A stretch of 64,000 nt of DNA, taken from positions 73,273-137,272 of the forward strand of contig JAMCUI010000004.1 of assembly GCA_023379265.1 (NCBI GenBank), in the 5' to 3' direction. This DNA is from Patescibacteria group bacterium. Lineage in GTDB: Bacteria > Patescibacteriota > Microgenomatia > 2-02-FULL-39-11. This document shows positions 1 through 64,000 of the stretch, one piece after another. The notes beneath the pieces are model-generated. The model ran no database searches. It saw only the letters and a list, made by a program, of their open reading frames with translations, and was not told the origin of the DNA. The position numbers were made by a program, and so were the translations under genes. Every line of letters begins with the position of its first letter. Within the stretch, counting starts at the first letter, position 1.

Positions 1-41
1 AAGTTAGGTTAAAATTTCAAACAAATGCTTATAAATTCTGG

Positions 42-641
42 TTAAAAAGGGATATCGTCAGGAGTTATATCTTCACTGACCGGTGACTCTGTTTCTTCAC
101 TCTTTGCCTCATCTTTTTTCTCTGCCGGCTTTACTCCTTTTTTCCCTTTTCCTCCGGTCCCTGCGGTATCACTCTGTGTCGATTTTATGTCGCTACCTGG
201 CTTTGATCCGGTTGGAACAGCCACACCGCTTGGTGAATCAGCCGGTTCCGCTTCGACTGCTTCATTTCTGCCTCCACCCATCTCGTCTTCCTCTTTTACT
301 ACTTTCTTGGAGTCAAGAATTATCATGTCTTCAATGACTATCTCGGTTGATGTATGCTGTACCCCATCCTGTCCTGCCCAAGAATGTGTCGCCAGTCTGC
401 CTTCCACGTACACTTTCCTCCCTTTGGCCAGAAGCTGGGAACAAAGTTCTCCCAATTTGTTCCATGCGACAATCCGGTGGAACTCTGTCTCTTCTTTAGT
501 CTCGCCTGACTGGGTAGTCCATGACCTGTTGGTTGCCAAACCAAAAGTACATACTGCCGTGCCCGCTGGCGTATAGCGGAGTTCCGGATCCCGCGTCAGA
601 TTTCCTATCAGTATGACCTTGTTCAACGATCTGCTTGACAT
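42..641 (-). CDS. ssb: single-stranded DNA-binding protein with long acidic/Gly-rich C-terminal tail ending DIPF
   Basis: N-terminal OB-fold motifs (VILIGNLTRDPELRYTPAGTAVCTFGLATN...FHRIVAWNKLGE) and C-terminal DDIPF tail typical of SSB. Confidence 0.85.
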   Translation of the reverse strand: MSSRSLNKVILIGNLTRDPELRYTPAGTAVCTFGLATNRSWTTQSGETKEETEFHRIVAWNKLGELCSQLLAKGRKVYVEGRLATHSWAGQDGVQHTSTEIVIEDMIILDSKKVVKEEDEMGGGRNEAVEAEPADSPSGVAVPTGSKPGSDIKSTQSDTAGTGGKGKKGVKPAEKKDEAKSEETESPVSEDITPDDIPF

Positions 642-698
642 ATTTCATCCTCCTCGTGTCGCCAGAAATTCTACCCGGCATTCCATTCCAACGAATGT

Positions 699-1019
699 TT
701 ATTTATCCTTTTTTTCTTTGGCTTTCTTTTTTTGTTCGGGCGGTCTGACAAATAAATAACGCAGGATTGCCTCATTCAGCTTGAACTTTTCCTTTAGTCC
801 TAGAATCTTATCTCCATCTGCTTCCATATCCAAAAGCAAATATTTTCCTTCCTTCTCTTTTTTTATAGGGTAAGATAACTCTCGCTTGCCCCATTCTGTG
901 GTTTTTGTCACTTTGCCTGAAGAGGAAATGATTTTGCCGATTTCCTCTAAAGTCTTTTTTACTTTTTCATCTGCCACAGAAATACGGAATATCAGTGTCA
1001 ATTCATACTTTCTTAGCAT
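699..1019 (-). CDS. rpsF: 30S ribosomal protein S6
   Basis: MLRKYELTLIF... pattern and size typical of S6; located immediately upstream of ssb as in the rpsF-ssb-rpsR arrangement. Confidence 0.8.
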   Translation of the reverse strand: MLRKYELTLIFRISVADEKVKKTLEEIGKIISSSGKVTKTTEWGKRELSYPIKKEKEGKYLLLDMEADGDKILGLKEKFKLNEAILRYLFVRPPEQKKKAKEKKDK

Positions 1020-1100
1020 GGCGATAGTATACCAGATACAGCTAAAAAATAAAATAGGAAAATGAAAGTGAGTTGATGGTAGCTGTTAATTTTTGGGTAA

Positions 1101-2681
1101 TTATGCTTTTTTCTTTACCGCTTCGCCTTCCGGCGTATCTTCAACTATATATCCCATATTTTCTATTTCTTTTCTCAGTTTATCTGAATCTGCAAATTTC
1201 TTTTCCTCTCTAAACGTTGCCCTTTTCTCCACGAGCTCCTGAATTTCCCTGGGAATCTCAACCTCCTTATCAACCGCAGATCCTAAACCCAAACCCAACA
1301 CGTTATCAAAATCTAAAAGCAGCCCGTATTTCTCACTTTTTCGTATACCGCTTTTCAGCGTATCCCAGACAACTGCCAGTGCTTTGGACATATTCAAATC
1401 ATCGTTCACTGCCCCGATAAATTCACTCTTTAACCTGCCTGCTTCTTCTCTTGTAACTTCCCGGCTTTCCGACTCTTGTCCCGATTGTCCTTTCAACTGT
1501 GTCACCTGGATATACAGATTTTTGAGAGCCGTCTGTGCCGCATCTAGTGCCTTCCATGTAAAATTCATCAAGGATCGGTAATTGGCAGTAAGGAATAAAT
1601 ATCTCAGGGAAAGAAGTTCGTATCCCTTGTCCTCAATGTCTTTCAAACGGTAAAAATTACCCAATGATTTGCTCATTTTCTCACCTTCAACAAGAAGATG
1701 TTGTCCGTGCAACCAGTAGTTTACAAACCTTTTACCGCTTGCTGCCTCGCTTTGGGCTATCTCATTGGTATGATGTATCTGAATATGGTCAACCCCTCCG
1801 GTATGCATGTCAAATGTCTCACCCAATATATTCATACTCATTGCCGAACACTCGATATGCCAGCCGGGGAACCCAATTGTTCGCCCATAATCATCTCTAT
1901 CTTTCTTTTTTATTTTACCTATCGCTTGCATCCTGTCTAATTCCAACCATTGATCTCGCTTATACAACTGTCCCTTAAATGGTCCATCAAACCACCATTC
2001 CATTTGTCGTCTTCCAAACAAACTACCAAAATCATCGGTATCTTGATGAGCATATTCGACACTAAACTTCCATAGGACAAAGTCAGTCACGTTTCTTTTA
2101 CCCTCTACCATTTCTATTCTTGCTCCCGCTCTTAAAGCTTTTTGCATCTGGTCAAAAGACATACCGGTAAGGACTCCGTATGATGGAAATTTTGAAGTAT
2201 CAAAATAAATCCCGTCATCCAATCTATACGTAAATCCTTTCTCCTCTAATCTTTTTACCAATTCAATCATTTCGTTTATATATTCTGTAGCCACTGTGAT
2301 AAACTCCGGTTTTTGGATATTCAGTTTCTTTAACATCAGGAAGAAATCGTCTGTATAAAATTTAGCTATTTCCCAAACCGTTTTTTTCTCGCTGAGTGCA
2401 TCTTTCCCGCTTCGCCGCGAGGCGAGTTCCATCTTATCTTCTCCGGTATCGCCGTCAGAAGTCAGATGTCCCACGTCAGTGATATTCATCACCCGTTTTA
2501 CTTTATAACCGTTCAACTCCAAAACCCTCTGTAGAATATCAGCGAAAATATAAGTCCGGGCATGCCCTATATGGGCATAGTCATATACAGTCGGCCCGCA
2601 GGAATAGTATCCGACCTCCCCCGATTTAATCGGTTTGAATTCTTCAATTTTCCGTGTTAGTGAATTGTATAAACGCAGCAT
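1101..2681 (-). CDS. cysS: cysteinyl-tRNA synthetase
   Basis: Class I aaRS HIGH (HIGHARTY) and KMSKS motifs; CysRS-like Cys-binding N-terminus (YSCGPTVYD). Confidence 0.9.
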   Translation of the reverse strand: MLRLYNSLTRKIEEFKPIKSGEVGYYSCGPTVYDYAHIGHARTYIFADILQRVLELNGYKVKRVMNITDVGHLTSDGDTGEDKMELASRRSGKDALSEKKTVWEIAKFYTDDFFLMLKKLNIQKPEFITVATEYINEMIELVKRLEEKGFTYRLDDGIYFDTSKFPSYGVLTGMSFDQMQKALRAGARIEMVEGKRNVTDFVLWKFSVEYAHQDTDDFGSLFGRRQMEWWFDGPFKGQLYKRDQWLELDRMQAIGKIKKKDRDDYGRTIGFPGWHIECSAMSMNILGETFDMHTGGVDHIQIHHTNEIAQSEAASGKRFVNYWLHGQHLLVEGEKMSKSLGNFYRLKDIEDKGYELLSLRYLFLTANYRSLMNFTWKALDAAQTALKNLYIQVTQLKGQSGQESESREVTREEAGRLKSEFIGAVNDDLNMSKALAVVWDTLKSGIRKSEKYGLLLDFDNVLGLGLGSAVDKEVEIPREIQELVEKRATFREEKKFADSDKLRKEIENMGYIVEDTPEGEAVKKKA

Positions 2682-2687
2682 AAAAAA

Positions 2688-3197
2688 TTATCCCACCTTT
2701 GTATCTTTTGATAATCCCTCAAATCCTTTTCCTCCAGACTTCCTTTTACCAAAAAGCATTCCCCGCGGCTGTTTCCCGGATGGGGCGGGCATGGATGACC
2801 GCTGTTTTTTTTGAGCTTCCACCTGTGCTGCTTTCTTTTTTTCTTCTTCCTGGACGGTCAGCTCATAAGGCCGCAACTCTTTCTCTTTTGGTGGCAATCT
2901 CATATGTGCTGGCAAACCGCCCGCCGCCTGCAGGAGTTTCCTTGCCTCCTCAATTTTCTTCTCATCCTCAGTCTTAAACTCCCCCTCTTTTTCTTTCAGC
3001 TTATCACCTGTCAGACTGGGATCTCCTAGATTTTTCAGGTAATCACCCATCGTGTTTTCTGATTGCTTCTGTTTTCCCAGTGCCTGTTCCAAAAGCGCCC
3101 CGGGACTGACAGTATCGGCTATCTGTTTTGCCGACTCTTTTACCGCCTCAAATCCTCCTCCAATGATTTTACCTATAATTTTCTTTGCCTTCCCCAT
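2688..3197 (-). CDS. hypothetical Lys/Glu-rich protein
   Basis: Intact 169-aa ORF, low complexity, no recognisable motif. Confidence 0.35.
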   Translation of the reverse strand: MGKAKKIIGKIIGGGFEAVKESAKQIADTVSPGALLEQALGKQKQSENTMGDYLKNLGDPSLTGDKLKEKEGEFKTEDEKKIEEARKLLQAAGGLPAHMRLPPKEKELRPYELTVQEEEKKKAAQVEAQKKQRSSMPAPSGKQPRGMLFGKRKSGGKGFEGLSKDTKVG

Positions 3198-3260
3198 AAT
3201 TTCTACATTCTACTTACTACCTACTACTTTCTAAATACTTCTAAGACTTCACGCTTTACG

Positions 3261-3563
3261 CTAAAAGAATCCCAATTTCACCCTTGCTTCTTTACTCATC
3301 TTTTCAGGTGTCCAAGGCGGGTCGAAAGTTAGCTCCACAGTGACATCCTTTACGCCTTTTACCTTGCTAAGCTCCATACGTACCGGGTCGGCTATAAGGT
3401 CAAAAAGAGGACAACCCATGGTAGTCAAAGTCATCACCACTTCCACATTTCCATTTTTATCGGCTTTGACATCATAAACCAAACCCAGATCCACAATTGA
3501 AATACCCAGCTCCGGGTCCGGTATATTTTTCAGTTTTTCCAGAAGCGATTTTTTGGATAACAT
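3261..3563 (-). CDS. DUF59/MIP18-family Fe-S cluster assembly protein (SufT-like)
   Basis: ~100 aa; conserved DPELGISIVDLGLVY ... MTLTTMGCP motif of DUF59. Confidence 0.7.
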   Translation of the reverse strand: MLSKKSLLEKLKNIPDPELGISIVDLGLVYDVKADKNGNVEVVMTLTTMGCPLFDLIADPVRMELSKVKGVKDVTVELTFDPPWTPEKMSKEARVKLGFF

Positions 3564-3577
3564 ATTATTTAGGGCTG

Positions 3578-3956
3578 ACTAATATTCCTGCCGGCCTTCA
3601 AGCGATCTGGACAAAGTTACTTCATCAGCATATTCCAAATCCCCTCCTACAGTACTAATATTCCTGCCGGCCTTCAAGCGATCTGGACAAAGTTACTTCA
3701 TCAGCATATTCCAAATCCCCTCCTACAGTACTAATATTCCTGCCGGCCTTCAAGCGATCTGGACAAAGTTACTTCATCAGCATATTCCAAATCCCCTCCT
3801 ACAGTACTAATATTCCTGCCGGCCTTCAAGCGATCTGGACAAAGTTACTTCATCAGCATATTCCAAATCCCCTCCTACAGTACTAATATTCCTGCCGGCC
3901 TTCAAGCGATCTGGACAAAGTTACTTCATCAGCATATTCCAAATCCCCTCCTACAG
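3578..3956. repeat. Tandem direct repeat, 76-bp unit x 5 (first copy slightly degenerate at its 5' base). Each unit is the 3' end of recR (codons GGDLEYADEVTLSRSLEGRQEY + TAG + 7 nt).
   Basis: Exact period of 76 measured between successive aatattcctgccggcc occurrences (3581, 3657, 3733, 3809, 3885). The unit reverse-complement translates to the recR C-terminus. Confidence 0.95.
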
Positions 3957-4506
3957 GCAGCCCGTGAGCCAATCTTGTCATTTTTAACTCATTTAGATTT
4001 GAGTTTTGAGCTTTCAGAATTGAGACTTCACGTCTGATATACATAGCCGTAGCCTCTCCTTCCACATTAGGGTTGGTTGCCAGTATCACTTCCTTTATTT
4101 TACCCGATTTTACCCGCCTCAGAAGCTCGGCTATCTTTATCTCATCAGGACCGATATTGTTTAGCGGGTTTATCGCTCCATGAAGCACATGATAGATACC
4201 CCTGTACTTTCCTGTGCGCTCAAGCGAAAGGATGTCTATGGGTTGTTCTACCACACAGACTATTGATTCATCCCTATCCAGGCTGGCACACACTACACAC
4301 GGATCACTCTCACCTATATTAAAACATTTGGAACAGTAGACGGTTTTATTTTTGAGATTTTTGAGGGAATCGGAAAATTCATCCAGTTCCTCCTGCGGCA
4401 CATGAAGAAGATAAAAAGTCAGCCGGCTGGCGGTTTTTGGACCGATACCGGGCAACCTTTCAAATGCTTCAATAAGTTTTTCAACAGATCTGGGAAGAAT
4501 TTTCAT
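3883..4506 (-). CDS. recR: recombination protein RecR
   Basis: HhH motif (LPGIGPKTASRL), C4 zinc finger (CSKCFN...CVVC), Toprim domain (VCVVEQPIDILSLE); ~200 aa. Confidence 0.9.
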   Translation of the reverse strand: MKILPRSVEKLIEAFERLPGIGPKTASRLTFYLLHVPQEELDEFSDSLKNLKNKTVYCSKCFNIGESDPCVVCASLDRDESIVCVVEQPIDILSLERTGKYRGIYHVLHGAINPLNNIGPDEIKIAELLRRVKSGKIKEVILATNPNVEGEATAMYIRREVSILKAQNSNLNELKMTRLAHGLPVGGDLEYADEVTLSRSLEGRQEY

Positions 4507-4510
4507 TCAC

Positions 4511-5491
4511 TCATTTTATCATCTTTTTTATACCCGAGGCTATTGTGGCTGCAATGGAGAAAACCTTCAGTTTAGGAAACTTGCGGTCAGGAGGAATTAT
4601 TATACTATCCGTTACCCAAACCGCGTCCAAAGGACTGTCCTGGAGTATCTTGTCAGCCCCGCCGACAAAATCAGCGTGCGTGGCTACAGCAATCACTTTT
4701 CTGGCGCCTTTTTCCTTCAAAAGATATGCCGCGTTCACCAGTGTCCCGCCTGTGACAATAACATCATCAACAATGATAGCCGTCTTGTCCTTCACTTCCC
4801 CTACTACTCGCATAGAGAGAATTGTATGCGGACGGTCCAGATCTCTTTTCTTTTCGATTAAAGCAAGCGGCAAATCCAGATGTTCGGCAAACTTCTGTGC
4901 GCGCTTTAGCGCTCCTGCGTCCGGTGTGATAACTACTACCTCATCTTTTATTTTCTCAACTTCCGTCTGGAATACCGACAATCCGGAAACGTGTGTTACC
5001 GGGATTTCAAAAAAACCAAGTATCGCCTCATTGTGAAGTTCGACAGTTACCAGTTTATCATAGCCTACTGATTCAATTAGCTTTGCCACCACATGGGCCG
5101 AGAGGCTTTCTCCCGTACGGTGTAGCCTATCCTGTCTGGCATATCCGTGATATGGCAAAACCGCAATCACTTTCCTTGCCTCTCCCCTTTTGACGGCATC
5201 CCCCAAAAGAAGAAACTCCATCAGGTTTTCGTCAACGGGATTGGAAAGCGACTGGATGATAAAAACATCTTTTCCCTCAACATCTTCCTCGATCCTGACG
5301 CGGCATTCAGAGTCTGCAAACCTGATAATCTCCACTTTCCCAAGTGGAAGTTTTGCTTCTCCGGCTATTTCTTTAGCCAGGGATAAATTGGAATTCCCCG
5401 AAAAAATTACGGATTGCATAAAGCCAAATACATACCTATTATCTTTTTTTTTATTAAAATATGCAACTACCATCTGTATTTCATTTGACAA
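4511..5491 (-). CDS. prs: ribose-phosphate pyrophosphokinase (PRPP synthetase)
   Basis: PRPP-binding loop DDVIVTGGTL and Prs-like N-terminal half; 326 aa. Confidence 0.85.
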   Translation of the reverse strand: MSNEIQMVVAYFNKKKDNRYVFGFMQSVIFSGNSNLSLAKEIAGEAKLPLGKVEIIRFADSECRVRIEEDVEGKDVFIIQSLSNPVDENLMEFLLLGDAVKRGEARKVIAVLPYHGYARQDRLHRTGESLSAHVVAKLIESVGYDKLVTVELHNEAILGFFEIPVTHVSGLSVFQTEVEKIKDEVVVITPDAGALKRAQKFAEHLDLPLALIEKKRDLDRPHTILSMRVVGEVKDKTAIIVDDVIVTGGTLVNAAYLLKEKGARKVIAVATHADFVGGADKILQDSPLDAVWVTDSIIIPPDRKFPKLKVFSIAATIASGIKKMIK

Positions 5492-5522
5492 AACAAAAAA
5501 GTATGATAATGTATGATGAAAG

Positions 5523-7454
5523 ATGGGAAAAGAACAAGCTGATATAGATATTGGAGGTCAAAGCTATAGTCATATAGGACAATACTTTTTCCCTTCACCC
5601 CGTACAAATGACGGGATCCCTATGCACCCTCATGCGTTATCCACCCCCGATAATGGCTGGATTGAATATGCCGTACCAGTGGACAAAGTGGCTTCTGACA
5701 AACTGGCACTTCGAAAAGCTTCTGACGCATTTTTCTCCGAATGGTCATCGGAAAGCGGATTTAGTCCTGCAACCAAAAGAGCTGTTTTTAAGATTTTAAC
5801 AGGATTTGAGCCTCCTCAAAGGGATACTATTTTCAGAAGAAAGTCTGACTTTTCTCCTCAAGCCGCTTACGCATCTGTATCTGTCTTAAAACCTTCAACG
5901 GTTGTAAAAAAAGAAAAATCAGTATTTCAGCTTAAGGGTGATATAGAACCTGGCATGATGGACCATTGGCCTCCCCCTCCACCCGAAGCATACCTGGGAC
6001 AACTGATACGACTGGCAAAAAAAGACCCAAAGCACCCGCTCAAAAAAACCGTCATGGGAGGTGGCCTACTTCCTGAAGAAACGCTCTTTGACTTTTGGGA
6101 TTTACTCACTTCTGACGTTTTTGACGAAATCAGATCCTGGCAACCCCGTAATAAATTAGTGGACCGGGAAAGAGTCCTTGATAGTCTGCAATACGCAAGA
6201 GATGGTGCAGGAGGAGCACCGTCACTTCATGAAAAGATAGTCAGGTATTATTTAAGCCACCAGGATGCTAGAAGAATTGAGAAAGTACATGGAAAGAAAA
6301 ACTCGATTGATGCTGTATGGATGATGAACGGTTCGCAGGACGTACTGCATAGTATGTTAAAAACAATGGTTGAGTACAGAAGAGACAAACATAAACCTGC
6401 TGTTGTGGCAGTCACTGAATCGACCTACGCAGGAGTCTTGATGGCGGCACAGGAAATGATGGAGCGAAACGAGCTGAAATTCAGAATAGTGAAACAGGAC
6501 GAAGACGGTACTATAGATCTTGACGATCTTGACCAAGCACTCAGTACCGGTAACTGTGATTCATTTTACACCTCTGAAGGAAACCCGCTGCCTCTCCCCA
6601 TAGGAAACAAAAAAGAAATTGCAAATATGATTAGGAAAAAACATAAAAATATTATGGTATGGGAAGACAGGGCATATCGCGACCTTGGTTTGGACGACAA
6701 TAATACTTTTGGTAGATTTCTTCCCGACCAGACTGTAACAATAGAAACTACGTCAAAAAAACTTGCGCCAGGTATGCGTCTTGGCATTGTGCATACTGCA
6801 ATACGAAAAGACAAATGCAAAAGGTTGAGGCAAGCGATGCTCGGACCTGATTATAACCAGACATTGGGGCTGCCCGGGATGACCCAGATGATTATGGCAG
6901 GACTAATGATGGTAGATGAAAAAACGGGTAAATTCCGGCGGCATGTGGAAAGCGTTGCCAGAAATTATGAGAAGAGAAGAAAAATATACGCCCAGACATA
7001 TGAAGAAATGTTGAAAATTGCATATGGAGATAAATTTACTAAACTCACAGATTATGTACTTATTGGCGCAGGAATGTTTGGTTACAGAAAAGCTCCTGTT
7101 GATTCAGTAAAATACAGCGACGCCGGCGTGGAAATTGGCGTATTCTCACTACCTGGAACAGAATGTATCCCAGCGAAAAAATATTCTGCGGGTCCAAATC
7201 CCGAGAAATCAAAATATACCCGCTTTCTCAGGCAAAATTACTCCTTTGAGACACCAACTGCTTTGAAAATCGGTATAGCCAAAGATGTGGCACTCCAAGT
7301 TTTATTCGATAAAAGTATTTCCGGAGATTCAAAAGAACTCATTCTTAGAGAGCTTTTGGGGAAAGCAGAACAGTTTGGCGGCGAGAAAAGGCCTGAATTC
7401 GCAGACGTGATAAGAAAAGCAAAAACCTCAGGCTGGACTTGGCCTGCTGCTTAG
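5523..7454 (+). CDS. aminotransferase class I/II-fold PLP-dependent protein with ~300-aa N-terminal extension of unknown function (start uncertain)
   Basis: C-terminal half contains MVWEDRAYRDLG (D-x-x-Y) and TSKKLAPGMRLG (S-x-S-K...G-x-R-x-G PLP-lysine motif). Confidence 0.45.
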   Translation: MGKEQADIDIGGQSYSHIGQYFFPSPRTNDGIPMHPHALSTPDNGWIEYAVPVDKVASDKLALRKASDAFFSEWSSESGFSPATKRAVFKILTGFEPPQRDTIFRRKSDFSPQAAYASVSVLKPSTVVKKEKSVFQLKGDIEPGMMDHWPPPPPEAYLGQLIRLAKKDPKHPLKKTVMGGGLLPEETLFDFWDLLTSDVFDEIRSWQPRNKLVDRERVLDSLQYARDGAGGAPSLHEKIVRYYLSHQDARRIEKVHGKKNSIDAVWMMNGSQDVLHSMLKTMVEYRRDKHKPAVVAVTESTYAGVLMAAQEMMERNELKFRIVKQDEDGTIDLDDLDQALSTGNCDSFYTSEGNPLPLPIGNKKEIANMIRKKHKNIMVWEDRAYRDLGLDDNNTFGRFLPDQTVTIETTSKKLAPGMRLGIVHTAIRKDKCKRLRQAMLGPDYNQTLGLPGMTQMIMAGLMMVDEKTGKFRRHVESVARNYEKRRKIYAQTYEEMLKIAYGDKFTKLTDYVLIGAGMFGYRKAPVDSVKYSDAGVEIGVFSLPGTECIPAKKYSAGPNPEKSKYTRFLRQNYSFETPTALKIGIAKDVALQVLFDKSISGDSKELILRELLGKAEQFGGEKRPEFADVIRKAKTSGWTWPAA

Positions 7455-7464
7455 AAATAAGGAA

Positions 7465-8643
7465 TTATATTTTCGCTAAACCCTGTTTTAAGTCAGCAAT
7501 CAAATCCTTAATATCTTCGATACCCACTGAGAGTCTAATAAGTCCGTCAGACAGACCGATTTTTTCCCTCTCCTCTTTTGGCACAGACGCATGGGTCATT
7601 GAAGCCGGGTGCTCTATCAAAGATTCCACAACTCCCAAACTTTCGGCTACAGATATGAGCTTTAATGATTCGAGAAACTTTATTGACTGGGATAGTGTTG
7701 CCATAAGTTCAAATGATACCATTCCTCCAAATCCGCTCATCTGTTTTTTTGCAATATTGTACCCCGGATGAGTTGGTAAACCCGGATAATATACCTTTTT
7801 GACTTTTTTATGGCGGGAAAGGAATTCCACCACCTTCTTCGCGTTTTCCTCATGTTTTTGCATCCTAAGGGGCAAAGTCTTTATCCCCTTTAACACCTGG
7901 AAACTGTCAAACGGTGAAAGTATGGACCCTACAGCGTTTTGCAGGAACTTTATCCTGTTTGCCAAACCAGCGTCATTTACCACCGCACAACCGGCGATTA
8001 CATCACTATGTCCGCCGATATACTTGGTCATGGAATGGACTACAACATCTGCTCCCAAATCAAGAGGCTTCTGGAAATAAGGGGAAGCAAAAGTGTTATC
8101 TGTTACTGATAAAATTTTTTTAGCTTTTGTGGTCCTGCAGACGTCTTTTATATCGATAATTTTCAAAAGAGGGTTTGACGGTGATTCAAGCCAGACCATT
8201 TTCGTATTGTCCTTAAGATGTTTTTCCAGCTCTTTTCCACTGGCAAAACTGGCGAATGTAAACTCCAGCCCAAACTGTTCAAAGACCTGCACAAAAAGCC
8301 TTCTTGTCCCTCCGTATACGTCATCTATTGAAACCACGTGGTCGCCTTTTTTAAGGAGTAGCAAAACATTTGTTATGGCCGCAAGGCCTGAAGAAAAAGC
8401 AAAGGCATATCTTCCGTTTTCCAAAGATGCAAGATTCTTTTCCAAAGCATATCTGGTCGGATTGCCCGACCTGGAATATTCATATCCGGCCGTTGGCTCC
8501 CCTACTTTTCTTCTGGCAAAGGTTGTGGCAAGATGGATGGGAACTACCACGTCTCCACTCCCTCCCTTTTCCAGATTAGGTTCATTTCCGGTATGTATGG
8601 CACTCGTGCTAAATTTCATATTTATCTCCCTTATCTTTACCAT
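7465..8643 (-). CDS. Cys/Met-metabolism PLP-dependent enzyme (cystathionine gamma-lyase/beta-lyase/gamma-synthase family)
   Basis: Conserved HSMTKYIGGHSDVIAGC PLP-lysine region; ~390 aa typical of the family. Confidence 0.8.
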   Translation of the reverse strand: MVKIREINMKFSTSAIHTGNEPNLEKGGSGDVVVPIHLATTFARRKVGEPTAGYEYSRSGNPTRYALEKNLASLENGRYAFAFSSGLAAITNVLLLLKKGDHVVSIDDVYGGTRRLFVQVFEQFGLEFTFASFASGKELEKHLKDNTKMVWLESPSNPLLKIIDIKDVCRTTKAKKILSVTDNTFASPYFQKPLDLGADVVVHSMTKYIGGHSDVIAGCAVVNDAGLANRIKFLQNAVGSILSPFDSFQVLKGIKTLPLRMQKHEENAKKVVEFLSRHKKVKKVYYPGLPTHPGYNIAKKQMSGFGGMVSFELMATLSQSIKFLESLKLISVAESLGVVESLIEHPASMTHASVPKEEREKIGLSDGLIRLSVGIEDIKDLIADLKQGLAKI

Positions 8644-9607
8644 TAATAAAACCTTCTTTCATCAACCATTCGTCATTGTAGAATTTTGACAGGTAGTTGC
8701 GGCCGGAATCAGGAAATATCATTACCACCAGACCCCTTTTTAATCTTTTTGAGATCTTTATGGCAGCATAAAGAGCCATACCGGATGAACCTCCGGCCAG
8801 TATGCCTTCTCTTCGGGCTAAATTTCTGGCTGCCATAAATGCTTCTTTATCCCCCACTTTCAACACTTCATCAACTACGGAAAAATCCATTGTGCCTGGC
8901 AGAAAATCTTCTCCCACACCTTCCAGTTTATATGTTTTTAGTATATTGGGGATTTTTTTCCTCTTGAAATAATCAAAATAGACAGAACCTTTGGGATCAA
9001 CACCTACGATTTTTATTCTCTTATTCTTTTCTTTGAGGTATTTGCCTATCCCGCTTATTGTACCACCAGTTCCCATGGCTATTACCACATGCGTGACGCG
9101 TCCGTTCGTCTGTTTCCAGATTTCCGGGCCGGTAGTCTTATAGTGTGCCAATGGATTTGCTTCATTTTCATACTGATTTGGTTTAAAACCTTTTATCTCT
9201 TTTTCCAGCCTGTCGGATACTTTGTAATAACTCCTCTCATCCTCTGGGGAAACACCGGTCGGCGTCACGACTACTTTTGCTCCGTAAGATCTGAGCAGGT
9301 TTCTCTTTTCCTCGCTCATCTTATCGGGCATGACAAAAACAGATCTATAACCACGGATGGCAGCTATCTGGGCAAGTCCAACGCCGGTATTCCCGGAGGT
9401 AGGCTCGACAATTATCCCTCCCTTTTTCAGCTTTCCCTCTTTTTCTGCCCTGTCAACCATAAAAGGACCGACTCTATCCTTTATACTGCCTCCGGGATTT
9501 AAGAATTCAAGTTTGGCCAACATTAAAACATGTGGATTTGGATTAAGTTTATTAATTTTCACAAGAGGCGTATTGCCAATGACCTCTAAAATATTGTTGT
9601 AATACAT
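8609..9607 (-). CDS. cysteine synthase / cystathionine beta-synthase-like PLP enzyme (CysK family, no CBS domains)
   Basis: GNTPLV..., NPGGSIKDR, EPTSGNTGVGLA motifs of the tryptophan-synthase beta superfamily; overlaps preceding lyase gene (operon). Confidence 0.8.
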   Translation of the reverse strand: MYYNNILEVIGNTPLVKINKLNPNPHVLMLAKLEFLNPGGSIKDRVGPFMVDRAEKEGKLKKGGIIVEPTSGNTGVGLAQIAAIRGYRSVFVMPDKMSEEKRNLLRSYGAKVVVTPTGVSPEDERSYYKVSDRLEKEIKGFKPNQYENEANPLAHYKTTGPEIWKQTNGRVTHVVIAMGTGGTISGIGKYLKEKNKRIKIVGVDPKGSVYFDYFKRKKIPNILKTYKLEGVGEDFLPGTMDFSVVDEVLKVGDKEAFMAARNLARREGILAGGSSGMALYAAIKISKRLKRGLVVMIFPDSGRNYLSKFYNDEWLMKEGFINGKDKGDKYEI

Positions 9608-9614
9608 AAAAAAA

Positions 9615-9634
9615 ACCTCCCTTTTGGGGGAGGT
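9615..9634 (-). promoter_or_regulatory. Hairpin (acctccc/gggaggt) immediately followed by U-run and the AUG of the CysK-like gene. Its 3' arm is the GGGAGG Shine-Dalgarno.
   Basis: Read directly; a similar hairpin recurs at 9674-9698. Confidence 0.4.
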
Positions 9635-9817
9635 CGTACTTCTAAAATTTATAATTCTACTTCACTAACAGACGTACCTCCCCTTTTTTGGCGAGGTACA
9701 ACAACAAACTAAATTTATAAATCTGACAGTCATAATCTGCTATATTAATAAACTTTTTTCTCCAAGTCAAATTCTTCTATAAATTTTGCCACTTTCTAAA
9801 CTTTAAGAACCTTACGG

Positions 9818-9867
9818 ACTTTATGAACTTTATGAACTTTATGAACTTTATGAACTTTATGAACTTT
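9818..9867. repeat. 9-bp microsatellite (actttatga) x ~5.5
   Basis: Perfect tandem copies immediately 3' of the stop of the 9873..10733 gene. Confidence 0.85.
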
Positions 9868-9872
9868 CCACT

Positions 9873-10733
9873 CTAAATTTTTACCGCTTCAAATTTTATC
9901 TTTCCCAAATCATCCCTTGGGCCGTCAATTCCAAATTCCTCATTTGCTCTTCCCTGAAGTTGGACTATCTCAAGAAGATTGCCCTTCTTTCCGCCTGAGG
10001 AACCTGACACCAGACACAAGTCTCCGGTTTTCCCTACCACTCCATTTAACGTGTTTAGGACAAACTGGGAACGTTTGTTTATACTGACTCTCAATATGCC
10101 GCTTTCCAAAATGCTGTCAGACATATGGCTTCTTTTTATGGTAGTCTTCAAGTTACCATATCCATCCACGGAGGCCACGCAAAACTGCGGCACGTCAGGA
10201 ATAGTTCTTTCCTCAATCGGTTGGCCGACTCTGGACAAATTTCCGTAAATTATCGCCATAGTCGCCTCAGGATAATAATCCCTGGAGCGAAACTGTGTCC
10301 CGCGGTTTGGCACTTCTACCTCCCAAAGGCCTTTGAGCCTGCCTTTTACAAATGAAAGGTTGTAACCGGCATTGACTGCAAAGATAGGGATGCCGTTGTC
10401 TAGGATACCACAGACAAATGCCTGCCTTTCCTCACCATGCCAAAAAATTTCCCCACGGGGTGCGGTGTTGGAAAATATGACCAGATTTTTATGCTCGCTA
10501 TGTAGTCCTTCCTGCGCCAGCCAAAAACCTGTTTCAATGGTGGAAAAGGCATATACTGGATGTTCTGTGACGGCGCTTATCTTTTTTTCCTTGTCAAAAC
10601 GGTAGAAATGGTTACGCACCTCAGAGAAGGCATGATCTGTGGTGTGACCTCCGCCGTAGTCAGCGATAACCTCAATCTGCAACGAATCCCGTTCTATCTT
10701 TTCCAAAAGTCTATAACTCCATTTAGCCTGCAT
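9873..10733 (-). CDS. SAM hydroxide adenosyltransferase (DUF62; fluorinase/chlorinase-like SAM hydrolase family)
   Basis: Two-domain ~285 aa protein. N-terminal ADYGGGHTTDHAF and C-terminal FRSRDYYPEA...LSRVGQPIEE resemble DUF62 family signatures (judged from memory of fluorinase FlA). Confidence 0.55.
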   Translation of the reverse strand: MQAKWSYRLLEKIERDSLQIEVIADYGGGHTTDHAFSEVRNHFYRFDKEKKISAVTEHPVYAFSTIETGFWLAQEGLHSEHKNLVIFSNTAPRGEIFWHGEERQAFVCGILDNGIPIFAVNAGYNLSFVKGRLKGLWEVEVPNRGTQFRSRDYYPEATMAIIYGNLSRVGQPIEERTIPDVPQFCVASVDGYGNLKTTIKRSHMSDSILESGILRVSINKRSQFVLNTLNGVVGKTGDLCLVSGSSGGKKGNLLEIVQLQGRANEEFGIDGPRDDLGKIKFEAVKI

Positions 10734-10845
10734 AATAGATGATTATAGCAAAAATTTCCTTATATCCAAATATATTAATTTAGGCATTTATACCTTTTTT
10801 TCGGCATCATCAACTCAACCTCTTTATTTTATTAAAAATCTAGAT

Positions 10846-12261
10846 TCAGGTCCCTTCCTGCCAACTTGAAAGGTACTTTCGCTGCTCTAAAGTTAAACTA
10901 TCAAATCTGACTTTCATTGCTTTTAACTTCAGCCTAGCTACGCGAGTATCAATAGATTTTGGCAATCTGTAAACTTTAGCTTTTAATTTCCCTCTATTTC
11001 TGACAAAGTGCAAAGCGGCAAGCGCCTGATTGGCAAAAGACATATCCATTACCTCTGCCGGATGCCCTTCCGCCGCCACCAGGTTAACCAATCTTCCCTC
11101 TCCCAACACGTATATTTTTTTACCGTCCGGCAATAAGAATTCCTCCAGATTATTTCGCAAAATTTTTCTCCCCTTGGCAAATTTTACCAGTCCGTCATAA
11201 TCAAACTCTACATTAAAGTGTCCGCTGTTTGCTACAATTGCACCACCATTCATCCTCTTCAGGTTTTCCAAACTGATAACATTCTTATCTCCTGTAGCTG
11301 TCACAAAGAGTTCTCCGTATTTTGCCGCCTTACCTATCCTGTCTACCAGAAATCCATCCATCACCGCTTCAAGTGCCTTGACCGGGTCCACTTCAACCAC
11401 CGTCACCATTGCTCCCATTCCCCGCATTTTGCCTGCAATTCCGCGTCCACACCAGCCGTACCCGCAAACTACCACCCTTTTCCCAGCCAAAAGGATATTT
11501 GTCGCGCGCAATATTCCGTCAATAGTCGACTGGCCAGTACCATAGCGGTTATCAAAAAGGTGTTTAGTATCACTGTCATTGACGGCCACAACCGGTATTT
11601 GCAGCGCCCCGTCTTTCTCCATCGCTTTAAGCCTGATTACCCCAGTTGTCGTCTCTTCAGATGATCCCAGAAATTCCCAATCTTTCATTATATTATATAT
11701 ATTTAATAATTTACCTCCAGATTTAACATTTGAGATCTGAATTTTGAGTTTTTTATGTATCGTACTTACCAGATCAGCCCCGTCATCCATGGTTATCTGC
11801 GGCTTTTTAGCTAAAACCGCATCAATATGTCTATAGTAAGTTTTATTGTCTTCCCCGTGTACGGCAAAAACTGATATCCCGAAATCCGCCACAAGCGATG
11901 CCGCAACAGAATCCTGTGTGGAAAGCGGATTTGAAGCGCACAGATAAACTTCAGCACCACCTGCATGAAGCGCCATCATGAGGTTTGCCGTTTCACTTGT
12001 TACATGCAGGCAGGCACCGATGGTTAACCCGGCAAAAGGTTTCTTTTTTTTGAATTCCCCGGAAATAAGACGCAGCACCGGCATCTGCTGCCCTGCCCAT
12101 TCTATCTTTTTCCTGCCTTCCGAAGCCAAGTCTAAATCTTTTACATCATGATTGCCTTTGGAATTACTGCCCCTCTCGATTTTCTTTTTTCCTTCCGGGG
12201 CAAGTTTAAGATCTTTAACGTCAAAATTTGTTGAGTTCATAACTAACAGATAACTGATCAA
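10846..12261 (-). CDS. ahcY: adenosylhomocysteinase
   Basis: NAD-binding GYGWCGRGIAGKMRGMGA, catalytic TTTGV...HxxD regions; N-terminus carries a duplicated ~18-aa segment (DVKDLKLAPEGKKKIE / DVKDLDLASEGRKKIE). Confidence 0.9.
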   Translation of the reverse strand: MISYLLVMNSTNFDVKDLKLAPEGKKKIERGSNSKGNHDVKDLDLASEGRKKIEWAGQQMPVLRLISGEFKKKKPFAGLTIGACLHVTSETANLMMALHAGGAEVYLCASNPLSTQDSVAASLVADFGISVFAVHGEDNKTYYRHIDAVLAKKPQITMDDGADLVSTIHKKLKIQISNVKSGGKLLNIYNIMKDWEFLGSSEETTTGVIRLKAMEKDGALQIPVVAVNDSDTKHLFDNRYGTGQSTIDGILRATNILLAGKRVVVCGYGWCGRGIAGKMRGMGAMVTVVEVDPVKALEAVMDGFLVDRIGKAAKYGELFVTATGDKNVISLENLKRMNGGAIVANSGHFNVEFDYDGLVKFAKGRKILRNNLEEFLLPDGKKIYVLGEGRLVNLVAAEGHPAEVMDMSFANQALAALHFVRNRGKLKAKVYRLPKSIDTRVARLKLKAMKVRFDSLTLEQRKYLSSWQEGT

Positions 12262-12321
12262 ACTCTATTTAATAACTTACTCTCAAATTTAAGACTTTAT
12301 TCGTTTGAGATTTTGTAGTAA

Positions 12322-13032
12322 CTATCCTGATATTATTTCTAAAAACTTATCAGTCTCTACCAGACTATCAAGTATATATTTTGCTCCTGTTTTTCGCAAG
12401 ACTTCGCGACTGTCAAATCCGCTTGCTACCGCAATTCCATTTATCCCCACTTTCAAATCTGCTTCAATATCGTATTTTGAATCCCCGACGTCATAAATAT
12501 TTTTGTGAACAAATTTTGTATTCACAATTTTCCCTATTCTACTTATGGCTTGCTCAACAGACTCCGCCTTTGAGGACACGTTGTCGCCAAATCCTCCGGT
12601 AATGAAAAAATCTTTCAACCCTGCTTTTTCCAGTCTAAACCAGCCGATTTTTTCCAAATTTCCGCTTTTTATAGCCAAGGGAATTGACCTTTTCTTTAAT
12701 TCAGACAAAAGAGCCCTGACCCCCGGCATAACCATTTCGGTATAATCCTGCCGGCAATGAGCAAAAAAATATTCCTCTTTTGCGCCTTTCAAATCTTCAA
12801 TTTTGTTATGTATAATTTCCGACTTTATTCCGTGTGAAATTTGAGGCAGCTTTTCTAAGATGACCGCATCCGGCTGCCCATGATGTGTAGGCCAGTCGGA
12901 CAACCTGGCCTCAATACCCAATACTTTTTTCCAGGCGTATTGGAATCCATCCACATGTTCCTGTAAATTCCCTTTAAGGAGCGTCCAGTCGATATCAAAA
13001 AGAATTAATTGGTAATTGAGGCTTTTCATCAT
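12322..13032 (-). CDS. HAD-superfamily hydrolase
   Basis: Motif I ILFDIDWTLL and C-terminal GDSxxD motif (VGDSKYD). Confidence 0.65.
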   Translation of the reverse strand: MMKSLNYQLILFDIDWTLLKGNLQEHVDGFQYAWKKVLGIEARLSDWPTHHGQPDAVILEKLPQISHGIKSEIIHNKIEDLKGAKEEYFFAHCRQDYTEMVMPGVRALLSELKKRSIPLAIKSGNLEKIGWFRLEKAGLKDFFITGGFGDNVSSKAESVEQAISRIGKIVNTKFVHKNIYDVGDSKYDIEADLKVGINGIAVASGFDSREVLRKTGAKYILDSLVETDKFLEIISG

Positions 13033-13115
13033 TACATCTAGTACTGTGTTCCTTTGATTTTCATACGTTTCTCAAAGCTGATTCATGAGGCAAAATTTAC
13101 GGGACAAAGTATTAG

Positions 13116-14057
13116 TTACAAATTCAATTCTTCTCCGAAATTTTCCCTGTACCGGTCACAAAATTGTTGGACACTATAAACATGAGTGGTGGTACCATAT
13201 TTCTCCACGGTATAAGCTGCGGCAACCGATCCCATCTGTCCACATGTCAAAAGATCAAACCCGCGCATATATCCGGCCATAAAACCTGCCCTATAGGCAT
13301 CTCCTGCCCCTGCCGGGTCAGTGCTGTTTTTTACCCTGGCAGCCTGTATTTGAGTGGTTTGTCCATTTTCACTGATACGGGAACCTCCTTCTCCCAATGT
13401 AGTGATAATAATTTTACCCTTGTTTGACAGTTCGTGAAGATTTTTTACCTCTGTCTTTTTCTCCATCACGCTGACTTCATAGTCATTCCCTATGATGATT
13501 CTTGCTCCTTCAAAAGCGCTTCTCAAATCAGCACCGGAAAACCACGGCAATTGCATTCCCGGGTCAAAAAGAAAAGGTATCTTCTTTCCTCTATACTCTC
13601 TGGCAAAATTAAGCATTGCCCTGGGATTATGAGGCGCAATGATACCAAAATCTATTTTCCTTCTCACAAGAGAGATTGACAACTGGTCTGAAAGGGAATC
13701 TGCTCCGGTATAAAATCCCCATATTTGGTTATCCCTGGAGTCAGTGATACCAAAGGCTGTCGAGGTATAAAGATTCTCAGCCATTTTGACATATGAAGTA
13801 TCCACTTCATTTTTTTCCAAAAACTCCTTATATGAGGTAAAATCCTGACCTGCTACACCCAAAAGCACAGTCCTTATCCCAAGAAGTGAAAGGGAATAAG
13901 CTATGTTTCCCGCTGTGCCGCCAAAACCTTTCCTCATCTGGTTTACGAGAAAAGAAACATTCAGTATATGCTTCTTCTCTGGCATCAGGTGTTCGGAAAA
14001 CTTACCGGGAAAATCCATGATATGGTCAAAAGCAAGGGAACCGGTAATTAATATCAT
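13116..14057 (-). CDS. PfkB-family carbohydrate/nucleoside kinase (adenosine kinase or ribokinase-like)
   Basis: PfkB signature DPAGAGDAYRAGFMAG near C-terminus; N-terminal GGxxxN motif. Confidence 0.75.
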   Translation of the reverse strand: MILITGSLAFDHIMDFPGKFSEHLMPEKKHILNVSFLVNQMRKGFGGTAGNIAYSLSLLGIRTVLLGVAGQDFTSYKEFLEKNEVDTSYVKMAENLYTSTAFGITDSRDNQIWGFYTGADSLSDQLSISLVRRKIDFGIIAPHNPRAMLNFAREYRGKKIPFLFDPGMQLPWFSGADLRSAFEGARIIIGNDYEVSVMEKKTEVKNLHELSNKGKIIITTLGEGGSRISENGQTTQIQAARVKNSTDPAGAGDAYRAGFMAGYMRGFDLLTCGQMGSVAAAYTVEKYGTTTHVYSVQQFCDRYRENFGEELNL

Positions 14058-14133
14058 AGTTATAAAGTTTGAAAGTTTATAAAGTTATAGAAAATATTAC
14101 TTTAAGAACTTTCGACTTTATTAACTTGCAAAC

Positions 14134-14418
14134 TTATTTCCCTCCCCCGAGTAATCCCTGCAGACCACCATTCATTTCAGTCAGTTTTTTGGCGGCTATT
14201 TCCTGGGATTTTTTGATGGCTTCAGAAAGTGCTTCTTTTATTCTCCAGTCTTCCTGGCCGTCTATGAGAATTTCCTTAATTTTCTGATCTCCTGTCATAA
14301 CCACTTTTACCCCGTTCTTCTCAACTGCCACTTCCTCTGCAGCCAGCATCTGCTGCATCTTCATGGCCTGATCCCGCATGGTTTTGAGATCTCCAACAGC
14401 TTTTAACGGATTAAACAT
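14134..14418 (-). CDS. ybaB: nucleoid-associated protein YbaB/EbfC
   Basis: 94 aa, conserved MMKQAQQMQ-like (MKMQQMLAAEE) start and GGLxGLxG tail; follows dnaX as in the classic cluster. Confidence 0.85.
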   Translation of the reverse strand: MFNPLKAVGDLKTMRDQAMKMQQMLAAEEVAVEKNGVKVVMTGDQKIKEILIDGQEDWRIKEALSEAIKKSQEIAAKKLTEMNGGLQGLLGGGK

Positions 14419-14448
14419 AAATCCTCCTTTATAAAATTAATAACTATA

Positions 14449-15570
14449 CTATTTTTCGCACCATTCGACAATTGCCAGCTCCAGTGGCAACTGAGGTATG
14501 CTGGCTCCCCTTAATTCCAAATAGACTCTGGAAAAAAGTTTTATAAGAAATGATAAATCATTTTTGCTGAATTTATCAACCATTTCAGCTGAAACTTTAT
14601 TTTTGTCAATTCCAAACTGTGCAACCAGCAAATCATGAAGTAAATGTAATATGTCTTCCGTAAAAAGACGGAAATTAGCCCCGCTTTGTCCCATTTTTAT
14701 TATCTCCTCAAGTAATACTTTTGTATCCTTTTTCCCAATTAGTTGCAGAAATTTTTCCGGGGAAATGTTTTGTTTTCCTAAAAGCACCTTAAGCTTTTCC
14801 TCTGTCAGTGCATTCTCGGCAACAGCCTGCTCCAGTATCTTTGTAGCATCTCTGAAGGAACCGTCAGCGGAGGCAGCAATAAGCCTCAGCGCTTCTTCTG
14901 TCAGTTCCAGTTTTTCTCCCGAAATGACACGGGAAAGGCAATTGGATATCTCTTCGCTCGATGCCTTCTGGAAATTTATCCTGATACATCTGGAGATGAT
15001 AGTCAGCGGCAATTTTTCCGGCTCTGTGGTGGCGAGTATAAATACTGCATGTTGAGGAGGTTCCTCCAAAGTCTTGAGAAGTGCATTGAACGCCTCATTA
15101 GTAAGCATATGCACCTCATCTATGATATAAACCTTGTACTTTCCGGATACCGGTGCCAGCCTTATCTTCTCGCGCAAATCCCGGATTTCCTCAATACCGC
15201 GGTTGGATGCCGCGTCAATCTCAAAGACATCAAGGTTGCTGCCTTCGGTTATTGACAGGCATGCGCTGCATTTATTACATGGTTCTATACTTACATCTGT
15301 TTTACCATCTGTCTGTGAAACTGCTTTTTTATCTTTTTCTTCCTTCTTTTTATTATTTGTTACCTGTTCCCTGTTACCTGTTGCCTCTTCACAATTCAGG
15401 ATTTTGGCAATAATTCTGGCGGCAGATGTCTTGCCGGTACCACGGCTCCCGGAGAAAAGAAACGCATGAGGCATGAAAGATGAGGAGAAAATACGCGTCA
15501 GGCTCTCTCTGACGGCACTACTGTCTAGCTCTGATAATTTTTGCGGACGGTATTTCCTATAAAGCACCAT
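14449..15570 (-). CDS. dnaX: DNA polymerase III subunit gamma/tau (short form)
   Basis: Walker A GSRGTGKTS, zinc module CNKCSACLSI, DEVHML box; likely true start MVLYRKYRPQ at 15570 rather than the longer ORF to 15630. Confidence 0.85.
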   Translation of the reverse strand: MVLYRKYRPQKLSELDSSAVRESLTRIFSSSFMPHAFLFSGSRGTGKTSAARIIAKILNCEEATGNREQVTNNKKKEEKDKKAVSQTDGKTDVSIEPCNKCSACLSITEGSNLDVFEIDAASNRGIEEIRDLREKIRLAPVSGKYKVYIIDEVHMLTNEAFNALLKTLEEPPQHAVFILATTEPEKLPLTIISRCIRINFQKASSEEISNCLSRVISGEKLELTEEALRLIAASADGSFRDATKILEQAVAENALTEEKLKVLLGKQNISPEKFLQLIGKKDTKVLLEEIIKMGQSGANFRLFTEDILHLLHDLLVAQFGIDKNKVSAEMVDKFSKNDLSFLIKLFSRVYLELRGASIPQLPLELAIVEWCEK

Positions 15571-15574
15571 AATC

Positions 15575-15970
15575 TTAATCTCCATGATGCTGTCCCAAAA
15601 GGTGCAGCATCCCGTGTTCAACCAACTCATCTATCTTGTCATCGACCAACTTGTTCTCATCGCTTGCTTCCTCACGGGCCACAGGATACGAAATGACTAT
15701 ATCTCCCAGCCTGAGAATCCCATCCGGCATATCTATAAAAGGTGCGTCCTTTTTCTCCTCGGAAAGCGGGAAAGAAAGCACATCGGTCGTCTCATCTAAA
15801 TCACGGTATTTCTTGTTTAAGCTTTTCATCATCCTGTCACCCACGACTGACAGGCTCACCTCCACCCGGGCTTTGACGCCCTTTGCCGACAATACTTTGG
15901 CAATAACTTCCCTCACCCTGTCACGGTTTACAGTATAATGTGATTCCGTTTTTATAAGTACGTTTATCAT
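15575..15970 (-). CDS. ybeY: rRNA maturation RNase YbeY
   Basis: C-terminal H-x-x-x-H-x-x-x-x-x-x-H (HGMLHLLGQHH) zinc motif, ~130 aa. Confidence 0.8.
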   Translation of the reverse strand: MINVLIKTESHYTVNRDRVREVIAKVLSAKGVKARVEVSLSVVGDRMMKSLNKKYRDLDETTDVLSFPLSEEKKDAPFIDMPDGILRLGDIVISYPVAREEASDENKLVDDKIDELVEHGMLHLLGQHHGD

Positions 15971-16084
15971 TGTTTATCTTTACTTTCCTGATAACACACT
16001 ACATACTCTCCCATTCTTACGAACAAGAAAATTTTCACTGCGAGCTATTTATACTTTTTATACAGCTCTGACGCGGGTTTTATG

Positions 16085-16288
16085 TTATACCGCTCTGGCG
16101 CGAGCGCGTCTTCGGGCTTTTTTCCTTCTCTCTATCTCTTTTTTTGCCTCTTTTCTCACTTCAGACGGCTTTACATAAAATTCTTTCTTTTTGAATTCCA
16201 GAAGCAACCCTTCAGCAATGACTTTTTTTGTAAATTTTCTTATAACCGAATCGGAAGTATCTCCCGGTCCTGCTTTGACAAAAACCAT
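16085..16288 (-). CDS. rpsU: 30S ribosomal protein S21
   Basis: 67 aa, basic, KAGPGDTSDSVIRKFTKKV... and Arg-rich C-terminus typical of S21. Confidence 0.8.
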   Translation of the reverse strand: MVFVKAGPGDTSDSVIRKFTKKVIAEGLLLEFKKKEFYVKPSEVRKEAKKEIERRKKARRRARARAV

Positions 16289-16327
16289 AAAAAATAAACA
16301 CCCCCTTACCTTTATTACCCAATTATA

Positions 16328-16675
16328 TTATACCTGCCAATGCGGCTTACTCATCCATCCGCCCAGAATATGGAAATGCAAATGTAAGACAAGCTGCCCT
16401 GCTCCCTCTCCATTATTTGCCACGACTTTATATCCGCTTTTATCTACGTTTGTTTTCCTGGCAATTTCAGACACCGCAATGAGCAATTTTCCCAACAAAT
16501 CCTTATTAGCTGCATCGACATTTGCCAGAGATTCTATATGTTTTTTAGGCACCACCAGTACATGCACCGGCGCTTTAGGATTTATGTCGTTAAAAGCGAC
16601 GATATCCTTATCCTCAAATACTTTTTTGGATGGGATTTCCCCTTTTATGATCTTGCAAAAAATACAATCATCCAT
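16328..16675 (-). CDS. HIT-family (histidine triad) protein
   Basis: CIFCKII N-terminus and HLHFHILGG histidine triad. Confidence 0.85.
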   Translation of the reverse strand: MDDCIFCKIIKGEIPSKKVFEDKDIVAFNDINPKAPVHVLVVPKKHIESLANVDAANKDLLGKLLIAVSEIARKTNVDKSGYKVVANNGEGAGQLVLHLHFHILGGWMSKPHWQV

Positions 16676-16716
16676 AATCTAATTGACAATAATCTCTTTT
16701 GGTTCTTTGTTATCTG

Positions 16717-17598
16717 TTATTTACTCTTTGATTTCAACACTTCAATAATCTCCCTCAGCGTCAGTTTTGTTGCCTTTGTCTGGGGATTTTTCATAGAACC
16801 GTTCAAGACCATATTTTTGCCGGCATGCAAAAACCATGTAGCTTCCTTATCAATTTCCTTATATCTATTATAACAGTCAGTCAAATCCACTCTTGGGTCA
16901 GGAAGGGACTTGATACGCACATAACCTTTTTTGGGATCCTTGCGGACAGCGATTACATAACCGGATTTTTGCGCGATGCGTATTGTCTCATCATTTATGG
17001 TTTCGATACCTATCCCTTTTCCCCACTTGGATTGGAACTCTACTCCGTTTTCCTTTATTTCTCTTTCAGCCCAGACCTTATTTTGCATCGCTTTATAAAT
17101 GCCGTCAAGAGCCTCCATAGCATGACTGATAATCCGCAGATGGTCATCAGAATAAATCAGCTTCCACCCATCCATTATGCCAACCAGCCCGAAATCGTAA
17201 AAGTCGGCAGTGGGGTTGGGAAAATACACTTCCTTAAAGTGGTCTATAATGTTGACCACATCAACCAGTCTCTCCATAGCCTCATCGGGAAATTCTTTAT
17301 GAATCTTATCTTTTGGCCTTTGGCTTTTGGCCTTTGGCTTTAGAACTTGCGAAATGTATTCCATTGTGCGTTTTGCAGCACATGTATCCTCTCCAGTCTG
17401 ATGGTGATCTAGTATACCCATCCCGGTATCCACATGCAAAATATCAGGGTCACTATCAACGGGTTCGTTACCTAGAGTCTTTCCTGCCGGAACAAAAGCG
17501 ACATCCGCACTCTCCCATCCTGGCAAAAAGCGCTTCAGGAGCCAAACGGACGACACCGCATCCACATCTGGTGCCATATGGGTCACTATCGTTTTCAT
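16717..17598 (-). CDS. DHH-family phosphoesterase-like protein (NrnA-like N-terminal domain, atypical C-terminus)
   Basis: Motifs HMAPDVDAVSS, VDTG, ILDHHQ match DHH motifs I-III; no clear GGGH. Confidence 0.5.
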   Translation of the reverse strand: MKTIVTHMAPDVDAVSSVWLLKRFLPGWESADVAFVPAGKTLGNEPVDSDPDILHVDTGMGILDHHQTGEDTCAAKRTMEYISQVLKPKAKSQRPKDKIHKEFPDEAMERLVDVVNIIDHFKEVYFPNPTADFYDFGLVGIMDGWKLIYSDDHLRIISHAMEALDGIYKAMQNKVWAEREIKENGVEFQSKWGKGIGIETINDETIRIAQKSGYVIAVRKDPKKGYVRIKSLPDPRVDLTDCYNRYKEIDKEATWFLHAGKNMVLNGSMKNPQTKATKLTLREIIEVLKSKSK

Positions 17599-17672
17599 AT
17601 CTAAAATATCACAAACCTAACAAGAAACTTATTACAATCTGCTGGTGCCATATGGGTCACTATCGTTTTCAT
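17568..17672. repeat. 31-bp direct repeat (ctggtgccatatgggtcactatcgttttcat) at 17568-17598 and 17642-17672, duplicating the start codon and first 9 codons of the DHH gene
   Basis: Read directly; upstream copy opens a 25-codon decoy ORF (MMKTIVTHMAPADCNKFLVRFVIF*). Confidence 0.8.
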
Positions 17673-17707
17673 CATCTTATTTTAAGTTAATTGTCTGTGT
17701 TAGTCTA

Positions 17708-20314
17708 TCATCTATAATTCTTTATGATCCTGTTTGCCCTGCCAAAAAGCCTATTCATCGCTTCTTCTTCCGAAATCATCCTCTCTTTGGCATATCTCTC
17801 CAAATTCCATCTGTCAACGGTGACGAAAAATGGCCCACCCTGTACTATTTGTCCTTCAAGAGCAGGAATAAATACTATTTCCTGGAGGACATATTCTGTC
17901 TTTAACTTTAGCTGATTCAAAAATTCGCCAAATATTATGATTGACTCGGCCGAATTTGCGGATTGTGCCTCCGCTACCCATTCGTTTCCTTTCGGCAACA
18001 CTTCCCAACAGTTTTCCTTTACCCAATCTATGAGTCGATTAAGTCTGTTTTCTACCTCTCCCACACCTCTCCATTCATTGTAAACATTATCGGAAATAAA
18101 TTTACCGTCGTGAGAAAATGGTAGTTGGGTCATACCGATACCAAGTAAAAACTCATTATTCAGAACTCTGTTCACCAGGTGTCTATGGTAAACCAGTAAG
18201 CTCTGATAGAATTTGTCAATTTGAGGATTGGAACTGTAATAATAATTCTTGGTTCTGTGCCGCTTTGCATCGGCAAGTCCTGTCATGATTTTGATTCCTC
18301 TTTTTATCGCTTTACGGCGGATTTTTTCCTTATCTTCATTTCTATACTGACTCTCCATTATCTGCATCATTTCCGTTTTAACCCTGTTCCTTGCGGCTTT
18401 TGTTGCCAACCTGTCAAATACTTCCGGATCCAAAACTAAACTGCTATCACCATAAACTCTTTCATGCAGCTCAATGACATCACCAGGCTGCAACACCATA
18501 TCCTCCACAATCCTTCCGTTTCTCAATACCACAGGACGGGACAGAAAACGCCCTGACATAACCAGTGCATCTTCGGCAGTTGCACCTTCAGCCAAGTACA
18601 AGTTACTCGGAACGGAATATCCACTCGAACCCACTATGGATACTTTCATCACTTTTCCGGTTTGGAGCTGATCCAAAAAGTCTGAGTAGTCGCCTGACGA
18701 AAGATGTGTTTTAATAGCAGAATATCTTTCTTGAGCATTTTGTCTTTGCCACTCAGGTGTCCCCCTACGGAAAATATCAACTATATCGCCTGAACTGTCA
18801 TAGATAAATGTTGCTAAACTTTTATTATGTCCCCGTACCCTAAGCCTGAAATCGGTCTTTTTTACTCTCTCACCTACTAAGCTCGTCACTTTCCCAGTAC
18901 TGATATTCTGTTCACTTAATGCACCTCTCTCTTCAAGAAATTTTATGAAAGCACGATGAAGATTCCTGTCTCTTATAAAGATATCAACAAATGGTGCAAG
19001 CTGGATTCCCCTATCCATCCTGAATCGGTTTAACTCTGATGCATTAGGATAACGCAAAGCAAATCTCACCGCTGTATTTTCGTCTTTCGTTAACCTTATG
19101 TCCGGCGAAGTTCCTCTTAAAGATGCGAAAAATTCAGCCCTAAACTGCGTCAACTTTTCGGAAATATCCCCTTCCATCCCAACACTGAATTTCTCACGAG
19201 AGAGAAATCTTTTGAATTTACCACTTGCTTTATCCAACACTAGAAACGCAGGATCCTCAATTTGAAGTGCCATCTCATCAAGCCCTAATATCCTTGCAAT
19301 AGGTGCATAAACGTTGCGGGCAAGAAGAGCTTTTTCTTCAGCGCGCTTTTGTCCTCTTCCTGCCACAAGACCGCCAATTGTAGTCATGTTGTCTGCTACA
19401 TCTGCACACTTTACAATTAATGCTCTCACTTCAGACTCTTTTTCAAGTACCGATAGCAATCTCATGAATGTTAGTATCTGCGCTTCTTCCTCCCCGGTAA
19501 CATATTTATTCAGCGCTTCTGATAAAGTGATCACATCACTGCTTTCAAACTTCTCCGCGATATATGGTAACTTCTCAAATTCACTAACTGAAGATGATTT
19601 ATAGTGAGACGAAGTGCCTAGTTCCTTATCCAGTAAAGCAATAAGTTTTTCTATCTCCTCATCCAGACGGAATTGTCTTAAAAAGTCGGTTGCCACGCCG
19701 ACTTCAGTAAGTGACAGATCCTTGGACATTTCCTCTATGCTGTCAGTACTTATTTTGCTAGTTTTTCTACAAGCATTGGCAATATGAATTCCGAATATTT
19801 CCTTTAAGTCTTCATACGTGTATCTTGTATTTTCGATAATGTCATGCAGAAAAGCCACTTGTATAGTCGTTGTGTCAAAACCCACAAGTCTCTCTGCAAC
19901 CCTGGCAAGGTGCATTGCGTAGGGTTGGTGTTTACCGCTGCCATCCGTCTTCAACTCATGTCTGAATCTTTTAGATTCAAACCGCGTATCGGCGCCATGT
20001 GCCCAGATGGCAAAATAGGCTGCAGTACGAATATCCTTTTTTTCTTGAATTGATAACTTTCTAATGGAGGAAGCTTTATCCACTATCTCATTAACCTTTG
20101 TAAGTACATCCTTATCCTCAAGTGCCGAAAGATCTCCTGTGGGTGTAAATGGACTGTCAGGATAATGCTTTTTTGTGGCTTCCAAAAAGGAGACAAAATT
20201 CACAGAATCAAACTGAGACCCCATCAGGTCCAAAAAATCATGATGAGGCCGGTTTAATTCTAGGTCAATTGTCCTTTGAGCACGCCTTGCTTCGCGTTCA
20301 TAACTTTTAGCCAT
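17708..20314 (-). CDS. RelA/SpoT-family protein: HD (ppGpp-hydrolase-type) domain plus TGS-like domain; synthetase motifs not recognisable
   Basis: HD region (AIWAHGAD ... AFLHDIIENT ... KCADVADNMTT ~ LADRLHNMRT) and TGS-like LAEGATAEDAL...NGRIVEDMVLQPGDVIEL. Confidence 0.55.
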   Translation of the reverse strand: MAKSYEREARRAQRTIDLELNRPHHDFLDLMGSQFDSVNFVSFLEATKKHYPDSPFTPTGDLSALEDKDVLTKVNEIVDKASSIRKLSIQEKKDIRTAAYFAIWAHGADTRFESKRFRHELKTDGSGKHQPYAMHLARVAERLVGFDTTTIQVAFLHDIIENTRYTYEDLKEIFGIHIANACRKTSKISTDSIEEMSKDLSLTEVGVATDFLRQFRLDEEIEKLIALLDKELGTSSHYKSSSVSEFEKLPYIAEKFESSDVITLSEALNKYVTGEEEAQILTFMRLLSVLEKESEVRALIVKCADVADNMTTIGGLVAGRGQKRAEEKALLARNVYAPIARILGLDEMALQIEDPAFLVLDKASGKFKRFLSREKFSVGMEGDISEKLTQFRAEFFASLRGTSPDIRLTKDENTAVRFALRYPNASELNRFRMDRGIQLAPFVDIFIRDRNLHRAFIKFLEERGALSEQNISTGKVTSLVGERVKKTDFRLRVRGHNKSLATFIYDSSGDIVDIFRRGTPEWQRQNAQERYSAIKTHLSSGDYSDFLDQLQTGKVMKVSIVGSSGYSVPSNLYLAEGATAEDALVMSGRFLSRPVVLRNGRIVEDMVLQPGDVIELHERVYGDSSLVLDPEVFDRLATKAARNRVKTEMMQIMESQYRNEDKEKIRRKAIKRGIKIMTGLADAKRHRTKNYYYSSNPQIDKFYQSLLVYHRHLVNRVLNNEFLLGIGMTQLPFSHDGKFISDNVYNEWRGVGEVENRLNRLIDWVKENCWEVLPKGNEWVAEAQSANSAESIIIFGEFLNQLKLKTEYVLQEIVFIPALEGQIVQGGPFFVTVDRWNLERYAKERMISEEEAMNRLFGRANRIIKNYR

Positions 20315-20384
20315 AAAAACCTATAGATTATAACTAGAAGGTTATTTGAGGTCAAATCTTTAACCTGGGGTGAATAAATGAGGA

Positions 20385-21869
20385 TTAATAAGCCTGGGCA
20401 AACAGCCAGCGGTACTGTGCGGGTTTTGCACAATATATGCAATTGCCATTTTCTTTTTTGGCATTTAGAGGAAGAACTCTAGTGGTAGCTTTTGTCTCAT
20501 CTTTTATTCTTTTCTCACACTCTTTATTCTGGCACCAGAAAGCCCTGATAAAACCCTTTTTACCTGACATTATTCCCTTGAATTCTTCAAAAGTGGAAAC
20601 GTCGTGCGTATTTTCATCCCTGAACTTTTTCATCTTTTCAAACAGATTCTTCTGTATATCCGTCAATAAGTTTACAATTTCGGATTTGACATTTGCCTGC
20701 CCGCCGGAGAGGCGGGACATTTGAATTTTGAGTTTTGAGTTTATATCTCTCCGGCAAACAGTCAATTCTCCCGCTTCAATCTCTTTGACACCAACTTCAA
20801 TTCTAACCGGTACTCCTTTTAACTCCCATTCGTTGAATTTCCAGCCGACTGTCTTTTCTTCCCTGTCATCCAGAAAAATTTTTATTCCCGCGCCTCTTAA
20901 CTCTTTTTCCAGGCTTCGGCAATACTTCAATACTTTTTCTTCTGATTTTATGGGGACAATAACCACTTGAATAGGCGCAATGGCAGGCGGCAATACCAAT
21001 CCCTGATCGTCCCCGTGAGACATAATAAGAGCCCCGATTACTCTTGTTGTTTCGGCCCAGCTCGTCTGCCAGACATATTGCTGTTTGCCGTTTTTATCCA
21101 AATATTTGATATTGAAAGCTTTGGCAAAATTGTCACCCAGATGATGGGAGGTACCCATCTGTATCGCCCTTCCGTCTGGCATGAGGGACTCCAGTGAATA
21201 AGTAATGGCAGCACCCGGAAATTTCTCACTTTCCGACTTTCTACCGACAATTACCGGTATGGCCAACACTTCCTCATCAAACTTCTCGTAAATTGATAGG
21301 ATTTTCCGGGCAAAATTGTCGGCATCCTCAAAAGTCGCGTGGGCCGTGTGCCCCTCCTGCCATAAAAACTCAGTAGTGCGCAAAAAAAGATAAGTCCTTT
21401 TTTCCCAACGCACCACATTGTTCCAAAGGTTTAAAAGTAAAGGCAAATCCCGCCAACTCTGAATCCAACGGGAGTAAGTATCGTACATTATCGTCTCTGA
21501 GGTTGGCCGCACGACAAGCGGCTCAGACAGTTTTTCTCCACCTCCAACCGTCACGACAGCCAGTTGAGGCGAAAAACCTTCCACGTGCTCCTTCTCGCGC
21601 TTCAGAAACCCGTTGGGTATAAAAAGCGGAAAGTATGCATTTTTTACTCCCAACTCCTTGAATTTCCCGTCAAGATACGACTGTATAAACTCCCAAAGTT
21701 CGTACCCGTAGGGTCGAATTATCATACAGCCCTTTACTGGCGAATAATCTGCCAATTCCCCGCGCAGGATAACATCCGTATACCAGCGGTCCGGATCAAC
21801 CGATTTTTTGATTATCTGTTTTTTTTCAAATTTAGACATATATCCGGATTTACTAGTAAAGTTTTCCAC
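20385..21869 (-). CDS. proS: prolyl-tRNA synthetase, archaeal/eukaryal type
   Basis: Class II motifs, ProRS catalytic core and C-terminal zinc-binding domain ending ...CIYCAKPAQYRWLFAQAY. Confidence 0.9.
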   Translation of the reverse strand: MENFTSKSGYMSKFEKKQIIKKSVDPDRWYTDVILRGELADYSPVKGCMIIRPYGYELWEFIQSYLDGKFKELGVKNAYFPLFIPNGFLKREKEHVEGFSPQLAVVTVGGGEKLSEPLVVRPTSETIMYDTYSRWIQSWRDLPLLLNLWNNVVRWEKRTYLFLRTTEFLWQEGHTAHATFEDADNFARKILSIYEKFDEEVLAIPVIVGRKSESEKFPGAAITYSLESLMPDGRAIQMGTSHHLGDNFAKAFNIKYLDKNGKQQYVWQTSWAETTRVIGALIMSHGDDQGLVLPPAIAPIQVVIVPIKSEEKVLKYCRSLEKELRGAGIKIFLDDREEKTVGWKFNEWELKGVPVRIEVGVKEIEAGELTVCRRDINSKLKIQMSRLSGGQANVKSEIVNLLTDIQKNLFEKMKKFRDENTHDVSTFEEFKGIMSGKKGFIRAFWCQNKECEKRIKDETKATTRVLPLNAKKENGNCIYCAKPAQYRWLFAQAY

Positions 21870-22188
21870 CTATAATTGCTTCTTCATTATCAGGAACGAC
21901 TAATACACACTCATGATTCTCATCCGGCACCCCAAGCGTCAAGACTTCCGACATGAAAGGCCCGATTTGTCTTGGCGGGAAATTTACCACTCCCAAAACT
22001 TTCTTGCCCTTCAAATCTTCTTTTTTATAATACTTTACCAGCTGGGCGCTTGATCTCTTTACGCCAATTTCCGCTCCAAAATCTATGGTCAATTTGTATG
22101 ATGGTTTTCAAGCCTGTGGAAAATCCTCCACATCGATAATTTTCCCGACCCTTATATCCAGTTTCGCAAAATCATCATAAGTCGCCAT
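21853..22188 (-). CDS. CsaA/Trbp111-like tRNA-binding domain protein, interrupted by an in-frame TGA (revcomp of 22108-22110). Possible pseudogene, sequencing error or recoding.
   Basis: AAGGAG SD + ATG at 22188, then MATYDDFAKLDIRVGKIIDVEDFPQA-[TGA]-KPSYKLTIDFGAEIGVKRSSAQLV...; both halves match the Myf/EMAP tRNA-binding fold. Confidence 0.6.
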
Positions 22189-22230
22189 AAGAAACTCCTT
22201 TAGGATAACATTACTTCATTTATAAAACAA

Positions 22231-23070
22231 TTAACGCTGATCCTTCTCCAGCTCTTTTGTTACTTTTCCCATTTTAGCAAGGCCAAGATCAATGCTTGAT
22301 TTCAGAATTTTACGGAAGTTTTTCTTCTCCAGATTATTAATTATCTCTTCGGTAATTCCACCTTTTGTAGCGACTGCCGTCACTAATTCCTGGGGAGACT
22401 GGTTTGTTTGTTTCAATTGATAAAGGGTTCCCCAAAAAGTTTCCATTGCGATTTTCCCCGGCATTTCAGTACCAAAACCATAAGACTTGGCGACATCTTT
22501 TACCGCGTCGATAAAATACGCCACATATCCTGTTCCGCAACCCGTTATTACATTCAACCTGTTCATTTCTTCTTCATTTTTACATTTGACGACTATACCC
22601 AAAGGCGAAAAAATAGACCCGACAATTTCATTATCTTTTTTATTCAGTTGGCCGTTATCCGTATAAGCCACAACACCTTTACCAAACGCGATCGGTATGT
22701 TTGGTAAAACCCTGACAATTTTCCACATTTTGCCCAAAAAATACCTGTTGAGAAGTCCAAATGTTACTCCGGCCGCAACAGATATAATTATGGCATTTCT
22801 CCCCAGATCGCCTTTAATCTCCTTGGCAACTTGATTTACTACATTGGGGCGGACGCAAATAAAAATAATGTCTGCTGATTTTGCCGCCTGGCGATTATCA
22901 CTTGTAACCCTGACGCCATACTTTTTCCCTAAATCCGAAAACTTCTCAGGATGTGGACCTGAGAGTGTGATGGCTTTCGGATCAACTTTTCCTCCCCGGC
23001 AGAGACCCGCAACAAACGCATGTGCTATATGCCCTGCCCCGATTATGGCGATTTTCTTTTTGTTTAACAT
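22231..23070 (-). CDS. proC: pyrroline-5-carboxylate reductase
   Basis: N-terminal Rossmann IAIIGAGHIAHAFVAGL and P5CR dimerisation-domain pattern; adjacent to proA/proB. Confidence 0.85.
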   Translation of the reverse strand: MLNKKKIAIIGAGHIAHAFVAGLCRGGKVDPKAITLSGPHPEKFSDLGKKYGVRVTSDNRQAAKSADIIFICVRPNVVNQVAKEIKGDLGRNAIIISVAAGVTFGLLNRYFLGKMWKIVRVLPNIPIAFGKGVVAYTDNGQLNKKDNEIVGSIFSPLGIVVKCKNEEEMNRLNVITGCGTGYVAYFIDAVKDVAKSYGFGTEMPGKIAMETFWGTLYQLKQTNQSPQELVTAVATKGGITEEIINNLEKKNFRKILKSSIDLGLAKMGKVTKELEKDQR

Positions 23071-23071
23071 T

Positions 23072-24310
23072 CTACTCTCTCACCTGGCCACTGCCAGACG
23101 CAATCCATTTATAAGTAGTCAATTCATTAAGTCCAACTGGTCCCCTTGCGTGCAGTTTTCCTGTAGCAATACCCATCTCAGTCCCCATACCAAAAATTCC
23201 CCCATCATGAAGACGCGTCGAACAGTTGACAAAAATTGCCGCACAATCAACAGACTTACTAAAAAAGTTTACTACGTTTTGGTCACCCGCAATAATCCCT
23301 TCTGTATGACGTTTGGTATATTTACTCACAAATCTTACGGCTTCTTCAATACCCTCTACTACTTTTATGCCTATTTCCAGATCCAAAAATTCCCTGCCCC
23401 ATGTGTCTTTATCCGCTCTTTTGGCACCGGCAAAATCACAGACGGCTTCATCCCCGAAAACTTCGACTCCAATAGAACTTAATCCTTTTACTATAGAGGG
23501 TACAAACTGCTTTGCGATTTTTTCATCAACCAAAACTGTATCGACCGAATTGCATGCTGCCGGTTTACTTATCTTGGCGTTTAAGATAATTTTCTCACCC
23601 ATTTTCAAGTCAGCAGTTCTGTCCACATAAATTCTGGCTCCACCCGCGGAATGTGCAAGGACCGGGATTTTAGATTTTTCCTGTATATCTTTCACCATCT
23701 TATAGCCACCGCGGGCAACAACAAGATCAATATAGTTTGTTTTCCTCAATAAACTGTAAACATTCTTTCTCTTAATTTCCGGTAAGAACGAGATAGTCTC
23801 AACGGGATATCCTGTTTCGCCCAGTGATTCAAAAATGCATTTATACAAAGCTGAATTAGTATGCAGCGCTTCACTTCCGCCCTTCAGGATAGCACAATTA
23901 CCTGACTTTATACAAAGAGCTGCCACGTCAACTGTCACCTCGGGCCTGGCTTCATAGATGACAAAAATCACTCCTATCGGCACCCTGACTTTTTGCAGTA
24001 AGACGCCGTTTTCCAGTTTTCTTTTTTCCATCACTTCTCCCAACCCGTTTTTAAGCTTCATTGTCCTATTTATTGACTCAATTACTCCATCCACGCCATG
24101 ATTGCCCACTTTCAATCTCTGTGTAAAAGCCCGTGACAGATTTTTCTCCTTTGCTCTCCTAACATCCAAAACATTTGCCTCTATAATTTTCTTCCTTGAA
24201 GAATGAATTTTTGCCGCGAGAATATTCAAAAAATTATCCGCTTCTTTTTCTCCTTTTTGGGATAAACATGATGCTTCCCTGATTTTTTTCAGTTTAGAAT
24301 CTTCAATCAT
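23072..24310 (-). CDS. proA: gamma-glutamyl phosphate reductase
   Basis: 412 aa aldehyde-dehydrogenase-fold protein with ProA-like catalytic Cys region; in proBAC context. Confidence 0.85.
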   Translation of the reverse strand: MIEDSKLKKIREASCLSQKGEKEADNFLNILAAKIHSSRKKIIEANVLDVRRAKEKNLSRAFTQRLKVGNHGVDGVIESINRTMKLKNGLGEVMEKRKLENGVLLQKVRVPIGVIFVIYEARPEVTVDVAALCIKSGNCAILKGGSEALHTNSALYKCIFESLGETGYPVETISFLPEIKRKNVYSLLRKTNYIDLVVARGGYKMVKDIQEKSKIPVLAHSAGGARIYVDRTADLKMGEKIILNAKISKPAACNSVDTVLVDEKIAKQFVPSIVKGLSSIGVEVFGDEAVCDFAGAKRADKDTWGREFLDLEIGIKVVEGIEEAVRFVSKYTKRHTEGIIAGDQNVVNFFSKSVDCAAIFVNCSTRLHDGGIFGMGTEMGIATGKLHARGPVGLNELTTYKWIASGSGQVRE

Positions 24311-24332
24311 ATTTTATCTATAAAATTTCTGC

Positions 24333-25031
24333 TTAAGACAGAATACTCCTTAGGATAATATTTTTCTCTCTGCCGTCTAATATGCACGTTTTAATTCCGC
24401 GCTCAATCAGGCTGTTTTTTACTGTTTCTTTTGCTTCTCCTCCTCCCACTCCAAACAATGAACCTTCCCATGAAGAAAGGATCAAAAGCCTGCTTTTGCC
24501 AAAAAGTTTTGCAATCTCTCCGGCCAGAAAATCGTTGCCCCCAAAACTGTTCAAGTCTAAAACATCATTTTCGTTTAATACCGGAACCACCCCGTTTTGC
24601 ATATATAGTCTTAATACTTTCCTTATATTCCCGCGCATAGCCGCATACTTAAAATCATATTTTGTCATCAATATCTGGGCAATCCTTACACCTCTCCTGC
24701 GCGCTAACTTGGCTAGAATCTGCATCATTTCCACCTGTCCGACTCCTGCGGCCGCCTGTTTACTCATCTTATCACTCTGTCCGACTCCTGCGGCCGCCTG
24801 TTTACTCATCTTATCACTCTCAACCTGCTTCTGAAAAAAGACTCTCATCCCGCAACCTACCGCTCCGGACAATACCAAAATTGGCGCAAACCCTTCTTGC
24901 CTCAGCTTGACCAGTTGGTCAACTATATGACTCAACCGTCTCCCGCAGAGCTTCCCTTTACCCTCAATAATTACCGAACTGCCGATTTTTACCACAATTA
25001 TTTTTCTTTCCATAAAAAAAGCCCTCTCCAC
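24333..25031 (-). CDS. proB: glutamate 5-kinase (short form, no PUA domain); contains in-frame 14-aa tandem duplication
   Basis: Amino-acid kinase N-terminus IVVKIGSSVI; duplicated SDKMSKQAAAGVGQ. Confidence 0.8.
   Translation of the reverse strand: MERAFFMERKIIVVKIGSSVIIEGKGKLCGRRLSHIVDQLVKLRQEGFAPILVLSGAVGCGMRVFFQKQVESDKMSKQAAAGVGQSDKMSKQAAAGVGQVEMMQILAKLARRRGVRIAQILMTKYDFKYAAMRGNIRKVLRLYMQNGVVPVLNENDVLDLNSFGGNDFLAGEIAKLFGKSRLLILSSWEGSLFGVGGGEAKETVKNSLIERGIKTCILDGREKNIILRSILS
24736..24819. repeat. 42-bp perfect tandem duplication inside proB
   Basis: ctgtccgactcctgcggccgcctgtttactcatcttatcact x 2. Confidence 0.9.
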
Positions 25032-25144
25032 CGATATAAATCGGTCTCAAGGACTCTTCGCAAACCAGAGTAAACTTAAAATTTCCGTTTACCCTGAGCT
25101 CTTTTAAAAAGAGCGAAGGGTGGTACCACCTTGTTTCACTTTAC

Positions 25145-25180
25145 AAAAAAGCACACTACCAGTTAGTGTGCGTCTTTTTA
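25145..25180. terminator. Bidirectional rho-independent terminator (stem gcacact/agtgtgc, loop accagtt) flanked by A6 upstream and T-run downstream
   Basis: Read directly. Confidence 0.6.
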
Positions 25181-25475
25181 TAAAACCTCATTTAGTGCTC
25201 CTTCCCGCTCTAGCGGGATGACACACCTGCTTTTATTTTTACGGTCAAGCTTCCGTATTGCTCCTATCCTGAGTATTACCGGAGGATTTCGCAATCAGCT
25301 CTTCCGGCGGGAAACCGGAATAACAGCGCTTTTATTTAATTAACTTATTATATTATCAACCCAAATCAATGTCAATAAGTAACAAATAACATTACTTTTA
25401 AAATAACGCACTTACAAAACCTTCCACCCTTGCGATTAAGAATATTTTCACTGCAAGCAGCTTCTGGCTAAAGCT

Positions 25476-26564
25476 TTATTTCGCAAAAATCCTGACGAGG
25501 TCGTTTATGGTCACCAAAACCATCAGCAGCAAAAGTATAACCATCCCTACCTGGTGGATATAACGCTCCCAGTTGGTCTTGATCTTTTTACCCGTTACCG
25601 CCTCAACGACCACAAAAAGCAGTCTTCCTCCATCAAGCGCTGGAAATGGCAAAATATTTACTATAGCCAAATTAAGAGAAAGAAGCCCGAGAAGTTCCAA
25701 AACAGCACTTTCCCCTGTCTTTACGGCCTGACCGGTCATCTGGGCAATACCTATTGGACCGGCCACATCCTTTGAAACCGGCTGGAAAGAAATAAGTTTC
25801 CAGATGGTCGTCCCTATTCCTTTTAGGAGTTCTCCGGTCAAGGCTATCGACTCTTTTGTACCCAGAACCGGCGCCTGCCACAGTGGATATTTTTTCTCCT
25901 CATAATTTGAGATTACAATTCCCATAGGCCCCTGGTCTTTGGGATAAACTTTTCTGGGAATAATAAATAATTGCAGTGTACTTGCTCCGCGAAGTACCGT
26001 CAAATCAATCTTTTCACCGGCATGATCTCTTGTAAATTTGATAAGGTCGTCACTGGATTTTAGAGCCATTCCGTTATTGCCCCAACTCACACTTTTTATG
26101 ACATCATTTTTCTGCAAACCGGCCTGTGCGGCAGGAGAATTTGACATGACATTTTCTATATGTATCCGGTTTGTCGGAACCATCACTCCCTGTGTAAAAA
26201 GGTAGGAAATTACAACTATTGCCAAAACAAAATTCATCGCTACTCCGGCAACAAGTACTATCGCCCTTTGCCAAACCGGCCGGGTATAAAAAGCCCTTTT
26301 TTGTACCTCACTGCTTTTTGGATTTTTCCCGGCTATATCTGTATCCCCTTCCTCGCCAAACAGTTTGACAAAGCCGCCGATGGGCAACCAGTTGATAGAA
26401 TAGATTGTCTCACCCCTTTTAATTCCGAACATTCTAGGCGGCAACCCGAAACCGAATTCCTCTACCTTTATACCCATTTTTTTGGCCGCGGTGAAATGGC
26501 CAAACTCATGAACAAGAACCAGTACAGAAAGTATGAGAAGAAAAACTATCACTGTCACCAACAT
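25476..26564 (-). CDS. rseP: RIP zinc metalloprotease RseP (site-2 protease, M50)
   Basis: HEFGH zinc motif in first TM helix, PDZ-like middle, LDGG motif near C-terminus. Confidence 0.85.
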   Translation of the reverse strand: MLVTVIVFLLILSVLVLVHEFGHFTAAKKMGIKVEEFGFGLPPRMFGIKRGETIYSINWLPIGGFVKLFGEEGDTDIAGKNPKSSEVQKRAFYTRPVWQRAIVLVAGVAMNFVLAIVVISYLFTQGVMVPTNRIHIENVMSNSPAAQAGLQKNDVIKSVSWGNNGMALKSSDDLIKFTRDHAGEKIDLTVLRGASTLQLFIIPRKVYPKDQGPMGIVISNYEEKKYPLWQAPVLGTKESIALTGELLKGIGTTIWKLISFQPVSKDVAGPIGIAQMTGQAVKTGESAVLELLGLLSLNLAIVNILPFPALDGGRLLFVVVEAVTGKKIKTNWERYIHQVGMVILLLLMVLVTINDLVRIFAK

Positions 26565-26716
26565 AAACTTTATTGTAGATTACCCAACTTTGTAATTCAA
26601 CAGTAAAAAGGACTATAATAATACAAACTGATAACGCACTCACAAAATCTCCCATCCTTGCGAGAAAGAAAATTTTTACTGTAAACATTTGGTCTTATTT
26701 TTTAATTATTTACAAC

Positions 26717-28369
26717 ATGCATCAAGGCAATACCACTTTCAATACCGAAGAAATTGAAATCCACATAAGGACCTACCGGTCTCTCCTGAAATCTACCGGC
26801 GAGGTGGCAATAAACCAGCTTATTACCTCCCACAACAGCATGAAATCAATCCTTCATGAGAAAGGCAGTAAGGATGAGGTGGATATGTCAGCCTTCATAT
26901 ATGTACTTTTGCGTCTCCCTTTTTGCATGTCAAATGTAAAAAAAGTAATACTTGGCCAATCCTATGACGTCTTTGCCAACCACGGCTTTGGACAAATTAC
27001 CGGCTGGAAGATGGTTGCGGCACCGGGAAGAAGAAGGATGATGTATTTTGACGGAAGAGATACGCTTGCTGTTTATATCGCCTCAGTCACCGACGTAGAC
27101 GATCTTATTACTCTTCTTACGGCATTCCAGATAGAATGGAATAAATTCCACCAAAAGCTAAAAAATACCGGCGGCAATATAGAATCGGCCGCGGGAAAAA
27201 TTCTTGAGGAAGAAGACATTGAAAAAGTGAAAAACATATGGGGAGGCGATTATATAAAATTCCTGACCGCCATAAAATACAAAGAGGTCGATTTCACTGT
27301 CCGGCTCCTTGCCGGCTCCTATGTGGAGTATGCCAAATCCACACAGAAATGGTGGAACAATATTTCAGAAAATAATAAAGATTTGAGACTTGATAAAAGG
27401 CCTGTATATTTTATATCCAGCAATACACACTCCATCATCAATCTCCTGACCCGGTTTGTTGTCGGTGAAGAAAAGGGACTAATTGACTTTTTATATAAGA
27501 CAAAAGACGAAAACCTCATTTCGCTTTGGAGAGACATCGAGTCGGACAGGTCCAAAGTCAACCGGGAAAATTTTCTGTACTATATCGCCAAAAAATATGC
27601 CCGGATAAATCCTCCCCTTGTCAGAAAAAAGGCGGCCATGGAGAAAAAAATCGGCATCCGGCACATCGCTGCTTCCCACTATCTAGATATTGACGCGCAG
27701 GTGGTGGAATTCAGAAACCTGTCAAAACTGCAGCTCTCTCCTCAAATCGGAATAAACACCAAAAGTCTGGCTAAAAGTGACGCTGTAGCAGTCAACATCG
27801 ACTATCCTTTGGGCTGGGCAGCCTATCAGGTCCTGACAGAGATAGGCCAGAATGTCTCAAATGTCCGTGGAGTCTACATCATGGGTAAGGCCGCGACGTT
27901 AAACGGACAGATCGGTGACATCCTGTTACCAACCACTGTTTTTGACCAACATACAAAAAATATATACGTCTTTAATAATTCTTTTTCCGGTCGTGACTTT
28001 AAGAACATATTCAAAACCGGCCTGGTCCTTGACCACCAGAAAACCATTGCCGCCAAAGGTACATTTCTGGAAAACCGTGAGTTGATCAAGAAATGGTATA
28101 GAGAAGGTTATACTGCAATCGAAATGGAGTCCGGACCGTACCTCAACGCCATGTATGAATTTGTCTATTACAACCGCTATGCGGAAAACCAGTTTATAAA
28201 CCTGACGGATACTCCTTTTGATATCGGCATAGCACATTATGCCTCTGATACCCCTTATTCCAAAGCCAAAAACCTGGGAGTCAGGAATCTTTCATATGAA
28301 GGAGTCGAACCGACTTATGCGATTTCTTTGGCGATATTGAAGAAAATAATCGAAAAAGAAACGGGATAA
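26717..28369 (+). CDS. AMP nucleosidase-like protein: N-terminal regulatory-like domain + C-terminal PNP/UDP-phosphorylase family domain
   Basis: C-terminal VRGVYIMGKAATLNGQIGDILLP and TAIEMESGPYLNA resemble PNP_UDP_1 signatures; domain architecture and size resemble Amn. Confidence 0.5.
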   Translation: MHQGNTTFNTEEIEIHIRTYRSLLKSTGEVAINQLITSHNSMKSILHEKGSKDEVDMSAFIYVLLRLPFCMSNVKKVILGQSYDVFANHGFGQITGWKMVAAPGRRRMMYFDGRDTLAVYIASVTDVDDLITLLTAFQIEWNKFHQKLKNTGGNIESAAGKILEEEDIEKVKNIWGGDYIKFLTAIKYKEVDFTVRLLAGSYVEYAKSTQKWWNNISENNKDLRLDKRPVYFISSNTHSIINLLTRFVVGEEKGLIDFLYKTKDENLISLWRDIESDRSKVNRENFLYYIAKKYARINPPLVRKKAAMEKKIGIRHIAASHYLDIDAQVVEFRNLSKLQLSPQIGINTKSLAKSDAVAVNIDYPLGWAAYQVLTEIGQNVSNVRGVYIMGKAATLNGQIGDILLPTTVFDQHTKNIYVFNNSFSGRDFKNIFKTGLVLDHQKTIAAKGTFLENRELIKKWYREGYTAIEMESGPYLNAMYEFVYYNRYAENQFINLTDTPFDIGIAHYASDTPYSKAKNLGVRNLSYEGVEPTYAISLAILKKIIEKETG

Positions 28370-28390
28370 AAAGGAAATTGAAAAAAAGTG

Positions 28391-28993
28391 TCATATCTGG
28401 CTGAGTTCCGATTCTTTTTTCTCACGCAATACTTCGATCTCCGTCATCATCTCATCCGTAAGATTCTGGATTTCTTTTTCCAGCCTTTTATTGTCATCTT
28501 CGGAAATCTCTTTGGCCTCAAACCTGCGCTTCAAATCACTCATCGCCTCATGCCTCACTTGCCGTATCATGATCCGGCCCCCCTCAAGTTTCTCATGGGC
28601 CAGCTTTATGTACTCATCCCGCCGCTCGGCAGTAAGAGCTGGAATACTTATCCTTATAATCTGGCTGTCAACTGCGGCGGTAAAACCCAAATTGGCAGCG
28701 TTAATCCCCCGCTCTATATCCTGTATGACTGAAGGGTCAAACGGTGCGATAATTATCATCCGGGGACCATCAGTGGTAATTGTCGCCATCTCTTTGAGCT
28801 TTAGATGTTGGGTGTTGTCGTAAGCGGAAATCACTACGTTTTCCACCAATGCCGGAGTTGCTCTTCCCGTCCGTATAGTCCCCAAATCTTCGGTAATGAC
28901 GTGGATAGCCTTCATCATCTGGTCTTTAACTGAACTTATCACTTGCTGGTCCATTTCAACATTACAATAACATACTTCCTTCCTTAAACTCAA
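28391..28993 (-). CDS. frr: ribosome recycling factor
   Basis: RRF pattern ...RIPALTAERRDEYIK...IRQVRHEAMSDLKR...; start may be internal (MDQQ...). Confidence 0.85.
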   Translation of the reverse strand: MSLRKEVCYCNVEMDQQVISSVKDQMMKAIHVITEDLGTIRTGRATPALVENVVISAYDNTQHLKLKEMATITTDGPRMIIIAPFDPSVIQDIERGINAANLGFTAAVDSQIIRISIPALTAERRDEYIKLAHEKLEGGRIMIRQVRHEAMSDLKRRFEAKEISEDDNKRLEKEIQNLTDEMMTEIEVLREKKESELSQI

Positions 28994-29079
28994 TACCGTA
29001 TACTAAACTAGAAAGAAAATTATTAATATCCAATTTTTAATTTCTAATCAATGTTTAATTTCCAATGACTTAAACTCAA

Positions 29080-29451
29080 ATGAAGTACGATTTGGAAGAA
29101 AGGACGGCCGGATTTGGAGAGAGAATTATTGATTTTGCTAAAAAAGTCAAAAAAGATAATGTTTTTCTCTCAATTGTTATTCAATCAGTACGTTCCGGGA
29201 CAAGTATCGGTGCAAATTATAGTGAAGCGAATCAAGCCAGTTCTAAAAGAGATTTCCGGAATAAAATCTATATATGTAAAAAGGAGGCAAATGAAACAAA
29301 ATACTGGCTGCGAATGCTAGCCAAAACCTTTCCTGACAAAAAACTTGAATGCCGGATTCTCTGGAAGGAAGCGCATGAATTGACTTTGATTTTTTCAAAG
29401 ATTTTGTCCTCCTCAAAAAAAACGATTAATAATAAAATTTCTAATTTATAA
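29080..29451 (+). CDS. four-helix-bundle protein (23S rRNA intervening-sequence protein family)
   Basis: ~120 aa with SIVIQSVRSGTSIGANYSEA ... ICKKEANETKYWLRML hallmark. Confidence 0.75.
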   Translation: MKYDLEERTAGFGERIIDFAKKVKKDNVFLSIVIQSVRSGTSIGANYSEANQASSKRDFRNKIYICKKEANETKYWLRMLAKTFPDKKLECRILWKEAHELTLIFSKILSSSKKTINNKISNL

Positions 29452-29572
29452 ATCTTAATCTTAATCAAACACAAATTTCAAATGAATAAATTTTAAAACA
29501 TTAATGCAATAATAAATTGGAAATTGATTAAAAATTAGAAATTATAAATTAAAAATTGTAAATTATAACTAT

Positions 29573-32056
29573 ATGGCCGAAAACAAAGTTGTCCTTGAGC
29601 TTCGCACGCCAAAAACGGCTGAGGAAACACCAGGCTCTATGGAGCAGGTCTTTGCCGCGCTTTTTTCAGGCGGTCATATCCCCCACTGGAAAAGGCTCTG
29701 GATAAAGGTGCGCACTCTTTCTTTTGAAATCGCGAGCTTTAACCAGACCATCCATTTTTACTCGGTAGTACCGGAATCTTTCAGGACGTTTATCGAAAGC
29801 CAGCTGACCAGCCAATACCCCAAAATACTTATAACAAAAGTACCCGATTATATCGGCGAAATTACCAGGTCCCCGTTTCTTGCTGTAGGCAACCTGCAGC
29901 TGGCGCATGCTTTTTACTATCCCATCAAGACTTTTTCCGAGTTCAAAGAACTGGATCCTATGTCCTCAATCATCGGTGTCTTGTCCAAACTCTCACCTTT
30001 GCAAAAAGCCCTCATCCAGATAGTGATTGAGCCTCCGCACTTTAACTGGCAGGGAATGGTGACAAGGATGATTGAGCGCGGCATTCCTGACCCCACCCCA
30101 ACCGCTCCTGATAAAACCAAATCCTTCCCGCACGCGTCAATTATCGAGACCAAACTGAAAAATACCGGATACCGCACTTATATCAGGCTACTCGTAGGAG
30201 GAGAGACTGACAAGGAGGCCAAAAGTCTCATGTTCAACCTGGCCGGTTCCTTTGGCGCCTTTGCCCTGGGAGAAGGCAACCGGATAATTCTCAGGCGCCC
30301 ACGGCTGTTCTTTAAGAAAGTCATATTTAACCGCATCATAAAGCGCGAAAAAAGCCACTTTCCCCGTCACCAAATCTTTAATACCGCAGAACTGGCTACC
30401 ATCTTCCATCCGCCCACCATGCTTTTGGCAGGCATAAAAAATATCGCCTGGGGCAGATCTCTTGTCGGTGAGCCTCCGCAAAATCTGCCCGTTGCCCTGG
30501 GTGCCACAGAGGAACAAAAAAGCCAAATCAACTTCTTTGCCAAAGCAGAGTTTAAGAACTCCCTTACTACATTTGGTGTGAAGAAAGAAGATAGACGGAA
30601 ACACGTGTATGTCATCGGGAAAACGGGTACCGGGAAATCCACCATGATTGCCAACCTGGCTATAAATGACATGAGAAACCGCGAGGGCCTGGCGGTTGTC
30701 GACCCCCACGGCGATCTGTCTGAAATACTCCTTCACTATGTTCCCTCATACAGAATAAACGATGTAGTTTATCTGGAACCGTTTAATCAAGACCGTCCCT
30801 TCTGGATAAATCCGCTGGAAGTCAAAAATCCGGTCCACCGAGAACTGGTTGCATCCGGCATCGTCTCTATTTTCTCCAAATTATACGCTTACTCATGGGG
30901 ACCGAGGCTGGAGTATATTCTGAGAAATGTCATCCTCACGCTTCTGGAATATCCAAATGCCACCCTCACTATGGCCCTGGACCTTCTGGCCGACCAGAAC
31001 TTCCGACAGGGAGTCCTACTAAAGGTCCAGGATAGAGTACTCCAAAACTTCTGGCATAACGAATTTGACAAGATGCACCCCAGGCTAAAAAGCGAAGCAA
31101 TTGCGCCTATCCAAAACAAAGTCGGCCAGTTTGTCCAGTCCCCGACTATCAGACAGATCATAGGCCATTCCTCCTCAACTATTGATCTTGAAGACATCAT
31201 GAACCAGGGAAAAATACTGATACTAAATCTCGCCCAGGGGAAACTCGGCGAGGACAATGCTGCGCTTCTGGGGGCAATGTTTATCACCAAGATGCAGCTT
31301 GCGGCCATGAACCGGGTAAACATGCCTGAAGCCGAAAGGAAGGATTTTTACCTTTACGTGGACGAGTTCCAGAATTTTGCTACTTCATCTTTTATAAAAA
31401 TACTTTCCGAAGCCAGAAAATACAGACTGGACCTTATCCTGGCCAACCAGTATATAGGCCAGCTTGAAGAGACAGTGCAAAAAGCCATTTTCGGCAATGC
31501 CGGCACACTCATTTCCTTTGTTATTGGAGCCCAGGATGCCGCGGCAATAAGTAAGGAATTCGGCCAGTGGTATAAAGAGGAAGATTTAGTTAACTTAGGT
31601 TCATACCAGATAGTCATTAAACTTGCTATCGACAACCTCACTTCACTTCCCTTCCATGCCGTCACACTCCCCTTACCCAAAAGTGTCAATCAAAATAGAG
31701 ATAAGGTAGTCAGATTGTCGCTTGAAAGATACACGAAAAACGCGGATCCAACGCTTAGCGCGCTTAGGCAAACCCCTGCTTCCGCGGTACTTCCCAAACC
31801 GCAAACAGCCAGTTTTACCCAGACTCCTTCCCAACAAGCTCCTCCTGTCAAAAATACTCCAGAGACAAGTACTTCCACTAGTCTTCCCCAAGAGACAACG
31901 AGTACTTCCGCCAAGATATCTCGTCTTCCCCATCCGCAAACCAAAAAACAGCCAAAACCGGCCAAAGATACACCAAACACTTCACAGCCTGTTAATTCCA
32001 ATCCTACTAACCAATCCAACCAAACCAGCCAGACAAACACAAACCGTTCACAATAA
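29573..32056 (+). CDS. P-loop ATPase of the FtsK/HerA/TraD-VirD4 superfamily (type IV coupling-protein-like) with ~140-aa Pro/Thr/Gln-rich C-terminal tail
   Basis: Walker A VIGKTGTGKST, VVDPHGDL (TraG/VirD4-type motif), Walker B FYLYVDEFQNF; no N-terminal TM helices; GC content visibly above host genes. Confidence 0.5.
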   Translation: MAENKVVLELRTPKTAEETPGSMEQVFAALFSGGHIPHWKRLWIKVRTLSFEIASFNQTIHFYSVVPESFRTFIESQLTSQYPKILITKVPDYIGEITRSPFLAVGNLQLAHAFYYPIKTFSEFKELDPMSSIIGVLSKLSPLQKALIQIVIEPPHFNWQGMVTRMIERGIPDPTPTAPDKTKSFPHASIIETKLKNTGYRTYIRLLVGGETDKEAKSLMFNLAGSFGAFALGEGNRIILRRPRLFFKKVIFNRIIKREKSHFPRHQIFNTAELATIFHPPTMLLAGIKNIAWGRSLVGEPPQNLPVALGATEEQKSQINFFAKAEFKNSLTTFGVKKEDRRKHVYVIGKTGTGKSTMIANLAINDMRNREGLAVVDPHGDLSEILLHYVPSYRINDVVYLEPFNQDRPFWINPLEVKNPVHRELVASGIVSIFSKLYAYSWGPRLEYILRNVILTLLEYPNATLTMALDLLADQNFRQGVLLKVQDRVLQNFWHNEFDKMHPRLKSEAIAPIQNKVGQFVQSPTIRQIIGHSSSTIDLEDIMNQGKILILNLAQGKLGEDNAALLGAMFITKMQLAAMNRVNMPEAERKDFYLYVDEFQNFATSSFIKILSEARKYRLDLILANQYIGQLEETVQKAIFGNAGTLISFVIGAQDAAAISKEFGQWYKEEDLVNLGSYQIVIKLAIDNLTSLPFHAVTLPLPKSVNQNRDKVVRLSLERYTKNADPTLSALRQTPASAVLPKPQTASFTQTPSQQAPPVKNTPETSTSTSLPQETTSTSAKISRLPHPQTKKQPKPAKDTPNTSQPVNSNPTNQSNQTSQTNTNRSQ

Positions 32057-32105
32057 ATACCCAAACAGCTTCAATTGAACAATTTATTTACTCTATGAAA
32101 AATAA

Positions 32106-32351
32106 TTATTGGATTGGAGGTAGATTAAGATGATCTTCTATTCGTTCGTCACGTTTACGAAGATCCAGATATTCGGTATCAAAAAACTCAGCAATTATAC
32201 TAACATCTTTACGTATTTTCGTATTGTCTTTTTTAATTATTTTTACCTCTGAATTCAATACTTGTAAATCCCTCTTGATGGGGTGGAGCTCTTCCTTGAT
32301 AAATTTCATTAAGGAATTTCTTAAAGACAGAATATCAATTTTTGTCAGCAT
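32106..32351 (-). CDS. small coiled-coil protein, paralog of 44546..44809
   Basis: 81 aa; shares MLTK.DL start and DFFD.EYLD.R.R.ERIE.HLNL.P.Q end with the 87-aa paralog. Confidence 0.55.
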   Translation of the reverse strand: MLTKIDILSLRNSLMKFIKEELHPIKRDLQVLNSEVKIIKKDNTKIRKDVSIIAEFFDTEYLDLRKRDERIEDHLNLPPIQ

Positions 32352-32388
32352 ATAACGACATATTAGGCTATGAAATAAATACTGTCAA
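32352..32388 (-). promoter_or_regulatory. sigma70-type promoter TTGACA-17-TAATAT, ending 8 nt before the ATG (leaderless or near-leaderless transcript)
   Basis: Reverse complement of 32360-32365 = TAATAT, of 32383-32388 = TTGACA, spacer 17. Confidence 0.55.
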
Positions 32389-32513
32389 CAACAAACACTC
32401 ATTATAACCCTATAACAAAACTATGACTTTATCATATATTCTACTATTTAATTATGGCTTTATGATATAAATATAAAAAAATCAATACTTTATTACCTCT
32501 TATTTAGTCAAGA

Positions 32514-32542
32514 TTGACAATCCTATAATTTAGTGGTATAGT
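32514..32542 (+). promoter_or_regulatory. sigma70-type promoter TTGACA-17-TATAGT reading rightward into a 640-nt non-coding leader
   Basis: Read directly. Confidence 0.4.
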
Positions 32543-32680
32543 TCGCGTCACGTTTCAGAAAAGCTTATTATTGTAGTATAAAATACAAAATATGCAGACA
32601 TCCGGAAAAATAAAATTTAACTTCCTGTTTTCCATAAAAAGAATTTTTGTCGTTCTTTTTATCTAAGTCAGGGAGTTTTT

Positions 32681-32775
32681 TGTGGCAAAACTAAACTCCC
32701 AAACTGAAGAAAAAGGGAGTTTTTTGTGGCAAAACTAAACTCCCAAACTGAAGAAAAAGGGAGTTTTTTGTGAGA
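32681..32775. repeat. Tandem repeat, ~44-bp unit x ~2.5; each unit contains a hairpin gggagtttt...aaactccc
   Basis: gggagttttttgtggcaaaactaaactcccaaactgaagaaaaa repeated without spacers. Confidence 0.85.
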
Positions 32776-33179
32776 AGTGAAACGACGAATCTGTTTGTGA
32801 AGGACTACCGGCTTTATTAAGATTTTGGTTAAAGGTAAATATTCTGCCCAAGATTTTTTGTCTTGGGTTTTTTTGCACTTTAACAAAAAGTGTCCCGTAT
32901 CTTTTTGTGACGGTTACACAATTTGCGTGTATTTATGTCTAAAAAGAGAGGAACACTTATCTTCCTGTGTTTAGAAAGTAACTTTTCCTCGCTTTGTTTC
33001 CCCGGACGTAACCGGCATTTTGGGCCTATAAATTGATGGACTCAAAATGACGGTTACGTTCATTATCTTTCATCGCAGAAACCAATTCACGCAGTAAAGG
33101 AGGAAAAGCACACAACAATCAAACAATCGTTATCCATCGAGATCGAAAAAATCGTATGTATGCCAAATGGAGGTAAACC

Positions 33180-34007
33180 ATGGCAAAGAAAGAAAAACCC
33201 ACCAACCACACGAAATGGTTCTGGTGGTTCTGGTTCCTGTTCTGCATCGTGGTCCTTGGCGGCATGGGACTCTGGGAGATCGCAAACCTCATCTTTTCGA
33301 AAAACGGCATTCAAGACATAGTGTTTGGAATGTCCGCCAACGACGACTTTGCGAATCTCCTGGGCTGGAGCGGCGCGGTCTTCTTCAGTTTCAACGAATT
33401 CCTGCCGTTCCTGGTCCTACTACTGCCCCCCGTGCGCAAGTACTTTGACAAGTGGTACAAGTGGGCGGCGATCATTGCCCTCTCCATCGTGCTCGGGTGG
33501 ATTCCCGACATCGGCAGCACGTATCTCGACATTTCGAGCCACACCGAGTACTGGAGCACGTTGGGACAGAACAAACTCATGACGACCGAGATGGTGATGG
33601 GGACCAAAATCCTCTTCAGCATCATCCTCGCCAACATGGAGCCGCTCATCGGCTTGAACATGATCCTCATCTCCGCACTATGGGAGAAGATGCATCATCT
33701 CGACGGCGATACTGTCGAGCCGCTTGAAGAACTCGAAGAGCTGATGCCCATTCTCGCAAAACTCGTCGAGGACGAGGAACTTGACGAAGAAGATGAAACA
33801 TTCATCAAGGGCGTGCTCGGCAAAGGCGAAGACGATGAACTCACAGCCAAAGATTTGAAGAAACTCCCCGGTAAGATCGAGGGCATCGCGGAAGCGGCTG
33901 AAAGCGCCAACGAGGGAGTCGAAAAACTCGTCGAACACCTCAAGGAAAAAGAGGAAGAAGAAGGCGACGAAGAGGACGACGAGGACAACGAAGACGAAGA
34001 GGATTAA
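33180..34007 (+). CDS. hypothetical multi-TM membrane protein with poly-acidic C-terminal tail
   Basis: Strong SD GGAGGT; hydrophobic segments; C-terminus EEEGDEEDDEDNEDEED; GC-rich. Confidence 0.5.
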   Translation: MAKKEKPTNHTKWFWWFWFLFCIVVLGGMGLWEIANLIFSKNGIQDIVFGMSANDDFANLLGWSGAVFFSFNEFLPFLVLLLPPVRKYFDKWYKWAAIIALSIVLGWIPDIGSTYLDISSHTEYWSTLGQNKLMTTEMVMGTKILFSIILANMEPLIGLNMILISALWEKMHHLDGDTVEPLEELEELMPILAKLVEDEELDEEDETFIKGVLGKGEDDELTAKDLKKLPGKIEGIAEAAESANEGVEKLVEHLKEKEEEEGDEEDDEDNEDEED

Positions 34008-34305
34008 CGTCTCTCTCTGCGCCTTTTGGGCGCGTCATGCCAAACACAGGAAGAGCGGGGGGCTGAAGAAAGCTTCAAAGAAGATGCACCGGCACAATAT
34101 GTGCAGGTTTGAACACCGTAACAGGTGCATCTATCTTGATTCTTTTCTCAGTCCCCCGTTTTTCCATTTCAGTATTTGTCCTGGGACAAGATGAATTTTT
34201 CGTTTTTACCGAGGACAAATATGGACAAATCTGTTCTCAATTTTTCTCTGCCAGACAGCCGGTAAAAGCTCCGGTTTTTTCTGGTGGGAAAAAGCTCTTT
34301 AACAG

Positions 34306-34425
34306 TTGAATGATAACGGATAAATGGTTATATGGAGTAGTTCGTATCCTTCAAATTCGTTTGGCGCGAGAGAAAGAGAAGCCAATTTCTGGTTGACTTT
34401 TCTTTTTCTCAAGCGTCAGATGAAA
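34306..34425 (+). promoter_or_regulatory. Repeat family A copy 1: conserved ttgaatgataacgga box, long imperfect hairpin (gcgagagaaagagaag/cttttctttttctcaagcg), conserved cgtcagatgaa, then SD
   Basis: Three copies share identical flanks; see copies at 35160 and 36958. Confidence 0.75.
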
Positions 34426-34451
34426 ATCGCAAAAAGAAAGGAAGGTCTGCC

Positions 34452-34910
34452 ATGTACATTTGCGGATGGGAAGAATTCGGTACACTTCCCTACAAGGACC
34501 AGGCAGAGATATTACGCGTGATAAATCAACAGGAAAGTATAAGTGTCTATGGCGGAATGAATGAGTTTTTCGAACTTGTTGAAAGGCTGATACCACAACA
34601 CCTGGAGTGGGTCGAGACGTATTGCAGCAACGCCCAAACTTTCAACAAAATAAAAAGAAGATACGATCTTGAGGAAATCGAGGCAATGCTGGAAGGATTG
34701 ATCCCTCCCGCAAATCCCGCACTCATGCCACCGCCAAAACCAAAACCCATGCCTGTATATACTCCTGTTGTTAAGAAGAGAGTTCACAAAACTTCCAAAC
34801 CCAGCCGTCATCGGATTCACCGATTGCGAAAGAGCAAAAATCGCAAGAAGAAATCCTGGATAGGAAGGATTGTGGGGAAAGGAAAAAAATTCCTTTCATC
34901 TTTCTTTTGA
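34452..34910 (+). CDS. hypothetical protein with Pro-rich middle and highly basic C-terminus
   Basis: SD AAGGAAGG; intact 152-aa ORF; no recognisable domain. Confidence 0.45.
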   Translation: MYICGWEEFGTLPYKDQAEILRVINQQESISVYGGMNEFFELVERLIPQHLEWVETYCSNAQTFNKIKRRYDLEEIEAMLEGLIPPANPALMPPPKPKPMPVYTPVVKKRVHKTSKPSRHRIHRLRKSKNRKKKSWIGRIVGKGKKFLSSFF

Positions 34911-35025
34911 AAACCGTTATCGTTCCCAGCTTGCATATTGGGTTTCTGCCCGAAGAGGGTGCTGGACGCCTGGTCCATCACAAAAATTCAAACCCTCTAA
35001 ATTGCACGTCTTGTCCTTAAATTTT

Positions 35026-35150
35026 TTGAGGACTGGACCTGACAGACAACATCTGTTGTCTGGAAATGATTATGGACTATATTTTTGAAATAAGTTCTTC
35101 AATATAGCCTCACAAATTGCGTGGGGTTTATTTTGATGGAATTTATCGCT
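35026..35150 (+). repeat. Repeat family B/C copy 1: gaggactggacc, hairpin cagacaacatctgttgtctg, gattatgga, then G/C hairpin + T-run
   Basis: Aligns with 36841-36957 and 39455-39590. Confidence 0.7.
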
Positions 35151-35159
35151 CTTTAACAG

Positions 35160-35263
35160 TTGAATGATAACGGAAATTATTCTCCTTCTGTTTCGTCTGG
35201 CGTGAGAGAATCAGTACCTAAACCACTCACTTGGGTTCTGTTTCTCTCAACCGCCAGATGAAG
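35160..35263 (+). promoter_or_regulatory. Repeat family A copy 2
   Basis: ttgaatgataacgga ... gcgtgagagaatcagtaccta / gggttctgtttctctcaaccgccagatgaag. Confidence 0.75.
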
Positions 35264-35394
35264 TAAATCCAAATCAGAAAGGAGATGGTAAAAGCAAAAA
35301 AAACTAATCGGCGCAAGAGAATGTACTGTAGTATCCGGAAGACAAAACCAAAAACCAACATGTTTTCCGGTATCTCTGATCGGAGGAAAAGATC

Positions 35395-36141
35395 ATGAAA
35401 GTGAAAGTATTTCTTGCAACGCAACTTGACGCCTCGCAAAGAAAAGCATTGTACGACGCGGTAGTCAAGTTCGCAAAGGACTTGGATCTCGAATCGTTCG
35501 AGGACATGTCCAAGTTCCATGAGTACATGGGCAATGCCGTTGACGACAAGATCGCAGGCGCTGTCAAAGGGACAATCACCACGGTCAAGAAATTGGAACT
35601 CTTGGTTGAAGCCGCAGAAGATAACTGGCAGCCGGAAGAGAAAACCGCGCCCGAAAAGCAGGAACCCAAATCGTCCGCGTCACCCACGCGCACAGCGGCA
35701 AAAGACCGCGCGGGGCGGCAACGGCGGATCGTGTTTCTCGTCGCAGCGGCGGCGGTCGTCCTGGTCGTCGTCTGCATCGGCATTGTCTTCTCGGGAGTTC
35801 TCGGTGGCGGAACCAGCAGCGCGACCAGCACGCTCACGCCAGCCGCACTCACGCCAATGTCAAACGCAGCGCCGAAAACTCCGGCTTCCAGCGGCTTGAA
35901 AATTCAGTCGGCACCAACCCCTCGCGGATTCTGCGAGCCGGGCACCAAAGTGCCGGCGGGACTGCCGCTCTACCGGATCACTTCGCCGGTAAACTCTGCC
36001 GTTCCCACGTGGGGCTTGACCGGCGGAAAAACCACCGACAACCAGACTTTCACAACCGGTTGGCAATCGGCTGAAAACGGCACAGTACGCATGTGCGCCG
36101 TGTCCAACAGCCCGTACGCAGTCCGTATTCCGGTGAAATAG
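35395..36141 (+). CDS. hypothetical protein with central TM helix and Ser/Thr/Pro-rich extracellular region
   Basis: SD GGAGG; TM segment IVFLVAAAAVVLVVVCIGIVF; GC-rich. Confidence 0.45.
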   Translation: MKVKVFLATQLDASQRKALYDAVVKFAKDLDLESFEDMSKFHEYMGNAVDDKIAGAVKGTITTVKKLELLVEAAEDNWQPEEKTAPEKQEPKSSASPTRTAAKDRAGRQRRIVFLVAAAAVVLVVVCIGIVFSGVLGGGTSSATSTLTPAALTPMSNAAPKTPASSGLKIQSAPTPRGFCEPGTKVPAGLPLYRITSPVNSAVPTWGLTGGKTTDNQTFTTGWQSAENGTVRMCAVSNSPYAVRIPVK

Positions 36142-36150
36142 GAGAAGAAC

Positions 36151-36588
36151 ATGACAACGCAAATCTTGCGAAAGAGAAAGACGTGGCTCGATGGGCACCC
36201 GCGCGCAAAGGCGTTCTGGCAACAAGTCCAACGCCACTGGCGGGTCGGCTCAAGCATCTTTGCTCTGGCGATCATCGCGTGGATTGGTGTCATGTACATC
36301 GCGGTTCCCATGGCTCACTTTGCGACGATCAGCGTGCCCAACCCCAACGACACCGCGTGTTCACTCGGAAACACCACGAACTCTGTGGTGTTCATGAAAT
36401 TTACTCCGAGCGGTACATTGCGTATCCACGGTAAGGTCGGCGCGAACCGTCTGGACTGGAACGAACCATTAGCACCCCTTGGCTATACTTGGACTAGCAA
36501 CAACATCCTGCCATGGGTCGGCTATTGGGAGCCGAACACCATCAAACCATGCACTGAAGCGCAAACTGCAATGACCGGCGGGCACTAG
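36151..36588 (+). CDS. hypothetical membrane-anchored protein
   Basis: SD AGGAG 10 nt after previous stop (operon with 35395 gene); TM helix SSIFALAIIAWIGVMYIAV. Confidence 0.45.
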   Translation: MTTQILRKRKTWLDGHPRAKAFWQQVQRHWRVGSSIFALAIIAWIGVMYIAVPMAHFATISVPNPNDTACSLGNTTNSVVFMKFTPSGTLRIHGKVGANRLDWNEPLAPLGYTWTSNNILPWVGYWEPNTIKPCTEAQTAMTGGH

Positions 36589-36840
36589 CCGCCAAAAGTG
36601 TATGCCGCGAGCAACTCGCCCGGGGCATACATTTGGACTCATCTTTCCGTTATTCTATCAACGATGTAGGGGTCTTGCGGATTTCCGCAGGGAAACAAAG
36701 ACAGAGAGACAAAAGAGGATATCATACTTTTTTGTTGGATCCGGTGTCTACACTGGATATCAACCACCCTCTTTACTTTTCTGTCTCCCCTAATTTCCAA
36801 GGAGATAAAAAGGTTTTGTCTTTTTGGATGTTCAGATAAT

Positions 36841-36957
36841 TGGACTTTTTCAAATTGTCTGAAAAAAAGATTATGGAATTTATGAAAGTATACTGTTCCA
36901 CGAGTTAACCCCTTTATGCGGGGTTATTTCTAGTGGGATGGATATGCACCTTAAAAA
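36841..36957 (+). repeat. Repeat family B/C copy 2 (5' part truncated)
   Basis: ttgtctgaaaaaaagattatggaatttatgaa ... aaccccttt atgcggggttatttct ... tgcaccttaaaaa. Confidence 0.7.
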
Positions 36958-37095
36958 TTGAATGATAACGGAATAATCACCTTCCCTTTCACTTTCATTT
37001 GGCGCGAGAGAACCAGCACCTAATTTCATTCGTGATACTAAATACGTAATACGTAATACAAATTTAGGTTCTGGTTTTCTCAAGCGTCAGATGAA
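36958..37095 (+). promoter_or_regulatory. Repeat family A copy 3 (17-bp stem gagagaaccagcaccta / taggttctggttttctc with 45-nt loop)
   Basis: Read directly. Confidence 0.75.
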
Positions 37096-37132
37096 AAAAC
37101 CAAAATCAAATATACGAAAGGAAGGTGCAATC

Positions 37133-39313
37133 ATGACAAAGTTAGAATTGCTAAAGTACCTCCGAAGAACAAACAGGTCACGGAAGTTTTACGAATTACT
37201 CACTAAATACCAAAACAATCTGTTTTTCAGGTTGAGAGGATTTAGTAGTGATTCGTTTCGACTCTACCTGAAGTTTGTCGGAGAGGCAAATTTAGCAAGA
37301 ACCATCGGAGACGTCAACACGACTTCACTCCGCCGCGTCTATCGCGTCCTCAAGAAAAGGTACGGGGATGAGGATGAATTGGAAGAGGATGATGGTCTAA
37401 CCATCAATATGAGTAAAGTACTTACAGTCGCGATTCTGATCGTGATTGGACTCGTAGTTCTGATGGGTCTCCCGGCGATTGGGGAAATCTCTTCCCAACT
37501 CGGGATACAGCTGGAGAAGGTGGCTGCGTCGATACCAACAACTCAACCGCAACCGCCAACCCTGGCACCAACACCCATCCCTCCCACCAAAGCTCCCCCT
37601 CTTCCCCCGCCCCCGACAGCGACACCTCAACCGCCTCCTCCGACGGTTGTAGTGGAGATGACAGCAACAGAAGCAGCTCCAGCCACTGACTGCGGCAATG
37701 AACTTTCAGCACAGGAATGTCAGAGGCTGCATGGTATGGTGGCTGCATACGGGAAGAAATGGACAGATGGGGATCCTAGTACCGGCTTGCCGCTTGGGCC
37801 GATGATGGTGGACAGGTATCTGCACGTGTGGAACCGGGATTGGACAGCTACGCAACAGGGGTTTAACGACATCCTGGGTCCACAAGGTGGGAACAGTACA
37901 CAAGCCACCAGTTCGGCAAGTTCTCCGGCGAAAAAATCGACACCGTATCCTACCATCGGCTACATTCAACCGATGACAATCACGGTGCAGGACAATAGCG
38001 GTCCGGCAGAAAATCCGACTCCCACAGCAACTCCATCTCCGCAAGCACAAGGAGGATGCAAGTCTGACGACTGGGGTTGTCAGTTCGGGAACTGGCTGCA
38101 AAGCCAATTTACGCCGATGACGTCGACACCCCAGGCACAGACGCAAACTAGCGGAAGTTGGTGCGTGAAGAAAGTGGATTGGAACGCCATGCAGGCGTGG
38201 TACTCCCACGGTACGGGAGACTTCACCGCAAATCTGCGTGACGTGAACCAGGGAGTGCTTCTGGACCGGGGTTTCAGCTGGACTGGTTTATATTGGAAAC
38301 CGGTCAATCTGTGCGGTAACGCCCAGATTATCGGCAACCCGCCGGCAAACCAATCGCAGGGGCCGCAAGCGCAAACACAACCCACACAGAGAACTCCGCT
38401 ACCCGGGTGGATGGCAAGCGCAGGAAGCTGGGGCTGTTGGGCATCTCCTTGGGGTGTAAGTCTGGATGCACAGATAGTAGATGGGTATTGGACCAATGAC
38501 GGTTACGTACTCATTTACTCACCACAGCGGGGCAAGAACGAGGTGGAAAAGGATCCCAACAAGATCCGGCAAGGAAAATGTCCGCCTACGCCAACGCCCA
38601 TGCCCACCAGTACGCCGCTTCCCCAACCGACTGCTCCACCACAGCGGATCGGGATCTACTGCATTTCAAGTGCAAGCGCCACAGGAGCAAGCGTCATGCT
38701 GACGCCAAACTCAGGCACAGGCGTAAACGTGACGCAGCAATTCCCGGTATACGAGGGATTCCGCTGGAACGGCCGATACCAGGAACCGGATGGCAGCAAA
38801 CCGATGTGCAACAGCTTGCCACAGTTTGCGCCGCCGGCACCTACCCAGATGACGGCACCGTTGCCCTCACCAACAGCATCCGTCTGCGTCCAATCAGTAT
38901 CGGACACGACATTGTATCTTCTCTGGAACAGCAGCCACGTCACTAAAAGCGTGACTGATGCTTCCGCAGGGCTGAGCCCTTACGGATTCAGCTGGACAAA
39001 CGGCAGATGGGTGACAAACACAAACGTCAAATACTGTGCCGGACCTCCCGGACCAACTACTGCTCCAACAGTCAGCGGTCCGCCCGGACCTACTGCAGTA
39101 CCAGCGCCTGTAAGGACTGCGTGTTTCCTTAAAGTTGACGGACAGAACATCTATATGCGGACTTTCGTCAACGGGATTCAATCCCCGCATGGTGATGTAT
39201 CCGTCAACCGGTACACGCAATCAGCCCAGATGGACTCGTACGGTTTTCAATGGAATGTCCCATGGTGGGGCGATCCTGCGTACGACCAGGGCACAGTACC
39301 TTCATGTAACTAA
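37133..39313 (+). CDS. large secreted/anchored hypothetical protein: N-terminal TM/signal anchor, Pro-rich linkers, Trp- and Cys-rich repeats
   Basis: SD AAGGAAGG before ATG 37133 (ORF track start 37091 lies inside the conserved leader); PQPPTLAPTPIPPTKAPPLPPPPT linker; many W/C residues. Confidence 0.5.
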   Translation: MTKLELLKYLRRTNRSRKFYELLTKYQNNLFFRLRGFSSDSFRLYLKFVGEANLARTIGDVNTTSLRRVYRVLKKRYGDEDELEEDDGLTINMSKVLTVAILIVIGLVVLMGLPAIGEISSQLGIQLEKVAASIPTTQPQPPTLAPTPIPPTKAPPLPPPPTATPQPPPPTVVVEMTATEAAPATDCGNELSAQECQRLHGMVAAYGKKWTDGDPSTGLPLGPMMVDRYLHVWNRDWTATQQGFNDILGPQGGNSTQATSSASSPAKKSTPYPTIGYIQPMTITVQDNSGPAENPTPTATPSPQAQGGCKSDDWGCQFGNWLQSQFTPMTSTPQAQTQTSGSWCVKKVDWNAMQAWYSHGTGDFTANLRDVNQGVLLDRGFSWTGLYWKPVNLCGNAQIIGNPPANQSQGPQAQTQPTQRTPLPGWMASAGSWGCWASPWGVSLDAQIVDGYWTNDGYVLIYSPQRGKNEVEKDPNKIRQGKCPPTPTPMPTSTPLPQPTAPPQRIGIYCISSASATGASVMLTPNSGTGVNVTQQFPVYEGFRWNGRYQEPDGSKPMCNSLPQFAPPAPTQMTAPLPSPTASVCVQSVSDTTLYLLWNSSHVTKSVTDASAGLSPYGFSWTNGRWVTNTNVKYCAGPPGPTTAPTVSGPPGPTAVPAPVRTACFLKVDGQNIYMRTFVNGIQSPHGDVSVNRYTQSAQMDSYGFQWNVPWWGDPAYDQGTVPSCN

Positions 39314-39454
39314 TCAGAATGATGAAGCTCTGAACTCCGTTGTCATTCCCAGCCATAGTGGGAGCAGTTTTTATACTCTCCCGACAGGGGGGCTGGATGT
39401 TCTCATCCGTCAAACCCAAAATACCCCTAAATGCTCGTTTGGTCCCCAAAAGTA

Positions 39455-39590
39455 TTTGAGGACTGGACCAGGCAGACAAAGAAATTTGTCTGCAAAAAAG
39501 ATTATGGAACTTATGAAGAAATTCTGTTTCACTATTTAGCCCCTTATTGCGGGGTTGTTTCTGGTGGAATAGAAATTGCACCTTAAAAAG
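39455..39590 (+). repeat. Repeat family B/C copy 3 (perfect hairpin cagacaaagaaatttgtctg; ccccttattgcggggttgtttct; gcaccttaaaaa)
   Basis: Read directly. Confidence 0.7.
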
Positions 39591-39799
39591 TTCATCCATT
39601 CAAGAAAAAAGGACAGGTTGATTATAAAAAGTCAGCTGCCGCATGGAGGGTATAAAGTTTTGTATCTTCCAAACGGCAGCTGAATGAACAAATCGTATCG
39701 TAAACCAACAAATTCAACTCATAAAGGAGGTAAACGCGACAAGTTCAAAATCAGGAAATCCGTAATCAACCATGTTCAATCTCAAAACTGGAGGACAGT

Positions 39800-40708
39800 A
39801 TGTCGAAACGAAACGTTCGCAAACTGACGATCGTCGACGCAATTCTCTTGCTGACGGTTGTCCTTGTTCTTGCGGCCTGTGGGTCTCCGCCGCCCCCCAC
39901 TGCCACGCCGCAAAACCCCATCCTGAAGATTGTCACTGAAGCCATCAAAATTGACAATACCTCTTCAGATGTGGTGCTGGCTGATCTGTATCAGGCGCCG
40001 CTCAAAGACGTCCTGGACCTGTCAAACGTGCTTCCGCAATACAGCACGCAGTTTGACGCGCAGGCAAAGCAAACGCCACAGTCGCAGCAACAGGACCAGG
40101 CAATCCAGGCGGCAAAAGATCAGCAAAAGCAAACGCTTGACTATCTGAACAGTTGCTACATCGGCATGGTCAAGTTTCGGCGGTATCGAGCCGATGGCAA
40201 AACGGCTTTGACCGACGGGCACAGCATCCCGGCGTCCGGAAAGTACAAGGTCTTTTGTCCGACGGAACAAGATCGGCAGGCAGGAATGGCTCCCAACCAG
40301 CTTGCGCTCATCATGAGTGTCTGGTGGAATAAGTCCATGTCGGCGTGGTACTACTCGCCGCATGGCATCAGACCTGCGTACTTCGGCGTGCAGTTGGGAA
40401 CGGTTGAAACCGACCCCACCTTCAATCCCAACCAAGCGCCTCCGGCAAACCTCGGTACCCAATGGTGGGTGGGCACCGACTGTAACTTTCTCGATCTGGG
40501 CAGCAATCAAAGGATGCCGTGCAGCACCGACTGGGTACAACAGGGGATGAGCGTGGCATACGCCGCCAATCCGACACCGGGTGTCGTGGGCGTGCAAGCC
40601 CATATCCTGGTGCTCGCAAACGGCAAGAGCGGCATCCGCTACGTCTCGGCAGCAAGCATGGGCGACAACAGCCCAATGCCGCCGATTACGGGTAACGTCG
40701 AAAAGTAG
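39800..40708 (+). CDS. hypothetical lipoprotein
   Basis: Signal peptide + lipobox LVLAAC; SD GGAGG; GC-rich. Confidence 0.55.
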   Translation: MSKRNVRKLTIVDAILLLTVVLVLAACGSPPPPTATPQNPILKIVTEAIKIDNTSSDVVLADLYQAPLKDVLDLSNVLPQYSTQFDAQAKQTPQSQQQDQAIQAAKDQQKQTLDYLNSCYIGMVKFRRYRADGKTALTDGHSIPASGKYKVFCPTEQDRQAGMAPNQLALIMSVWWNKSMSAWYYSPHGIRPAYFGVQLGTVETDPTFNPNQAPPANLGTQWWVGTDCNFLDLGSNQRMPCSTDWVQQGMSVAYAANPTPGVVGVQAHILVLANGKSGIRYVSAASMGDNSPMPPITGNVEK

Positions 40709-40737
40709 AGATTTCTGACAAACAAGGAGGAAAAACC

Positions 40738-41181
40738 ATGCCAGACAAAAACAGCAAGCGCAAAAACAAAAAGCGCTTACAACCACCGCAGGAAGTTGAT
40801 TGGACTAAGGTCGCGCTGGACGGCGTCGGCATCGTGATCATCGCGGTCTTCATGATACTAGGAATGCAGGATTTGGCTGCGATGCTCATCTGGGGATTTG
40901 CCGGATACTTGCTTGCGCGAAGCGACAGACGCAACAAACTGGTATCGGGAATCGTGGGATTTGCCGTCGCGTGTGTGATCTTTGCGATTGATCCCATCAT
41001 CCCCCTCCAGACCTGGACGGTACGATTTATAGAGTTCGCCCAGTGCGTCGCGCTACCGCTTCTGATCGCCGCCTTCATCTGGCTCACTCTGTCAGTCTGG
41101 AAAGTCGTGGCGCAAAAGGTCAAAACCCTCATCAATCAACTCAACGAAGCGACGCGAGAGAAGACACCGCCCCAGGCGTAA
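40738..41181 (+). CDS. hypothetical small membrane protein (3-4 TM)
   Basis: SD AAGGAGG 30 nt after previous stop (operon). Confidence 0.45.
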   Translation: MPDKNSKRKNKKRLQPPQEVDWTKVALDGVGIVIIAVFMILGMQDLAAMLIWGFAGYLLARSDRRNKLVSGIVGFAVACVIFAIDPIIPLQTWTVRFIEFAQCVALPLLIAAFIWLTLSVWKVVAQKVKTLINQLNEATREKTPPQA

Positions 41182-41201
41182 AATCTCGAATGGAATGAAC
41201 T

Positions 41202-41279
41202 ATCGGGGACACTGCCACGTTTGGCAGGACTGTGACGCTTCATGCGTCCTCTCTTTGCCAAACGTGTCCCCCCGATTTT
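41202..41279 (+). terminator. Long imperfect hairpin (atcggggacac...gtgtccccccgat with nested acgtttggca/tgccaaacgt) followed by TTTT
   Basis: Read directly. Confidence 0.55.
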
Positions 41280-41535
41280 CCAGCTTTGAAAGAAATTTCA
41301 GAGCTGAGAATACGGTCTTTGCACCTTAAAATATGAAAGAAATCAAAATTACGCAGCGGGAATACCCGAGGGTGCGGCGTGGAAGATTAATATTGTCGAC
41401 AAAAACAATATCCGTTTTCCGCGTCGCGCCGTCGGGGAAAATCAAAAGTATGTCATCAGGAGGTGAAACAGAAAAACGAACACTCTATCGATTCAACCAA
41501 GTACATGAGATCAATCGAAAGGAGAATCTACGAAA

Positions 41536-42435
41536 ATGAGTAGACGAAGCAGAAAAAGCGGCGGTAGCATCTTCACTATCCGCAATGCCATTGCCGTCGC
41601 AATCGTGCTGGTCGTCGTGTTCATGCTCTTTGGGGCGGGTCAAGCCTTCACGATGGCTCTCCTCCACAACGCGACGAACCAGTCAGTCGGTGCCAGCACC
41701 ACCAAGGGCGAAATTGGACCTGCTCCTACGCAGACACCACTGAATCCGGTCACGCAAGCACAAAGGTCAATCGGCGAACTGCCGGGTCAGGTGATCCAGA
41801 AGGTCACTGCCAGACCTACGGCGACACCTATGGTCAAAGCCGATCCGTACGCGTACTTCCAATCTGTCGCGGACGACGACTTTACCATTTTGACTGTGGC
41901 GGCGAAAATGGAGCCGTGCGATCCCAATCACCCTGAGAACGGTGGTTTTACAGTCATCGCCACGCGCAACCAAGGCGGTTTAGACGGTGCGTTAAACGGC
42001 AGAACCTACACGCTGAAAGTCTGGGGCGTCGTACGCGCCGGTGTGGACATGAAGGGATTTAATTTATCAAACATCGAGCTGGTTGGCGACCACCTCGTCA
42101 TTCATGTCCCCAAAGGACACTTGGAGCAGCCGACATACTATCAGGATTGCACCTACGAAAAGACGAACAACGGCGCGTTCGTCATGCTGGGAAAGATCTG
42201 GTGGAACCTCACCGACTTGCCCGACATGAACGAAGTAAGTTTGCGGCGCGAGGCAATGAAGAAAGCCGACAACGCCATCGAGAGTGCGGGCTACAACATG
42301 GGACTCGACACGCTTGCCCAGCAGAAGGTGTTTGACCGCATCGTGGACGTTGTCAAAGCAGTGGACGGGGCGGCGCATCGAGAGACCCTCCCGATCATCC
42401 CAGACTACCAGACGAACCAACCCCCGCAGTACTGA
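41536..42435 (+). CDS. hypothetical N-terminally anchored extracytoplasmic protein
   Basis: SD AAGGAG; TM helix AIAVAIVLVVVFMLFGAG after basic N-terminus. Confidence 0.45.
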   Translation: MSRRSRKSGGSIFTIRNAIAVAIVLVVVFMLFGAGQAFTMALLHNATNQSVGASTTKGEIGPAPTQTPLNPVTQAQRSIGELPGQVIQKVTARPTATPMVKADPYAYFQSVADDDFTILTVAAKMEPCDPNHPENGGFTVIATRNQGGLDGALNGRTYTLKVWGVVRAGVDMKGFNLSNIELVGDHLVIHVPKGHLEQPTYYQDCTYEKTNNGAFVMLGKIWWNLTDLPDMNEVSLRREAMKKADNAIESAGYNMGLDTLAQQKVFDRIVDVVKAVDGAAHRETLPIIPDYQTNQPPQY

Positions 42436-42480
42436 CGCGAAACGATCTATGCCAACGAGTTTGTCTCCCCCGACGGCGCG

Positions 42481-42786
42481 ATGGGCATGGAAAGGAAGGT
42501 GATCTTGAAAAAAAGTTTGACAGTGAAGGGACTGTTTGCCGCCATCATACTCCTCCTCTGCGTCGCGTACTTCTTTAGCCCGATCAATTGGGCTGATGAC
42601 GTCATCCCGGTCCTGGGATTTGCGGATGACTTCGTCGACATCGCGATCGCGGTGCTGGATGTGATGTGGTTTTTCGCGCAGGCGAGAAAACTGAGAGAAT
42701 CGGGCGCAAACCCGGTTGCTGCTCTAGAGAGTTCTGCGCGAATTCCGAAGAAAAAACGGAGAAAAAAGACAGTCCATCGCGCGTGA
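42481..42786 (+). CDS. DUF1232 (YkvA-like) small membrane protein
   Basis: ADDVIPVLGFADDFVDIAIAVLD motif characteristic of DUF1232. Confidence 0.55.
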   Translation: MGMERKVILKKSLTVKGLFAAIILLLCVAYFFSPINWADDVIPVLGFADDFVDIAIAVLDVMWFFAQARKLRESGANPVAALESSARIPKKKRRKKTVHRA

Positions 42787-42791
42787 ACGAA

Positions 42792-42820
42792 ATCTTGAAC
42801 CGAACATCTCGGTTCAAGAT
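42792..42820. other. Perfect 12-bp stem hairpin (atcttgaaccga/tcggttcaagat, loop acat) just after the DUF1232 stop
   Basis: Read directly. Confidence 0.7.
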
Positions 42821-43244
42821 GCAATGATTTCTTTCATAAAATCAATAAAACCATGAGCGGATCCTGCGTTAGACAACAGGACCATGGTCTGGGTGGAGAC
42901 GAAGAAGAGATGAAATTTGGCACGCGCGCCAACTCCGAAGCTTTACCGCTTCCTCATCTCCTTTTCCCCCTCCGTTTTACCCAGTTTCCACTCCCTTGGA
43001 TATAATAAATCTATATTACATCCAAAGGAGTGGATTTTTAGAATAGTTCCATTACCCCGGAAGTAAACAAAAATTTAACTCCGGAGGAATGGAACGGTAA
43101 GTTTTTCCATTGCACATTGAAAACTTATGGGGAAAAAATGCAGTGGGGTTATAAGGTTTTAACCAGTTTGGTTACAGCCTTTCATCCCCATTGCATTCAT
43201 CGTGAAATAAAAACCAAAATCATTCGTGTCAAAAAGGAGGAACC

Positions 43245-44252
43245 ATGAACACGAACATGAACGTAGACTGGCGGGAAATCCTGGAACAAACTCTCGAATT
43301 CCTGGATGGAATCGCCGAATGGATGGAAGAACGGTTGGGCTGGAAAGGGCTTGCAGTAAGCGCAATCGTAGCGCTCATCTGGCTGGTCCTCCTGACCCTT
43401 GTAGTCAAGATCTTCGCGCCGGGCTGGTCGGGCGCGATCATCTGGCTTACCCTGCTGGTCGGACTCCCGGCAAGCGTCTTCACCGGCATGGGCTGGAAAG
43501 CAGGCACGGTCTTGCCGGCGCTGGTGAGCATCGCGCACTTTTTGCGCACTCACTGGAAGGCGATTCTGGTCATCGGCTGGCCCGTCATCGCCTTCATCGT
43601 CTGGTGGTTTATTGCTGTGTTTATCAATGACACTGCAGATGCGCTTATTTACTGCGCGGTAGAAGGAGTGTTAATTTTCCTCCTTTGGAACCACCGACAT
43701 CCGCTGAACGTCACGAAAAAAAGTGAAAGACGCGACGTGTACAAACTGCCTGCAAGCTGGCTGCCCGGAGTGAAAGAACTGATCCTTTCGCTCATCGTCA
43801 TGTGCGTCTGGCTGGCAATCGTCATGGGTCTTGGAATCGCTCTTGGAACTAGCGTAGGATCCTGGATCCCGATTGCCATCGCGGTAGTCGCTTATCTAGT
43901 CAGCGGCTATTTCCTGCAAAAATACGTCAGGAAGGAGTTACCAGACGTCAACCTGTTCTGGACCCGGGTCATCGTGGATTTCGGTGAAAAGATGCTTATC
44001 ATCAACACAGAATTCCTTGGAATGGGTGAAAGACGGACGGTTCGTTTCAAGGACTTCAGCGAGGTGAAACATCAAGCAAAGGGCATCGGTGGCTTCTTCG
44101 TCAATAGCATCCACTTCTCACTAGAAATCATCGGTGGAGGTCCGCTCGTACTTCCCGGTCTGCGTTACAAAGGCGCAAAGTACGTGACGGCAAATGGTCA
44201 GTCGTACACAGGCGAGGATGCCTTGATTGCGTTGATGGACGAAACAAAATAA
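43245..44252 (+). CDS. hypothetical polytopic membrane protein
   Basis: SD AAGGAGG; multiple hydrophobic helices. Confidence 0.45.
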   Translation: MNTNMNVDWREILEQTLEFLDGIAEWMEERLGWKGLAVSAIVALIWLVLLTLVVKIFAPGWSGAIIWLTLLVGLPASVFTGMGWKAGTVLPALVSIAHFLRTHWKAILVIGWPVIAFIVWWFIAVFINDTADALIYCAVEGVLIFLLWNHRHPLNVTKKSERRDVYKLPASWLPGVKELILSLIVMCVWLAIVMGLGIALGTSVGSWIPIAIAVVAYLVSGYFLQKYVRKELPDVNLFWTRVIVDFGEKMLIINTEFLGMGERRTVRFKDFSEVKHQAKGIGGFFVNSIHFSLEIIGGGPLVLPGLRYKGAKYVTANGQSYTGEDALIALMDETK

Positions 44253-44409
44253 TTTCACCGCACAGGTTTTCGGGGGAGCACCCCAAGTCTCTTGAGGTGC
44301 TCCACCTCACACACTCTCCCCAAAAATCAACCTGCGTCCATCATCCTGGACAGGAATTATCCTGTCCGTGATTTGTGTACGCAGGATGATATTTAAGTTT
44401 CAAACCCGT

Positions 44410-44467
44410 TTGAGGAAATCCGGATTTTTGCATCCGGAATTTCATAGGACGGGTTTTTTAGTTGGAA
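44410..44467 (+). terminator. Stem aaacccgt/acgggttt enclosing inner hairpin tccgga-N8-tccgga, followed by T6
   Basis: Read directly. Confidence 0.5.
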
Positions 44468-44545
44468 AAAAATTTGGGGTTCCATGCTTGGAAAAGGTGA
44501 AGAAAAATGGTTAAATCCTTAGAGCGGGATGTGATTGGTATATAT

Positions 44546-44809
44546 TTACTGAAGCGGTGAGAGATTGAGATGTTTTTCGATACGCTCTACTCGTTGACGA
44601 AAATCCAAATATTCTTTATCAAAGAAATCTGTAATCGTACCTGTATCTTTTCTTATTTTGGCAATATCCAGTTTAATAGGTTTCAGATCATCTTTGGTAA
44701 CAAAACTTCTCAAATCATCCCTTCTCACAAAAGATTTCGCATCATCTTTGGTTAGAGCAACTTCCTTGATTGACTGCTTAATTTTTTGCAGATCTGTTTT
44801 TGTGAGCAT
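44546..44809 (-). CDS. small coiled-coil protein, paralog of 32106..32351
   Basis: 87 aa; conserved N- and C-terminal blocks with the 81-aa paralog. Confidence 0.55.
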   Translation of the reverse strand: MLTKTDLQKIKQSIKEVALTKDDAKSFVRRDDLRSFVTKDDLKPIKLDIAKIRKDTGTITDFFDKEYLDFRQRVERIEKHLNLSPLQ

Positions 44810-44847
44810 ATAACGACAATATTATGATAAGAAAAAATTGCTGTCAA
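44810..44847 (-). promoter_or_regulatory. sigma70-type promoter TTGACA-17-TAATAT, ending 9 nt before ATG; near-identical to the promoter at 32352-32388
   Basis: Reverse complement of 44819-44824 = TAATAT; of 44842-44847 = TTGACA. Confidence 0.55.
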
Positions 44848-44935
44848 TAACAACAGGACTATCTTAGATTTTTTGGGAGAACAAATAAAATTCTTAAATT
44901 GATAAATTATTCCAAAAGGAGCATAATAAGTCACC

Positions 44936-45361
44936 ATGAGTCCTGAGGGAAAAAGAAGATCAAGCATCCCCAGAGATCTGAGAGATGTTTACCAACAAAA
45001 AGAACCTCCGCTTGTTGAAATCCAGCCCGAAACTCCTTTGGAAAAAGAATTTGAACAACCGCCTGACATACCTTTTCAACACGTAGTAAAAGCTTTTGAA
45101 AAAGTCGTTTTCCAGGTAGGCCACAGGAAAGTAAAAAGGAGAGATGACTTGCGGCTTCCCAGACGAAATGTTGTTGTCGCACTGAGACAACCCAATGATC
45201 CCGATCAAACCATCTTTGCAAGAATCACTTCGGGAGCTGCCGACTGGATAGGAAGTATACCCACAGTTGGGATACATGGAGTAAGGCGCGTAGGACACGA
45301 AAAACTTCCCAAAAAGGCCAGGCAGGCAGCAAGACAGAAAAGAAAAATAGGTTTAAGGTAG
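44936..45361 (+). CDS. hypothetical basic protein
   Basis: Intact 141-aa ORF, no domain recognised. Confidence 0.3.
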   Translation: MSPEGKRRSSIPRDLRDVYQQKEPPLVEIQPETPLEKEFEQPPDIPFQHVVKAFEKVVFQVGHRKVKRRDDLRLPRRNVVVALRQPNDPDQTIFARITSGAADWIGSIPTVGIHGVRRVGHEKLPKKARQAARQKRKIGLR

Positions 45362-45381
45362 TCAAATATTTCGAAGAATGA

Positions 45382-45651
45382 TTAAATCCATCCCTTTTCC
45401 TTAGGCAGCTTCGACAACCATGTATGCGTACCTTTCAGTTCCGGAGGAGATTCAATTTCTACATAATAAAATAGTAGTCCTTCTGATTTTCTTGGGGAAC
45501 CGATAAGCCAAACCTTCGTTCCGGGAGGCGCTTTCCCGTCTTCATGCCTACCACTTGAATATCCGGTCCAAAAAGGTGTCCCTGCTCTCACTCCATACGG
45601 ATGAGGCATCGCTTCACTTTCCCTATTTTGTGTTTCTAATTCTCTAACCAC
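45382..45651 (-). CDS. hypothetical protein
   Basis: 89-aa ORF, no domain recognised. Confidence 0.3.
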   Translation of the reverse strand: MVRELETQNRESEAMPHPYGVRAGTPFWTGYSSGRHEDGKAPPGTKVWLIGSPRKSEGLLFYYVEIESPPELKGTHTWLSKLPKEKGWI

Positions 45652-45896
45652 AATAGTTTCTGGTTATAGAAAAATTTTGAATTAAAATTATATTCGTTCG
45701 TATAAAACATCGCACTCACTTATATCAGTTGTGTATTGTACATCTTGCTAACAGGAATTTTCAATAACTATCCACTCTCTTTGATATTTTTAATTCTTTG
45801 GACTATTGTTATTATGAGGACACTCATCTTCTGAAAGAATGAGAAAGTCTGAAAATGGTATTAGAAACACCATACAATTTATAAAAAAATAATTAT

Positions 45897-47804
45897 ATGA
45901 GCTATCCTCCAGTACCAGAAATGCGCATGTCGCAGCCATTGGTTGCCCCCCGGGAAAATCTACCCGTGGCCTCCCCTATCCGGCCGGTGGCCGCCGAACA
46001 CAAAGCCCGTATAGTTACTCCCGAGGCAAAAAACAGAGCTCAGGCAATTCTGGCATCCAAAAAGCAAGCGCTTGAAGCCGAACAACGCCGCCTTGCCTGG
46101 AACTTAAAACAGGGCAACTGTATCAGGCTGGACCAGCTTACCCGCGACTACGACAACGAAATACTGCGCTATCAGCAAGCGCTTGATGGTCTTGCCGCGG
46201 GCGATAACGGCCAGGCCCGTGACCTTCTTGAACAGCAAATCTGCCGCAACTTGCAGTCATCCGCTCAGCTGAGATCTTATCAGAGCGAAATGACACAGGA
46301 TTATGTCCAGGCTGGCGGGCAACTGCAGGAGGCACGAAATATGTTAAATACGGACTCAAACGACAGGCTCAGGTATTCAAACCCGCAGGAGCTGGACATG
46401 GCGATAAACAAAATGCTTCTGGAGCAAGTCTACCAGGCCAACCCCGCATGGAGGGGCAGCAAAAACCCGGTTTTTATCGCGTCCCGTGATGCTGAAGTCG
46501 TCAGGCTGAAAAATATGCTGGCTTTGACCACTCCCGACCAGCTTCTCTCCCAGGCGCGCAAATTGGCCCAAAACCCAAAAGATGCAAACGGCAGGCTGGG
46601 TCTTTTTGTCCAGATACAATTCAAAGAGATTAGCATGCTTGAAGAACAGAGGGGACAAATGCACTCTATCGTCCAATCACACGAAAACCTTGAAAGGGAG
46701 AATTTGGAAATGGATGGGCTTGTTATAGATCTGGGAGGCCAACTGTCAAATCATCCTGACAGGCTGTCCCAGCGCCAACAAATTCTCCAGCAACTGAAAA
46801 ATGCAGCTGAAACCGATCCCGCCAAAAGTTATGAACAGATTTTGCAAAGCGCAAAAGAAAGTGGCGTGGCAGTAGAACAGAATTTTGCGGCCACATACAG
46901 GCAAATTGCAGATGAACGAGCCAAAGTGGAATACGCGCTGAAAAAAGCAGAAAGCAAACACAATGACCGTGTAGTCAGACTCCACAGACTGCGACTGTCC
47001 AGACTTTCTCTTCTGGAATACCGGCTTTCCGAGACGTACAATATCCACCGGCAAAAAAACCCGGGCAAAAATCCGCCGGCCTTAAAAGAGCTTGCTGCCA
47101 CAAACCAGATGGAAGAACAAAGACAACCGGAAGCTTCAGCAAAGCCCCAGACAAATATTGCACGTTCTCCTACAATTGCCTCCGCCCCCATGGTAAACAA
47201 ACCGGCTGCCTCTCCCACCGCCAGCAACAGGCAAGAATCCGCCGCGCCACCGGTTGAAATGAAAATAAAAACATCCATTGGGAAAAGCCAAATCGACCAG
47301 ATTATTGACGAGTCGCACGGAGCCTGGCGGACGGTAAATTCACGTGTAGTTGCCATTTCAGTCCTAAATGAACTTGAAGGAAATCTTGGCTACTCTTTTC
47401 CTTTGCTTGATAGGACCGAAATAGCTTATGGCATTCCCAAGACTGTGATGCCTGATAATATTTCGCTAAATCCCGACGGCCAACCTCCGGCAGCGTGGTT
47501 GGAGATTGACGTTCCCGTAGGACCGGGAAAACCTGCCAGAAGAGTGGCGATAAACAACACCGCTGAGCTAAACGCGGCAATTGCCTATGCCAAGCAAGTC
47601 AGACTGCTTGACGGCAGGCTAAACCCTCACCCGATGTCACTAATTCATCTGGTAATGCGTGATGATATAGCCCAGCAATTCACTGTGGACCGGCTCAGAC
47701 AAAATCCACAAGTGCTCAATCAAATTGCAAGTGATCTCATCCACTTTTCCGACCAGTCTCAGCCGCCCAAACGCCGCCTCGAATCCGTAAGATTTACTAT
47801 CTAA
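45897..47804 (+). CDS. hypothetical Gln/Leu-rich coiled-coil protein (635 aa), GC-rich
   Basis: Long intact ORF; heptad-like Q/L/E-rich stretches; no enzymatic motif. Confidence 0.45.
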   Translation: MSYPPVPEMRMSQPLVAPRENLPVASPIRPVAAEHKARIVTPEAKNRAQAILASKKQALEAEQRRLAWNLKQGNCIRLDQLTRDYDNEILRYQQALDGLAAGDNGQARDLLEQQICRNLQSSAQLRSYQSEMTQDYVQAGGQLQEARNMLNTDSNDRLRYSNPQELDMAINKMLLEQVYQANPAWRGSKNPVFIASRDAEVVRLKNMLALTTPDQLLSQARKLAQNPKDANGRLGLFVQIQFKEISMLEEQRGQMHSIVQSHENLERENLEMDGLVIDLGGQLSNHPDRLSQRQQILQQLKNAAETDPAKSYEQILQSAKESGVAVEQNFAATYRQIADERAKVEYALKKAESKHNDRVVRLHRLRLSRLSLLEYRLSETYNIHRQKNPGKNPPALKELAATNQMEEQRQPEASAKPQTNIARSPTIASAPMVNKPAASPTASNRQESAAPPVEMKIKTSIGKSQIDQIIDESHGAWRTVNSRVVAISVLNELEGNLGYSFPLLDRTEIAYGIPKTVMPDNISLNPDGQPPAAWLEIDVPVGPGKPARRVAINNTAELNAAIAYAKQVRLLDGRLNPHPMSLIHLVMRDDIAQQFTVDRLRQNPQVLNQIASDLIHFSDQSQPPKRRLESVRFTI

Positions 47805-47891
47805 TCAAGTTTGCCATCAGTAGTTACGCACTCTGTATCTTATATCCTGTTTCACGTAACTCAGGTTTGCAACTGAGTTACTCAGTATATA

Positions 47892-47965
47892 ACCATCTAT
47901 GCTTCGGCTACGTCTCAGCACTTATCTGCTTTTTTGGCTCTACGAGCTTCAAACCAGAGTAAGAT
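47892..47965. repeat. Left copy of ~74-bp inverted repeat (partner at 59634-59706, 3 mismatches); overlaps the start codon and first ~22 codons of the 47899 gene
   Basis: Reverse complement of 47892-47965 aligns with 59634-59706. Confidence 0.85.
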
Positions 47966-48546
47966 GGGTATATAATAATCCCGACATGCCGGGCAAAGAA
48001 CATTTTTCTTTCAGGAATGATTTCCAACTGGGCTCACCTGCAGATTTTCAAGTGAGACAAACGGGCGACAGAATCCTCAGGGAACATCACCTGGATCTGA
48101 CGGTGACGGATCTGGACGTGATGCTTTCGCTTACTTCCCTGCCGCGCAACAACCGCACATTTGAACACATCAGGGATGACTGCATCACTCTCAATCCCCC
48201 TTCAGCCCGTCCCAACGCGCAACTCACCAGACATCCGGAATATACAGACTATGCCAATCGGGCTCTGGCTCTTACACTAAAAAGGATGGAACGGCAAGAT
48301 AGGATCAGACGGAGGGCAACAAACAGTCATGATGGAGAACTTTATGACATCACCTCAAGAGGACGGGAACAGCTCAGGAAAGCAAAAAGAGTCTTTTCAG
48401 CACTTCCCGCGCCAGAGTCTAAAAGATATGGAGATACTGGCTCAATCACGGGCATCATGCAAATATTCCCCGACAGTATCATCTCCTTTATCAAAAGCCT
48501 CAAAAGGCACAAAAGGAAATTTTCCCGTAGATTAAGTCAGAGATAG
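47899..48546 (+). CDS. hypothetical protein
   Basis: 215-aa ORF; N-terminus encoded by the inverted repeat. Confidence 0.4.
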   Translation: MLRLRLSTYLLFWLYELQTRVRWVYNNPDMPGKEHFSFRNDFQLGSPADFQVRQTGDRILREHHLDLTVTDLDVMLSLTSLPRNNRTFEHIRDDCITLNPPSARPNAQLTRHPEYTDYANRALALTLKRMERQDRIRRRATNSHDGELYDITSRGREQLRKAKRVFSALPAPESKRYGDTGSITGIMQIFPDSIISFIKSLKRHKRKFSRRLSQR

Positions 48547-48822
48547 AATAATAAGTAGAGAAACTAGAACTTATCAAAACTATGATTTTGAACGTAAGTC
48601 ATAGTATTCCATCAAGCTCGAATTTGAGGTTTTGATACCAGTTAAATGAAAGATAGCGGGATGGGTTTTTGGGGGTTGGTAAAAAATTGGCAATTTTGGG
48701 AAAATTGCGGATTTGTTTTTTGTTTACCCCAGAGGAGGTGAATTTCCCGAGAGAGTCGGGTGCCAGACCGGAAAAGCATCCGGCACCCTCATCCAGGCCG
48801 ATTGGATAATCATTTTTCATCT

Positions 48823-49284
48823 TCACCAAAACTTTATCGGGAAGATGATCGCGGCGGCTCCCCAAAGAAGCAGACCCACCGCGAGGGTGAAAAGGTATTT
48901 CCTTACGGGAATTAGAAGTGGTTCGCTAGACTGCTGTGTCACTTGCTTTCGCGTGACGAAGTAACGCAGCACCCGGGGAAATGCAATCCCGGTTCCGCCT
49001 ACAAGCGAACCCCAACAGGTAATTCCCTGCAGGAAAACCCATGAGCCAAACCAAAACCGGAAGAGGAAAAAAGCCACCTCGGGGTTTTGGATCAGCCAAC
49101 TGACTGTCCAATCAAACTTTGCGACGAACAAGTCCCAGTTTGTCATGTTCTGCCTCCTCAGAAAGATTTTTGAAAATACCGCATTGGAAAAGGCAAATTT
49201 TGCCTTCTCTATTGCGGTATCTTCCTCCCTTCCCGCTATCTTTTCAAAGAACAAAAAGAAAACGTCATAAACTTTCAGCCGCAA
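48823..49284 (-). CDS. hypothetical small membrane protein (start probably internal, MTNWDLF...)
   Basis: Hydrophobic helices FFLFRFWFGSWVFL, LAVGLLLWGAAAIIFPI. Confidence 0.4.
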   Translation of the reverse strand: MRLKVYDVFFLFFEKIAGREEDTAIEKAKFAFSNAVFSKIFLRRQNMTNWDLFVAKFDWTVSWLIQNPEVAFFLFRFWFGSWVFLQGITCWGSLVGGTGIAFPRVLRYFVTRKQVTQQSSEPLLIPVRKYLFTLAVGLLLWGAAAIIFPIKFW

Positions 49285-49363
49285 AAAAGCTGATATTTAT
49301 GAAATTTCGGGAATTATAGCACATTTCTTGACTATAGGTTAAATCCATCATAAAATTCCTTTC

Positions 49364-51499
49364 ATGCCGCACGAAAGACTAGGAAGATTATCACAACAGT
49401 TTGCCCAAAACGGAAGACAATACGTCGAGGATAGGATCCCCAGATATATACCTATTCCCGTGGCAAGAGGCATTGCTGAAGCAACTCAATTTATCCCAGA
49501 ACGTCTTAGAAGACCGGTTATAGGTTTAGCGGACCGACTTCCATTCGCGCCGGGTGCAGCGGCGGAAATTGCCAAAAGACAAACCTGGGGATATTTCCAT
49601 GAAATACTAAAGGGTGCAGCGGAAAGTAAAGAACAGTTACCATCAAAAGAATATCAACTAACGGCAGCAAGAGCGGAGTTATACGGGCAATCAAGAATTG
49701 ACATTATGATGTTCTACAAACCGTTTCCTGACCGGCCAAGAAGGAAGAATAAAATCTATCCGCCAAGAACAGGTTTTTTTGATAGAAGACTGAACGCACT
49801 GCTTTCTCCACATACCAGTAACGGACTTCCTGATGAATGGTTTCTTCGGGATGCCGATGGCAGATATATTCAGCGGGAGGAGGGGCTTGACGCAAAACTT
49901 CTCCATGAAATGTATTATGCATTGCCTGATAGGCGTGCTGCTTATTTTGAGATGGAAAAAATCTTTGATGAGGTAGTAAGACAAGAAATACCCCCGGTTG
50001 GACAAGATGTACTAAACCGGTTGAGATTTTTGGGCATGTCAAATGAAGAAGAATTTGTTAATACTACTGAGGAAAATTTATTAAATAGGATAAATGCCAA
50101 AATTAATCAGATTGCAGGAACAAATAGGAATAAAAAATTTAGTTTGAAAAATCTGACAGAGTTTATGAACATGGCTCGCCAATCAGACGCGATAAGAAGG
50201 AAGGAAGATCCGAAACATAAAGGCAAGAGAAGAACTGGAGAATCTTATTATTGCCATTACCTTGCTTCTGCCTGGTTTCTATGGACAATGATAGAAGAAG
50301 ACCTCACAACTGAACAGGATGTTTTAGACGCTTTGGAAGATGTAGAAACTATGATGGTACATGACATCATGGAAGACCTTCCCTACAAACTCAGAACGCA
50401 ATATGATCCTGAAAATCAGGAAAACAGATTTTTCCTTGATTTGGAAATACCTCAACCGATCGATATAAACGGAAGGGCACCAATAGTTACAGACTTATCC
50501 GAGGATATCACACCAGTGGTAACAATCGAAAAAAAAGGTGACAGTGATGAATACCAGTATATCCTCTGGAAAAAAAGTAAAACTCTTAGCATAGAGCTTA
50601 GTCGAAACCAATGGCTTATTTTAGAAGCCATGCACAAAGAAAAAGATGATGAAAGTGGATTTATATGGCTTGAGAAAATCAAAAATATTTTCGATCCCAA
50701 CGACCCTACTCCCCAAAGGAAAAATTACCTCATAAAAAAAGCTGCTAGGTGTAAATCTGCCGATAGGTTGGCGAACTTACTCACGATTACTTCCGCCGGA
50801 GGACCTTTTTACGACGTAGTAAGAAAACTAAACGAAACTATTTATGGAGGCAAATATCTTGCCTGGCTATCAAATTTTGGAGATCTGGGACCGGTAGGTA
50901 CAATAGATCGATTGAAAAAAATTGCCAAAAATAATAGATTTGTTCTTCTTCTCTCTGCTATACCAATTATTGCTGAAATGGAAAAAAGGAATATCATGAT
51001 TAAATTCGGACAAAAACTGATGGAAAAAATAAGAGAAAATACTGATAAACCTTGGGCAAAACAAATTATATATATTATTGATAAGAATATACGATATCCG
51101 CATGGCGGTCCCAATCCTTTACCCTATGGTTTAAGAAGATTGGAAGATCTTAAAGCGTGTTACAGGATACCTTCTGAATTTGATGACTATATTTTGTCTT
51201 CGGAAAATCTGCATCACTATCTAAGTCTTGAACAATTTGTACAGCAAGAAAACTTTTTCCCACAAAATCAGCCAATAGAATTTGTTCACTTCAAACACCT
51301 TATAAATCGCTTGGAAACATTTGAGAAATGGATGATGCCATATGAAGGAATACTTCCGGGAGGAGTAGATGATTATTTCGGACCGAGACCTCTTCTTTAT
51401 GTGGATTTTTTCACTATTAGGGATATGACTTCTGAATTTATGGAACAGATGGCAGAAACAATTGCCTGGGGTAAAGCTTATGAATACGAAGAAGAATAA
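49364..51499 (+). CDS. divergent HD-domain protein of the RelA/SpoT (RSH) hydrolase type with long unique N- and C-terminal regions
   Basis: HD region YYCHYLASAWFL ... MMVHDIMEDLP ... RCKSADRLANLLT (~ LADRLHNMRT). Confidence 0.5.
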   Translation: MPHERLGRLSQQFAQNGRQYVEDRIPRYIPIPVARGIAEATQFIPERLRRPVIGLADRLPFAPGAAAEIAKRQTWGYFHEILKGAAESKEQLPSKEYQLTAARAELYGQSRIDIMMFYKPFPDRPRRKNKIYPPRTGFFDRRLNALLSPHTSNGLPDEWFLRDADGRYIQREEGLDAKLLHEMYYALPDRRAAYFEMEKIFDEVVRQEIPPVGQDVLNRLRFLGMSNEEEFVNTTEENLLNRINAKINQIAGTNRNKKFSLKNLTEFMNMARQSDAIRRKEDPKHKGKRRTGESYYCHYLASAWFLWTMIEEDLTTEQDVLDALEDVETMMVHDIMEDLPYKLRTQYDPENQENRFFLDLEIPQPIDINGRAPIVTDLSEDITPVVTIEKKGDSDEYQYILWKKSKTLSIELSRNQWLILEAMHKEKDDESGFIWLEKIKNIFDPNDPTPQRKNYLIKKAARCKSADRLANLLTITSAGGPFYDVVRKLNETIYGGKYLAWLSNFGDLGPVGTIDRLKKIAKNNRFVLLLSAIPIIAEMEKRNIMIKFGQKLMEKIRENTDKPWAKQIIYIIDKNIRYPHGGPNPLPYGLRRLEDLKACYRIPSEFDDYILSSENLHHYLSLEQFVQQENFFPQNQPIEFVHFKHLINRLETFEKWMMPYEGILPGGVDDYFGPRPLLYVDFFTIRDMTSEFMEQMAETIAWGKAYEYEEE

Positions 51500-51744
51500 A
51501 TTAACTCTGTTGAAAACAAATAATACGAAATAGAGATTCAATTAAACGCAGGTCTGGCGATGAATATAATTTCGTGAGGCGGACTGCTATCAGCCTTTTT
51601 CTCCAATCTGACATCTCTAGGACAGGACATACGAAGTGGACAATCTTTATCAATACAAGTTGCGGTTTTGGAATCGATAGAGGGAGCTTTGATATTGGCA
51701 ATATCTCCGCGGGATATACAATTTGCTTCCAGAAAGACCATAAT

Positions 51745-52209
51745 TCAGACTATTTTTTCTCCCAATTGATACCGGCAGAATCTGGAAACAGTGATATTTT
51801 CTCCCAGTTTTCCTATCACCTGTTTGACTAATTTCTCAATCGTTAAAGACGGATCTCTAATATATTCCTGTGCCAGAAGCGCTTTCACATCTTTTGGGCC
51901 CATCGAGGCTATCTGCAGACAAATTTCGTGTGAAAGATCCCTAAAATCGTCAGTCTTTGCGACAAAATCAGTCTCACAAAGAATCTCGAGAATCACTCCG
52001 ACTTTGCCCCCTGCATGAATATAACTATCGACAATTCCTGCATGTGTGGCACGGTCCGCTTTTTTCTCTGCTTTCTCCACTCCCCATTTATTGAGAAGCT
52101 CAACGGCTTTTTTCTCGTCCCCCTTCGTCTCCTCTAAAGCTCTCCGGCAATCCATCACTCCGGCGCCGGTCCTTTCTCTAAGTTTTTTTATCTGGTCAAC
52201 GGAAATCAT
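51745..52209 (-). CDS. tsf: elongation factor Ts (short form)
   Basis: UBA-like N-terminus LRERTGAGVMDCRRALEE and EF-Ts core; immediately downstream of rpsB. Confidence 0.8.
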   Translation of the reverse strand: MISVDQIKKLRERTGAGVMDCRRALEETKGDEKKAVELLNKWGVEKAEKKADRATHAGIVDSYIHAGGKVGVILEILCETDFVAKTDDFRDLSHEICLQIASMGPKDVKALLAQEYIRDPSLTIEKLVKQVIGKLGENITVSRFCRYQLGEKIV

Positions 52210-52244
52210 ATTTCATTTAACAATTAACAGATAACAAATTTCTC

Positions 52245-53084
52245 TTATTTTGTCATTTTCACCGGTTGTTTTCTGGTCTCAGTTTCCTTATCTTTGTTAT
52301 CTTTTTTTTGTTCCTTGTTCTCTGCTTGCCCTGAGTCCTTCCTTATGTCGGGACGGAGGGTTTTTTGTTCTTTGTTCTCTGCTTTCTCTTCCTTTTTCTC
52401 CCTCTCCGCTTTTCCTTCGGCATATGCATCTGCAATATAATCTATAATTATTTTTATACTACCTACGGCATCGTCATTGGCAGGGATGGGATAGTCTACA
52501 TCTGTCGGATCAACATTAGTATCGACTATCGCCGCTATGGGCATCTCATACTGCTGAGCTTCCCGCACACTAGCCACTTCACGCTTGAGATCCACTATAA
52601 AAAGCGCATCCGGTAAAGTCACCAGATCAGCCACTCCCGAATAGACCATTTCGCTTTTGCGCAACTCTTTTTCCAGTTTGACAATCTCATGTTTAGGAAA
52701 TTTAGTCCAGCTACCATCTGTCCTTTCTTTCCTCATCCTGTTTATCTTGGCGATATTGTTTTTCACCTGATCCCAGTTGGTGATAAATCCACCAATCCAA
52801 CGGTTGGTCAAATATGGCAATCCTGCGCGCTTGGCAGCTTCAGTGACTACGCCTTTTGCCTGTTTTTTGGTGGCTACCATAAGGACGGTCTTGCCTTCCT
52901 TGGCCAAATCGCGGAAATATCCGGCTGTCTTTTTTAGCCCATCACGTGTCTGAACTAGATCAATAATATGCAGTCCTTCCCGCACCTGGTATATGTAAGA
53001 AGCTGCTTTTGGATGCCACCTTTCTTTCTTATGTCCGAAATGGCAACCGGCTTCAAGAAGATCTTTAAGTGATATGTCTTTCAT
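52245..53084 (-). CDS. rpsB: 30S ribosomal protein S2 with Lys/Glu-rich C-terminal extension
   Basis: LLEAGCHFGHKKERWHPK signature. Confidence 0.9.
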   Translation of the reverse strand: MKDISLKDLLEAGCHFGHKKERWHPKAASYIYQVREGLHIIDLVQTRDGLKKTAGYFRDLAKEGKTVLMVATKKQAKGVVTEAAKRAGLPYLTNRWIGGFITNWDQVKNNIAKINRMRKERTDGSWTKFPKHEIVKLEKELRKSEMVYSGVADLVTLPDALFIVDLKREVASVREAQQYEMPIAAIVDTNVDPTDVDYPIPANDDAVGSIKIIIDYIADAYAEGKAEREKKEEKAENKEQKTLRPDIRKDSGQAENKEQKKDNKDKETETRKQPVKMTK

Positions 53085-53298
53085 ATAAATTGCGAATTAC
53101 CCAATTTCCCAATTGAGAATTAATAACGTATTAACCCAAAAAAATAAGCAGAGACACTTCTCTGCTTTGTAGAAAAATGTCTCCTTATCCCGATTTTATC
53201 GGGACCTTCCACCCGGACATTTTTTATCAGGAGACACATCCGGATGTGTGTGATTTTTATATTATAACCTATTGCAGAAATTTATCAAGCACAAGATC

Positions 53299-54582
53299 TT
53301 ATCTAGCGTACATATCTATTATGCCCGGATTAAAAAAGTTGACCAATTCTCTAATAAAGGTGTTATTAAATATGTCATATTGGCTGAAAACAGTCTTATT
53401 TTGCGGGATGCTGTTTATGCTCGCAGAATTTAACCTCTCTACTAATTCCTGTAACCTCAGCCCTTTATGATAATCCAGTACAAAATCCGTCCCCAACTCA
53501 TCTGCCCAGAGATCCTGAGCTACCGTAGAATCAAAAAAACCGGTAGCCAAAATTCTGTTATATTCATCCAAATCCATCTCACCTGGGCTGGCTATGCCTG
53601 CCTTTTCCCGCATCCACTTCACTGACTCTGATATTTCCAAAGCTATTCCTGAAAGCCTCATGAACCATTGGACTTTGTCATAAATATCCCTTCCCAAAAA
53701 ATCCGACATTATTTTTGCCGCACGAGGGACTCTTCCAATTTCCGGTATTTTGTCCTTTTGAGCCAGAAAATACATGTGTGCCAACCAGGCAAACTGGGCA
53801 AAATGCACTACCCTATCGGCCCCCAGACATCTGTTATAAATATCCATCGCTGAATCAGTGCATTGGGTAATAGAAAGAGGATAGACTCTGGGATGTTTCC
53901 CGTATACTTTCATCCACCAAGGAATCTCTTTATCATGCTCCATCCAGTACGCATTGGATATCGGCACATTCAGTTTTTGGGGACTAGTGATATCATCTCT
54001 TGTAAGATAAGGACTGAAGATTACGGCAAAAGAGTAAAGAGCAAGATGCAGGGCGTTCTCGTCGCTTACATTCCTGCCTGGAAATTCTTTTTGCAGTGCG
54101 GCTCTGGCATAACCCAAATGTTTATTAAACTCATTTCCTAAAAGAGGCGGATGTCCAAAAATAGGAGGTGTCGCAAAATATTCCCTTAAGGCAATTTGTA
54201 ATATCCCGGGATTATTCCAATCCGGATTATTCAGTAATTTATCGTGAAGTGCCACATGCATCAGAAAATTCTTATGGCCGTCTTTATCCCTGCCATCAAC
54301 CAGGGGAGGCAATCCTTGCCTATTGTGATACTCCAGCCACCCGGGAGAAGGAAAATTAATTCCGCGTTTTGAATTTTCACTACTGTTGGTGGGGTCAATA
54401 AGATAGTTTGCAGCTCTTGCCGCCAATCTTCCTCCAGTTCTTGCTGCTGCCACAGCATTATATATTTGGTAAGCGACCTCCATATCAGCCGCAACACCTG
54501 CCACGAATGCGCCTCCGGCAAATAAAGCGCCTTTTTCCAGAAACTCGCGCCTGCTTATAGGTGATTCCAGTTGGTTTTGCAT
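53299..54582 (-). CDS. hypothetical exported protein with twin-arginine (Tat) signal peptide
   Basis: N-terminal SRREFLEKGALFAGGAFVAGVAA. Confidence 0.5.
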   Translation of the reverse strand: MQNQLESPISRREFLEKGALFAGGAFVAGVAADMEVAYQIYNAVAAARTGGRLAARAANYLIDPTNSSENSKRGINFPSPGWLEYHNRQGLPPLVDGRDKDGHKNFLMHVALHDKLLNNPDWNNPGILQIALREYFATPPIFGHPPLLGNEFNKHLGYARAALQKEFPGRNVSDENALHLALYSFAVIFSPYLTRDDITSPQKLNVPISNAYWMEHDKEIPWWMKVYGKHPRVYPLSITQCTDSAMDIYNRCLGADRVVHFAQFAWLAHMYFLAQKDKIPEIGRVPRAAKIMSDFLGRDIYDKVQWFMRLSGIALEISESVKWMREKAGIASPGEMDLDEYNRILATGFFDSTVAQDLWADELGTDFVLDYHKGLRLQELVERLNSASINSIPQNKTVFSQYDIFNNTFIRELVNFFNPGIIDMYAR

Positions 54583-54675
54583 CTGATTTTTTGAGGCAGA
54601 AATAATTTAGGGAGAAAACTGAACCAAGTTTGACATGATCCTGGGTCTATAGATCTGGATTTGATTTGACATGCG

Positions 54676-55314
54676 TTATCGCAATTTTGGATTTTTCCCG
54701 ACTTTCCCTTCTACTCTTTCCCAAATCAACCCCTCCACAATTTCAATTTCCTTGCTGCTGTCGACAACAAAATATCTGTCACTGAATTTTTTTGCGAGCA
54801 GGTGATAGCCTCTATACACTCTCTCGTAAAAATCTTTCTGTTGCAGGTCAAGCCTATCGATCTTGTCTGTCCCGTTACGGCGGGCAAAGCCTGTTTCACA
54901 TGACACATCAAGTAGGATAGTCAAGTCAGGCATCACTCCCTCCAAAGCCGCTTTATTCAACTCCAAAATCTCTTTTTCTCCCAACTGCCGTCCATAACCT
55001 TGATAGGCTAGTGATGAATCGATATATCGGTCGCAAACCACAATTTTCCCCTCTGAGAGTGAGGGTTTTATTATCTCCCTTACATGCTGGGCGCGCGAGG
55101 CGGCCATAAGATATGCCTCTGTCACTGCGGTCAAATCCACATTTTCCCGGCCGTGGGTGATACTTCTAATCTCCTCCCCTATCCTTGTCCCGCCCGGCTC
55201 CCGCGTCACCACGATGTCATACCCTTCCTCCTTGAGCCTGCTCCCCAGAAGCCCGACCTGAGTGGACTTGCCGCTACCCTCAATACCCTCAAAAGTGATA
55301 AAAAATCCTTTCAT
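54676..55314 (-). CDS. tmk: thymidylate kinase
   Basis: P-loop FITFEGIEGSGKST, DRY motif, LID region. Confidence 0.9.
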   Translation of the reverse strand: MKGFFITFEGIEGSGKSTQVGLLGSRLKEEGYDIVVTREPGGTRIGEEIRSITHGRENVDLTAVTEAYLMAASRAQHVREIIKPSLSEGKIVVCDRYIDSSLAYQGYGRQLGEKEILELNKAALEGVMPDLTILLDVSCETGFARRNGTDKIDRLDLQQKDFYERVYRGYHLLAKKFSDRYFVVDSSKEIEIVEGLIWERVEGKVGKNPKLR

Positions 55315-55389
55315 CCATATCTATTCTATCAGATTTTCACAATCATCTCTTGCCGCAGCGTATAATATGATATAAATTGAAATTAAACC

Positions 55390-56976
55390 ATGAATGACTT
55401 GATAGGGGGAGCGGAAATTCTTACTACCGCTCCAGTTGTAAACAGCCAGCCAAAAGATGCGTCTATTTTTGCACGGCCAATCCAAAAAAATCCTCAAAAT
55501 CTGGAACTTTCACGAAACGGTACAGGAAATTACGAGTCCAACCTTCAGCTTATGATCGGACTTCTTGGCCATAAGGCTATTCAGGAAGCGTTTGGGTGTT
55601 CCGGCAACGCTTTACCAATGGTTGCGTTTACCGATTCACTCGATAAGCAACAGGTAGGAGGTGTGGCCAAAGCCGGAGAATTTATCAGAACTCAATTAAA
55701 TTATGCCGCTGAGGAAACCCGCGCGCAAATAGAATCTGCGCTTCCCATTGGCTATCAGACTATATGGCGTTCGGAACTACCGTTTGAACCATCCCATGAA
55801 CAAATTCTCAGAATAGAAAATGCCTTAAAGGATGAAAAACGTATCAAAACCGCTGTAAGACTGCTTGGATTTCCTTCGCTTCAGAGTCTTGCAATCCAAT
55901 CAATTACAAATCCGGACTTCAAAATTGTAGTTAGAAAAAACGATAAGCATATGCCCCAATATCTTAGGGCGGCAGACATAGTCTCACAAAAACTTGGCCG
56001 GCGCCCACCCGGACAAGGTGAAGATATAGTAATAAATCTTAGAGATATCTACAATATCGTTCGCAATTCGACACCAGAGGAATTAAGTAAATCGGCTTTT
56101 CTTGAGACATTGGCTTTTGCCGCTGATATATCTTCGTATTATTTTGTCGATTCCAGCATGCTGCCAAACCAGGCATTTGAATCCGGAGAAAAAATACTTG
56201 ATAAATATCTCAAAGTAATCCTGTCTGCCGGAACGAGAGTTGACCTCATTGGTTTTTCGGTCAGGGAGGGAGACGCAAAAGCCAAAACGGTGCTGCAAAA
56301 TGTCCTTCAAAGTTTTAACGGAAATCAGTGGGGATACAGATCGCCCATGGATTTCATGCAAAAGGGCGCAGACGTCAATGGGCTTTATAAAGAGTTTATC
56401 GACATGCTCCAACCCACCACAGGTGAACAGGGTCAAGTCTTGCCTCCCAGGGTTATTATTACTTTTACGGAATGTAAAATAAACCCTCTTGCTGCGCAAG
56501 GACAACAATCAGGTGAAGGACCTTCCCCCTCTCACGAAATTTCAAACGATTATTATTCTGACGCGGGCCATACTCTGTGGGCTGTTTTACAATGGATTAC
56601 AAGAGCTGCAAATTTGGAAAAAGGGAGCTCATACGAACCTCTCCTCAACCTTATGACAGCATCAAGATCAGACAGATTCAGTTCTGCAAAGGGCGCGCTT
56701 AGGGTGTTGGATCCCCTTATTTCTTCCCCACATAAATTTTTTCTCGCCCAGATAGAATGGCCAGTAATAGAAACGGACGTACGAACCGTAAATCGGGGAA
56801 AACAATCACCAAAAGTGTTCAAAAGCTATAGATTTTCACCGCATTTCGACACTGTCCCTATCAGGGATGCAAAAATCTTGCCTTTCAATGTCAGATCGCT
56901 AAGGAAGGCAGTCCAAAAAAATGGTCTGAGAATGATAAAGAGGCTTCAGGACGAGTCTAAAGGAAAGGACAATTGA
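55390..56976 (+). CDS. hypothetical protein
   Basis: 528-aa ORF, no domain recognised. Confidence 0.35.
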   Translation: MNDLIGGAEILTTAPVVNSQPKDASIFARPIQKNPQNLELSRNGTGNYESNLQLMIGLLGHKAIQEAFGCSGNALPMVAFTDSLDKQQVGGVAKAGEFIRTQLNYAAEETRAQIESALPIGYQTIWRSELPFEPSHEQILRIENALKDEKRIKTAVRLLGFPSLQSLAIQSITNPDFKIVVRKNDKHMPQYLRAADIVSQKLGRRPPGQGEDIVINLRDIYNIVRNSTPEELSKSAFLETLAFAADISSYYFVDSSMLPNQAFESGEKILDKYLKVILSAGTRVDLIGFSVREGDAKAKTVLQNVLQSFNGNQWGYRSPMDFMQKGADVNGLYKEFIDMLQPTTGEQGQVLPPRVIITFTECKINPLAAQGQQSGEGPSPSHEISNDYYSDAGHTLWAVLQWITRAANLEKGSSYEPLLNLMTASRSDRFSSAKGALRVLDPLISSPHKFFLAQIEWPVIETDVRTVNRGKQSPKVFKSYRFSPHFDTVPIRDAKILPFNVRSLRKAVQKNGLRMIKRLQDESKGKDN

Positions 56977-58925
56977 TGATGAAAGGAATAATTAAAATTT
57001 CTCTTTATATTAGTCTCCTTCTTATATTGTTACTCCATCCAATAAGTGTAGAAGCCAAATCTTACTCCATCACCTCCGACATATACCACGTTCTTATAAA
57101 CAGCGACAAATCCATAGATATAGGAGAAGAGCTGACATATGATTTCTCAGGCAGCTTCAGCTGGGCAGACATGTATATACCCACAAACATCCAAAGGCAG
57201 AACCACAACTACAATGTCACAATTGACAACTTCACTATCTCTTCTGCCGACGGCAACCCGGTCACCCTACTCGAAGACAGACAGGAAGGAAACCGCTTTT
57301 ACGCAAAGTGGGGTTACCAGGCACAGGATGAGAAAAAGACATTCCTTATAAACTACCATGTTACAAATGCGATACAAAAATATCCACTGGTTGCCGAGTT
57401 GTACTGGCAAATTATAGGCAGCGACTGGACGGTTGGCCACTATAATATCGATATCACGGTCATTCTGCCGCAACCCGCCGCTTCAGCAGCCGATATAAAC
57501 GTCTGGGGACATGGTCCACTCAACGGGAAATCGGAAATTATCGATAAGCAAACGGCGCATTTTACCGCCTCTAGTGTTGCTGCCGGACAATTTATGGAGA
57601 TTAGACTTGTCTTTCCTTCCAGTCTTATTTCCGGCAAAACCGACGCCAATACCACTCTTTCCCAGATAAAAAATGGGGAAAACAGTTTTGTCAACCAGAC
57701 TATAAACGCCGCCAAAAATGCCCAGATTCTAAACAATATTCTCCCAAAGATTTTTTCAGGTATGGCAATTATTCCTCTTGCATGGATATTAATACTCATT
57801 TATATCTGGAAAAAATATGGTGAAGAATATAAAGTCAACGGTATACCCAAATACATTAGGGAATTGCCCTCCAATCTCTCACCATCAGAAGTAGACATAC
57901 TGGTAAACCAAGGTGACAAACCGGGTATAAAAGCTTTTACAGCTTCAATATTTGATCTGGCCCGGAGGGGGTTTATAAAAATTCACGACCAGGCCACCCC
58001 AAAAGCAGGTCTTTTTTCTTCAAAAATTGAATACGAGACTACCCTGGAACTTTCTGTCGACTGGCAAAAAAAAGAAAACAAACTTACTGATTATGAAAAT
58101 GACCTTTTATACCTTTTATTTTCTACCATTGGACGCGCACCCGCCGACTCTAAACCATCTGCAGTTAACCATAATGAAAGTATTAAATCCCAATCTCAAA
58201 GTGCAGGTGGGTCAGTTGCCGGCTATCTTGACAAGCTCTTGCACAAAAAGACAGCCTTTGAGGATAAAAACGATAATAAAGTGACTTTTGAAGAGGTAAA
58301 AAGCTGGCTAAAAGGAAATTCCGAGGAATTCACCACTTGGTTTTCCGACTGGCAGGATTCGGTAAAAAAAGAATCTCAAAAATATGCTTTTATCGAGAAA
58401 AAAAGTCGACAGATGTTTGTCGCCTGCTGGATAATTACATTTATTATTCTTTTTATCTCATTTAACCCTCTTCCTCTTATTGCGGCATTTATTATCATCC
58501 CCAAGATTAAACGCTGGGACCGAAAATGGGTAAAGGAAGCAGAAGAGTGGAAAGCCTTCAAACAATTCCTCAAAGATTTCGGCGGCTTTAAGAACTTGCC
58601 GCCTGAATCTTTTAAACTTTGGGAATTTTATCTCGTCTTTGCCATCCTTTTTGGAGTAGCAGATAAGATCATAAAGATGCTGCCGGCCATTCTAGCTAGT
58701 CCCCAAGCTGTTCATGCCGGATGGTACTATATGGCAACAAGCAGCAATCTTTCTGGCGGGTCAAATCTGGATGCTACTACTCAAATGGTAAATTCTCTAA
58801 ATATACTTACGTCGGAATTGCAAACGGCTTCGATTTCCTCATCACACTACTCATCAGGAGGAGGCGGTGGCTTTTCCGGAGGAGGCGGTGGCGGCGGGGG
58901 TGGTGGAGGAGGAGGCGCAGGATGA
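56973..58925 (+). CDS. DUF2207-family membrane protein with Gly-rich C-terminus
   Basis: Signal peptide, central/C-terminal TM helices, terminal SGGGGGFSGGGGGGGGGGGGGAG. Confidence 0.6.
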   Translation: MMMKGIIKISLYISLLLILLLHPISVEAKSYSITSDIYHVLINSDKSIDIGEELTYDFSGSFSWADMYIPTNIQRQNHNYNVTIDNFTISSADGNPVTLLEDRQEGNRFYAKWGYQAQDEKKTFLINYHVTNAIQKYPLVAELYWQIIGSDWTVGHYNIDITVILPQPAASAADINVWGHGPLNGKSEIIDKQTAHFTASSVAAGQFMEIRLVFPSSLISGKTDANTTLSQIKNGENSFVNQTINAAKNAQILNNILPKIFSGMAIIPLAWILILIYIWKKYGEEYKVNGIPKYIRELPSNLSPSEVDILVNQGDKPGIKAFTASIFDLARRGFIKIHDQATPKAGLFSSKIEYETTLELSVDWQKKENKLTDYENDLLYLLFSTIGRAPADSKPSAVNHNESIKSQSQSAGGSVAGYLDKLLHKKTAFEDKNDNKVTFEEVKSWLKGNSEEFTTWFSDWQDSVKKESQKYAFIEKKSRQMFVACWIITFIILFISFNPLPLIAAFIIIPKIKRWDRKWVKEAEEWKAFKQFLKDFGGFKNLPPESFKLWEFYLVFAILFGVADKIIKMLPAILASPQAVHAGWYYMATSSNLSGGSNLDATTQMVNSLNILTSELQTASISSSHYSSGGGGGFSGGGGGGGGGGGGGAG

Positions 58926-59140
58926 CAGAAAATATAGTTGTACTAAAAACTTACAGTTCCAGAATTGAGGCAGAACTTGTCAGGGGAAAACTGGAAACTG
59001 TCGGTATAGAATCATTTGTGATGGCTGACGATGCCGGAGGAATGTATCCCTTCCCCGCTCAGTCGGGGTTTGATAAAGTCAAGCTTTTTGTTCGCAAAAG
59101 TGACTTAAAAAATGCTCTGAAACTGCTTTGCCCCAATTGA
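58922..59140 (+). CDS. DUF2007-like small protein (putative signal-transducing domain)
   Basis: 72 aa; ATGA start/stop overlap with preceding gene; motif similar to DUF2007. Confidence 0.45.
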   Translation: MTENIVVLKTYSSRIEAELVRGKLETVGIESFVMADDAGGMYPFPAQSGFDKVKLFVRKSDLKNALKLLCPN

Positions 59141-59146
59141 ATTTTC

Positions 59147-59569
59147 TTATATCAATACCAATACAGCAGCCATAAAAAGAAGCGATACCAGCCTGAAAGC
59201 ATTATCAAGAACATATAATTCCCACGGCTTCTTTTCTGCACCAAATAAATATCCTGATAAGCTTGTTGTCGCTACAAAACCAAGCCATGCCCATACAGCA
59301 GTTTTGAGACCTACTGTAAGATTATAGGATCCTGGCTTGGTAAACCAGATGAAATGGAAGAGCACATACGCCATGACTGCTGAAGAAACAAACATCGTCA
59401 GGTATTTGCCATTCATGCCTTTCCTGGCTGCCTCCATTTGCTTCTCTGTTATCCCGGCCAGCTTCATCCATTGTTTGCCAAAAAGCGGACCGTACCAGAT
59501 AAATCCGGTAAGCATCGACACCAAAGCGGCTATTACAACTGAAAAATAATTCACAGGCACCAAAAACAT
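59147..59569 (-). CDS. DUF1761-like small membrane protein
   Basis: SD GGAGGTG; pattern ...VVIAALVSMLTGFIWYGPLFGKQW... Confidence 0.45.
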   Translation of the reverse strand: MFLVPVNYFSVVIAALVSMLTGFIWYGPLFGKQWMKLAGITEKQMEAARKGMNGKYLTMFVSSAVMAYVLFHFIWFTKPGSYNLTVGLKTAVWAWLGFVATTSLSGYLFGAEKKPWELYVLDNAFRLVSLLFMAAVLVLI

Positions 59570-59633
59570 CCTTCATCACCTCCTATCTTCATTGAGTATA
59601 AACACAATATATGACTTATCAATAACATATACA

Positions 59634-59706
59634 CATCTTATTCTGGTTCGAAGCTTGTAGAGCCAAAAAAGCAGATAAGTGCTGAGACGTAGCCGAAGCA
59701 TAGATG
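59634..59706. repeat. Right copy of ~74-bp inverted repeat (partner 47892-47965)
   Basis: See left copy. Confidence 0.85.
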
Positions 59707-59710
59707 GGTA

Positions 59711-60523
59711 TTAACTTCTGAAATACTCGAGAGTCAAGCATTTTACCGAGCCGCCACCCTTAAAATACTCCTCCATTTGGGTTTCAAATATTTCATAGCC
59801 TACTTTCAAAAGTTCGCTTTTGACATCTTTACCTACTCCGCGTCCGGTTATCACGGTATGGTCCCGGGAGAGAATATTGCAACACATAAACGGCATATCT
59901 GCTTTTTGGGCCAAAATGACTTTCTTGAAATTCTTTTTTATCTTTTCTACATCCTCGTTGCTGAAAGATGAAGGATTTATGACTACTTTGCCGTCTCCCA
60001 AAGGCGCAAAACAGGTATCCAGGTGGTAATAATACGGATCATTGACTTCAAAACTGATAACTTTCTCGCCTACTATCTTTTCTATATACTTCAGAGCTTC
60101 TTTTGATGTCCTCTTGCCCCAACCGCAAAAGAATTTTCCATCCCGGTAAAACATATCCCCCTGTCCTTCAAAATATATGCCCTCAGGTATCTTTTTTATC
60201 TTAAATCCCTTTTCCTTAAAATATTTTTCTGCCCAGTCTGCTTCCTTTCTCCTTTGCTGAAATCGGAAGTTTGACTTTATAAAAATATCATCTATGACAA
60301 AACCGTGGTTGGCGGCATAGACCATGTCGGGCAATCCGGGCTGCGCGTCAATCTCTTGCACCTCAAGATCCAGCTTCCTGTAAATATCTTTAAGATTTTT
60401 ATATTCCGATTTGACTTTTTGTTGATCAACCTTATTTTTGATATCCATCCACGGATTTATCTCATACTCTATTTGGTAATAGTCAGGCGGACACAAAAGG
60501 ACGGTCTTTATATCTTTTGACAT
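59711..60523 (-). CDS. amidinotransferase-superfamily enzyme (DDAH / arginine-deiminase / agmatine-deiminase-like)
   Basis: ~270 aa with C-terminal GGGSVKCLT catalytic-Cys-like motif. Confidence 0.5.
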   Translation of the reverse strand: MSKDIKTVLLCPPDYYQIEYEINPWMDIKNKVDQQKVKSEYKNLKDIYRKLDLEVQEIDAQPGLPDMVYAANHGFVIDDIFIKSNFRFQQRRKEADWAEKYFKEKGFKIKKIPEGIYFEGQGDMFYRDGKFFCGWGKRTSKEALKYIEKIVGEKVISFEVNDPYYYHLDTCFAPLGDGKVVINPSSFSNEDVEKIKKNFKKVILAQKADMPFMCCNILSRDHTVITGRGVGKDVKSELLKVGYEIFETQMEEYFKGGGSVKCLTLEYFRS

Positions 60524-60664
60524 AAATTGTGAGAAATATTACAAAGAATTAGTATGAGTGTATCGTCTGAGAGCAAAAATTGTCAATAAGGAAACCCGCT
60601 GGAGGCATCCGGCGGGTCATAAAGATTCCGCCATTTCCCTAAATACTCTCACAATTATCAGGCT

Positions 60665-61681
60665 TTACTTATTTGTCTCCAAATAATATTCCAAAAGAGT
60701 TCTAAAAAGTGCGGTTACTGGCACAGCCAATATCATGCCAAGTATTCCCCAGAGGTGCGCGCCAGCCACTACAGCAAAAAGTACAACAAATGGGTGGAGT
60801 TTTGTTGCCTTACCCAAGACGACAGGAATTATAAGTATGTCTTCAGCTTCGCGCAAAATAAAATAGGCCAGGGCAACCACCAACCCCTGCATAAGAGGTG
60901 GCAGATTGAGAGTATTTATACCATCAAATATTGCCACCAATACCGCTGCTGCCCCGGCGATAACCGGACCGACAATGGGAACAATTTCCGCGATGCCGGT
61001 AAATATTCCCAAAGTCAGAGCATATCTGACATGCAATAGGGACAACACAATAAACGACACGACAGCCATAAGAAATACCAGAAAAATCTGACCTCGCAAA
61101 TAATCATTCAGGACAGTACTTGTACGTGAGAAAATATCCTCAGCGATTTTCCTGTATTTTGGCGGTAGGCTTCCTATTAGTTTTCTTATCATCATATCCC
61201 CGTCTTTGAGAAAATAAAACCCTGAAACAAGAAAAATAAGAGTGGATACTATACCTGAAAGGGCCCCAGAAAAATAAGGAGTAAGACGGGTAGGCGTAAA
61301 TGAGTATACCAACTCGCGGTTTGCCGCCAGCTCCATGATGGTAAAACGTAACCAGTCCGGATAATCGGATAATTGGTTGGCAGAGATATAACGCAGTTTA
61401 CTGAGTTCACTACCCAATTCCCTTGATTCCCTAGCAAGAAGTATGCCTGACCTGGCTGAAGCAATGACGAGGATTGCAGCCACCAGAATATAAATTGTCA
61501 CTACACTCAAAGTTCTGGGTATATGCAACTTTTCTGAAAGAAATCTGACTGAAGGATTCAGTATATATGCTAATATAGCAGCCAGTATAAAGGGAGTAAG
61601 GACTCCTCTTATAACAAACAGGAAGAGCAAAGCTCCTGTAAAAAGGAGGGTCTTTACGGTATTCCTCTGGTCAATTTTCAT
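60665..61681 (-). CDS. AI-2E family transporter (UPF0118/PerM-like)
   Basis: 338 aa, ~8 TM, conserved family topology. Confidence 0.7.
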   Translation of the reverse strand: MKIDQRNTVKTLLFTGALLFLFVIRGVLTPFILAAILAYILNPSVRFLSEKLHIPRTLSVVTIYILVAAILVIASARSGILLARESRELGSELSKLRYISANQLSDYPDWLRFTIMELAANRELVYSFTPTRLTPYFSGALSGIVSTLIFLVSGFYFLKDGDMMIRKLIGSLPPKYRKIAEDIFSRTSTVLNDYLRGQIFLVFLMAVVSFIVLSLLHVRYALTLGIFTGIAEIVPIVGPVIAGAAAVLVAIFDGINTLNLPPLMQGLVVALAYFILREAEDILIIPVVLGKATKLHPFVVLFAVVAGAHLWGILGMILAVPVTALFRTLLEYYLETNK

Positions 61682-62130
61682 ACGTGGTATTTTTTCTTCA
61701 TTACTACCGATGCGGCTACAAAACCAATCCCGACAAGGATAAAAAATATAGGCAGGATTATTCCCGCTGCGCCTGCCAGTAGCCCTGCTGATGGTGTGGC
61801 GGTTGGAGTTGCAGGCACGATTGTGTCTGTTGGTGTCAGGCTGGGAGTATCGGTGGGAACTTCAGTAGGCAGCGCACGGTATACCGGTCTTGGTGTAGAT
61901 GTTGCTGAAGCGGGCACAGGAGTAAGTGTTTCAGTCGGGCCCGGTGTATTTGTCGGCCCTGACGTGGGAGTAATAGTAGGCGTATCTGACGATGCTGGAG
62001 TACCTGTGGCAGGAGCAGTTGTTGGAGTATTAGACTGCGCCAAAACAGAACCCTGTTTTGTCAAAATTACGGTAAGAAGGAATAATATGCTCAAAAAACA
62101 AAAAAATACCGCTTTTTTCATCATATTCAA
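61678..62130 (-). CDS. hypothetical secreted Pro/Thr-rich protein with C-terminal TM anchor
   Basis: Signal peptide, PT-rich repeats, C-terminal hydrophobic helix + KKKYHV. Confidence 0.4.
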   Translation of the reverse strand: MNMMKKAVFFCFLSILFLLTVILTKQGSVLAQSNTPTTAPATGTPASSDTPTITPTSGPTNTPGPTETLTPVPASATSTPRPVYRALPTEVPTDTPSLTPTDTIVPATPTATPSAGLLAGAAGIILPIFFILVGIGFVAASVVMKKKYHV

Positions 62131-62170
62131 ACGATAGCGTATTTTACATTATCGGGAATAAGAAGACAAG

Positions 62171-63382
62171 TTATTTATTAGAAGGTTTATAAAACTTTCT
62201 ACCCTTTAATTTTTCCGGCAAAAAGTATTTTCCTTCTGTTGGCCCGACATATCCCCCACTCCAGATATAATCCTTGGCATACCCCAACTGTTTCATCAGT
62301 TTTGTCGGTGCATTGCGAAGATGAAGAGGTACCGGTTCATTTGGTAATTCATAAACAGCACTTTTGGCTGCGGAAAGAGCGTTGGGTACTGCCCTGGACT
62401 TTGGCACGCGGGAAAGGTAAATGGCGGTATGAGCCAATATAAGTTGTGCCTCCGGCATACCAATTTTGGTCACAGCATCAAATGCAGCATTTGCCATAAT
62501 CAGCGCTCCGCGGTCGGCCATACCGATATCTTCTGAGGCTAGGATTATCATTCTTCGGGCTATAAATTTGGGATCCTCGCCGTTTTCTAGCATCCTGGCC
62601 AAATAATATAAAGCAGCATCGGGATCACTACCGCGCACCGATTTTATGAAAGCACTTATGATATTGTAATGTTCATCGGCTTTCTTATCATAAAGACCGG
62701 CCGAGCGTGTCTGGAAAACTTCTTTTACCAATTCATTATCAATATCCCTTTTTCTATATGCAGTCACTGCCATTTCCAAAGCGTTCAGCATTATCCGGGC
62801 ATCACCTCCGGAAAGTCGCATAAGGAGTTCGCTTGCATCTTTGTCAATTTTCTTCTTATATTTACCCAATCCGTCTTTGATGTCCGTCATTGCCCTTTGA
62901 ATAATTTTCTCCAAATCATCCTTTTCCAATCCTCTAAGCACAAACACCCTGCATCTTGACAACAAAGGACTGATTATCTCAAATGACGGGTTTTCTGTTG
63001 TTGCACCAATAAGAATTAGAATGTTTGACTCTACATGAGGCAAAAGGACATCCTGCTGGGCTTTATTCCAACGGTGTATCTCATCAATAAAAAGGATTGT
63101 CTTTTTACCTATTTGCTGGTTAAGTTTGGCTAAGTTAATAATTTTTAATAACGCTTCCTTACCGCTTTCTACAGCTGACAGTTGGTGGAAATCTGCCCCC
63201 GTTTCCTGTGAAATTATATAAGCTAATGTAGTCTTGCCGCTTCCCGGCGGCCCCCAGAAAATCATGGAAAAGAGATTGTCACCCTCAATCATCTTCCTTA
63301 TTATTCTCCCCCATCCAACCAGATGCTCTTGTCCGACAAAATCCGCAAGACTTTTGGGTCTCAGGCTGTAGGCTAAATTCAT
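62171..63382 (-). CDS. rarA: replication-associated recombination protein A (AAA+ ATPase)
   Basis: Walker A GPPGSGKTTLA, Walker B ILFIDEIHRWN, MgsA C-terminal domain. Confidence 0.85.
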   Translation of the reverse strand: MNLAYSLRPKSLADFVGQEHLVGWGRIIRKMIEGDNLFSMIFWGPPGSGKTTLAYIISQETGADFHQLSAVESGKEALLKIINLAKLNQQIGKKTILFIDEIHRWNKAQQDVLLPHVESNILILIGATTENPSFEIISPLLSRCRVFVLRGLEKDDLEKIIQRAMTDIKDGLGKYKKKIDKDASELLMRLSGGDARIMLNALEMAVTAYRKRDIDNELVKEVFQTRSAGLYDKKADEHYNIISAFIKSVRGSDPDAALYYLARMLENGEDPKFIARRMIILASEDIGMADRGALIMANAAFDAVTKIGMPEAQLILAHTAIYLSRVPKSRAVPNALSAAKSAVYELPNEPVPLHLRNAPTKLMKQLGYAKDYIWSGGYVGPTEGKYFLPEKLKGRKFYKPSNK

Positions 63383-63426
63383 GGCCTTATTGTATCACGG
63401 GATAAAAGGAGTTTAACGGAGAAAAT

Positions 63427-63999
63427 TTAGGGGGCTGGCGGCACAACTACAGTCTTTAGTCCGTATGCGCCGTCTATATAAGTAACAAATATAGTACTAC
63501 TGCCGGAATAATTACTGGATAACTCCCAAAAAGCATCACCTTGCATCATAGAGTTTGGCGTCCATGAGGTATTGGTCACTGTCTGTACCGCTGACCAGTT
63601 TGCTCCCTGGAATGGGTTTTGTCCTACCTTATAAAACACTCCTGCGTTTGCGCTGTCATTTTTGCCGGCAGACCGGTAGAAAACATAGAGATTACCGGTG
63701 GAAGTATCAAGCGATATAGCGGGTGTATAAAATACGGTGCTGTTATCCAATGTAACCGGGCTGTTCCATTGTGTCGTTCTGTTTTCATACTGTACTGAAC
63801 CGTCACTGCCTATATATACCAAATGTACGGTATCCCCATTGGCAACTATAGAAAATCCCTGTATATAAATTCCCATTACTGTTGAAGAAACTATAGTCTC
63901 CTGGGGTTGCCAACTTGTACCATCAAAAAGTCTCCCGTAAATCTGTCCGTATGTCCCGTCTGTACTTTTATACACCACATAGACCTTCCCATTTGTCAA
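63427..63999 (-). CDS. hypothetical exported protein, N-terminally truncated by window edge
   Basis: ORF continues beyond 63999; Ser/Thr/Tyr-rich. Confidence 0.3.
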   Translation of the reverse strand: MTNGKVYVVYKSTDGTYGQIYGRLFDGTSWQPQETIVSSTVMGIYIQGFSIVANGDTVHLVYIGSDGSVQYENRTTQWNSPVTLDNSTVFYTPAISLDTSTGNLYVFYRSAGKNDSANAGVFYKVGQNPFQGANWSAVQTVTNTSWTPNSMMQGDAFWELSSNYSGSSTIFVTYIDGAYGLKTVVVPPAP

Positions 64000-64000
64000 C

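What the first reader, a model, noticed from the sequence alone, without database searches (positions are those of the whole stretch)
34306..37095. Repeat family A: three copies of a promoter + structured-leader module whose stem carries compensatory substitutions
Copies at 34306-34425, 35160-35263 and 36958-37095 share exact blocks in this order: (gctct)ttaacag, TTGAATGATAACGGA, then tttggcgcgagaga, a long hairpin, tctcaagcgtcagatgaa, an SD, then ATG. The hairpin differs between copies but stays complementary. Copy 3 pairs gagagaaccagcaccta with taggttctggttttctc; copy 1 pairs gagagaaagagaag with cttttctttttctc. At least three base pairs change on both arms together (a-t,g-c becomes c-g,c-g; g-c becomes c-g). 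Loop length varies from about 20 to 45 nt. Compensatory change implies selection for the structure, which points to a cis-regulatory 5' UTR RNA (attenuator, thermosensor or regulator-binding hairpin) rather than neutral duplication. The conserved TTGAATGATAACGGA box lies where a promoter spacer would be (TTAACA, 16-17 nt, then an AT-rich -10), so it could be an operator. A conserved ATG inside cagATGaa is out of frame or followed by a stop in two of the copies, so it is probably not the start.
Basis: seen in the sequence. Interest (0 to 1): 0.7.

Follow-up and report, generated by a model that had tools for sequence, protein, structure and literature searches.

The report
Repeated boxA-like, hairpin-bearing gene leaders
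Three genes in a strain-specific island of an uncultivated (CPR, Gottesmanbacteria) bacterium are preceded by copies of one control module: a long RNA hairpin, and upstream of it a block first read as a promoter that matches the "boxA" signal bacteria and phage lambda use to make RNA polymerase ignore stop signals.

Summary
Three same-strand copies (34294-34454, 35148-35287, 36946-37135) share an 11-nt box, an exact 15-mer, a long hairpin with a conserved base and AA bulge, an A-rich linker and an SD. The hairpin is real (z -4 to -6.7). It keeps 95.6% pairing, with 4 two-sided and 6 one-sided changes, and is 8-17 kcal/mol more stable as sense RNA. With only 3 copies the covariation statistics are weak.

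No further copy was found in the window, in 12 related Gottesmanbacteria loci, or in viral or JGI metagenome contigs. The two downstream genes tested are ORFans.

The modules lie in a GC-rich ~12-kb block inside a variable hotspot between the T4CP-like gene and tsf. Every gene there has a long leader hairpin.

The main revision concerns the "-35 box". GCTCTTTAACA matches the published boxA consensus GYTCTTTAANA exactly. The same box-then-long-hairpin layout recurs at three more island leaders, on the minus strand (49252) and in a related genome (L004). In those last two it lies downstream of canonical promoters.

Best reading (about 0.45): a nut/rrn-leader-like RNA module. The promoter-plus-operator reading (about 0.3) is not excluded. 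Thermosensor, terminator, MITE and attC readings are not supported.

The parts
34257..34283 (+). Copy 1: short G+C hairpin plus U run directly upstream of the box (terminator-like, or boxB-like)
   Evidence: Terminator-like site 34257-34276 followed by TTTTTTCT
34294..34304 (+).
   Evidence: Exact match to GYTCTTTAANA. 11/11 identical to the E. coli rrn boxA-spacer UGCUCUUUAACAA (PMC2724277).
34306..34320 (+). Copy 1: invariant 15-mer TTGAATGATAACGGA (spacer element, or 'operator')
   Evidence: Exact in all three copies
34356..34424 (+). Copy 1: long leader hairpin. 12-bp conserved base, AA bulge, 14-bp upper stem, small apical hairpin.
   Evidence: RNAfold -36.5 kcal/mol, z -4.0. 7 G-U pairs; sense -35.9 vs antisense -19.0 kcal/mol.
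34437..34454 (+). Copy 1: SD AAAGGAAGG and the ATG (34452) of the ORFan gene 34452-34910
   Evidence: Sequence. The protein has no homologue other than itself.
35106..35135 (+). Copy 2: short hairpin plus U run upstream of the box
   Evidence: Terminator-like site 35106-35128 followed by TATTTTGA
35148..35158 (+). Copy 2: boxA-like box GCTCTTTAACA
   Evidence: Exact match to GYTCTTTAANA
35160..35174 (+). Copy 2: invariant 15-mer
35189..35265 (+). Copy 2: long leader hairpin. The base carries one-sided G-U to G-C changes and the bulge has shifted.
   Evidence: -42.5 kcal/mol, z -6.1; pair counts
35278..35397 (+). Copy 2: SD-like AAAGGAG, a 37-codon Arg/Lys-rich ORF (35285-35398), a second hairpin (about 35334-35369), then the real SD GGAGG and ATG 35395
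   Evidence: Sequence and fold
36906..36932 (+). Copy 3: short hairpin plus U-rich run upstream of the box
   Evidence: Terminator-like site 36906-36926. 81% identical over 94 nt to the region upstream of the box at 39578.
36946..36956 (+). Copy 3: variant box GCACCTTAAAA. Together with the next bases it resembles the lambda nutL boxA-spacer cgcucuuaaaaauuaa.
   Evidence: nutL sequence from PMC2724277 Table 1
36958..36972 (+). Copy 3: invariant 15-mer
36978..36990 (+). Copy 3: pyrimidine tract CACCTTCCCTTTC, complementary to the SD region 37113-37126
   Evidence: Duplex -16.7 kcal/mol, p=0.003 against random genomic segments. SD unpaired probability about 0.
36993..37096 (+). Copy 3: long leader hairpin (41 pairs)
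   Evidence: -46.4 kcal/mol, z -6.7; sense -45.2 vs antisense -34.8 kcal/mol
37116..37135 (+). Copy 3: SD GAAAGGAAGG and the ATG (37133) of the 726-aa ORFan membrane protein
   Evidence: ORFan status
32875..33061 (+). Related leader (not family A): box GCACTTTAACA at 32875, long hairpin 33004-33061
39578..39683 (+). Related leader: box GCACCTTAAAA at 39578, long hairpin 39632-39683
   Evidence: covariance-model hit at 23.8 bits
41321..41436 (+). Related leader: box GCACCTTAAAA at 41321 with a degenerate 15-mer, long hairpin 41365-41436
49146..49320 (-). Independent analogue on the minus strand: extended -10 promoter TGcTATAAT, then GTTCTTTGAAAA (starting at 49252), then hairpin 49227-49169, then SD GAGGAGG and ATG 49146
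   Evidence: z -5.0; covariance-model hit at 18.4 bits

Best explanation
The three repeats are paralogous copies of a transcribed 5'-leader module. They belong to a GC-rich, roughly 12-kb block of ORFan genes, mostly membrane-anchored, in a Candidatus Gottesmanbacteria (CPR) chromosome.

From 5' to 3' the module has six parts:
1. A short hairpin with a U run.
2. A boxA-like sequence: GCUCUUUAACA in copies 1 and 2, GCACCUUAAAA in copy 3.
3. An invariant 15-nt spacer, UUGAAUGAUAACGGA.
4. A pyrimidine tract.
5. A 26-41-bp imperfect hairpin with a conserved base and an AA bulge.
6. An unstructured A-rich linker, then the SD.

I propose it works like the phage lambda nutL/N leader or an rrn leader. 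The nascent boxA would recruit NusB-NusE(S10) and the other Nus factors to the elongating polymerase. That would protect transcription of this foreign-looking block from premature, Rho-type termination, and/or hold the leader in a loop that limits ribosome access. The long duplex downstream would then act as a double-strand-specific (RNase III-type) processing or stabilising element. Cleavage would separate boxA, and in copies 2 and 3 an anti-SD tract, from the mRNA body.

Shown: the sequence repeats, the hairpins and their strand-specific conservation, the exact boxA-consensus match, and the recurrence of the box-then-hairpin layout.

Inferred: that the box is transcribed, that Nus factors bind it, that RNase III cleaves the hairpin, and the direction of the regulatory effect.
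For: Structure:
- The hairpins have z scores of -4 to -6.7.
- 30 pairs, 95.6% paired, 4 two-sided and 6 one-sided changes; slid controls give 38-54% pairing.
- All six island leader hairpins are 8-17 kcal/mol more stable as sense RNA. Two hairpins upstream of the minus-strand ORF 42447-42824 favour the minus strand.

BoxA:
- GCTCTTTAACA is an exact match to GYTCTTTAANA. There are 3 exact hits in the window against 0.47 expected, and two of them are copies 1 and 2 (consensus from PMC5725501).
- It is 11/11 identical to the E. coli rrn boxA-spacer.
- All six island boxes keep G1, C2, C4, T6, T7, A8, A9 and A11. C4 and T6 are positions whose mutation abolishes function in E. coli.

The box lies inside leaders:
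- Minus-strand instance: GTTCTTTGAAAA about 60 nt downstream of TGcTATAAT, followed by a z -5.0 hairpin and an SD.
- L004, a related genome: GCACTTTAACAA 237 nt downstream of TTGACT-N17-TATAAA, followed by a 67-nt hairpin with z -4.8.
- Three island boxes have no -10 at 16-18 nt.
- Each intergenic region has a separate terminator-like hairpin just after the stop codon, and a conserved promoter-like module before the box-proximal hairpin.
- The box is predicted to be more single-stranded than the leader average in 7 of 8 instances.

Leader hairpins are specific to the island. The best 110-nt fold upstream of island genes is -35 to -50 kcal/mol, against -13 to -33 for most other genes at similar GC.

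Precedent: lambda nutL, a structured leader with an RNase III site, and the N SD; suhB boxA; CRISPR boxA (PMC5725501 and PMC7665894); rrn boxB-boxA-boxC followed by the leader-trailer helix.
Against: - No TSS data exist, so it is not shown that the box is transcribed.
- In the island the box sits 13-22 nt after a terminator-like hairpin with a U run. That is where a new promoter would be expected, and it is an odd place for an antitermination signal.
- TTAACA is a 5/6 match to a -35 hexamer, and the three family-A copies do have AT-rich -10-like hexamers 15-17 nt downstream.
[quoted passage not shown] The rrn boxA of Gottesmanbacteria could not be examined, because no rRNA gene lies in any held locus.
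- With up to 1 mismatch the motif is not enriched in the window (9 found against 14.6 expected).
- Copies 1 and 2 are paralogues, so they count as one event.
- The hairpins are far larger than lambda boxB, and no N homologue was found.
- NusB, Rho and RNase III genes are not in the window.
- There are only three copies, all in one genome, so covariation is weak.
Confidence: 0.45

Rival explanations
1. Each copy is a sigma-70-type promoter with -35 TTAACA or TTAAAA and a weak AT-rich -10 just after GGA. The invariant 15-mer in the spacer is an operator for a repressor or activator. Transcription starts a few nucleotides before the hairpin, so the hairpin is a 5'-terminal stem-loop that stabilises the mRNA.
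For: - TTAACA is a 5/6 match to TTGACA.
- -10-like TAAAT, AATTAT and AATAAT lie 15-17 nt downstream. The scan flags 35153 TTAACA-16-AATTAT at 9/12.
- The box follows a terminator-like hairpin plus U run in five intergenic regions, which fits a layout of terminator then next promoter.
- The 15/15 identity in all three copies, in otherwise diverged flanks, suggests a bound site.
- The predicted TSS would put the hairpin at the 5' end in copies 2 and 3.
Against: - All six boxes lack the -35 G that the clear promoters of this genome and its relatives have: 32514 and 32388 TTGACA, L004 TTGACT, L001 TTGACA.
- Three of the six boxes have no -10.
- The invariant G1, C2 and C4 upstream of the hexamer are unexplained by this model.
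- Copy 1 has an 18-nt insertion that would move the hairpin about 22 nt from the TSS.
- The conserved CCTTC / anti-SD tract would fall at or before +1.
- No DNA-binding protein was identified in the island. The model of the 34452 protein has pLDDT 56.6 and is uninformative.
- The independent box instances lie downstream of strong promoters.
Confidence: 0.3
2. A translational switch. A pyrimidine tract 5' of the hairpin pairs with the SD or start codon 3' of it. The long hairpin acts as a clamp that brings the two together. Translation is turned on when the clamp is cut or melted. This could coexist with either model above.
For: - Copy 3: CACCUUCCcUUUC pairs with GAAAGGAAGGUG at -16.7 kcal/mol, p=0.003, and the SD unpaired probability is about 0.
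- Copy 2: UCUCCUU pairs with AAGGAGA, p=0.04.
- The two helices differ in sequence but match their own SDs.
- The 32875 leader pairs an SD-like AAAGGAGG with an upstream CUUUUCCUC (p=0.04).
Against: - Not significant for copy 1, or for the 39578 and 41321 leaders.
- Purine-rich SDs pair readily with any pyrimidine tract.
- In copy 2 the sequestered SD-like site abuts an ATG with zero spacing, and the real gene start has its own SD 110 nt further on.
- This model requires the tract to be transcribed, which conflicts with the promoter model.
Confidence: 0.15
3. No selected RNA function. The intergenic regions are recent mosaic duplications, and complementarity in the stems is kept by mutational mechanisms (template switching in quasi-palindromes, gene conversion). 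Alternatively the hairpins are DNA-level elements such as MITE ends or recombination sites of gene cassettes.
For: - The intergenic regions are mosaics of shared modules, with breakpoints at the box.
- There are only three copies in one genome, and the covariation test is reached by about 5% of shuffles.
- Inverted, operator-like sequences lie just after three stop codons (34912, 36648, 39336).
- The cassette-like layout is box, gene, hairpins.
Against: - The strand asymmetry from G-U pairs follows the direction of transcription in 8 of 8 leader hairpins, including those of a minus-strand ORF.
- Unrelated hairpin sequences occupy the same leader position in every island gene, in L004 and at 49252. 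That points to selection for structure rather than descent.
- There is no TSD, no dispersed or inverted copies, no transposase or integrase, and no attC core GTTRRRY.
- The inverted operator-like matches are at chance level (4 matches with up to 3 mismatches against 3.03 expected).
Confidence: 0.1

Closest known systems
Phage lambda nutL / N-gene leader (boxA, spacer, boxB, then a structured leader with an RNase III site, then the N SD)
   Same: The order of elements is the same: a boxA-type sequence, a conserved spacer, and a long structured region between boxA and the SD. Copy 3's box plus spacer (GCACCUUAAAAAUUGAA) resembles the nutL boxA-spacer cgcucuuaaaaauuaa. Both sit on what looks like an acquired element. 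The precedent is that Nus/N at nutL represses translation and RNase III relieves it.
   Different: There is no 15-nt boxB with a GNRA-like loop, and no N homologue. The hairpin is 70-104 nt. The module occurs before several genes rather than once per operon, and the box is preceded by a terminator-like hairpin. Nothing has been tested biochemically.
rrn antitermination leader (boxB hairpin, boxA, boxC, then the leader-trailer / RNase III helix)
   Same: A short hairpin comes immediately before boxA. Copies 1 and 2 are identical over 11 nt to E. coli rrn boxA plus the start of its spacer. A long helix follows.
   Different: The genes are protein-coding. The long helix is a local hairpin, not a long-range leader-trailer pairing. 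No boxC was identified.
BoxA elements in mRNA or CRISPR leaders (suhB, a ParE-like toxin gene, CRISPR arrays)
   Same: A boxA-consensus match in the leader of a non-rRNA gene, in the sense orientation.
   Different: Known cases are few per genome and have no associated long hairpin. Here there are up to seven within about 17 kb, in a CPR bacterium, ahead of ORFan membrane-protein genes.
T7-type 'promoter plus RNase III site' modules, and 5' stabiliser stem-loops such as the ompA and T7 gene 10 leaders (recalled from memory, not tested here)
   Same: A repeated conserved upstream block, followed by a long imperfect hairpin with a bulge, an unstructured linker and a strong SD. The module is repeated before several genes of one element.
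   Different: No phage-type RNA polymerase was identified. The conserved block matches boxA, not a phage promoter. Stabiliser hairpins are usually much shorter.
Hairpin-forming intergenic repeats (Correia/CREE, ERIC, REP, MITEs)
   Same: Imperfect palindromes of 70-100 nt in intergenic regions that are co-transcribed with genes.
   Different: There is no TSD and no dispersed or inverted copies. Homology extends beyond the palindrome on both sides. All copies have the same orientation and the same position relative to the SD.

Membership tests
BoxA (NusB-NusE binding site) / nut-like antiterminator | Sequence matches the boxA consensus (GYTCTTTAANA in gamma-proteobacteria) | tested here: met
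   Copies 1 and 2 match exactly. Copy 3 matches 9/11 and keeps C4, T6, T7, A8 and A9. The consensus for CPR bacteria is unknown.
BoxA (NusB-NusE binding site) / nut-like antiterminator | The element lies in the nascent RNA, downstream of a promoter | tested here: inconclusive
   There are no TSS data. Promoter-like TTGTCT-N16/17 motifs lie about 62 nt upstream in three intergenic regions. Independent instances at 49252(-) and L004 13506 are downstream of near-consensus promoters. In the island, however, the box follows a terminator-like hairpin.
BoxA (NusB-NusE binding site) / nut-like antiterminator | Binding of NusB-S10, and a boxA-dependent effect on termination or translation | not testable with these tools
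   This needs biochemistry or genetics. nusB and rho are not in the 64-kb window.
Lambdoid nut site | A boxB hairpin of about 15 nt bound by an N-type arginine-rich protein | tested here: not met
   The hairpins are 69-104 nt. No N homologue was found; the island proteins have no informative Pfam or PHROG hits. Arg-rich peptides exist (35285-35398; the tail of the 34452 protein), but linking them to this role is speculation.
Sigma-70 promoter with operator | -35 and -10 hexamers at 16-18 nt spacing | tested here: inconclusive
   Only copy 2 passes the 9/12 scan. The -10s are weak, and three homologous boxes have none.
RNase III substrate | About 20 bp or more of near-continuous dsRNA | tested here: met
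   There are 26-41 predicted pairs with a 2-nt bulge. Cleavage itself cannot be tested here.
Intrinsic terminator / transcription attenuator | A G+C-rich hairpin immediately followed by a U run | tested here: not met
   The long hairpin is followed by AGAUGAAAA and is not listed by the terminator scan.
RNA thermometer / SD-sequestering hairpin | The SD or start codon is paired within the regulatory hairpin | tested here: not met
   The SD lies 13-20 nt 3' of the hairpin. Long-range anti-SD pairing is significant only for copy 3.
MITE / Correia-like element | Terminal inverted repeats flanked by a target-site duplication, with dispersed copies in both orientations | tested here: not met
   No TSD in the flanks. 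There are only 3 copies, all on the + strand and all in the same position relative to genes. Homology extends beyond the stems.
Integron attC cassette site | R''/R' core sites (RYYYAAC / GTTRRRY) and a nearby IntI integrase | tested here: not met
   No core sites in the stems, and no integrase domain in the window.
Any Rfam family | Score at or above the gathering threshold | tested here: not met
   0 hits at gathering thresholds. At E up to 5 there are only sub-threshold miRNA-type hairpin matches.

The most novel reading that the evidence does not exclude
The GC-rich ORFan block carries its own multi-site processive-antitermination system. Every gene is headed by a nut-like site, made of boxA plus a long boxB-like hairpin. 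These sites recruit the host Nus complex together with an island-encoded arginine-rich RNA-binding protein. Candidates are the basic tail of the 34452-34910 protein and the 37-codon Arg/Lys-rich ORF at 35285-35398. This would let a foreign element in a CPR bacterium escape Rho and terminator silencing gene by gene, with RNase III-type cleavage of the hairpins setting translation. It would be the first N-like or boxA-based regulon described in the Candidate Phyla Radiation, and an unusual case of many boxA sites serving protein-coding genes.
Probability: 0.1. Interest if true: 0.75.

Novelty: new variant of a known kind. Interest (0 to 1): 0.5.

Why it matters
Gene regulation in CPR/Patescibacteria is almost unstudied. 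If the box is a working boxA, about seven Nus-factor sites would serve protein-coding ORFan genes within roughly 17 kb. In the species studied so far only a few non-rRNA targets are expected per genome (PMC5725501). That would suggest acquired DNA uses the host antitermination machinery to avoid Rho-type silencing. Pairing each box with a long duplex also mirrors the lambda N leader, where RNase III tunes Nus/N-mediated repression. It gives a directly testable design: TSS mapping, NusB-S10 binding and RNase III cleavage. If the box is only a weak promoter, the finding reduces to an ordinary lineage-specific family of duplicated promoter and leader regions.

Tried and rejected
More copies:
- Exact-block and covariance-model searches of the window and of 12 related Gottesmanbacteria loci found none.
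- Three viral-contig scans found none.
- Two metagenome scans found none. The single hit, L013, is a chance match in GC-rich coding sequence: it forms no hairpin and scores 17 bits.
- blastn of the leader against the phage and plasmid collections found nothing.

Orthologous leaders via downstream proteins:
- The 726-aa, 152-aa and 299-aa island proteins each hit only themselves among 5.8 billion proteins.
- The one Logan contig retrieved is 100% identical to the window.

Rfam:
- No family matched.
- No rRNA gene lies in the held loci, so the boxA of this lineage could not be checked.

Readings considered and dropped:
- Sigma-54, ECF-sigma, -10-in-box, K-turn and attC readings of the box or stem were inspected by eye. 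Spacing or sequence was inconsistent.
- The inverted operator-like sequences after three stop codons were considered as TIRs or a second operator. They are at chance level and homologous to one another.

Conjugative-element context:
- The TraG/VirD4-like gene is a conserved chromosomal gene between frr and tsf in relatives. Chromosomal T4CP homologues are common in Patescibacteria (PMC12102498). It is therefore not evidence for an ICE, and the ssDNA-promoter (Frpo-like) idea was dropped. The stems also contain no -35/-10 elements and favour RNA G-U pairing.

Structure prediction:
- The model of the 34452 protein has pLDDT 56.6 and was not searched further.

Full report

Yes. The 15-mer TTGAATGATAACGGA occurs exactly three times in the 64-kb window, at 34306, 35160 and 36958, all on the + strand. 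The 3' stem block CTCAAGCGTCAGATGAA occurs at 34408 and 37079, with a 2-mismatch version at 35246. That is 3 matches against 0.16 expected. The 5' stem block is at 34361 and 36999, with a 2-mismatch version at 35197.

Each copy folds into one long hairpin: 34356-34424 (z -4.0), 35189-35265 (z -6.1) and 36993-37096 (z -6.7). Each hairpin has a 12-bp base (UUCGUUUGGCGC/GCGUCAGAUGAA), a 2-nt AA bulge on the 3' side, the GAGAGA/UCUC block, and a divergent upper stem.

On the three-way alignment, 30 consensus pairs are 95.6% paired. Four pairs change on both sides and six change on one side through G-U. Sliding the partners by 1-3 columns drops pairing to 38-54%. With only three sequences, 23-28 of 500 shuffles reach the observed values.

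A covariance model built from the three copies finds only these three, at 85-94 bits.

**2. Context**

A TraG/VirD4-like protein (29573-32056) identifies the organism as Candidatus Gottesmanbacteria, a CPR/Patescibacteria lineage. Relatives share 52-92% identity.

In relatives the gene order is frr, T4CP-like, tsf, rpsB, with 0.1-5 kb between the T4CP-like gene and tsf. In the window 19.7 kb lie there. The repeats therefore sit in a variable hotspot. T4CP homologues of this kind are common chromosomal genes in Patescibacteria (PMC12102498), so this gene is not evidence for a conjugative element.

The segment from about 33 to 43 kb has 50-57% GC, against about 40% in the flanks. It is bracketed by two diverged copies of a small minus-strand gene (32106-32351 and 44546-44809; about 75% identity over the aligned region). 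That gene is single-copy in L001 and L004.

The genes in this segment have no informative Pfam or PHROG match. Most encode membrane-anchored proteins. The three I searched are ORFans among 5.8 billion proteins.

No further copy of the leader was found in 12 related loci, in viral contigs, in JGI metagenomes, or in the phage and plasmid collections. Rfam has nothing.

**3. The three copies are part of a wider pattern**

An 11-nt box GC[AT]C[CT]TTAA[AC]A occurs six times, at 32875, 34294, 35148, 36946, 39578 and 41321. All six are intergenic and on the + strand.

- Five of the six (all but 41321) are preceded by a short G+C hairpin plus a U run.
- Each is followed within 30-130 nt by a long hairpin, then an SD and a gene.
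- Only three of the hairpins belong to family A. The other three are unrelated in sequence.

Island genes have best upstream 110-nt folds of -35 to -50 kcal/mol. Most other genes in the window, at similar GC, have -13 to -33.

All six leader hairpins contain 3-7 G-U pairs and are 8-17 kcal/mol more stable as sense RNA than as antisense RNA. Two hairpins upstream of the minus-strand ORF 42447-42824 favour the minus strand.

Unrelated sequences giving the same structure at the same place, together with a strand bias that follows transcription, are stronger evidence for a selected RNA structure than the three-copy covariation. The intergenic regions are mosaics. The one ahead of copy 3 and the one at 39578 share 94 nt (81% identity) upstream of the box and diverge after it. 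Copies 1-3 share what follows the box.

**4. What is the box?**

But GCTCTTTAACA (copies 1 and 2) matches the published boxA consensus GYTCTTTAANA exactly (PMC5725501). There are 3 exact hits in the window against 0.47 expected. It is also identical over 11 nt to the E. coli rrn boxA-spacer UGCUCUUUAACAA (PMC2724277).

The variant box in copy 3, together with its first spacer bases (GCACCUUAAAAAUUGAA), resembles the lambda nutL boxA-spacer cgcucuuaaaaauuaa. All six boxes keep G1, C2, C4, T6, T7, A8, A9 and A11. C4 and T6 are positions whose mutation inactivates boxA in E. coli.

Two independent instances support a location inside leaders:

- On the minus strand, GTTCTTTGAAAA starts at 49252. 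From memory this is the Gram-positive/Mollicutes form of boxA. It equals the start of the Mycoplasma PCR primer GTTCTTTGAAAACTGAAT, which from memory targets the 16S-23S spacer. It lies about 60 nt downstream of an extended -10 promoter, TGcTATAAT. A long hairpin (z -5.0), an SD and an ATG follow.
- In the related genome L004, GCACTTTAACAA lies 237 nt downstream of TTGACT-N17-TATAAA. A 67-nt hairpin (z -4.8) follows, in the leader of a secreted-protein gene.

L001 also has GCACTTTGAAAAA after the orthologous promoter and hairpins.

Against the promoter reading:

- Three of the six boxes have no -10 at the right spacing.
- All six lack the -35 G found in the clear promoters here.
- The consensus scan passes only copy 2, at 9/12.

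Against the boxA reading:

- The box sits just after a terminator-like hairpin.
- With up to 1 mismatch the motif is not enriched.
- The boxA consensus drifts between phyla.
- The rrn boxA of this lineage could not be checked.

Each intergenic region also has a separate terminator-like hairpin right after the stop codon. Between that and the box-proximal hairpin lies a conserved module (TTGTCTG-A6-GATTATGGAAyTTATGAA) that could hold the real promoter.

**5. Mechanism**

I favour, at about 0.45, a nut/rrn-leader-like RNA module. BoxA would load the Nus complex on the polymerase, giving protection from Rho-type termination and/or looping that limits ribosome access. The long duplex between boxA and the SD would be an RNase III-type processing or stabilising element.

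The closest precedent is the lambda N leader. There, nutL is followed by a structured leader with an RNase III site, and cleavage relieves Nus/N-mediated translational repression (cited in PMC5725501). The rrn leader is also close: boxB, boxA, boxC, then a long leader-trailer helix.

A subsidiary feature is an anti-SD tract 5' of the hairpin. It pairs with the SD in copy 3 (p=0.003) and copy 2 (p=0.04), but not convincingly in the others.

The promoter-plus-operator-plus-5'-stabiliser model stays at about 0.3. A purely mutational or DNA-level origin is at about 0.1. The sequence does not support the terminator/attenuator, thermosensor, MITE or attC readings.

**6. Novelty and limits**

Nothing here is tested biochemically. 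There are only three family members, all in one genome. No TSS is known, and nusB, rho and rnc lie outside the window.

If the boxA reading holds, this is a new variant of a known kind: many boxA sites, each coupled to a long hairpin, ahead of ORFan protein genes in a CPR genomic island. If it fails, this is an ordinary lineage-specific family of duplicated promoter and leader regions.

The cheapest decisive test is to read the rrn leader boxA of this MAG. The next is TSS mapping.

Noticed in passing
window 32106-32351 and 44546-44809 (minus strand), bracketing about 32.4-44.5 kb: Two diverged copies of a small gene (81 and 87 aa; about 75% identity over the aligned region, including the promoter region) flank the GC-rich ORFan block (50-57% GC against about 40% in the flanks). 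The gene is single-copy next to the T4CP-like gene in L001, and also single-copy in L004. This looks like integration of a roughly 12-kb element by recombination at a homologous gene, but no integrase or replication gene was recognised.
   Followed up: partly
window 32514-32890; L001 12860-13060: A near-consensus promoter (TTGACA-17-TGgTATAGT) is followed by a 44-nt unit repeated 2.3 times (32670-32772), each unit containing a GGGAGUUU...AAACUCCC hairpin. A terminator and the first boxA-like box follow. L001 has the same promoter, hairpin and box layout. This could be a small RNA, an iteron array or a leader; which is unknown.
   Followed up: partly
window 34049-34165: A very large imperfect hairpin (42-nt arms, -65 kcal/mol) lies directly after the stop codon of gene 33180-34007. 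Other long hairpins follow genes at 41204-41271 and 44270-44394.
   Followed up: no
window 35072-35107, 36873-36908, 39504-39539 (and 34221-34265): Conserved 11-residue mini-ORFs (MDYIFEISSSI, MEFMKVYCSTS, MELMKKFCFTI; a 14-residue one ahead of copy 1). Their stop codons overlap the 5' arm or loop of the hairpin plus U run that precedes each box. They could be a pyrBI-like translation-coupled attenuator, or simply a conserved promoter motif (GATTATGGAA). No SD precedes them.
   Followed up: partly
window 35285-35398: A 37-codon Arg/Lys-rich ORF (MVKAKKTNRRKRMYCSIRKTKPKTNMFSGISDRRKRS) lies between the copy 2 hairpin and gene 35395. Its stop overlaps that gene's start (ATGA). The 34452-34910 protein also ends in a long basic tail. 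Arginine-rich RNA-binding peptides are what a lambda-N-like system would need, but this link is speculative.
   Followed up: no
window 49146-49320 (minus strand): An independent module outside the GC-rich block: TGcTATAAT promoter, a small hairpin, GTTCTTTGAAAA (Gram-positive-type boxA-like), a long hairpin at 49227-49169, SD GAGGAGG, and the ATG of a 107-aa ORFan.
   Followed up: partly
L004 13269-13730: A related Gottesmanbacteria genome has the same layout in its own variable region: TTGACT-N17-TATAAA promoter, GCACTTTAACAA at 13506, a 67-nt hairpin at 13546-13612, then a secreted-protein gene at 13730.
   Followed up: partly
window 34912-34926, 36648-36663, 39336-39350: Sequences resembling the reverse complement of the 15-mer (CCGTTATCgTTCcc, TCCGTTATtCtATCAA, TCCGTTgTCATTCcc) lie just after three stop codons. 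They are homologous to one another and individually at chance level. They could be a second binding site, or nothing.
   Followed up: partly
window 29573-32056: The T4SS coupling-protein (TraG/VirD4-like) gene is a conserved chromosomal gene between frr and tsf in Gottesmanbacteria. Its last roughly 105 residues (after residue 722) are not shared with most relatives, which suggests the variable region starts inside the 3' end of the gene.
   Followed up: partly
window about 53085-53300 (minus strand, upstream of rpsB) and upstream of 24333-25013: Two housekeeping genes also have unusually stable upstream folds (-43.7 and -42.4 kcal/mol over 110 nt). The one before rpsB may be an S2 autoregulatory leader that Rfam does not recognise in this lineage.
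   Followed up: no

Follow-up and report, generated by a model that had tools for sequence, protein, structure and literature searches.

Within the 64-kb stretch of DNA analyzed here (the window), a strain-variable array of orphan genes adjoins a type IV coupling-protein (T4CP) gene of a Gottesmanbacteria-like (CPR) genome. The repeats between these genes form hairpins at the RNA level, and each of the seven gene units of this island has upstream of it one copy of an 11-base box, box C, which is conserved across alternative islands and relatives and is found there downstream of canonical promoters. The modules may be transcribed punctuation, i.e. a leaky terminator or processing hairpin with a Nus-loading signal of BoxA-like type, after which come hairpins sequestering the Shine-Dalgarno (SD) sequence; we give this reading about an even chance of being right.

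The distribution of the box was analyzed using its core, G-Y-W-C-N-T-T-R-A-M-A (11 bases, seven copies in 64 kb). The pattern GC[AT]C.TT[AG]A[AC]A gave seven matches in the window, all on the plus strand (as are all features described below), all in island spacers and one per unit; it was absent from the rest of the 64-kb window on either strand. The original prediction had recognized the recurrence of the box, including the copy at 41321, and had missed those at 32875 and 43112. Copy 1 (GCACTTTAACA, 32875..32885) lies upstream of the gene at 33180; an identical 12-mer occurs in L010 and a 17-mer, TTTTTGCACTTTAACAA, in sister strain L027. Copies 2 (34294..34320) and 3 (35148..35174) both read GCTCTTTAACA (box C') and, like copy 4 (GCACCTTAAAA, 36946..36972), are followed by the extension TTGAATGATAACGGA, which is invariant in these three places and is included in their coordinates. 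Copy 5 (GCACCTTAAAA, 39578..39588) precedes a different leader, with a hairpin at 39632-39683 whose arms are 25 nt long. Copy 6 (GCACCTTAAAA, 41321-41331) comes after the hairpin CAGCTTTGAAA..TTTCAGAGCTG (41281..41331 with the box), and copy 7 (GCACATTGAAA, 43112-43122) after GTTCCATT..AATGGAAC (43047..43122 with the box). The strong terminator hairpins detected by the terminator scan at 44347..44460, which close the island, have no box 3' of them.

The box resembles BoxA, whose published consensus is GYTCTTTAANA (PMC5725501). This likeness was recognized after the fact, and the consensus was not taken from an rrn leader of this lineage; it is matched exactly by the copies at 34294 and 35148, by that of L027 (13807) and by that of L032. 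When 11 sites from five genomes were aligned, G1, C4, T6, T7, A9 and A11 alone proved invariant, with C2 nearly so, and every one of these columns agrees with the BoxA consensus. The suhB boxA is inactivated by mutating the positions equal to C4 and T6 (PMC5725501), both of which are invariant in the island boxes. The 13-mer TGCTCTTTAACAA of L027 equals the published rrn boxA of E. coli, and GCACCTTAAAAATT has CUUAAAAAUU in common with the boxA-spacer region of lambda nutL. As to context, a hairpin stands directly 5' of the box in every unit, which fits both the rrn order (boxB hairpin, then boxA) and the dsRNA-binding site that adjoins the BoxA site on NusB-NusE. Other features speak against a canonical BoxA. 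The third base is A in most copies (GCAC... and not GCUC...), and the position matching lambda U6 is variable (U, C, A or G). According to structural and genetic work BoxA recognition is base-specific over 8 nt, and the lambda U6G change is inactivating, so that canonical NusB-NusE might not bind such variants. The RNA sequences GCACCUUAAAA and GCUCUUUAACA are candidate NusB-NusE ligands. No Nus, Rho or regulator gene is present in the 64-kb window, and none is required there.

The hairpin 5' of the box is two-tiered in four units: within about 50 nt, an inner GC stem is separated by a U-rich internal loop from an outer stem, of which TTCTGGTGG is the 3' arm. The G/C hairpin described earlier is indeed present, but it is only the inner tier of this structure, and TTCTGGTGG is not uniform across loci as had been thought, its counterparts being TTCTAGTGG (36.9 kb) and TTTTGATGG (35.1 kb). 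The inner stems are GCCGG/CCGG in T1 (34242..34293), which has a U6 run and an outer stem using TTCTGGTGGGAAAAA; CCTCAC/GTGGGG, then TTTATTTTGATGG, in T2 (35091..35145); AACCCC/GGGGTT, then TTATTTCTAGTGGGATGG, in T3 (36892..36942); and GCCCC/GGGGT, then TGTTTCTGGTGGAATAGAAA, in T4 (39523..39573). Family B consists at 35.0 kb (35026..35076) of TTGAGGACTGGACC, itself the 3' arm of a hairpin, a palindromic hairpin CAGACAAC-ATCT-GTTGTCTG (35043-35062) and GATTATGGA, and at 39.5 kb (39456..39508) of TTGAGGACTGGACC, the hairpin GCAGACAAA-GAAA-TTTGTCTGC (39472-39493) and GATTATGGA. The copy at 36.8 kb (36855..36877) is truncated to the right arm TTGTCTG, an A-run and GATTATGGA; TTGAGGACTGGACC with a perfect CAGACAA...TTGTCTG hairpin, claimed for three loci, thus holds for two, the left arm being lost in the third. 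Family A hairpins follow the box. The one at 34356..34424 holds the SD of the gene at 34452 in a CCUUC / GAAGG clamp. At the base of the second (35181..35285, z = -7.9) the anti-SD strand UCUCCUUCUG is paired with CAGAAAGGAGA, an SD preceding a 37-codon basic ORF (35285-35398) that overlaps the start of the gene at 35395. The third (36993-37096) is enclosed in a 12-bp clamp (36981..37127, z = -8.3) between the anti-SD CACCUUCCCUUUC and the SD GAAAGGAAGGUG of the gene at 37133.

These families are combined as a mosaic. The repeat strings originally reported are all present where they had been placed, and a repeat search paired 36852-36945 with 39483-39576 (94 nt, 81% identical) and 35019-35066 with 39449-39496 (48 nt, 77% identical). 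The string AGATTATGGAANTTATGAA is exact at 36868 and 39499 and has, with up to three mismatches, three matches in the window compared to 0.14 expected. BLAST of spacer against spacer linked IG2 to IG4 (B), IG3 to IG4 (B+C) and IG1, IG2 and IG3 to one another (C+A), which bears out the proposed mosaic of A, B and C. The combination at the 35.0 kb locus is corrected to B+C'+A. The IG3 junction between an IG4-like part and an IG1/IG2-like part falls exactly at the 3' end of box copy 4.

Several observations point to a function of the hairpins as RNA, in particular the compensatory changes and the G·U pairs. The T hairpin has 16 consensus pairs, five of them with compensatory double changes, and the A hairpin 29 pairs, four of them compensatory. 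Nearly all hairpins fold much better, with more G·U pairs, on the sense strand: T4 reaches -24.6 kcal/mol on the plus strand vs -9.8 on the minus strand, the corresponding values for the 34.3 kb A hairpin being -35.9 and -19.0. Hairpin z-scores range from -3.4 to -8.3, and each spacer, at only ~40% GC, contains three to five long hairpins and has the stability of coding sequence of 55-60% GC. Such strand-specific and unusually stable structures would also suit RNA processing or stability punctuation that does without Nus, the hairpins being of RNase III type or 3'-protective and the box, single-stranded and AU-rich, a site of endonuclease cleavage or of binding by another RNA-binding protein. 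We hold this to be an improbable reading. The two-tier hairpin with its internal loop resembles the RNase III signals of T7, and the departures of the box from BoxA at contact positions are in its favor. It gives no account, however, of an invariance at exactly the BoxA-consensus positions, nor of the exact rrn-type 13-mer in L027, and the outer stems, of ~10 bp, are short for RNase III.

Promoters were considered relative to the box. The left edge of the locus has a sigma-70 promoter, TTGACA-17-TATAGT with TG (32514..32542, 11/12 match), which is the only strong plus-strand promoter ahead of the island, is kept in L007 and in the sister strains L027, L028 and L030, and ends 332 nt upstream of box copy 1. 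It is followed by a 24-codon leader ORF (MQTSGKIKFNFLFSIKRIFVVLFI, 32592..32666), with a counterpart of 26 aa ending ...GIVILFI in L007; 4 nt separate the stop codon of the window ORF from the first GGGAG arm of a 44-nt tandem repeat (32670..32772). This repeat has 2.3 identical copies, with alternative hairpins possible, either GGGAG..CTCCC or CTCCC..GGGAG then a T-run, and it looks like an attenuator; its copy number is lower in L027 and L007. Directly 5' of the first box the terminator scan found a terminator-like hairpin, T0 (9 bp then T7, 32846..32868), and this region (32812-32887) is matched by the covariance model R1 with E = 0.014. The same layout is seen elsewhere, a 10-12/12 sigma-70 promoter preceding the box by ~60-190 nt in three relatives: L032 has TTGACT-16-TATAAT (11/12), a multi-tier hairpin, GTTCTTTAACA, a leader hairpin, an SD and a start codon; L016 has a 12/12 promoter, a terminator-like hairpin and GTACGTTAACAAGG; L013 has a 10/12 promoter, hairpins and GCACATTAACAAGG. 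In these and in the first unit of the window, the box is thus probably transcribed from upstream promoters, judging from their sequence.

This arrangement bears on the view of the original prediction, in which the modules are terminator-promoters. Spelled out, the T hairpin would stop transcription, the box half TT[AG]A[AC]A (-35) with an AT-rich -10 element 15-18 nt downstream would restart it, and each unit would be its own transcript. The terminator half of this view is supported, since the terminator scan accepts the hairpins with their T-run. Efficient termination there would leave every downstream unit in need of a promoter, and no conserved candidate other than the box is at hand. The invariant T, T, A and A within box positions 6-11 agree with TTGACA, and weak promoter-like sites do occur (TTAACA-16-AATTAT at 35153, CTTAAA-16-AATAAT at 36950, TTAACA-18-AATTAT in L016). 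But the promoter scan found no consistent promoter in the internal spacers of the window, and a tabulation of 13 boxes revealed no -10 element at a conserved distance: five (32875, 39578, 41321, 43112 and L013) are without a usable -10 at 16-18 nt, and the candidates of the remaining ones are out of register. The -35 reading also leaves the conserved G1, C2 and C4 unexplained, places a promoter downstream of near-perfect canonical ones in the four cases above, and predicts a start from which the transcript would lack the anti-SD strand of the covarying clamps (35181-35190 in IG2, 36981-36992 in IG3), while the host has textbook promoters elsewhere, e.g. upstream of rpsB. With the BoxA match added, the claim of one box promoter per cassette is not upheld, and we consider the terminator-promoter reading rather unlikely.

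Comparison of strains indicates what is exchanged at the locus. Up to window position 32825, sister strain L027 shows 99.4% identity; from there it has a wholly different gene set, framed by a B-like palindrome, a two-tier T hairpin, the box and a TGAATGA extension. In all, two other strains, with flanking DNA 99.4% and 96.9% identical, contain unrelated genes at the locus and the same kind of box in their leaders; the full B-T-C order was found again in one of the two, L027. An island-less relative, L007, retains a box at the junction, and its site 13043 shows 21/26 identity to the site of copy 7 (manual count). Three window units have an A-type 5' end and a B+T 3' end in common around unrelated coding sequences, so the earlier idea of portable ends around unrelated cargo is borne out, with the same module order in L027. 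Comparison of the genes 3' of the modules, full-length or N-terminal, revealed no significant similarity; a segmental duplication including the genes, the alternative named at the outset, therefore does not account for the repeats.

Conserved ends around unrelated cargo, the IG3 junction at the end of a box, the replacement of the whole island between nearly identical flanks, the box kept in L007 and the fact that assemblies break at the island borders could suggest that the box or the whole module is a crossover site for the insertion, excision or shuffling of gene cassettes, as in an integron-like array. This is quite unlikely: no integrase or other recombinase gene is present in the 64-kb window, the breakpoint between the window and L027 lies 50 nt upstream of the box and not at it, neither attC-like symmetry nor a GTTRRRY core is present, and no single-cassette gain or loss, as opposed to whole-island replacement, was seen among the strains compared. 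Homologous exchange via conserved flanks, as at capsule loci, would suffice, with no dedicated site. The island does share with integron arrays an order of unrelated genes between structured repeats and a gene content that varies among close strains, but its repeats are leader RNA elements 5' of genes.

Leader-peptide attenuation, in which (A/T)TATGGA opens an 11-14 codon ORF ending at the inner hairpin and translation prevents termination, is very unlikely. All four T-type units share the register of the ATG (MEFMKVYCSTS, MELMKKFCFTI, MDYIFEISSSI and MDKSVLNFSLPDSR) and the stop codon abuts the inner stem in three, but this frame is kept because the copies align without gaps; the ORFs have no SD, unlike every real island gene, which has a strong one, the peptides are unconserved and without common regulatory codons, and the conservation of the region is already explained by its role as 5' arm of the outer stem. 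Selfish miniature repeats (MITE, pneumococcal BOX or Correia type) inserted in spacers, with incidental hairpins, can be set aside as scarcely credible: A, B and C do occur in varied combinations with strongly structured RNA, as in pneumococcal BOX, but they lack terminal inverted repeats and target-site duplications, always stand in one orientation and at one position with respect to the start codon downstream, have no copies off the island in the window nor, except at the same locus, in ~170 kb of related genomes, and gave no match in public viral, genome and metagenome collections or phage and plasmid sets.

Known systems offer partial parallels. The rrn antiterminator and the suhB and CKO_00699 leaders have a comparable 11-nt single-stranded element, exact in some island copies and in agreement at all invariant positions in the others, placed in a transcribed leader downstream of a promoter with a hairpin directly 5', and repeated within the operon, just as boxA recurs in rrn leader and spacer. 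Island boxes differ in that they serve protein-coding orphan genes, seven in 12 kb, each follows a terminator-like hairpin, and the third base is mostly A and the fifth variable; Nus binding would be putative here, in a CPR host whose Nus specificity may differ. In lambda nut, signals stand before terminators needing read-through, long structured leaders control downstream translation, and nutL CGCUCUUAAAAAUU is close to the island GCACCUUAAAAAUU, but the island order of hairpin then box is the reverse of boxA - spacer - boxB, with no N-like protein identified in the island and no conserved boxB-type GNRA-like pentaloop; no other phage-like content was found in the island. The T7 early region has RNase III signals, two-tier internal-loop hairpins between the genes of one long transcript that leave stable ends. 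Island hairpins also lie between consecutive genes, their cleavage being only putative, but have shorter stems, a U-run in the internal loop and a conserved box 3'. The ops/JUMPStart element is likewise a short conserved leader element, heading long, variable and foreign-looking surface-protein operons (RfaH-dependent and horizontally acquired) whose read-through it would ensure; the analogy is functional only, since the sequence differs, the window has no NusG paralogue and the island element is in every spacer. Pneumococcal BOX (boxA-boxB-boxC) also consists of modular short repeat families with stable RNA hairpins between genes, but is dispersed genome-wide in both orientations, whereas the island modules are confined to a single locus, where their order and their orientation to the genes are fixed.

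Three further points weigh against the BoxA-like punctuation. The visible island terminators are intrinsic, yet rrn-type complexes suppress Rho-dependent terminators and not intrinsic ones; the box comes after, not before, the adjacent terminator-like hairpin; and its 3' half, TT[AG]A[AC]A, is also similar to a -35 hexamer. Read as such punctuation, a module would comprise, 5' to 3', optional family B hairpins, an inner GC stem with U-run acting as a leaky intrinsic terminator, the full two-tier stem serving in read-through transcripts as 3'-end stabilizer or processing site, the single-stranded 11-nt box G-Y-W-C-N-U-U-R-A-M-A 0-4 nt further on, and a leader hairpin (family A or other) clamping the SD. 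The nascent box, being of BoxA type, would load NusB-NusE with its partner proteins onto RNA polymerase, as in rrn leaders; binding of Nus factors would, on this view, lead to antitermination rather than to the BoxA-mediated repression described for suhB. The island would be transcribed as one unit: transcription from the canonical promoter at 32514 would pass the leader attenuator, then the structured untranslated spacers and each next terminator, and the Nus complex would be reloaded in each spacer.

The distribution of an 11-nt box (C, with a variant C') was analyzed in the window. The motif GC[AT]C.TT[AG]A[AC]A occurs seven times (32875, 34294, 35148, 36946, 39578, 41321 and 43112), always on the + strand, within the island of strain-variable orphan genes and with a hairpin directly 5' of it, one copy standing ahead of each unit. 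All strings quoted in the original prediction were recovered where it had placed them; its list of box copies lacked those at 32875 and 43112. Three hairpin families accompany the box: A in the leaders, the two-tier terminator-like hairpin T, and B, 5' of T. A repeat search of the window identified a 94-nt pair (36852-36945 and 39483-39576, 81% identical), a 48-nt pair (35019-35066 and 39449-39496, 77% identical) and a C+A block in three copies starting at 34275, 35129 and 36927. AGATTATGGAANTTATGAA is exact at 36868 and 39499, and allowing up to three mismatches gives three matches in the window against 0.14 expected. BLAST of each intergenic spacer (IG0 to IG7) against the others yielded a mosaic: IG2 resembles IG4 in B, IG3 resembles IG4 in B+C, and IG1, IG2 and IG3 resemble one another in C+A; similarity of IG3 to IG5 is confined to the box. 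The proposed mosaic of A, B and C is present, but the locus at 35.0 kb reads B+C'+A; the repeats of the order described for three loci are there, but only two of these loci have TTGAGGACTGGACC and the perfect palindrome.

Copies of the modules on the reverse strand or outside the island were not found in the window, nor in related loci away from this locus, and the modules do not qualify as a MITE or a dispersed intergenic repeat of the BOX, Correia or REP kind, which would be recognised by TIRs or target duplications together with numerous scattered copies in either orientation. Scans of public collections with TTAAMANTTGAATGATAACGG returned chance matches only, within coding sequence or unrelated DNA, and the module strings have no true match in the viral, GTDB-genome and JGI-metagenome collections or in phage and plasmid sets; relatives were found better through contigs sharing conserved neighbouring proteins. 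A duplication covering the genes is excluded because the genes behind the repeated modules show no homology to one another, either in all-against-all BLASTP or in N-terminal Smith-Waterman comparisons with shuffles.

The window is chromosomal DNA of a bacterium of the Candidate Phyla Radiation (CPR), and housekeeping genes (S6, SSB, CysRS, ProRS, RRF, S2, EF-Ts, DnaX) flank the island. It is adjoined by a type IV coupling-protein gene (TrwB/VirD4-like, 29573-32056) whose closest relatives are in Candidatus Gottesmanbacteria MAGs (78-92% identity). Ten + strand genes in seven units encode membrane or secreted proteins, at 50-57% GC versus ~42% for the host, and the only Pfam families are DUF1232 and a weak DUF4230. 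Two island proteins are in NCBI as Patescibacteria hypothetical proteins (M1271_00900 and M1271_00950). The proteins of genes 33180, 37133, 41536 and 43245 matched only themselves among billions of public sequences, bar one marginal match for 41536 (E = 1.2e-05). As to a phage or plasmid origin, there were no meaningful PHROG matches and no BLAST matches in phage or plasmid collections.

Some particular features of the cargo and its surroundings were also recorded. The 726-aa orphan at 37133-39313 contains several Cys-bounded repeats (G-F/Y-x-W-T/N motifs) and Pro/Thr-rich linkers, and the C-terminal part of the 145-aa protein of 36151-36588 resembles one of these repeats (E = 1e-5, island set). 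A very basic ORF of 37 codons with a strong Shine-Dalgarno sequence (SD), MVKAKKTNRRKRMYCSIRKTKPKTNMFSGISDRRKRS, lies at 35285-35398, its stop codon overlapping the start of gene 35395 (ATGA), and an Arg/Lys-rich tail likewise closes the 152-aa product of 34452-34910; by analogy with lambda N protein, both products could bind nucleic acid. Paralogous small genes on the - strand bracket the island (32106-32351 and 44546-44809; 81 and 87 aa, 46% identical, without Pfam family). Their upstream regions are similar, and they have homologues at the same locus in two related contigs, L010 and L007, the second copy being found in run SRR10278331 only. To the right of the island, 45897-51499 holds further orphan genes without Pfam family (635, 215 and 711 aa, 47-50% GC), and the strain from SRR10252151 has the first of them as a variant of 627 aa; an 85-nt repeat links 47889-47973 with 59627-59711.

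Comparison with close strains indicates that the island is strain-specific throughout. Entirely different genes occupy window 32826-44895, positions 13704-17181 of contig L027 (run SRR10267473) and positions 1-3936, reverse strand, of contig L032 (run SRR10252151). L027 is 99.4% identical to window 19080-32825 and then continues into a wholly different island of 53% GC. Among its genes are those for a 104-aa acidic protein, a membrane protein of 269 aa and a Band_7 protein, all unrelated to the genes of the window. In the first leader of L027, TGCTCTTTAACAA, the same sequence as the E. coli rrn boxA, precedes GTTGTTGAATACG, and its last visible spacer keeps the whole order: palindrome CCAAACAAC..GTTGTTTGG, AAAATTATGATTAC, a two-tier hairpin with TTTTTTGCTGTGGAAAAG, the box GCACTTTAACAAG and TGAATGAAG. 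L032 is 96.9% identical to the window from 44896 rightwards and has other genes leftwards; the stretch ahead of one of these runs from TTGACT-16-TATAAT (11/12) through a multi-tier hairpin, GTTCTTTAACA and a long leader hairpin to SD and start codon. In MAG GCA_023487465.1 both flanks are 99.7-99.8% identical, and the contigs stop at 32604 and 45514, the island borders.

More distant Gottesmanbacteria-type genomes have, beside the coupling-protein gene, a promoter, a terminator-like hairpin, a box, a long leader and a GC-rich orphan gene. The box is GCACTTTAACAAGG in L010, where the gene has 55.5% GC in a locus of 39%, GCACATTAACAAGG in L013 and GTACGTTAACAAGG in L016. L007, of 87% identical DNA, is without the island and still has a box behind the leader terminator; since collinearity with the window is lost on its right side, it does not represent a clean empty site. 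Box-like matches in L012 (inside tmRNA) and L008 (upstream of the promoter) were judged to be chance. Several Gottesmanbacteria-type genomes have 32-42% GC overall but 53-65% GC in the orphan genes for secreted or membrane proteins beside the coupling-protein gene, an anomaly that recurs at the same locus with unrelated genes (GC-anomalous regions: L010 13729-14619; L016 6732-9089 and L013 1-300, both - strand; L027 14215-16771). Between the coupling-protein gene and the variable locus of L010, two genes (12260-12874) look by eye like an antitoxin and a PIN-like toxin.

Folding showed the G/C hairpin and its T-run to be just the inner tier of a larger hairpin of ~50 nt: TTCTGGTGG(G/A)A forms the 3' arm of a 10-bp outer stem, opposite a variable 5' arm, and the internal loop holds the U-run. 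Compensatory double changes affect 5 of the 16 consensus pairs. The family A leader hairpin has 29 pairs, 4 of them compensatory, and at its base it continues as a clamp that pairs an anti-SD strand with the SD of the downstream gene and that covaries across copies (CACCUUCC/GGAAGGUG versus UCUCCUU/AAGGAGA); family B consists of two more hairpins and an A-rich single strand. Since the sense strand folds much better, with more G·U pairs, for nearly all hairpins, and since the spacers (~40% GC) are as stable per nt as coding sequence of 55-60% GC, we take the hairpins to be RNA structures. From the four T+box copies a covariance model was built, which in addition picks up 32812-32887 (E = 0.014) and has weak matches in L007, L013 and L027; Rfam gave no family in the window at gathering thresholds, and only chance microRNA-precursor-like hairpins at relaxed E-values. 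A terminator scan found a GC-rich stem-loop followed by a U-tract on the transcribed strand at 32846, 34257, 35106, 36906 and 39537, the U-tracts at 36.9 and 39.5 kb being interrupted. Such sites are no more numerous in the region than in shuffled sequence, so that the terminator argument depends on their position and not on their number.

Other readings were discarded. A long-range helix that would join the nucleotides next to the upstream stop codon, on its 3' side, to those immediately 3' of the box looked attractive in IG2 to IG4 but is no better than in shuffled sequence; pairing of B1 with the box (UUUGAGG/CCUUAAA) is found at 39.5 kb only; and a leader-peptide attenuator at the inner hairpin would have no SD and no conserved peptide. 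Very long imperfect hairpins (arms of 25-42 nt) directly follow stop codons at 34049-34165, 36681-36792, 41205-41272 and 42889-42980, their 3' arms sharing the motif TCCCCC(N)GTTTTTCCA / CCCCTAAAT. SD-like AAAGGAGG or CAGGAGG also occurs within leaders, far from start codons (33097-33110, 39723-39731, 41448-41456), partly sequestered by pyrimidine-rich strands; these may be decoy or standby sites.

The original prediction gave each module its own promoter. The 3' half of the box does resemble a -35 hexamer. A sigma-70 promoter would call for a -35 and a -10 hexamer, spaced 16-18 nt, at a place conserved among the modules; no candidate is homologously placed from spacer to spacer, and internal matches reach 9/12 at most. 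No conserved partner hexamer turns up whether TTGCAC or TTAACA is taken as -35 or the box as -10; a small-RNA promoter in B (TTGTCT-16/17-TATATT) is acceptable in the 35.0 kb copy only, and the GG-N10-GC spacing of a sigma-54 promoter fits the 39.5 kb copy only. The box lies on the sense strand downstream of a canonical promoter in L032 (11/12), L016 (12/12), L013 (10/12) and the first unit of the window (11/12); for the six internal boxes of the window we infer transcription, on the sense strand. Because the box follows canonical promoters wherever these are recognisable, has no conserved -10 partner and, as a -35, would start transcripts deprived of the anti-SD strands of the SD clamps, we read it as a transcribed leader element. 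The modules are probably sense-strand RNA elements in which the box is transcribed and is not a promoter.

Upstream of the island, a conserved canonical promoter precedes a hydrophobic ORF of 24-26 codons ending in (I/V)(V/I)LFI (window 32592-32772, L007 12900-13040, L027 13514-13650). Behind it come alternative GGGAG/CTCCC hairpins with a T-run, arranged in a 44-nt unit of which the window has 2.3 copies and the relatives fewer. This leader looks like a leader-peptide attenuator gating the island.

The resemblance of the box to BoxA was recognised after the fact. The C' form GCTCTTTAACA matches the published consensus GYTCTTTAANA exactly (PMC5725501), and exact matches lie at window 34294 and 35148, L027 13807 and L032 3865-3855; the remaining five window copies depart from it at positions 3 and/or 5, one also at 8. 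In an alignment of 11 sites the flanks do not align, and only G1, C4, T6, T7, A9 and A11 are invariant, C2 being nearly so; every invariant column agrees with the consensus. Mutating C4 and T6 inactivates the suhB boxA (PMC5725501), and the first G, C4 (equivalent to lambda C5) and this T6 are kept in 11 of 11 sites. The genetically critical bases of lambda boxA are G2, C5 and U6, and U6G, like transversions at U6, inactivates it; the equivalent position varies here (U, C, A or G). At the third position of the box, most copies replace the U of BoxA by A. GCACCTTAAAAATT, which is the C form plus its extension, has CUUAAAAAUU in common with the boxA-spacer of lambda nutL. The hairpin directly 5' of the box reproduces the boxB-boxA order of rrn operons and fits the dsRNA-binding site that NusB-NusE has beside its BoxA site.

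The box is probably transcribed and not a promoter, its invariant positions all agree with BoxA, including those needed in suhB, and its 5' hairpin is placed as in rrn; for these reasons we read the module as a leaky terminator or processing hairpin combined with a BoxA-like signal that would load Nus factors. Reloading would take place in each spacer, and the regulated promoter at 32514 would drive the whole island through the leader ORF and the attenuator-like 44-nt repeat. We give this Nus/BoxA mechanism about even chances. Complexes of the rrn type act on Rho-dependent terminators and not on intrinsic ones, and BoxA can also repress a downstream gene, as in suhB.

The idea of cassettes with portable ends holds, since conserved ends surround unrelated cargo both within the island and between strains, but one promoter per cassette is not supported. 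Integron cassettes with attC sites are rejected, as no recombinase domain was found in the ORFs scanned across the 64 kb and the hairpins lack the core sites RYYYAAC ... GTTRRRY. The sole resolved strain breakpoint, at 32825, lies 50 nt upstream of a box, and the strain differences seen involve whole islands only. The economical explanation is exchange by homologous recombination, with conserved flanks and modules as the substrate; we consider a dedicated cassette system improbable. It seems to us unlikely that the locus beside the coupling-protein gene is a recombinase-free CPR exchange site at which GC-rich orphan surface-protein genes are swapped between strains with 99%-identical flanks, the hairpin-BoxA module framing each cassette both as a Nus-type antitermination reload signal, by which one regulated promoter drives any cargo, and as a homology block for shuffling.

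The original observation is confirmed, and the interpretation given with it is partly supported. In our reading, BoxA-type leader signals and terminator hairpins would form a reusable frame for a hypervariable orphan-gene island in a CPR bacterium. Outside ribosomal RNA operons BoxA is known at a handful of sites, among them those of the suhB leader and the nut sites of lambdoid phages; if this reading is true, a BoxA-like box ahead of each of the seven units of a 12-kb protein-coding island would put Nus-type antitermination to a new use. To our knowledge, gene regulation in the Candidate Phyla Radiation is almost unstudied, and the box would be among the first cis-regulatory elements defined there. 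With a type IV coupling-protein gene next to it and its wholesale replacement between near-identical strains, the island is a candidate strain-specific cell-surface or host-interaction locus, and a conserved regulatory frame open to any cargo would account for the expression of such genes once they have arrived.

Follow-up and report, generated by a model that had tools for sequence, protein, structure and literature searches.

Two nearly identical stretches of intergenic DNA, set in opposite orientation, enclose an 11.7-kb block with the core genes tsf, rpsB and tmk, and the arrangement raises the question of what the two copies are and whether the block between them can invert. Pfam confirms the three genes placed between the arms by the original prediction (EF_TS, Ribosomal_S2 and Thymidylate_kin). 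Within the 64-kb window, that is, the whole stretch of DNA that was analysed, the repeat had been described as ~74 bp long with differences at 3 of about 73 positions, which is correct for that range, since it includes three of the four mismatches now counted. An inverted-repeat search returns arms of 90 nt that are 92% complementary (47884-47973 and 59627-59716), and the core of 81 nt aligns at 95.1% identity between the plus strand on the left and the reverse complement on the right (Table 1). The mismatches lie at 47944, 47951, 47959 and 47967, leaving the first 51 nt of the core identical. An identical run of at least 52 nt has a probability of ~0.07 given 4 mismatches in 81 nt, which is not significant, and gene conversion as a reading of this uneven spread was dropped.

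The repeat is genuine, and an assembly artefact is excluded. Both copies are carried by an independent NCBI MAG contig (L004/L008), and Logan unitigs, built from four sequencing runs, extend to each of the four junctions between flank and repeat, breaking inside the identical core as expected with k=31. A 45-nt core pattern allowing up to 3 mismatches occurs twice in the window and in none of 100 shuffles. No third or weaker copy was found in the window, in ~11 kb of additional flank (~6.5 kb on the right and ~4.4 kb on the left) or in the sister species. The DNA searched for further copies comes to ~75 kb and the genome to roughly 1 Mb; given this coverage, a larger family may exist elsewhere.

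Each copy lies 3′ of one gene and 5′ of another, in the same orientation as the downstream gene. The right copy begins 2-3 nt past the stop codon of a DDAH-like gene and ends 58 nt ahead of the ATG of a DUF1761 gene, which adjoins it downstream as had been stated. The left copy follows a gene for a 635-aa hypothetical protein and precedes one for a fast-evolving hypothetical protein without a Pfam family, so named after its start at 47986 below. The two downstream genes are unrelated. A hairpin just upstream of the left copy may be a 3′-end structure of the 635-aa gene and is outside the repeat.

Table 1. Features at and around the two copies of the repeat (window coordinates).
Feature	Position	Strand	Remarks
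Gene for 635-aa hypothetical protein (island gene)	45897..47804	+	Upstream of left copy
Hairpin, 9-bp stem, GTAACTCAG-N8-CTGAGTTAC	47856..47881	+	Just upstream of left copy; read from sequence
GTATATAA, 5′ member of 8-bp direct repeat	47885..47892	+	Perfect
Left copy of 81-nt element	47893..47973	+	Weaker similarity back to 47884; between 635-aa gene and gene starting at 47986
Probably spurious N-terminal extension of 29 codons generated by the element	47899..47985	+	Coding in NCBI MAG annotation (215-aa hypothetical protein M1271_00975)
Putative sigma-70-like promoter TTCAAA-17-TATAAT, 10/12	47948..47976	+	From promoter scan; -35 and most of -10 within left copy
GTATATAA, 3′ member of 8-bp direct repeat	47968..47975	+	First 6 nt also in right copy
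Probable coding region of the 215-aa ORF, 186 aa, MPGKEH...	47986..48546	+	ATG of sister species aligns here
DUF1761 gene	59147..59569	-	Downstream of right copy; strong Shine-Dalgarno sequence GGAGGTGA
ORF of 41 aa (+ stop) opened by right copy	59576..59701	-	Called as a gene in 0 assemblies
Promoter-like site of DUF1761, TTGATA-16-TATACT	59595..59622	-	Downstream of element; sequence conserved in sister species
Right copy of 81-nt element	59627..59707	-	Weaker similarity out to 59716; in spacer between DDAH-like and DUF1761 genes
DDAH/amidinotransferase-like gene	59711..60523	-	Upstream of right copy

The history of the repeat is read from the sister species (L012), which shares ~84% nucleotide identity with this genome and 94% amino acid identity in DDAH. 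Its DNA is collinear over 47978-63383, oriented as here with respect to the two outer flanks, and carries the element at neither site; both of its spacers hold unrelated sequence and are replaced sequence rather than clean empty sites. A collinear sister that lacks the element at both sites argues for a recent acquisition and against the scar of an inversion, so the past inversion with duplication that had been proposed is not supported, and the repeat reads as a recent, lineage-specific duplication. L012 is the one informative relative, the next DDAH homologues being at most 49% identical; with a single relative and no outgroup, loss in the sister may fit the absence as well as gain in this lineage. 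Searches with a 528-aa protein as query found no homologue, and this protein is also absent from the sister species; among JGI metagenomes, a 427-aa query gave no relative. In all contigs that span a copy, the flanks are joined as they are in the window. As far as could be tested, no orientation heterogeneity is seen, which together with absence from the one relative points to a local duplication remnant, the outcome that the original prediction had itself attached to such a result.

The two arms are best explained, with moderate confidence, as an ectopically copied intergenic module of ~81 bp, of the putative mobile promoter (PMP) kind and with weak MITE-like features. A non-coding module would have been copied ectopically, in inverted orientation, after the split from the sister species. 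Illegitimate or microhomology-mediated copying probably carried it from the spacer between the DDAH-like and DUF1761 genes into the spacer upstream of the 47986 gene. This direction is suggested by a TATAT at the 3′ edge of the right copy, which is ancestral flank at that locus and is also included in the left copy. The module would comprise, in order, a weak hairpin with its T-run and a -35/-10 pair, and its left copy would supply the predicted promoter for a leaderless transcript of the 47986 gene. The right copy is probably passive in function, since DUF1761 retains a predicted promoter and Shine-Dalgarno region of its own beyond it, conserved in L012. The inverted arrangement would be a by-product of the copying, allowing rare homologous inversion without constituting a switch. 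The earlier idea that a promoter and 5′-end module was converted between the loci thus survives in part: a promoter module duplicated or converted ahead of two unrelated genes comes close to this explanation, and the 5′-end coding part of the idea is lost.

The promoter signals at the two copies differ. The predicted -10 of the left copy ends 9 nt ahead of ATG 47986, and that gene has no Shine-Dalgarno sequence, which together suggest that it is transcribed as a leaderless or near-leaderless message. A like geometry, with a -10 ending 7-9 nt before the ATG and no Shine-Dalgarno sequence, is found at ATG 44936 and ATG 49364 on the plus strand. Promoter-like sites are enriched over 44-64 kb (57 against 38.7 ± 6.2 in shuffles), several of those scoring at least 10/12 lying just upstream of genes. 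Promoter activity, transcription start and leaderless translation at the left copy are all predicted from consensus matching, and a score of 10/12 is nothing unusual. The corresponding hexamers of the right copy have decayed (TTCGAA / TATGTT), therefore the term promoter module describes the left copy only.

A small non-autonomous MITE-like element offers a possible but doubtful alternative, in which a transposase encoded elsewhere mobilised the element in trans and two independent insertions took place at AT-rich (TATA-like) intergenic targets. Such an element may also carry an outward-facing promoter, as in Correia, ERIC or REPIN elements. The left copy has ends of the form CCATCT...AGATGG, a 6-bp terminal inverted repeat, and an RNA or DNA fold pairs both ends, partly via G-U; the terminal repeat is just 6 bp, and only 5 of the 6 positions hold in the right copy (AGATGT). 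Perfect 8-bp direct repeats, which may represent either a target-site duplication or a junction formed at microhomology, flank the left copy; their base rate is ~1.3-1.6e-4 per position and spacing, or ~0.01 allowing for boundary uncertainty. The right copy has no matching duplication (GTTAATAC versus GTATATGT). Moreover, the similarity between the copies runs into the supposed duplication (GTATAT), of which TATAT is ancestral at the right locus. A size of ~75-81 bp is within the MITE range and the element is absent from both orthologous sister sites, but those sites are replaced rather than cleanly empty.

Copy number also counts against a MITE-like element: the ~75 kb searched contain two copies, and no public collection or protein set yielded another. 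Collections of genomes, metagenomes and viral contigs had 0 exact matches to a 22-mer of the core; the species itself is evidently missing from these collections, so that this result carries little weight for the same genome and more against a widespread family. Searches with blastn found no match among plasmids and, among phages, two chance-level matches only (E=0.2, Shigella virus Moo19). No transposase is found in the window, and among the window ORFs scanned, Pfam detected no transposase, integrase or recombinase domains. A broader version, in which the two copies are the first pair to be seen of a lineage-restricted mobile CPR module (MITE-like or template-switched) that bears a 3′ promoter that makes downstream genes leaderless and the 11.7-kb rpsB/tsf/tmk block also inverts at low frequency in natural populations, is improbable.

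That the inverted repeats are working recombination sites, RecA-dependent or served by a site-specific invertase, so that the block inverts in the population, or that they are the scar of an inversion with duplication, is distinctly improbable. The minimum homology usual for RecA-mediated exchange is below 51 nt. The perfect stretch of 51 nt within 81 nt at 95% exceeds it, both arms are intergenic so that no gene would be disrupted, and RecR is present in the window. Inverted repeats do bound the segment, and a minority orientation is compatible with short-read unitigs of k=31, which break in the 51-nt core without linking the flanks. Against this, the genes of the sister stand in the same order and orientation and the repeats are missing there, therefore no inversion accompanied their origin. 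Three of three spanning assemblies (the window, GCA_023487465.1 and Logan SRR10244963_8129) show parental linkage of flanks and variants. No invertase or recombinase gene is found in or near the block, Pfam detecting none among all genes in 44-64 kb, several of which are hypotheticals without assignment. Inversion would also set rpsB-tsf on the strand opposite to frr and run counter to the gene orientation and GC skew of the region, which are strongly one-sided. Nothing shows flipping of the 11.7 kb between the copies. Of the original view of the repeat as a recombination substrate, what stands is that 51 nt of identity could in principle support rare RecA-type inversion; orientation heterogeneity was not seen.

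It is equally hard to see the element as a structured RNA, whether a small RNA or a common cis-regulatory leader or 3′-UTR element such as a terminator or attenuator. Compared with shuffles, folding is somewhat better for the left copy (z = -2.0 on the plus strand and -2.7 on the minus strand) and no better for the right copy (z ~-0.8). Each copy lies directly past the end of the upstream gene, and the left one has a small hairpin followed by T6 (AGCA-N6-TGCT-TTTTT). A terminator scan makes no call at the element. The G-to-A difference at 47944 breaks a predicted GGCTC/GAGCT hairpin with no compensating change; two sequences give no test of covariation. No meaningful Rfam match was obtained: a search of the whole window at gathering score gave nothing of use, and one of both loci with E up to 10 gave eukaryotic and archaeal snoRNA noise only, at 8-20 bits against cut-offs of 42-50.

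The proposal of a peptide encoded by both copies, as an N-terminal module in common or as a small leader ORF (MLRLRLSTYLLFWLY...), is very improbable and already largely refuted. As originally noted, both copies have an ATG and an open frame with common codons (MLRLRLSTYLLFWLY E/K ...), and the minus-strand ORF of the right copy exists; the 215-aa form on the left is called in the NCBI annotation. However, the claim that a gene starting at 47899 has its 5′ end in the left copy does not hold. In a tblastn comparison with the sister species, homology to the orthologue starts at residue 28-30, the first 27 residues have no counterpart, and the sister ATG is equivalent to ATG 47986. In the proposed frame, each of the four mismatches is non-synonymous. 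A Shine-Dalgarno sequence is lacking ahead of 47899, whereas DUF1761 has one. The right-hand ORF terminates in the AT-rich spacer, was called by no gene caller and is spurious. Among ~15 billion proteins, the 215-aa ORF and a concatenate of six-frame peptides each match only that ORF, so no other protein shares the peptide; the self-match of the six-frame peptides at E=1e-5 indicates that the search was sensitive enough. The element encodes no protein, and the 29-residue N-terminus of the deposited M1271_00975 is most likely spurious and made by the repeat, the true start being 47986.

Two further candidates were ruled out, namely an IS element or composite transposon, the former in line with the original prediction (the arms are non-coding and 81 bp long, and the enclosed genes are syntenic in L012), and an att site, prophage att sites included, or tRNA fragment (the window holds no tRNA or tmRNA).

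Under the preferred reading of an ectopically copied module, the repeat is probably an ordinary two-copy intergenic duplication, probably promoter-bearing, which opens no new question and adds one more example of promoter-region reuse. If its transcription were confirmed, the 47986 gene would show on a small scale how ectopic copying gave a promoter to a leaderless gene in a CPR organism of reduced genome. At both loci, every k=31 unitig breaks in the identical 51-nt core, where MAGs of this lineage may be misjoined or falsely inverted.

The repeat can be set beside several known systems. Like a composite transposon or IS pair, it is an inverted pair around a gene block, but its arms are 81 bp without a transposase and the block is ancestral, being syntenic in a relative that lacks the arms. 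With invertons, shufflons and fimS/hin-type switches it shares inverted repeats that bracket a DNA segment. Those switches have an adjacent invertase, usually invert promoters or variable gene ends of 0.1 to a few kb, and occur in both orientations in populations, whereas the segment here consists of 11.7 kb of core genes with no recombinase found, one orientation seen and a collinear sister without the repeats. Correia, ERIC, REPIN and MITE families resemble the element in being ~80 bp, intergenic, with short inverted termini, a direct repeat at one copy and a possible outward promoter. Those families run to tens or hundreds of members, have either longer terminal inverted repeats or defined hairpins, and show target-site duplications consistently; REPINs in addition have a cognate RAYT transposase. 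The element here occurs twice, its terminal inverted repeat measures 6 bp, a possible target-site duplication is seen at one copy alone, and no transposase was found in the window.

The closest likeness is to PMPs, a class described by Matus-Garcia, Nijveen and van Passel in 2012. They comprise more than 4000 families in 1362 genomes, mostly with two members of ~92% mean identity upstream of unrelated genes, and are recognized by at least 80% identity over at least 50 nt of non-coding DNA within -150 to -50 of the translation start (commentary PMC3575422). PMPs are an operational class with no defined mechanism, and the left copy, at -13 to -93 from ATG 47986, overlaps that interval in part (44 nt) and is placed within a CDS by the current annotation, which starts at 47899. 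The right copy lies inside the interval, at -58 to -138, the similarity of 81 nt at 95.1% exceeds the threshold, and it stops before both start codons; the genes next to the two copies are not paralogues of each other. As in PMPs, there is no link to a known IS or Rfam family, and the two copies form a two-member non-coding family upstream of non-homologous genes, with a -35/-10-like pair by consensus match.

Two copies of a short sequence lie in inverted orientation around several core genes, and together they form a two-copy repeat of intergenic sequence that is genuine but unremarkable. A repeat search recovered the arms where the original prediction had placed them; within these, a cleanly aligning core of 81 nt carries 4 mismatches (47944, 47951, 47959 and 47967), identity being complete over the first 51 nt. 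The mismatches cluster towards the 3′ third, though not significantly (P ~0.07), which gives no evidence of gene conversion or differential constraint. The genes tsf, rpsB and tmk are enclosed by the arms as predicted, together with DUF2207, DUF1761 and several hypothetical genes, and both copies are intergenic with the same orientation relative to their neighbour genes. A 45-nt core pattern (≤3 mismatches) has exactly 2 matches in the 64-kb window and 0 in 100 shuffles, and no third, weaker copy was found in the window by blastn-short or nhmmer. A 22-mer from the core has 0 matches in genome, metagenome and viral collections, and blastn of the element returned nothing from plasmids and only chance-level matches from phages (E=0.2).

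The repeat is not an assembly artefact. Logan unitigs of run SRR10278331 match the window at 100% identity, and the window is 99.8% identical to an 80-kb contig (JAMDBJ010000029.1) of the NCBI MAG GCA_023487465.1, which bears both copies with the same flanks; the right copy is also spanned by Logan contig SRR10244963_8129. The remaining unitigs, from 4 runs, begin or end exactly within the identical core, since a de Bruijn graph built with k=31 has to break at a two-copy repeat.

Features of the repeat and of the surrounding window
Feature	Position	Strand	Context or basis
Repeat arms	47884-47973, 59627-59716		90 nt, 92% complementary, 11,653 nt apart
Left copy	47893-47973	+	after 635-aa gene (stop 47804) and 9-bp-stem hairpin (47856-47881); before ORF annotated from 47899
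Right copy	59627-59707	-	starts 2-3 nt past DDAH stop (59711-60523, -); ends 58 nt before DUF1761 ATG (59569)
8-bp direct repeat GTATATAA	47885-92, 47968-75		perfect; flanks left copy
Sigma-70-like pair TTCAAA-17-TATAAT	47948-47976		left copy; consensus match
Shared-geometry sites	44899-44938, 47948-47988, 49328-49366	+	consensus match
41-aa ORF	59576-59701	-	right copy
Coupling-protein gene	29573-32056		VirD4/TraG-like, type IV
Island-like region	29000-51700	mostly +	~22 kb, between frr (28391-28993, -) and tsf-rpsB (51745-53084, -)
Four upstream modules	34230-34480, 35085-35300, 36880-37120, 39510-39700		~150-200 nt each
44-bp tandem duplication	32670-32772		perfect, 2.3 copies; spacer downstream of coupling-protein gene
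76-bp tandem array	3578-3956		5.0 copies, 100% identical; adjoins and overlaps recR 3′ end (3883-4506, -)
9-bp unit ACTTTATGA	9791-9867		8.6 repeats
528-aa hypothetical gene	55390-56976		between tmk and DUF2207
57-bp indel	60598-60656		between AI-2E transporter and DDAH genes

Scanning the DDAH/amidinotransferase-like (DDAH) protein against one genome per GTDB species identified a single close relative, the sister species represented by CAZFNL010000037.1 (DDAH 94% identical in amino acids, ~78-94% nucleotide identity across genes); all other DDAH homologues are ≤49% identical. The element is absent from both orthologous sites, where the sister species has unrelated spacers of ~260 nt (DDAH-DUF1761) and ~65 nt (upstream of the orthologue of the small gene starting at 47986). 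This absence indicates that the repeat probably arose after the two species split, double loss in the sister being a less simple alternative. Similarity resumes at TATAT, immediately 3′ of the element, running on through the promoter-like site and Shine-Dalgarno sequence of DUF1761. TATAT is common to both copies and is the ancestral flank at the right locus, which suggests that the right copy was the donor and that the 8-bp left ‘duplication’ could be a microhomology junction, not a transposase footprint.

Other differences are also seen between these genomes. Within the spacer replacing the element, 45 nt of the sister sequence (10849-10893) are 84% identical to the window spacer that separates the M50 peptidase gene from the DUF6909 gene (26631-26675), another sign of short intergenic module reuse in the lineage. 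The 57-bp indel sets the window strain (SRR10278331) apart from GCA_023487465.1, SRR10244963 and SRR10252151 contigs, and the sister species carries ~2 kb extra at this position. The 528-aa gene is missing from the sister (13512-13725), and its product has no homologue but itself in a database of 5.8 billion protein clusters; this orphan is either a recent gain or has disappeared from the sister species.

The absence of the repeat from the sister species would suit a MITE-like element, as would its short inverted ends (CCATCT...AGATGG; AGATGT in the right copy) and the 8-bp repeat flanking the left copy. Such an origin is nevertheless unlikely: there are 2 copies only, the right copy has no comparable 8-bp pair as a target-site duplication, and the similarity between copies extends into the supposed duplication. 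Among the window ORFs that were scanned, none showed a transposase, integrase or invertase domain, and the coupling-protein gene is the sole one related to mobility.

An inversion substrate or switch is improbable. The 51 identical nt could allow rare RecA-type exchange, and RecR is encoded in the window, but no recombinase was found in the scanned window ORFs and a single orientation is seen. The original prediction held that the 11.7-kb block might invert; in every contig spanning a copy, the copy-specific variants are paired with window-like flanks, and these contigs, checked for both orientations, contain only the reference linkage and no recombinant or inverted junction, the unitigs that end within the core being blind to a minority orientation. 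A past inversion-with-duplication had also been proposed. The sister species, which lacks the repeats, is collinear with every block of window 47978-63383, and these blocks face the same way with respect to the DDAH side and the 635-aa gene end; no inversion accompanied the origin of the repeat.

A structured RNA is likewise very doubtful. Compared with shuffles, only the left copy shows better folding (z = -2.0 and -2.7; -0.8 for the right copy), and one difference between copies breaks a predicted hairpin without a compensating change. The element contains a weak internal hairpin with a T6 run (AGCA-N6-TGCT-TTTTT). Rfam gave no match at the gathering score and, with the limit raised to E=10, nothing beyond snoRNA noise, and no tRNA or tmRNA was found in the window.

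Both copies do share an ATG and codons, and the predicted right-hand ORF is present; it is noise. The left copy, presented as the 5′ end of a gene, lies upstream of one: the ATG of the sister orthologue aligns with ATG 47986, tblastn similarity begins at residue 28-30 (PDMPGKEHFSF... vs PEMTGKELFSF...), and nothing in the sister orthologue corresponds to the first 27 residues. All four copy differences are non-synonymous in the proposed frame (E/K, Q/R, V/I, W/C), and 47899 has no Shine-Dalgarno sequence ahead of it, in contrast to DUF1761 with GGAGGTGA. Among ~15 billion proteins no other carries the element peptide, and six-frame element ORFs recover only the 215-aa ORF itself, a self-match (E=1e-5 over 25 residues) demonstrating adequate sensitivity. 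From these comparisons, the annotated 215-aa protein most likely bears a spurious 29-codon extension, and a module encoding a shared peptide is scarcely credible.

The ~22-kb region resembles an island that separates the usual neighbours rpsB-tsf-(pyrH)-frr, and the ORFs checked included no pyrH. It encodes the coupling protein and many hypothetical proteins, its GC reaches 0.54 vs a background of 0.42, and its right end at least (635-aa and 711-aa genes) is common to the window and the sister species. The four related upstream modules precede consecutive high-GC hypothetical + strand genes, and each has a GC hairpin and T-run ahead of the conserved boxes GCTCTTTAACAGTTGAATGATAACGGA, TTTGGCGCGAGAGAA and TTCTCAAGCGTCAGATGAA. 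They have no Rfam match and may be a common promoter or 5′-UTR regulatory motif of the island. Tsf (51745-52209) is very short (154 aa), and RpsB (52245-53084) has a C-terminal extension rich in lysine and glutamate, which is encoded by imperfect 21-57-nt repeats (52304-52410). Elsewhere, the 76-bp unit is not a multiple of 3 in length, and Logan unitig L092 breaks ~30 nt into the array, which may have expanded very recently or been collapsed or expanded in assembly. The 9-bp tract lies a few nt past the stop end (9873) of a - strand ORF (9873-10733), thus downstream of it, and is a possible contingency or slippage tract.

Sigma-70-like sites are enriched between 44 and 64 kb (57 vs 38.7 +/- 6.2 in shuffles), and several of at least 10/12 lie just upstream of genes (rpsB, DDAH, DUF1761, the 711-aa and 153-aa genes and the 44936 gene). 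Three + strand genes (ATG 44936, 47986 and 49364) share a common geometry, with 7-9 nt between the ATG and the end of the -10 of a 10/12 promoter-like site and no Shine-Dalgarno sequence, which suggests that transcripts of these island genes are leaderless. Core genes such as DUF1761, unlike these three, have strong Shine-Dalgarno sequences. The left copy would supply the -35 and most of the -10 of the 47986 gene; the right copy carries degraded forms of these hexamers (TTCGAA / TATGTT), and DUF1761 would use its own conserved TTGATA-16-TATACT downstream of it. The analysis leans, somewhat beyond an even call, towards an ectopically copied intergenic module, the left copy acting as promoter of a leaderless, fast-evolving gene, the right copy passive and the inverted arrangement incidental. 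That the element is a mobile module bearing a promoter in CPR bacteria, and/or that the core-gene block inverts at low frequency, appears rather improbable. The repeat, the shared ATG and codons and the enclosed genes of the original prediction are confirmed; its interpretation is supported in part, a past inversion and a gene 5′ end finding no support. In practice, the repeat brings with it a start codon that is most likely mis-annotated and a point at which short-read assemblies break. The element fits the putative mobile promoters, a class defined operationally in the literature, of which >4000 families are reported across 1362 genomes, mostly two-member families of ~92% mean identity located upstream of unrelated genes (PMC3575422).
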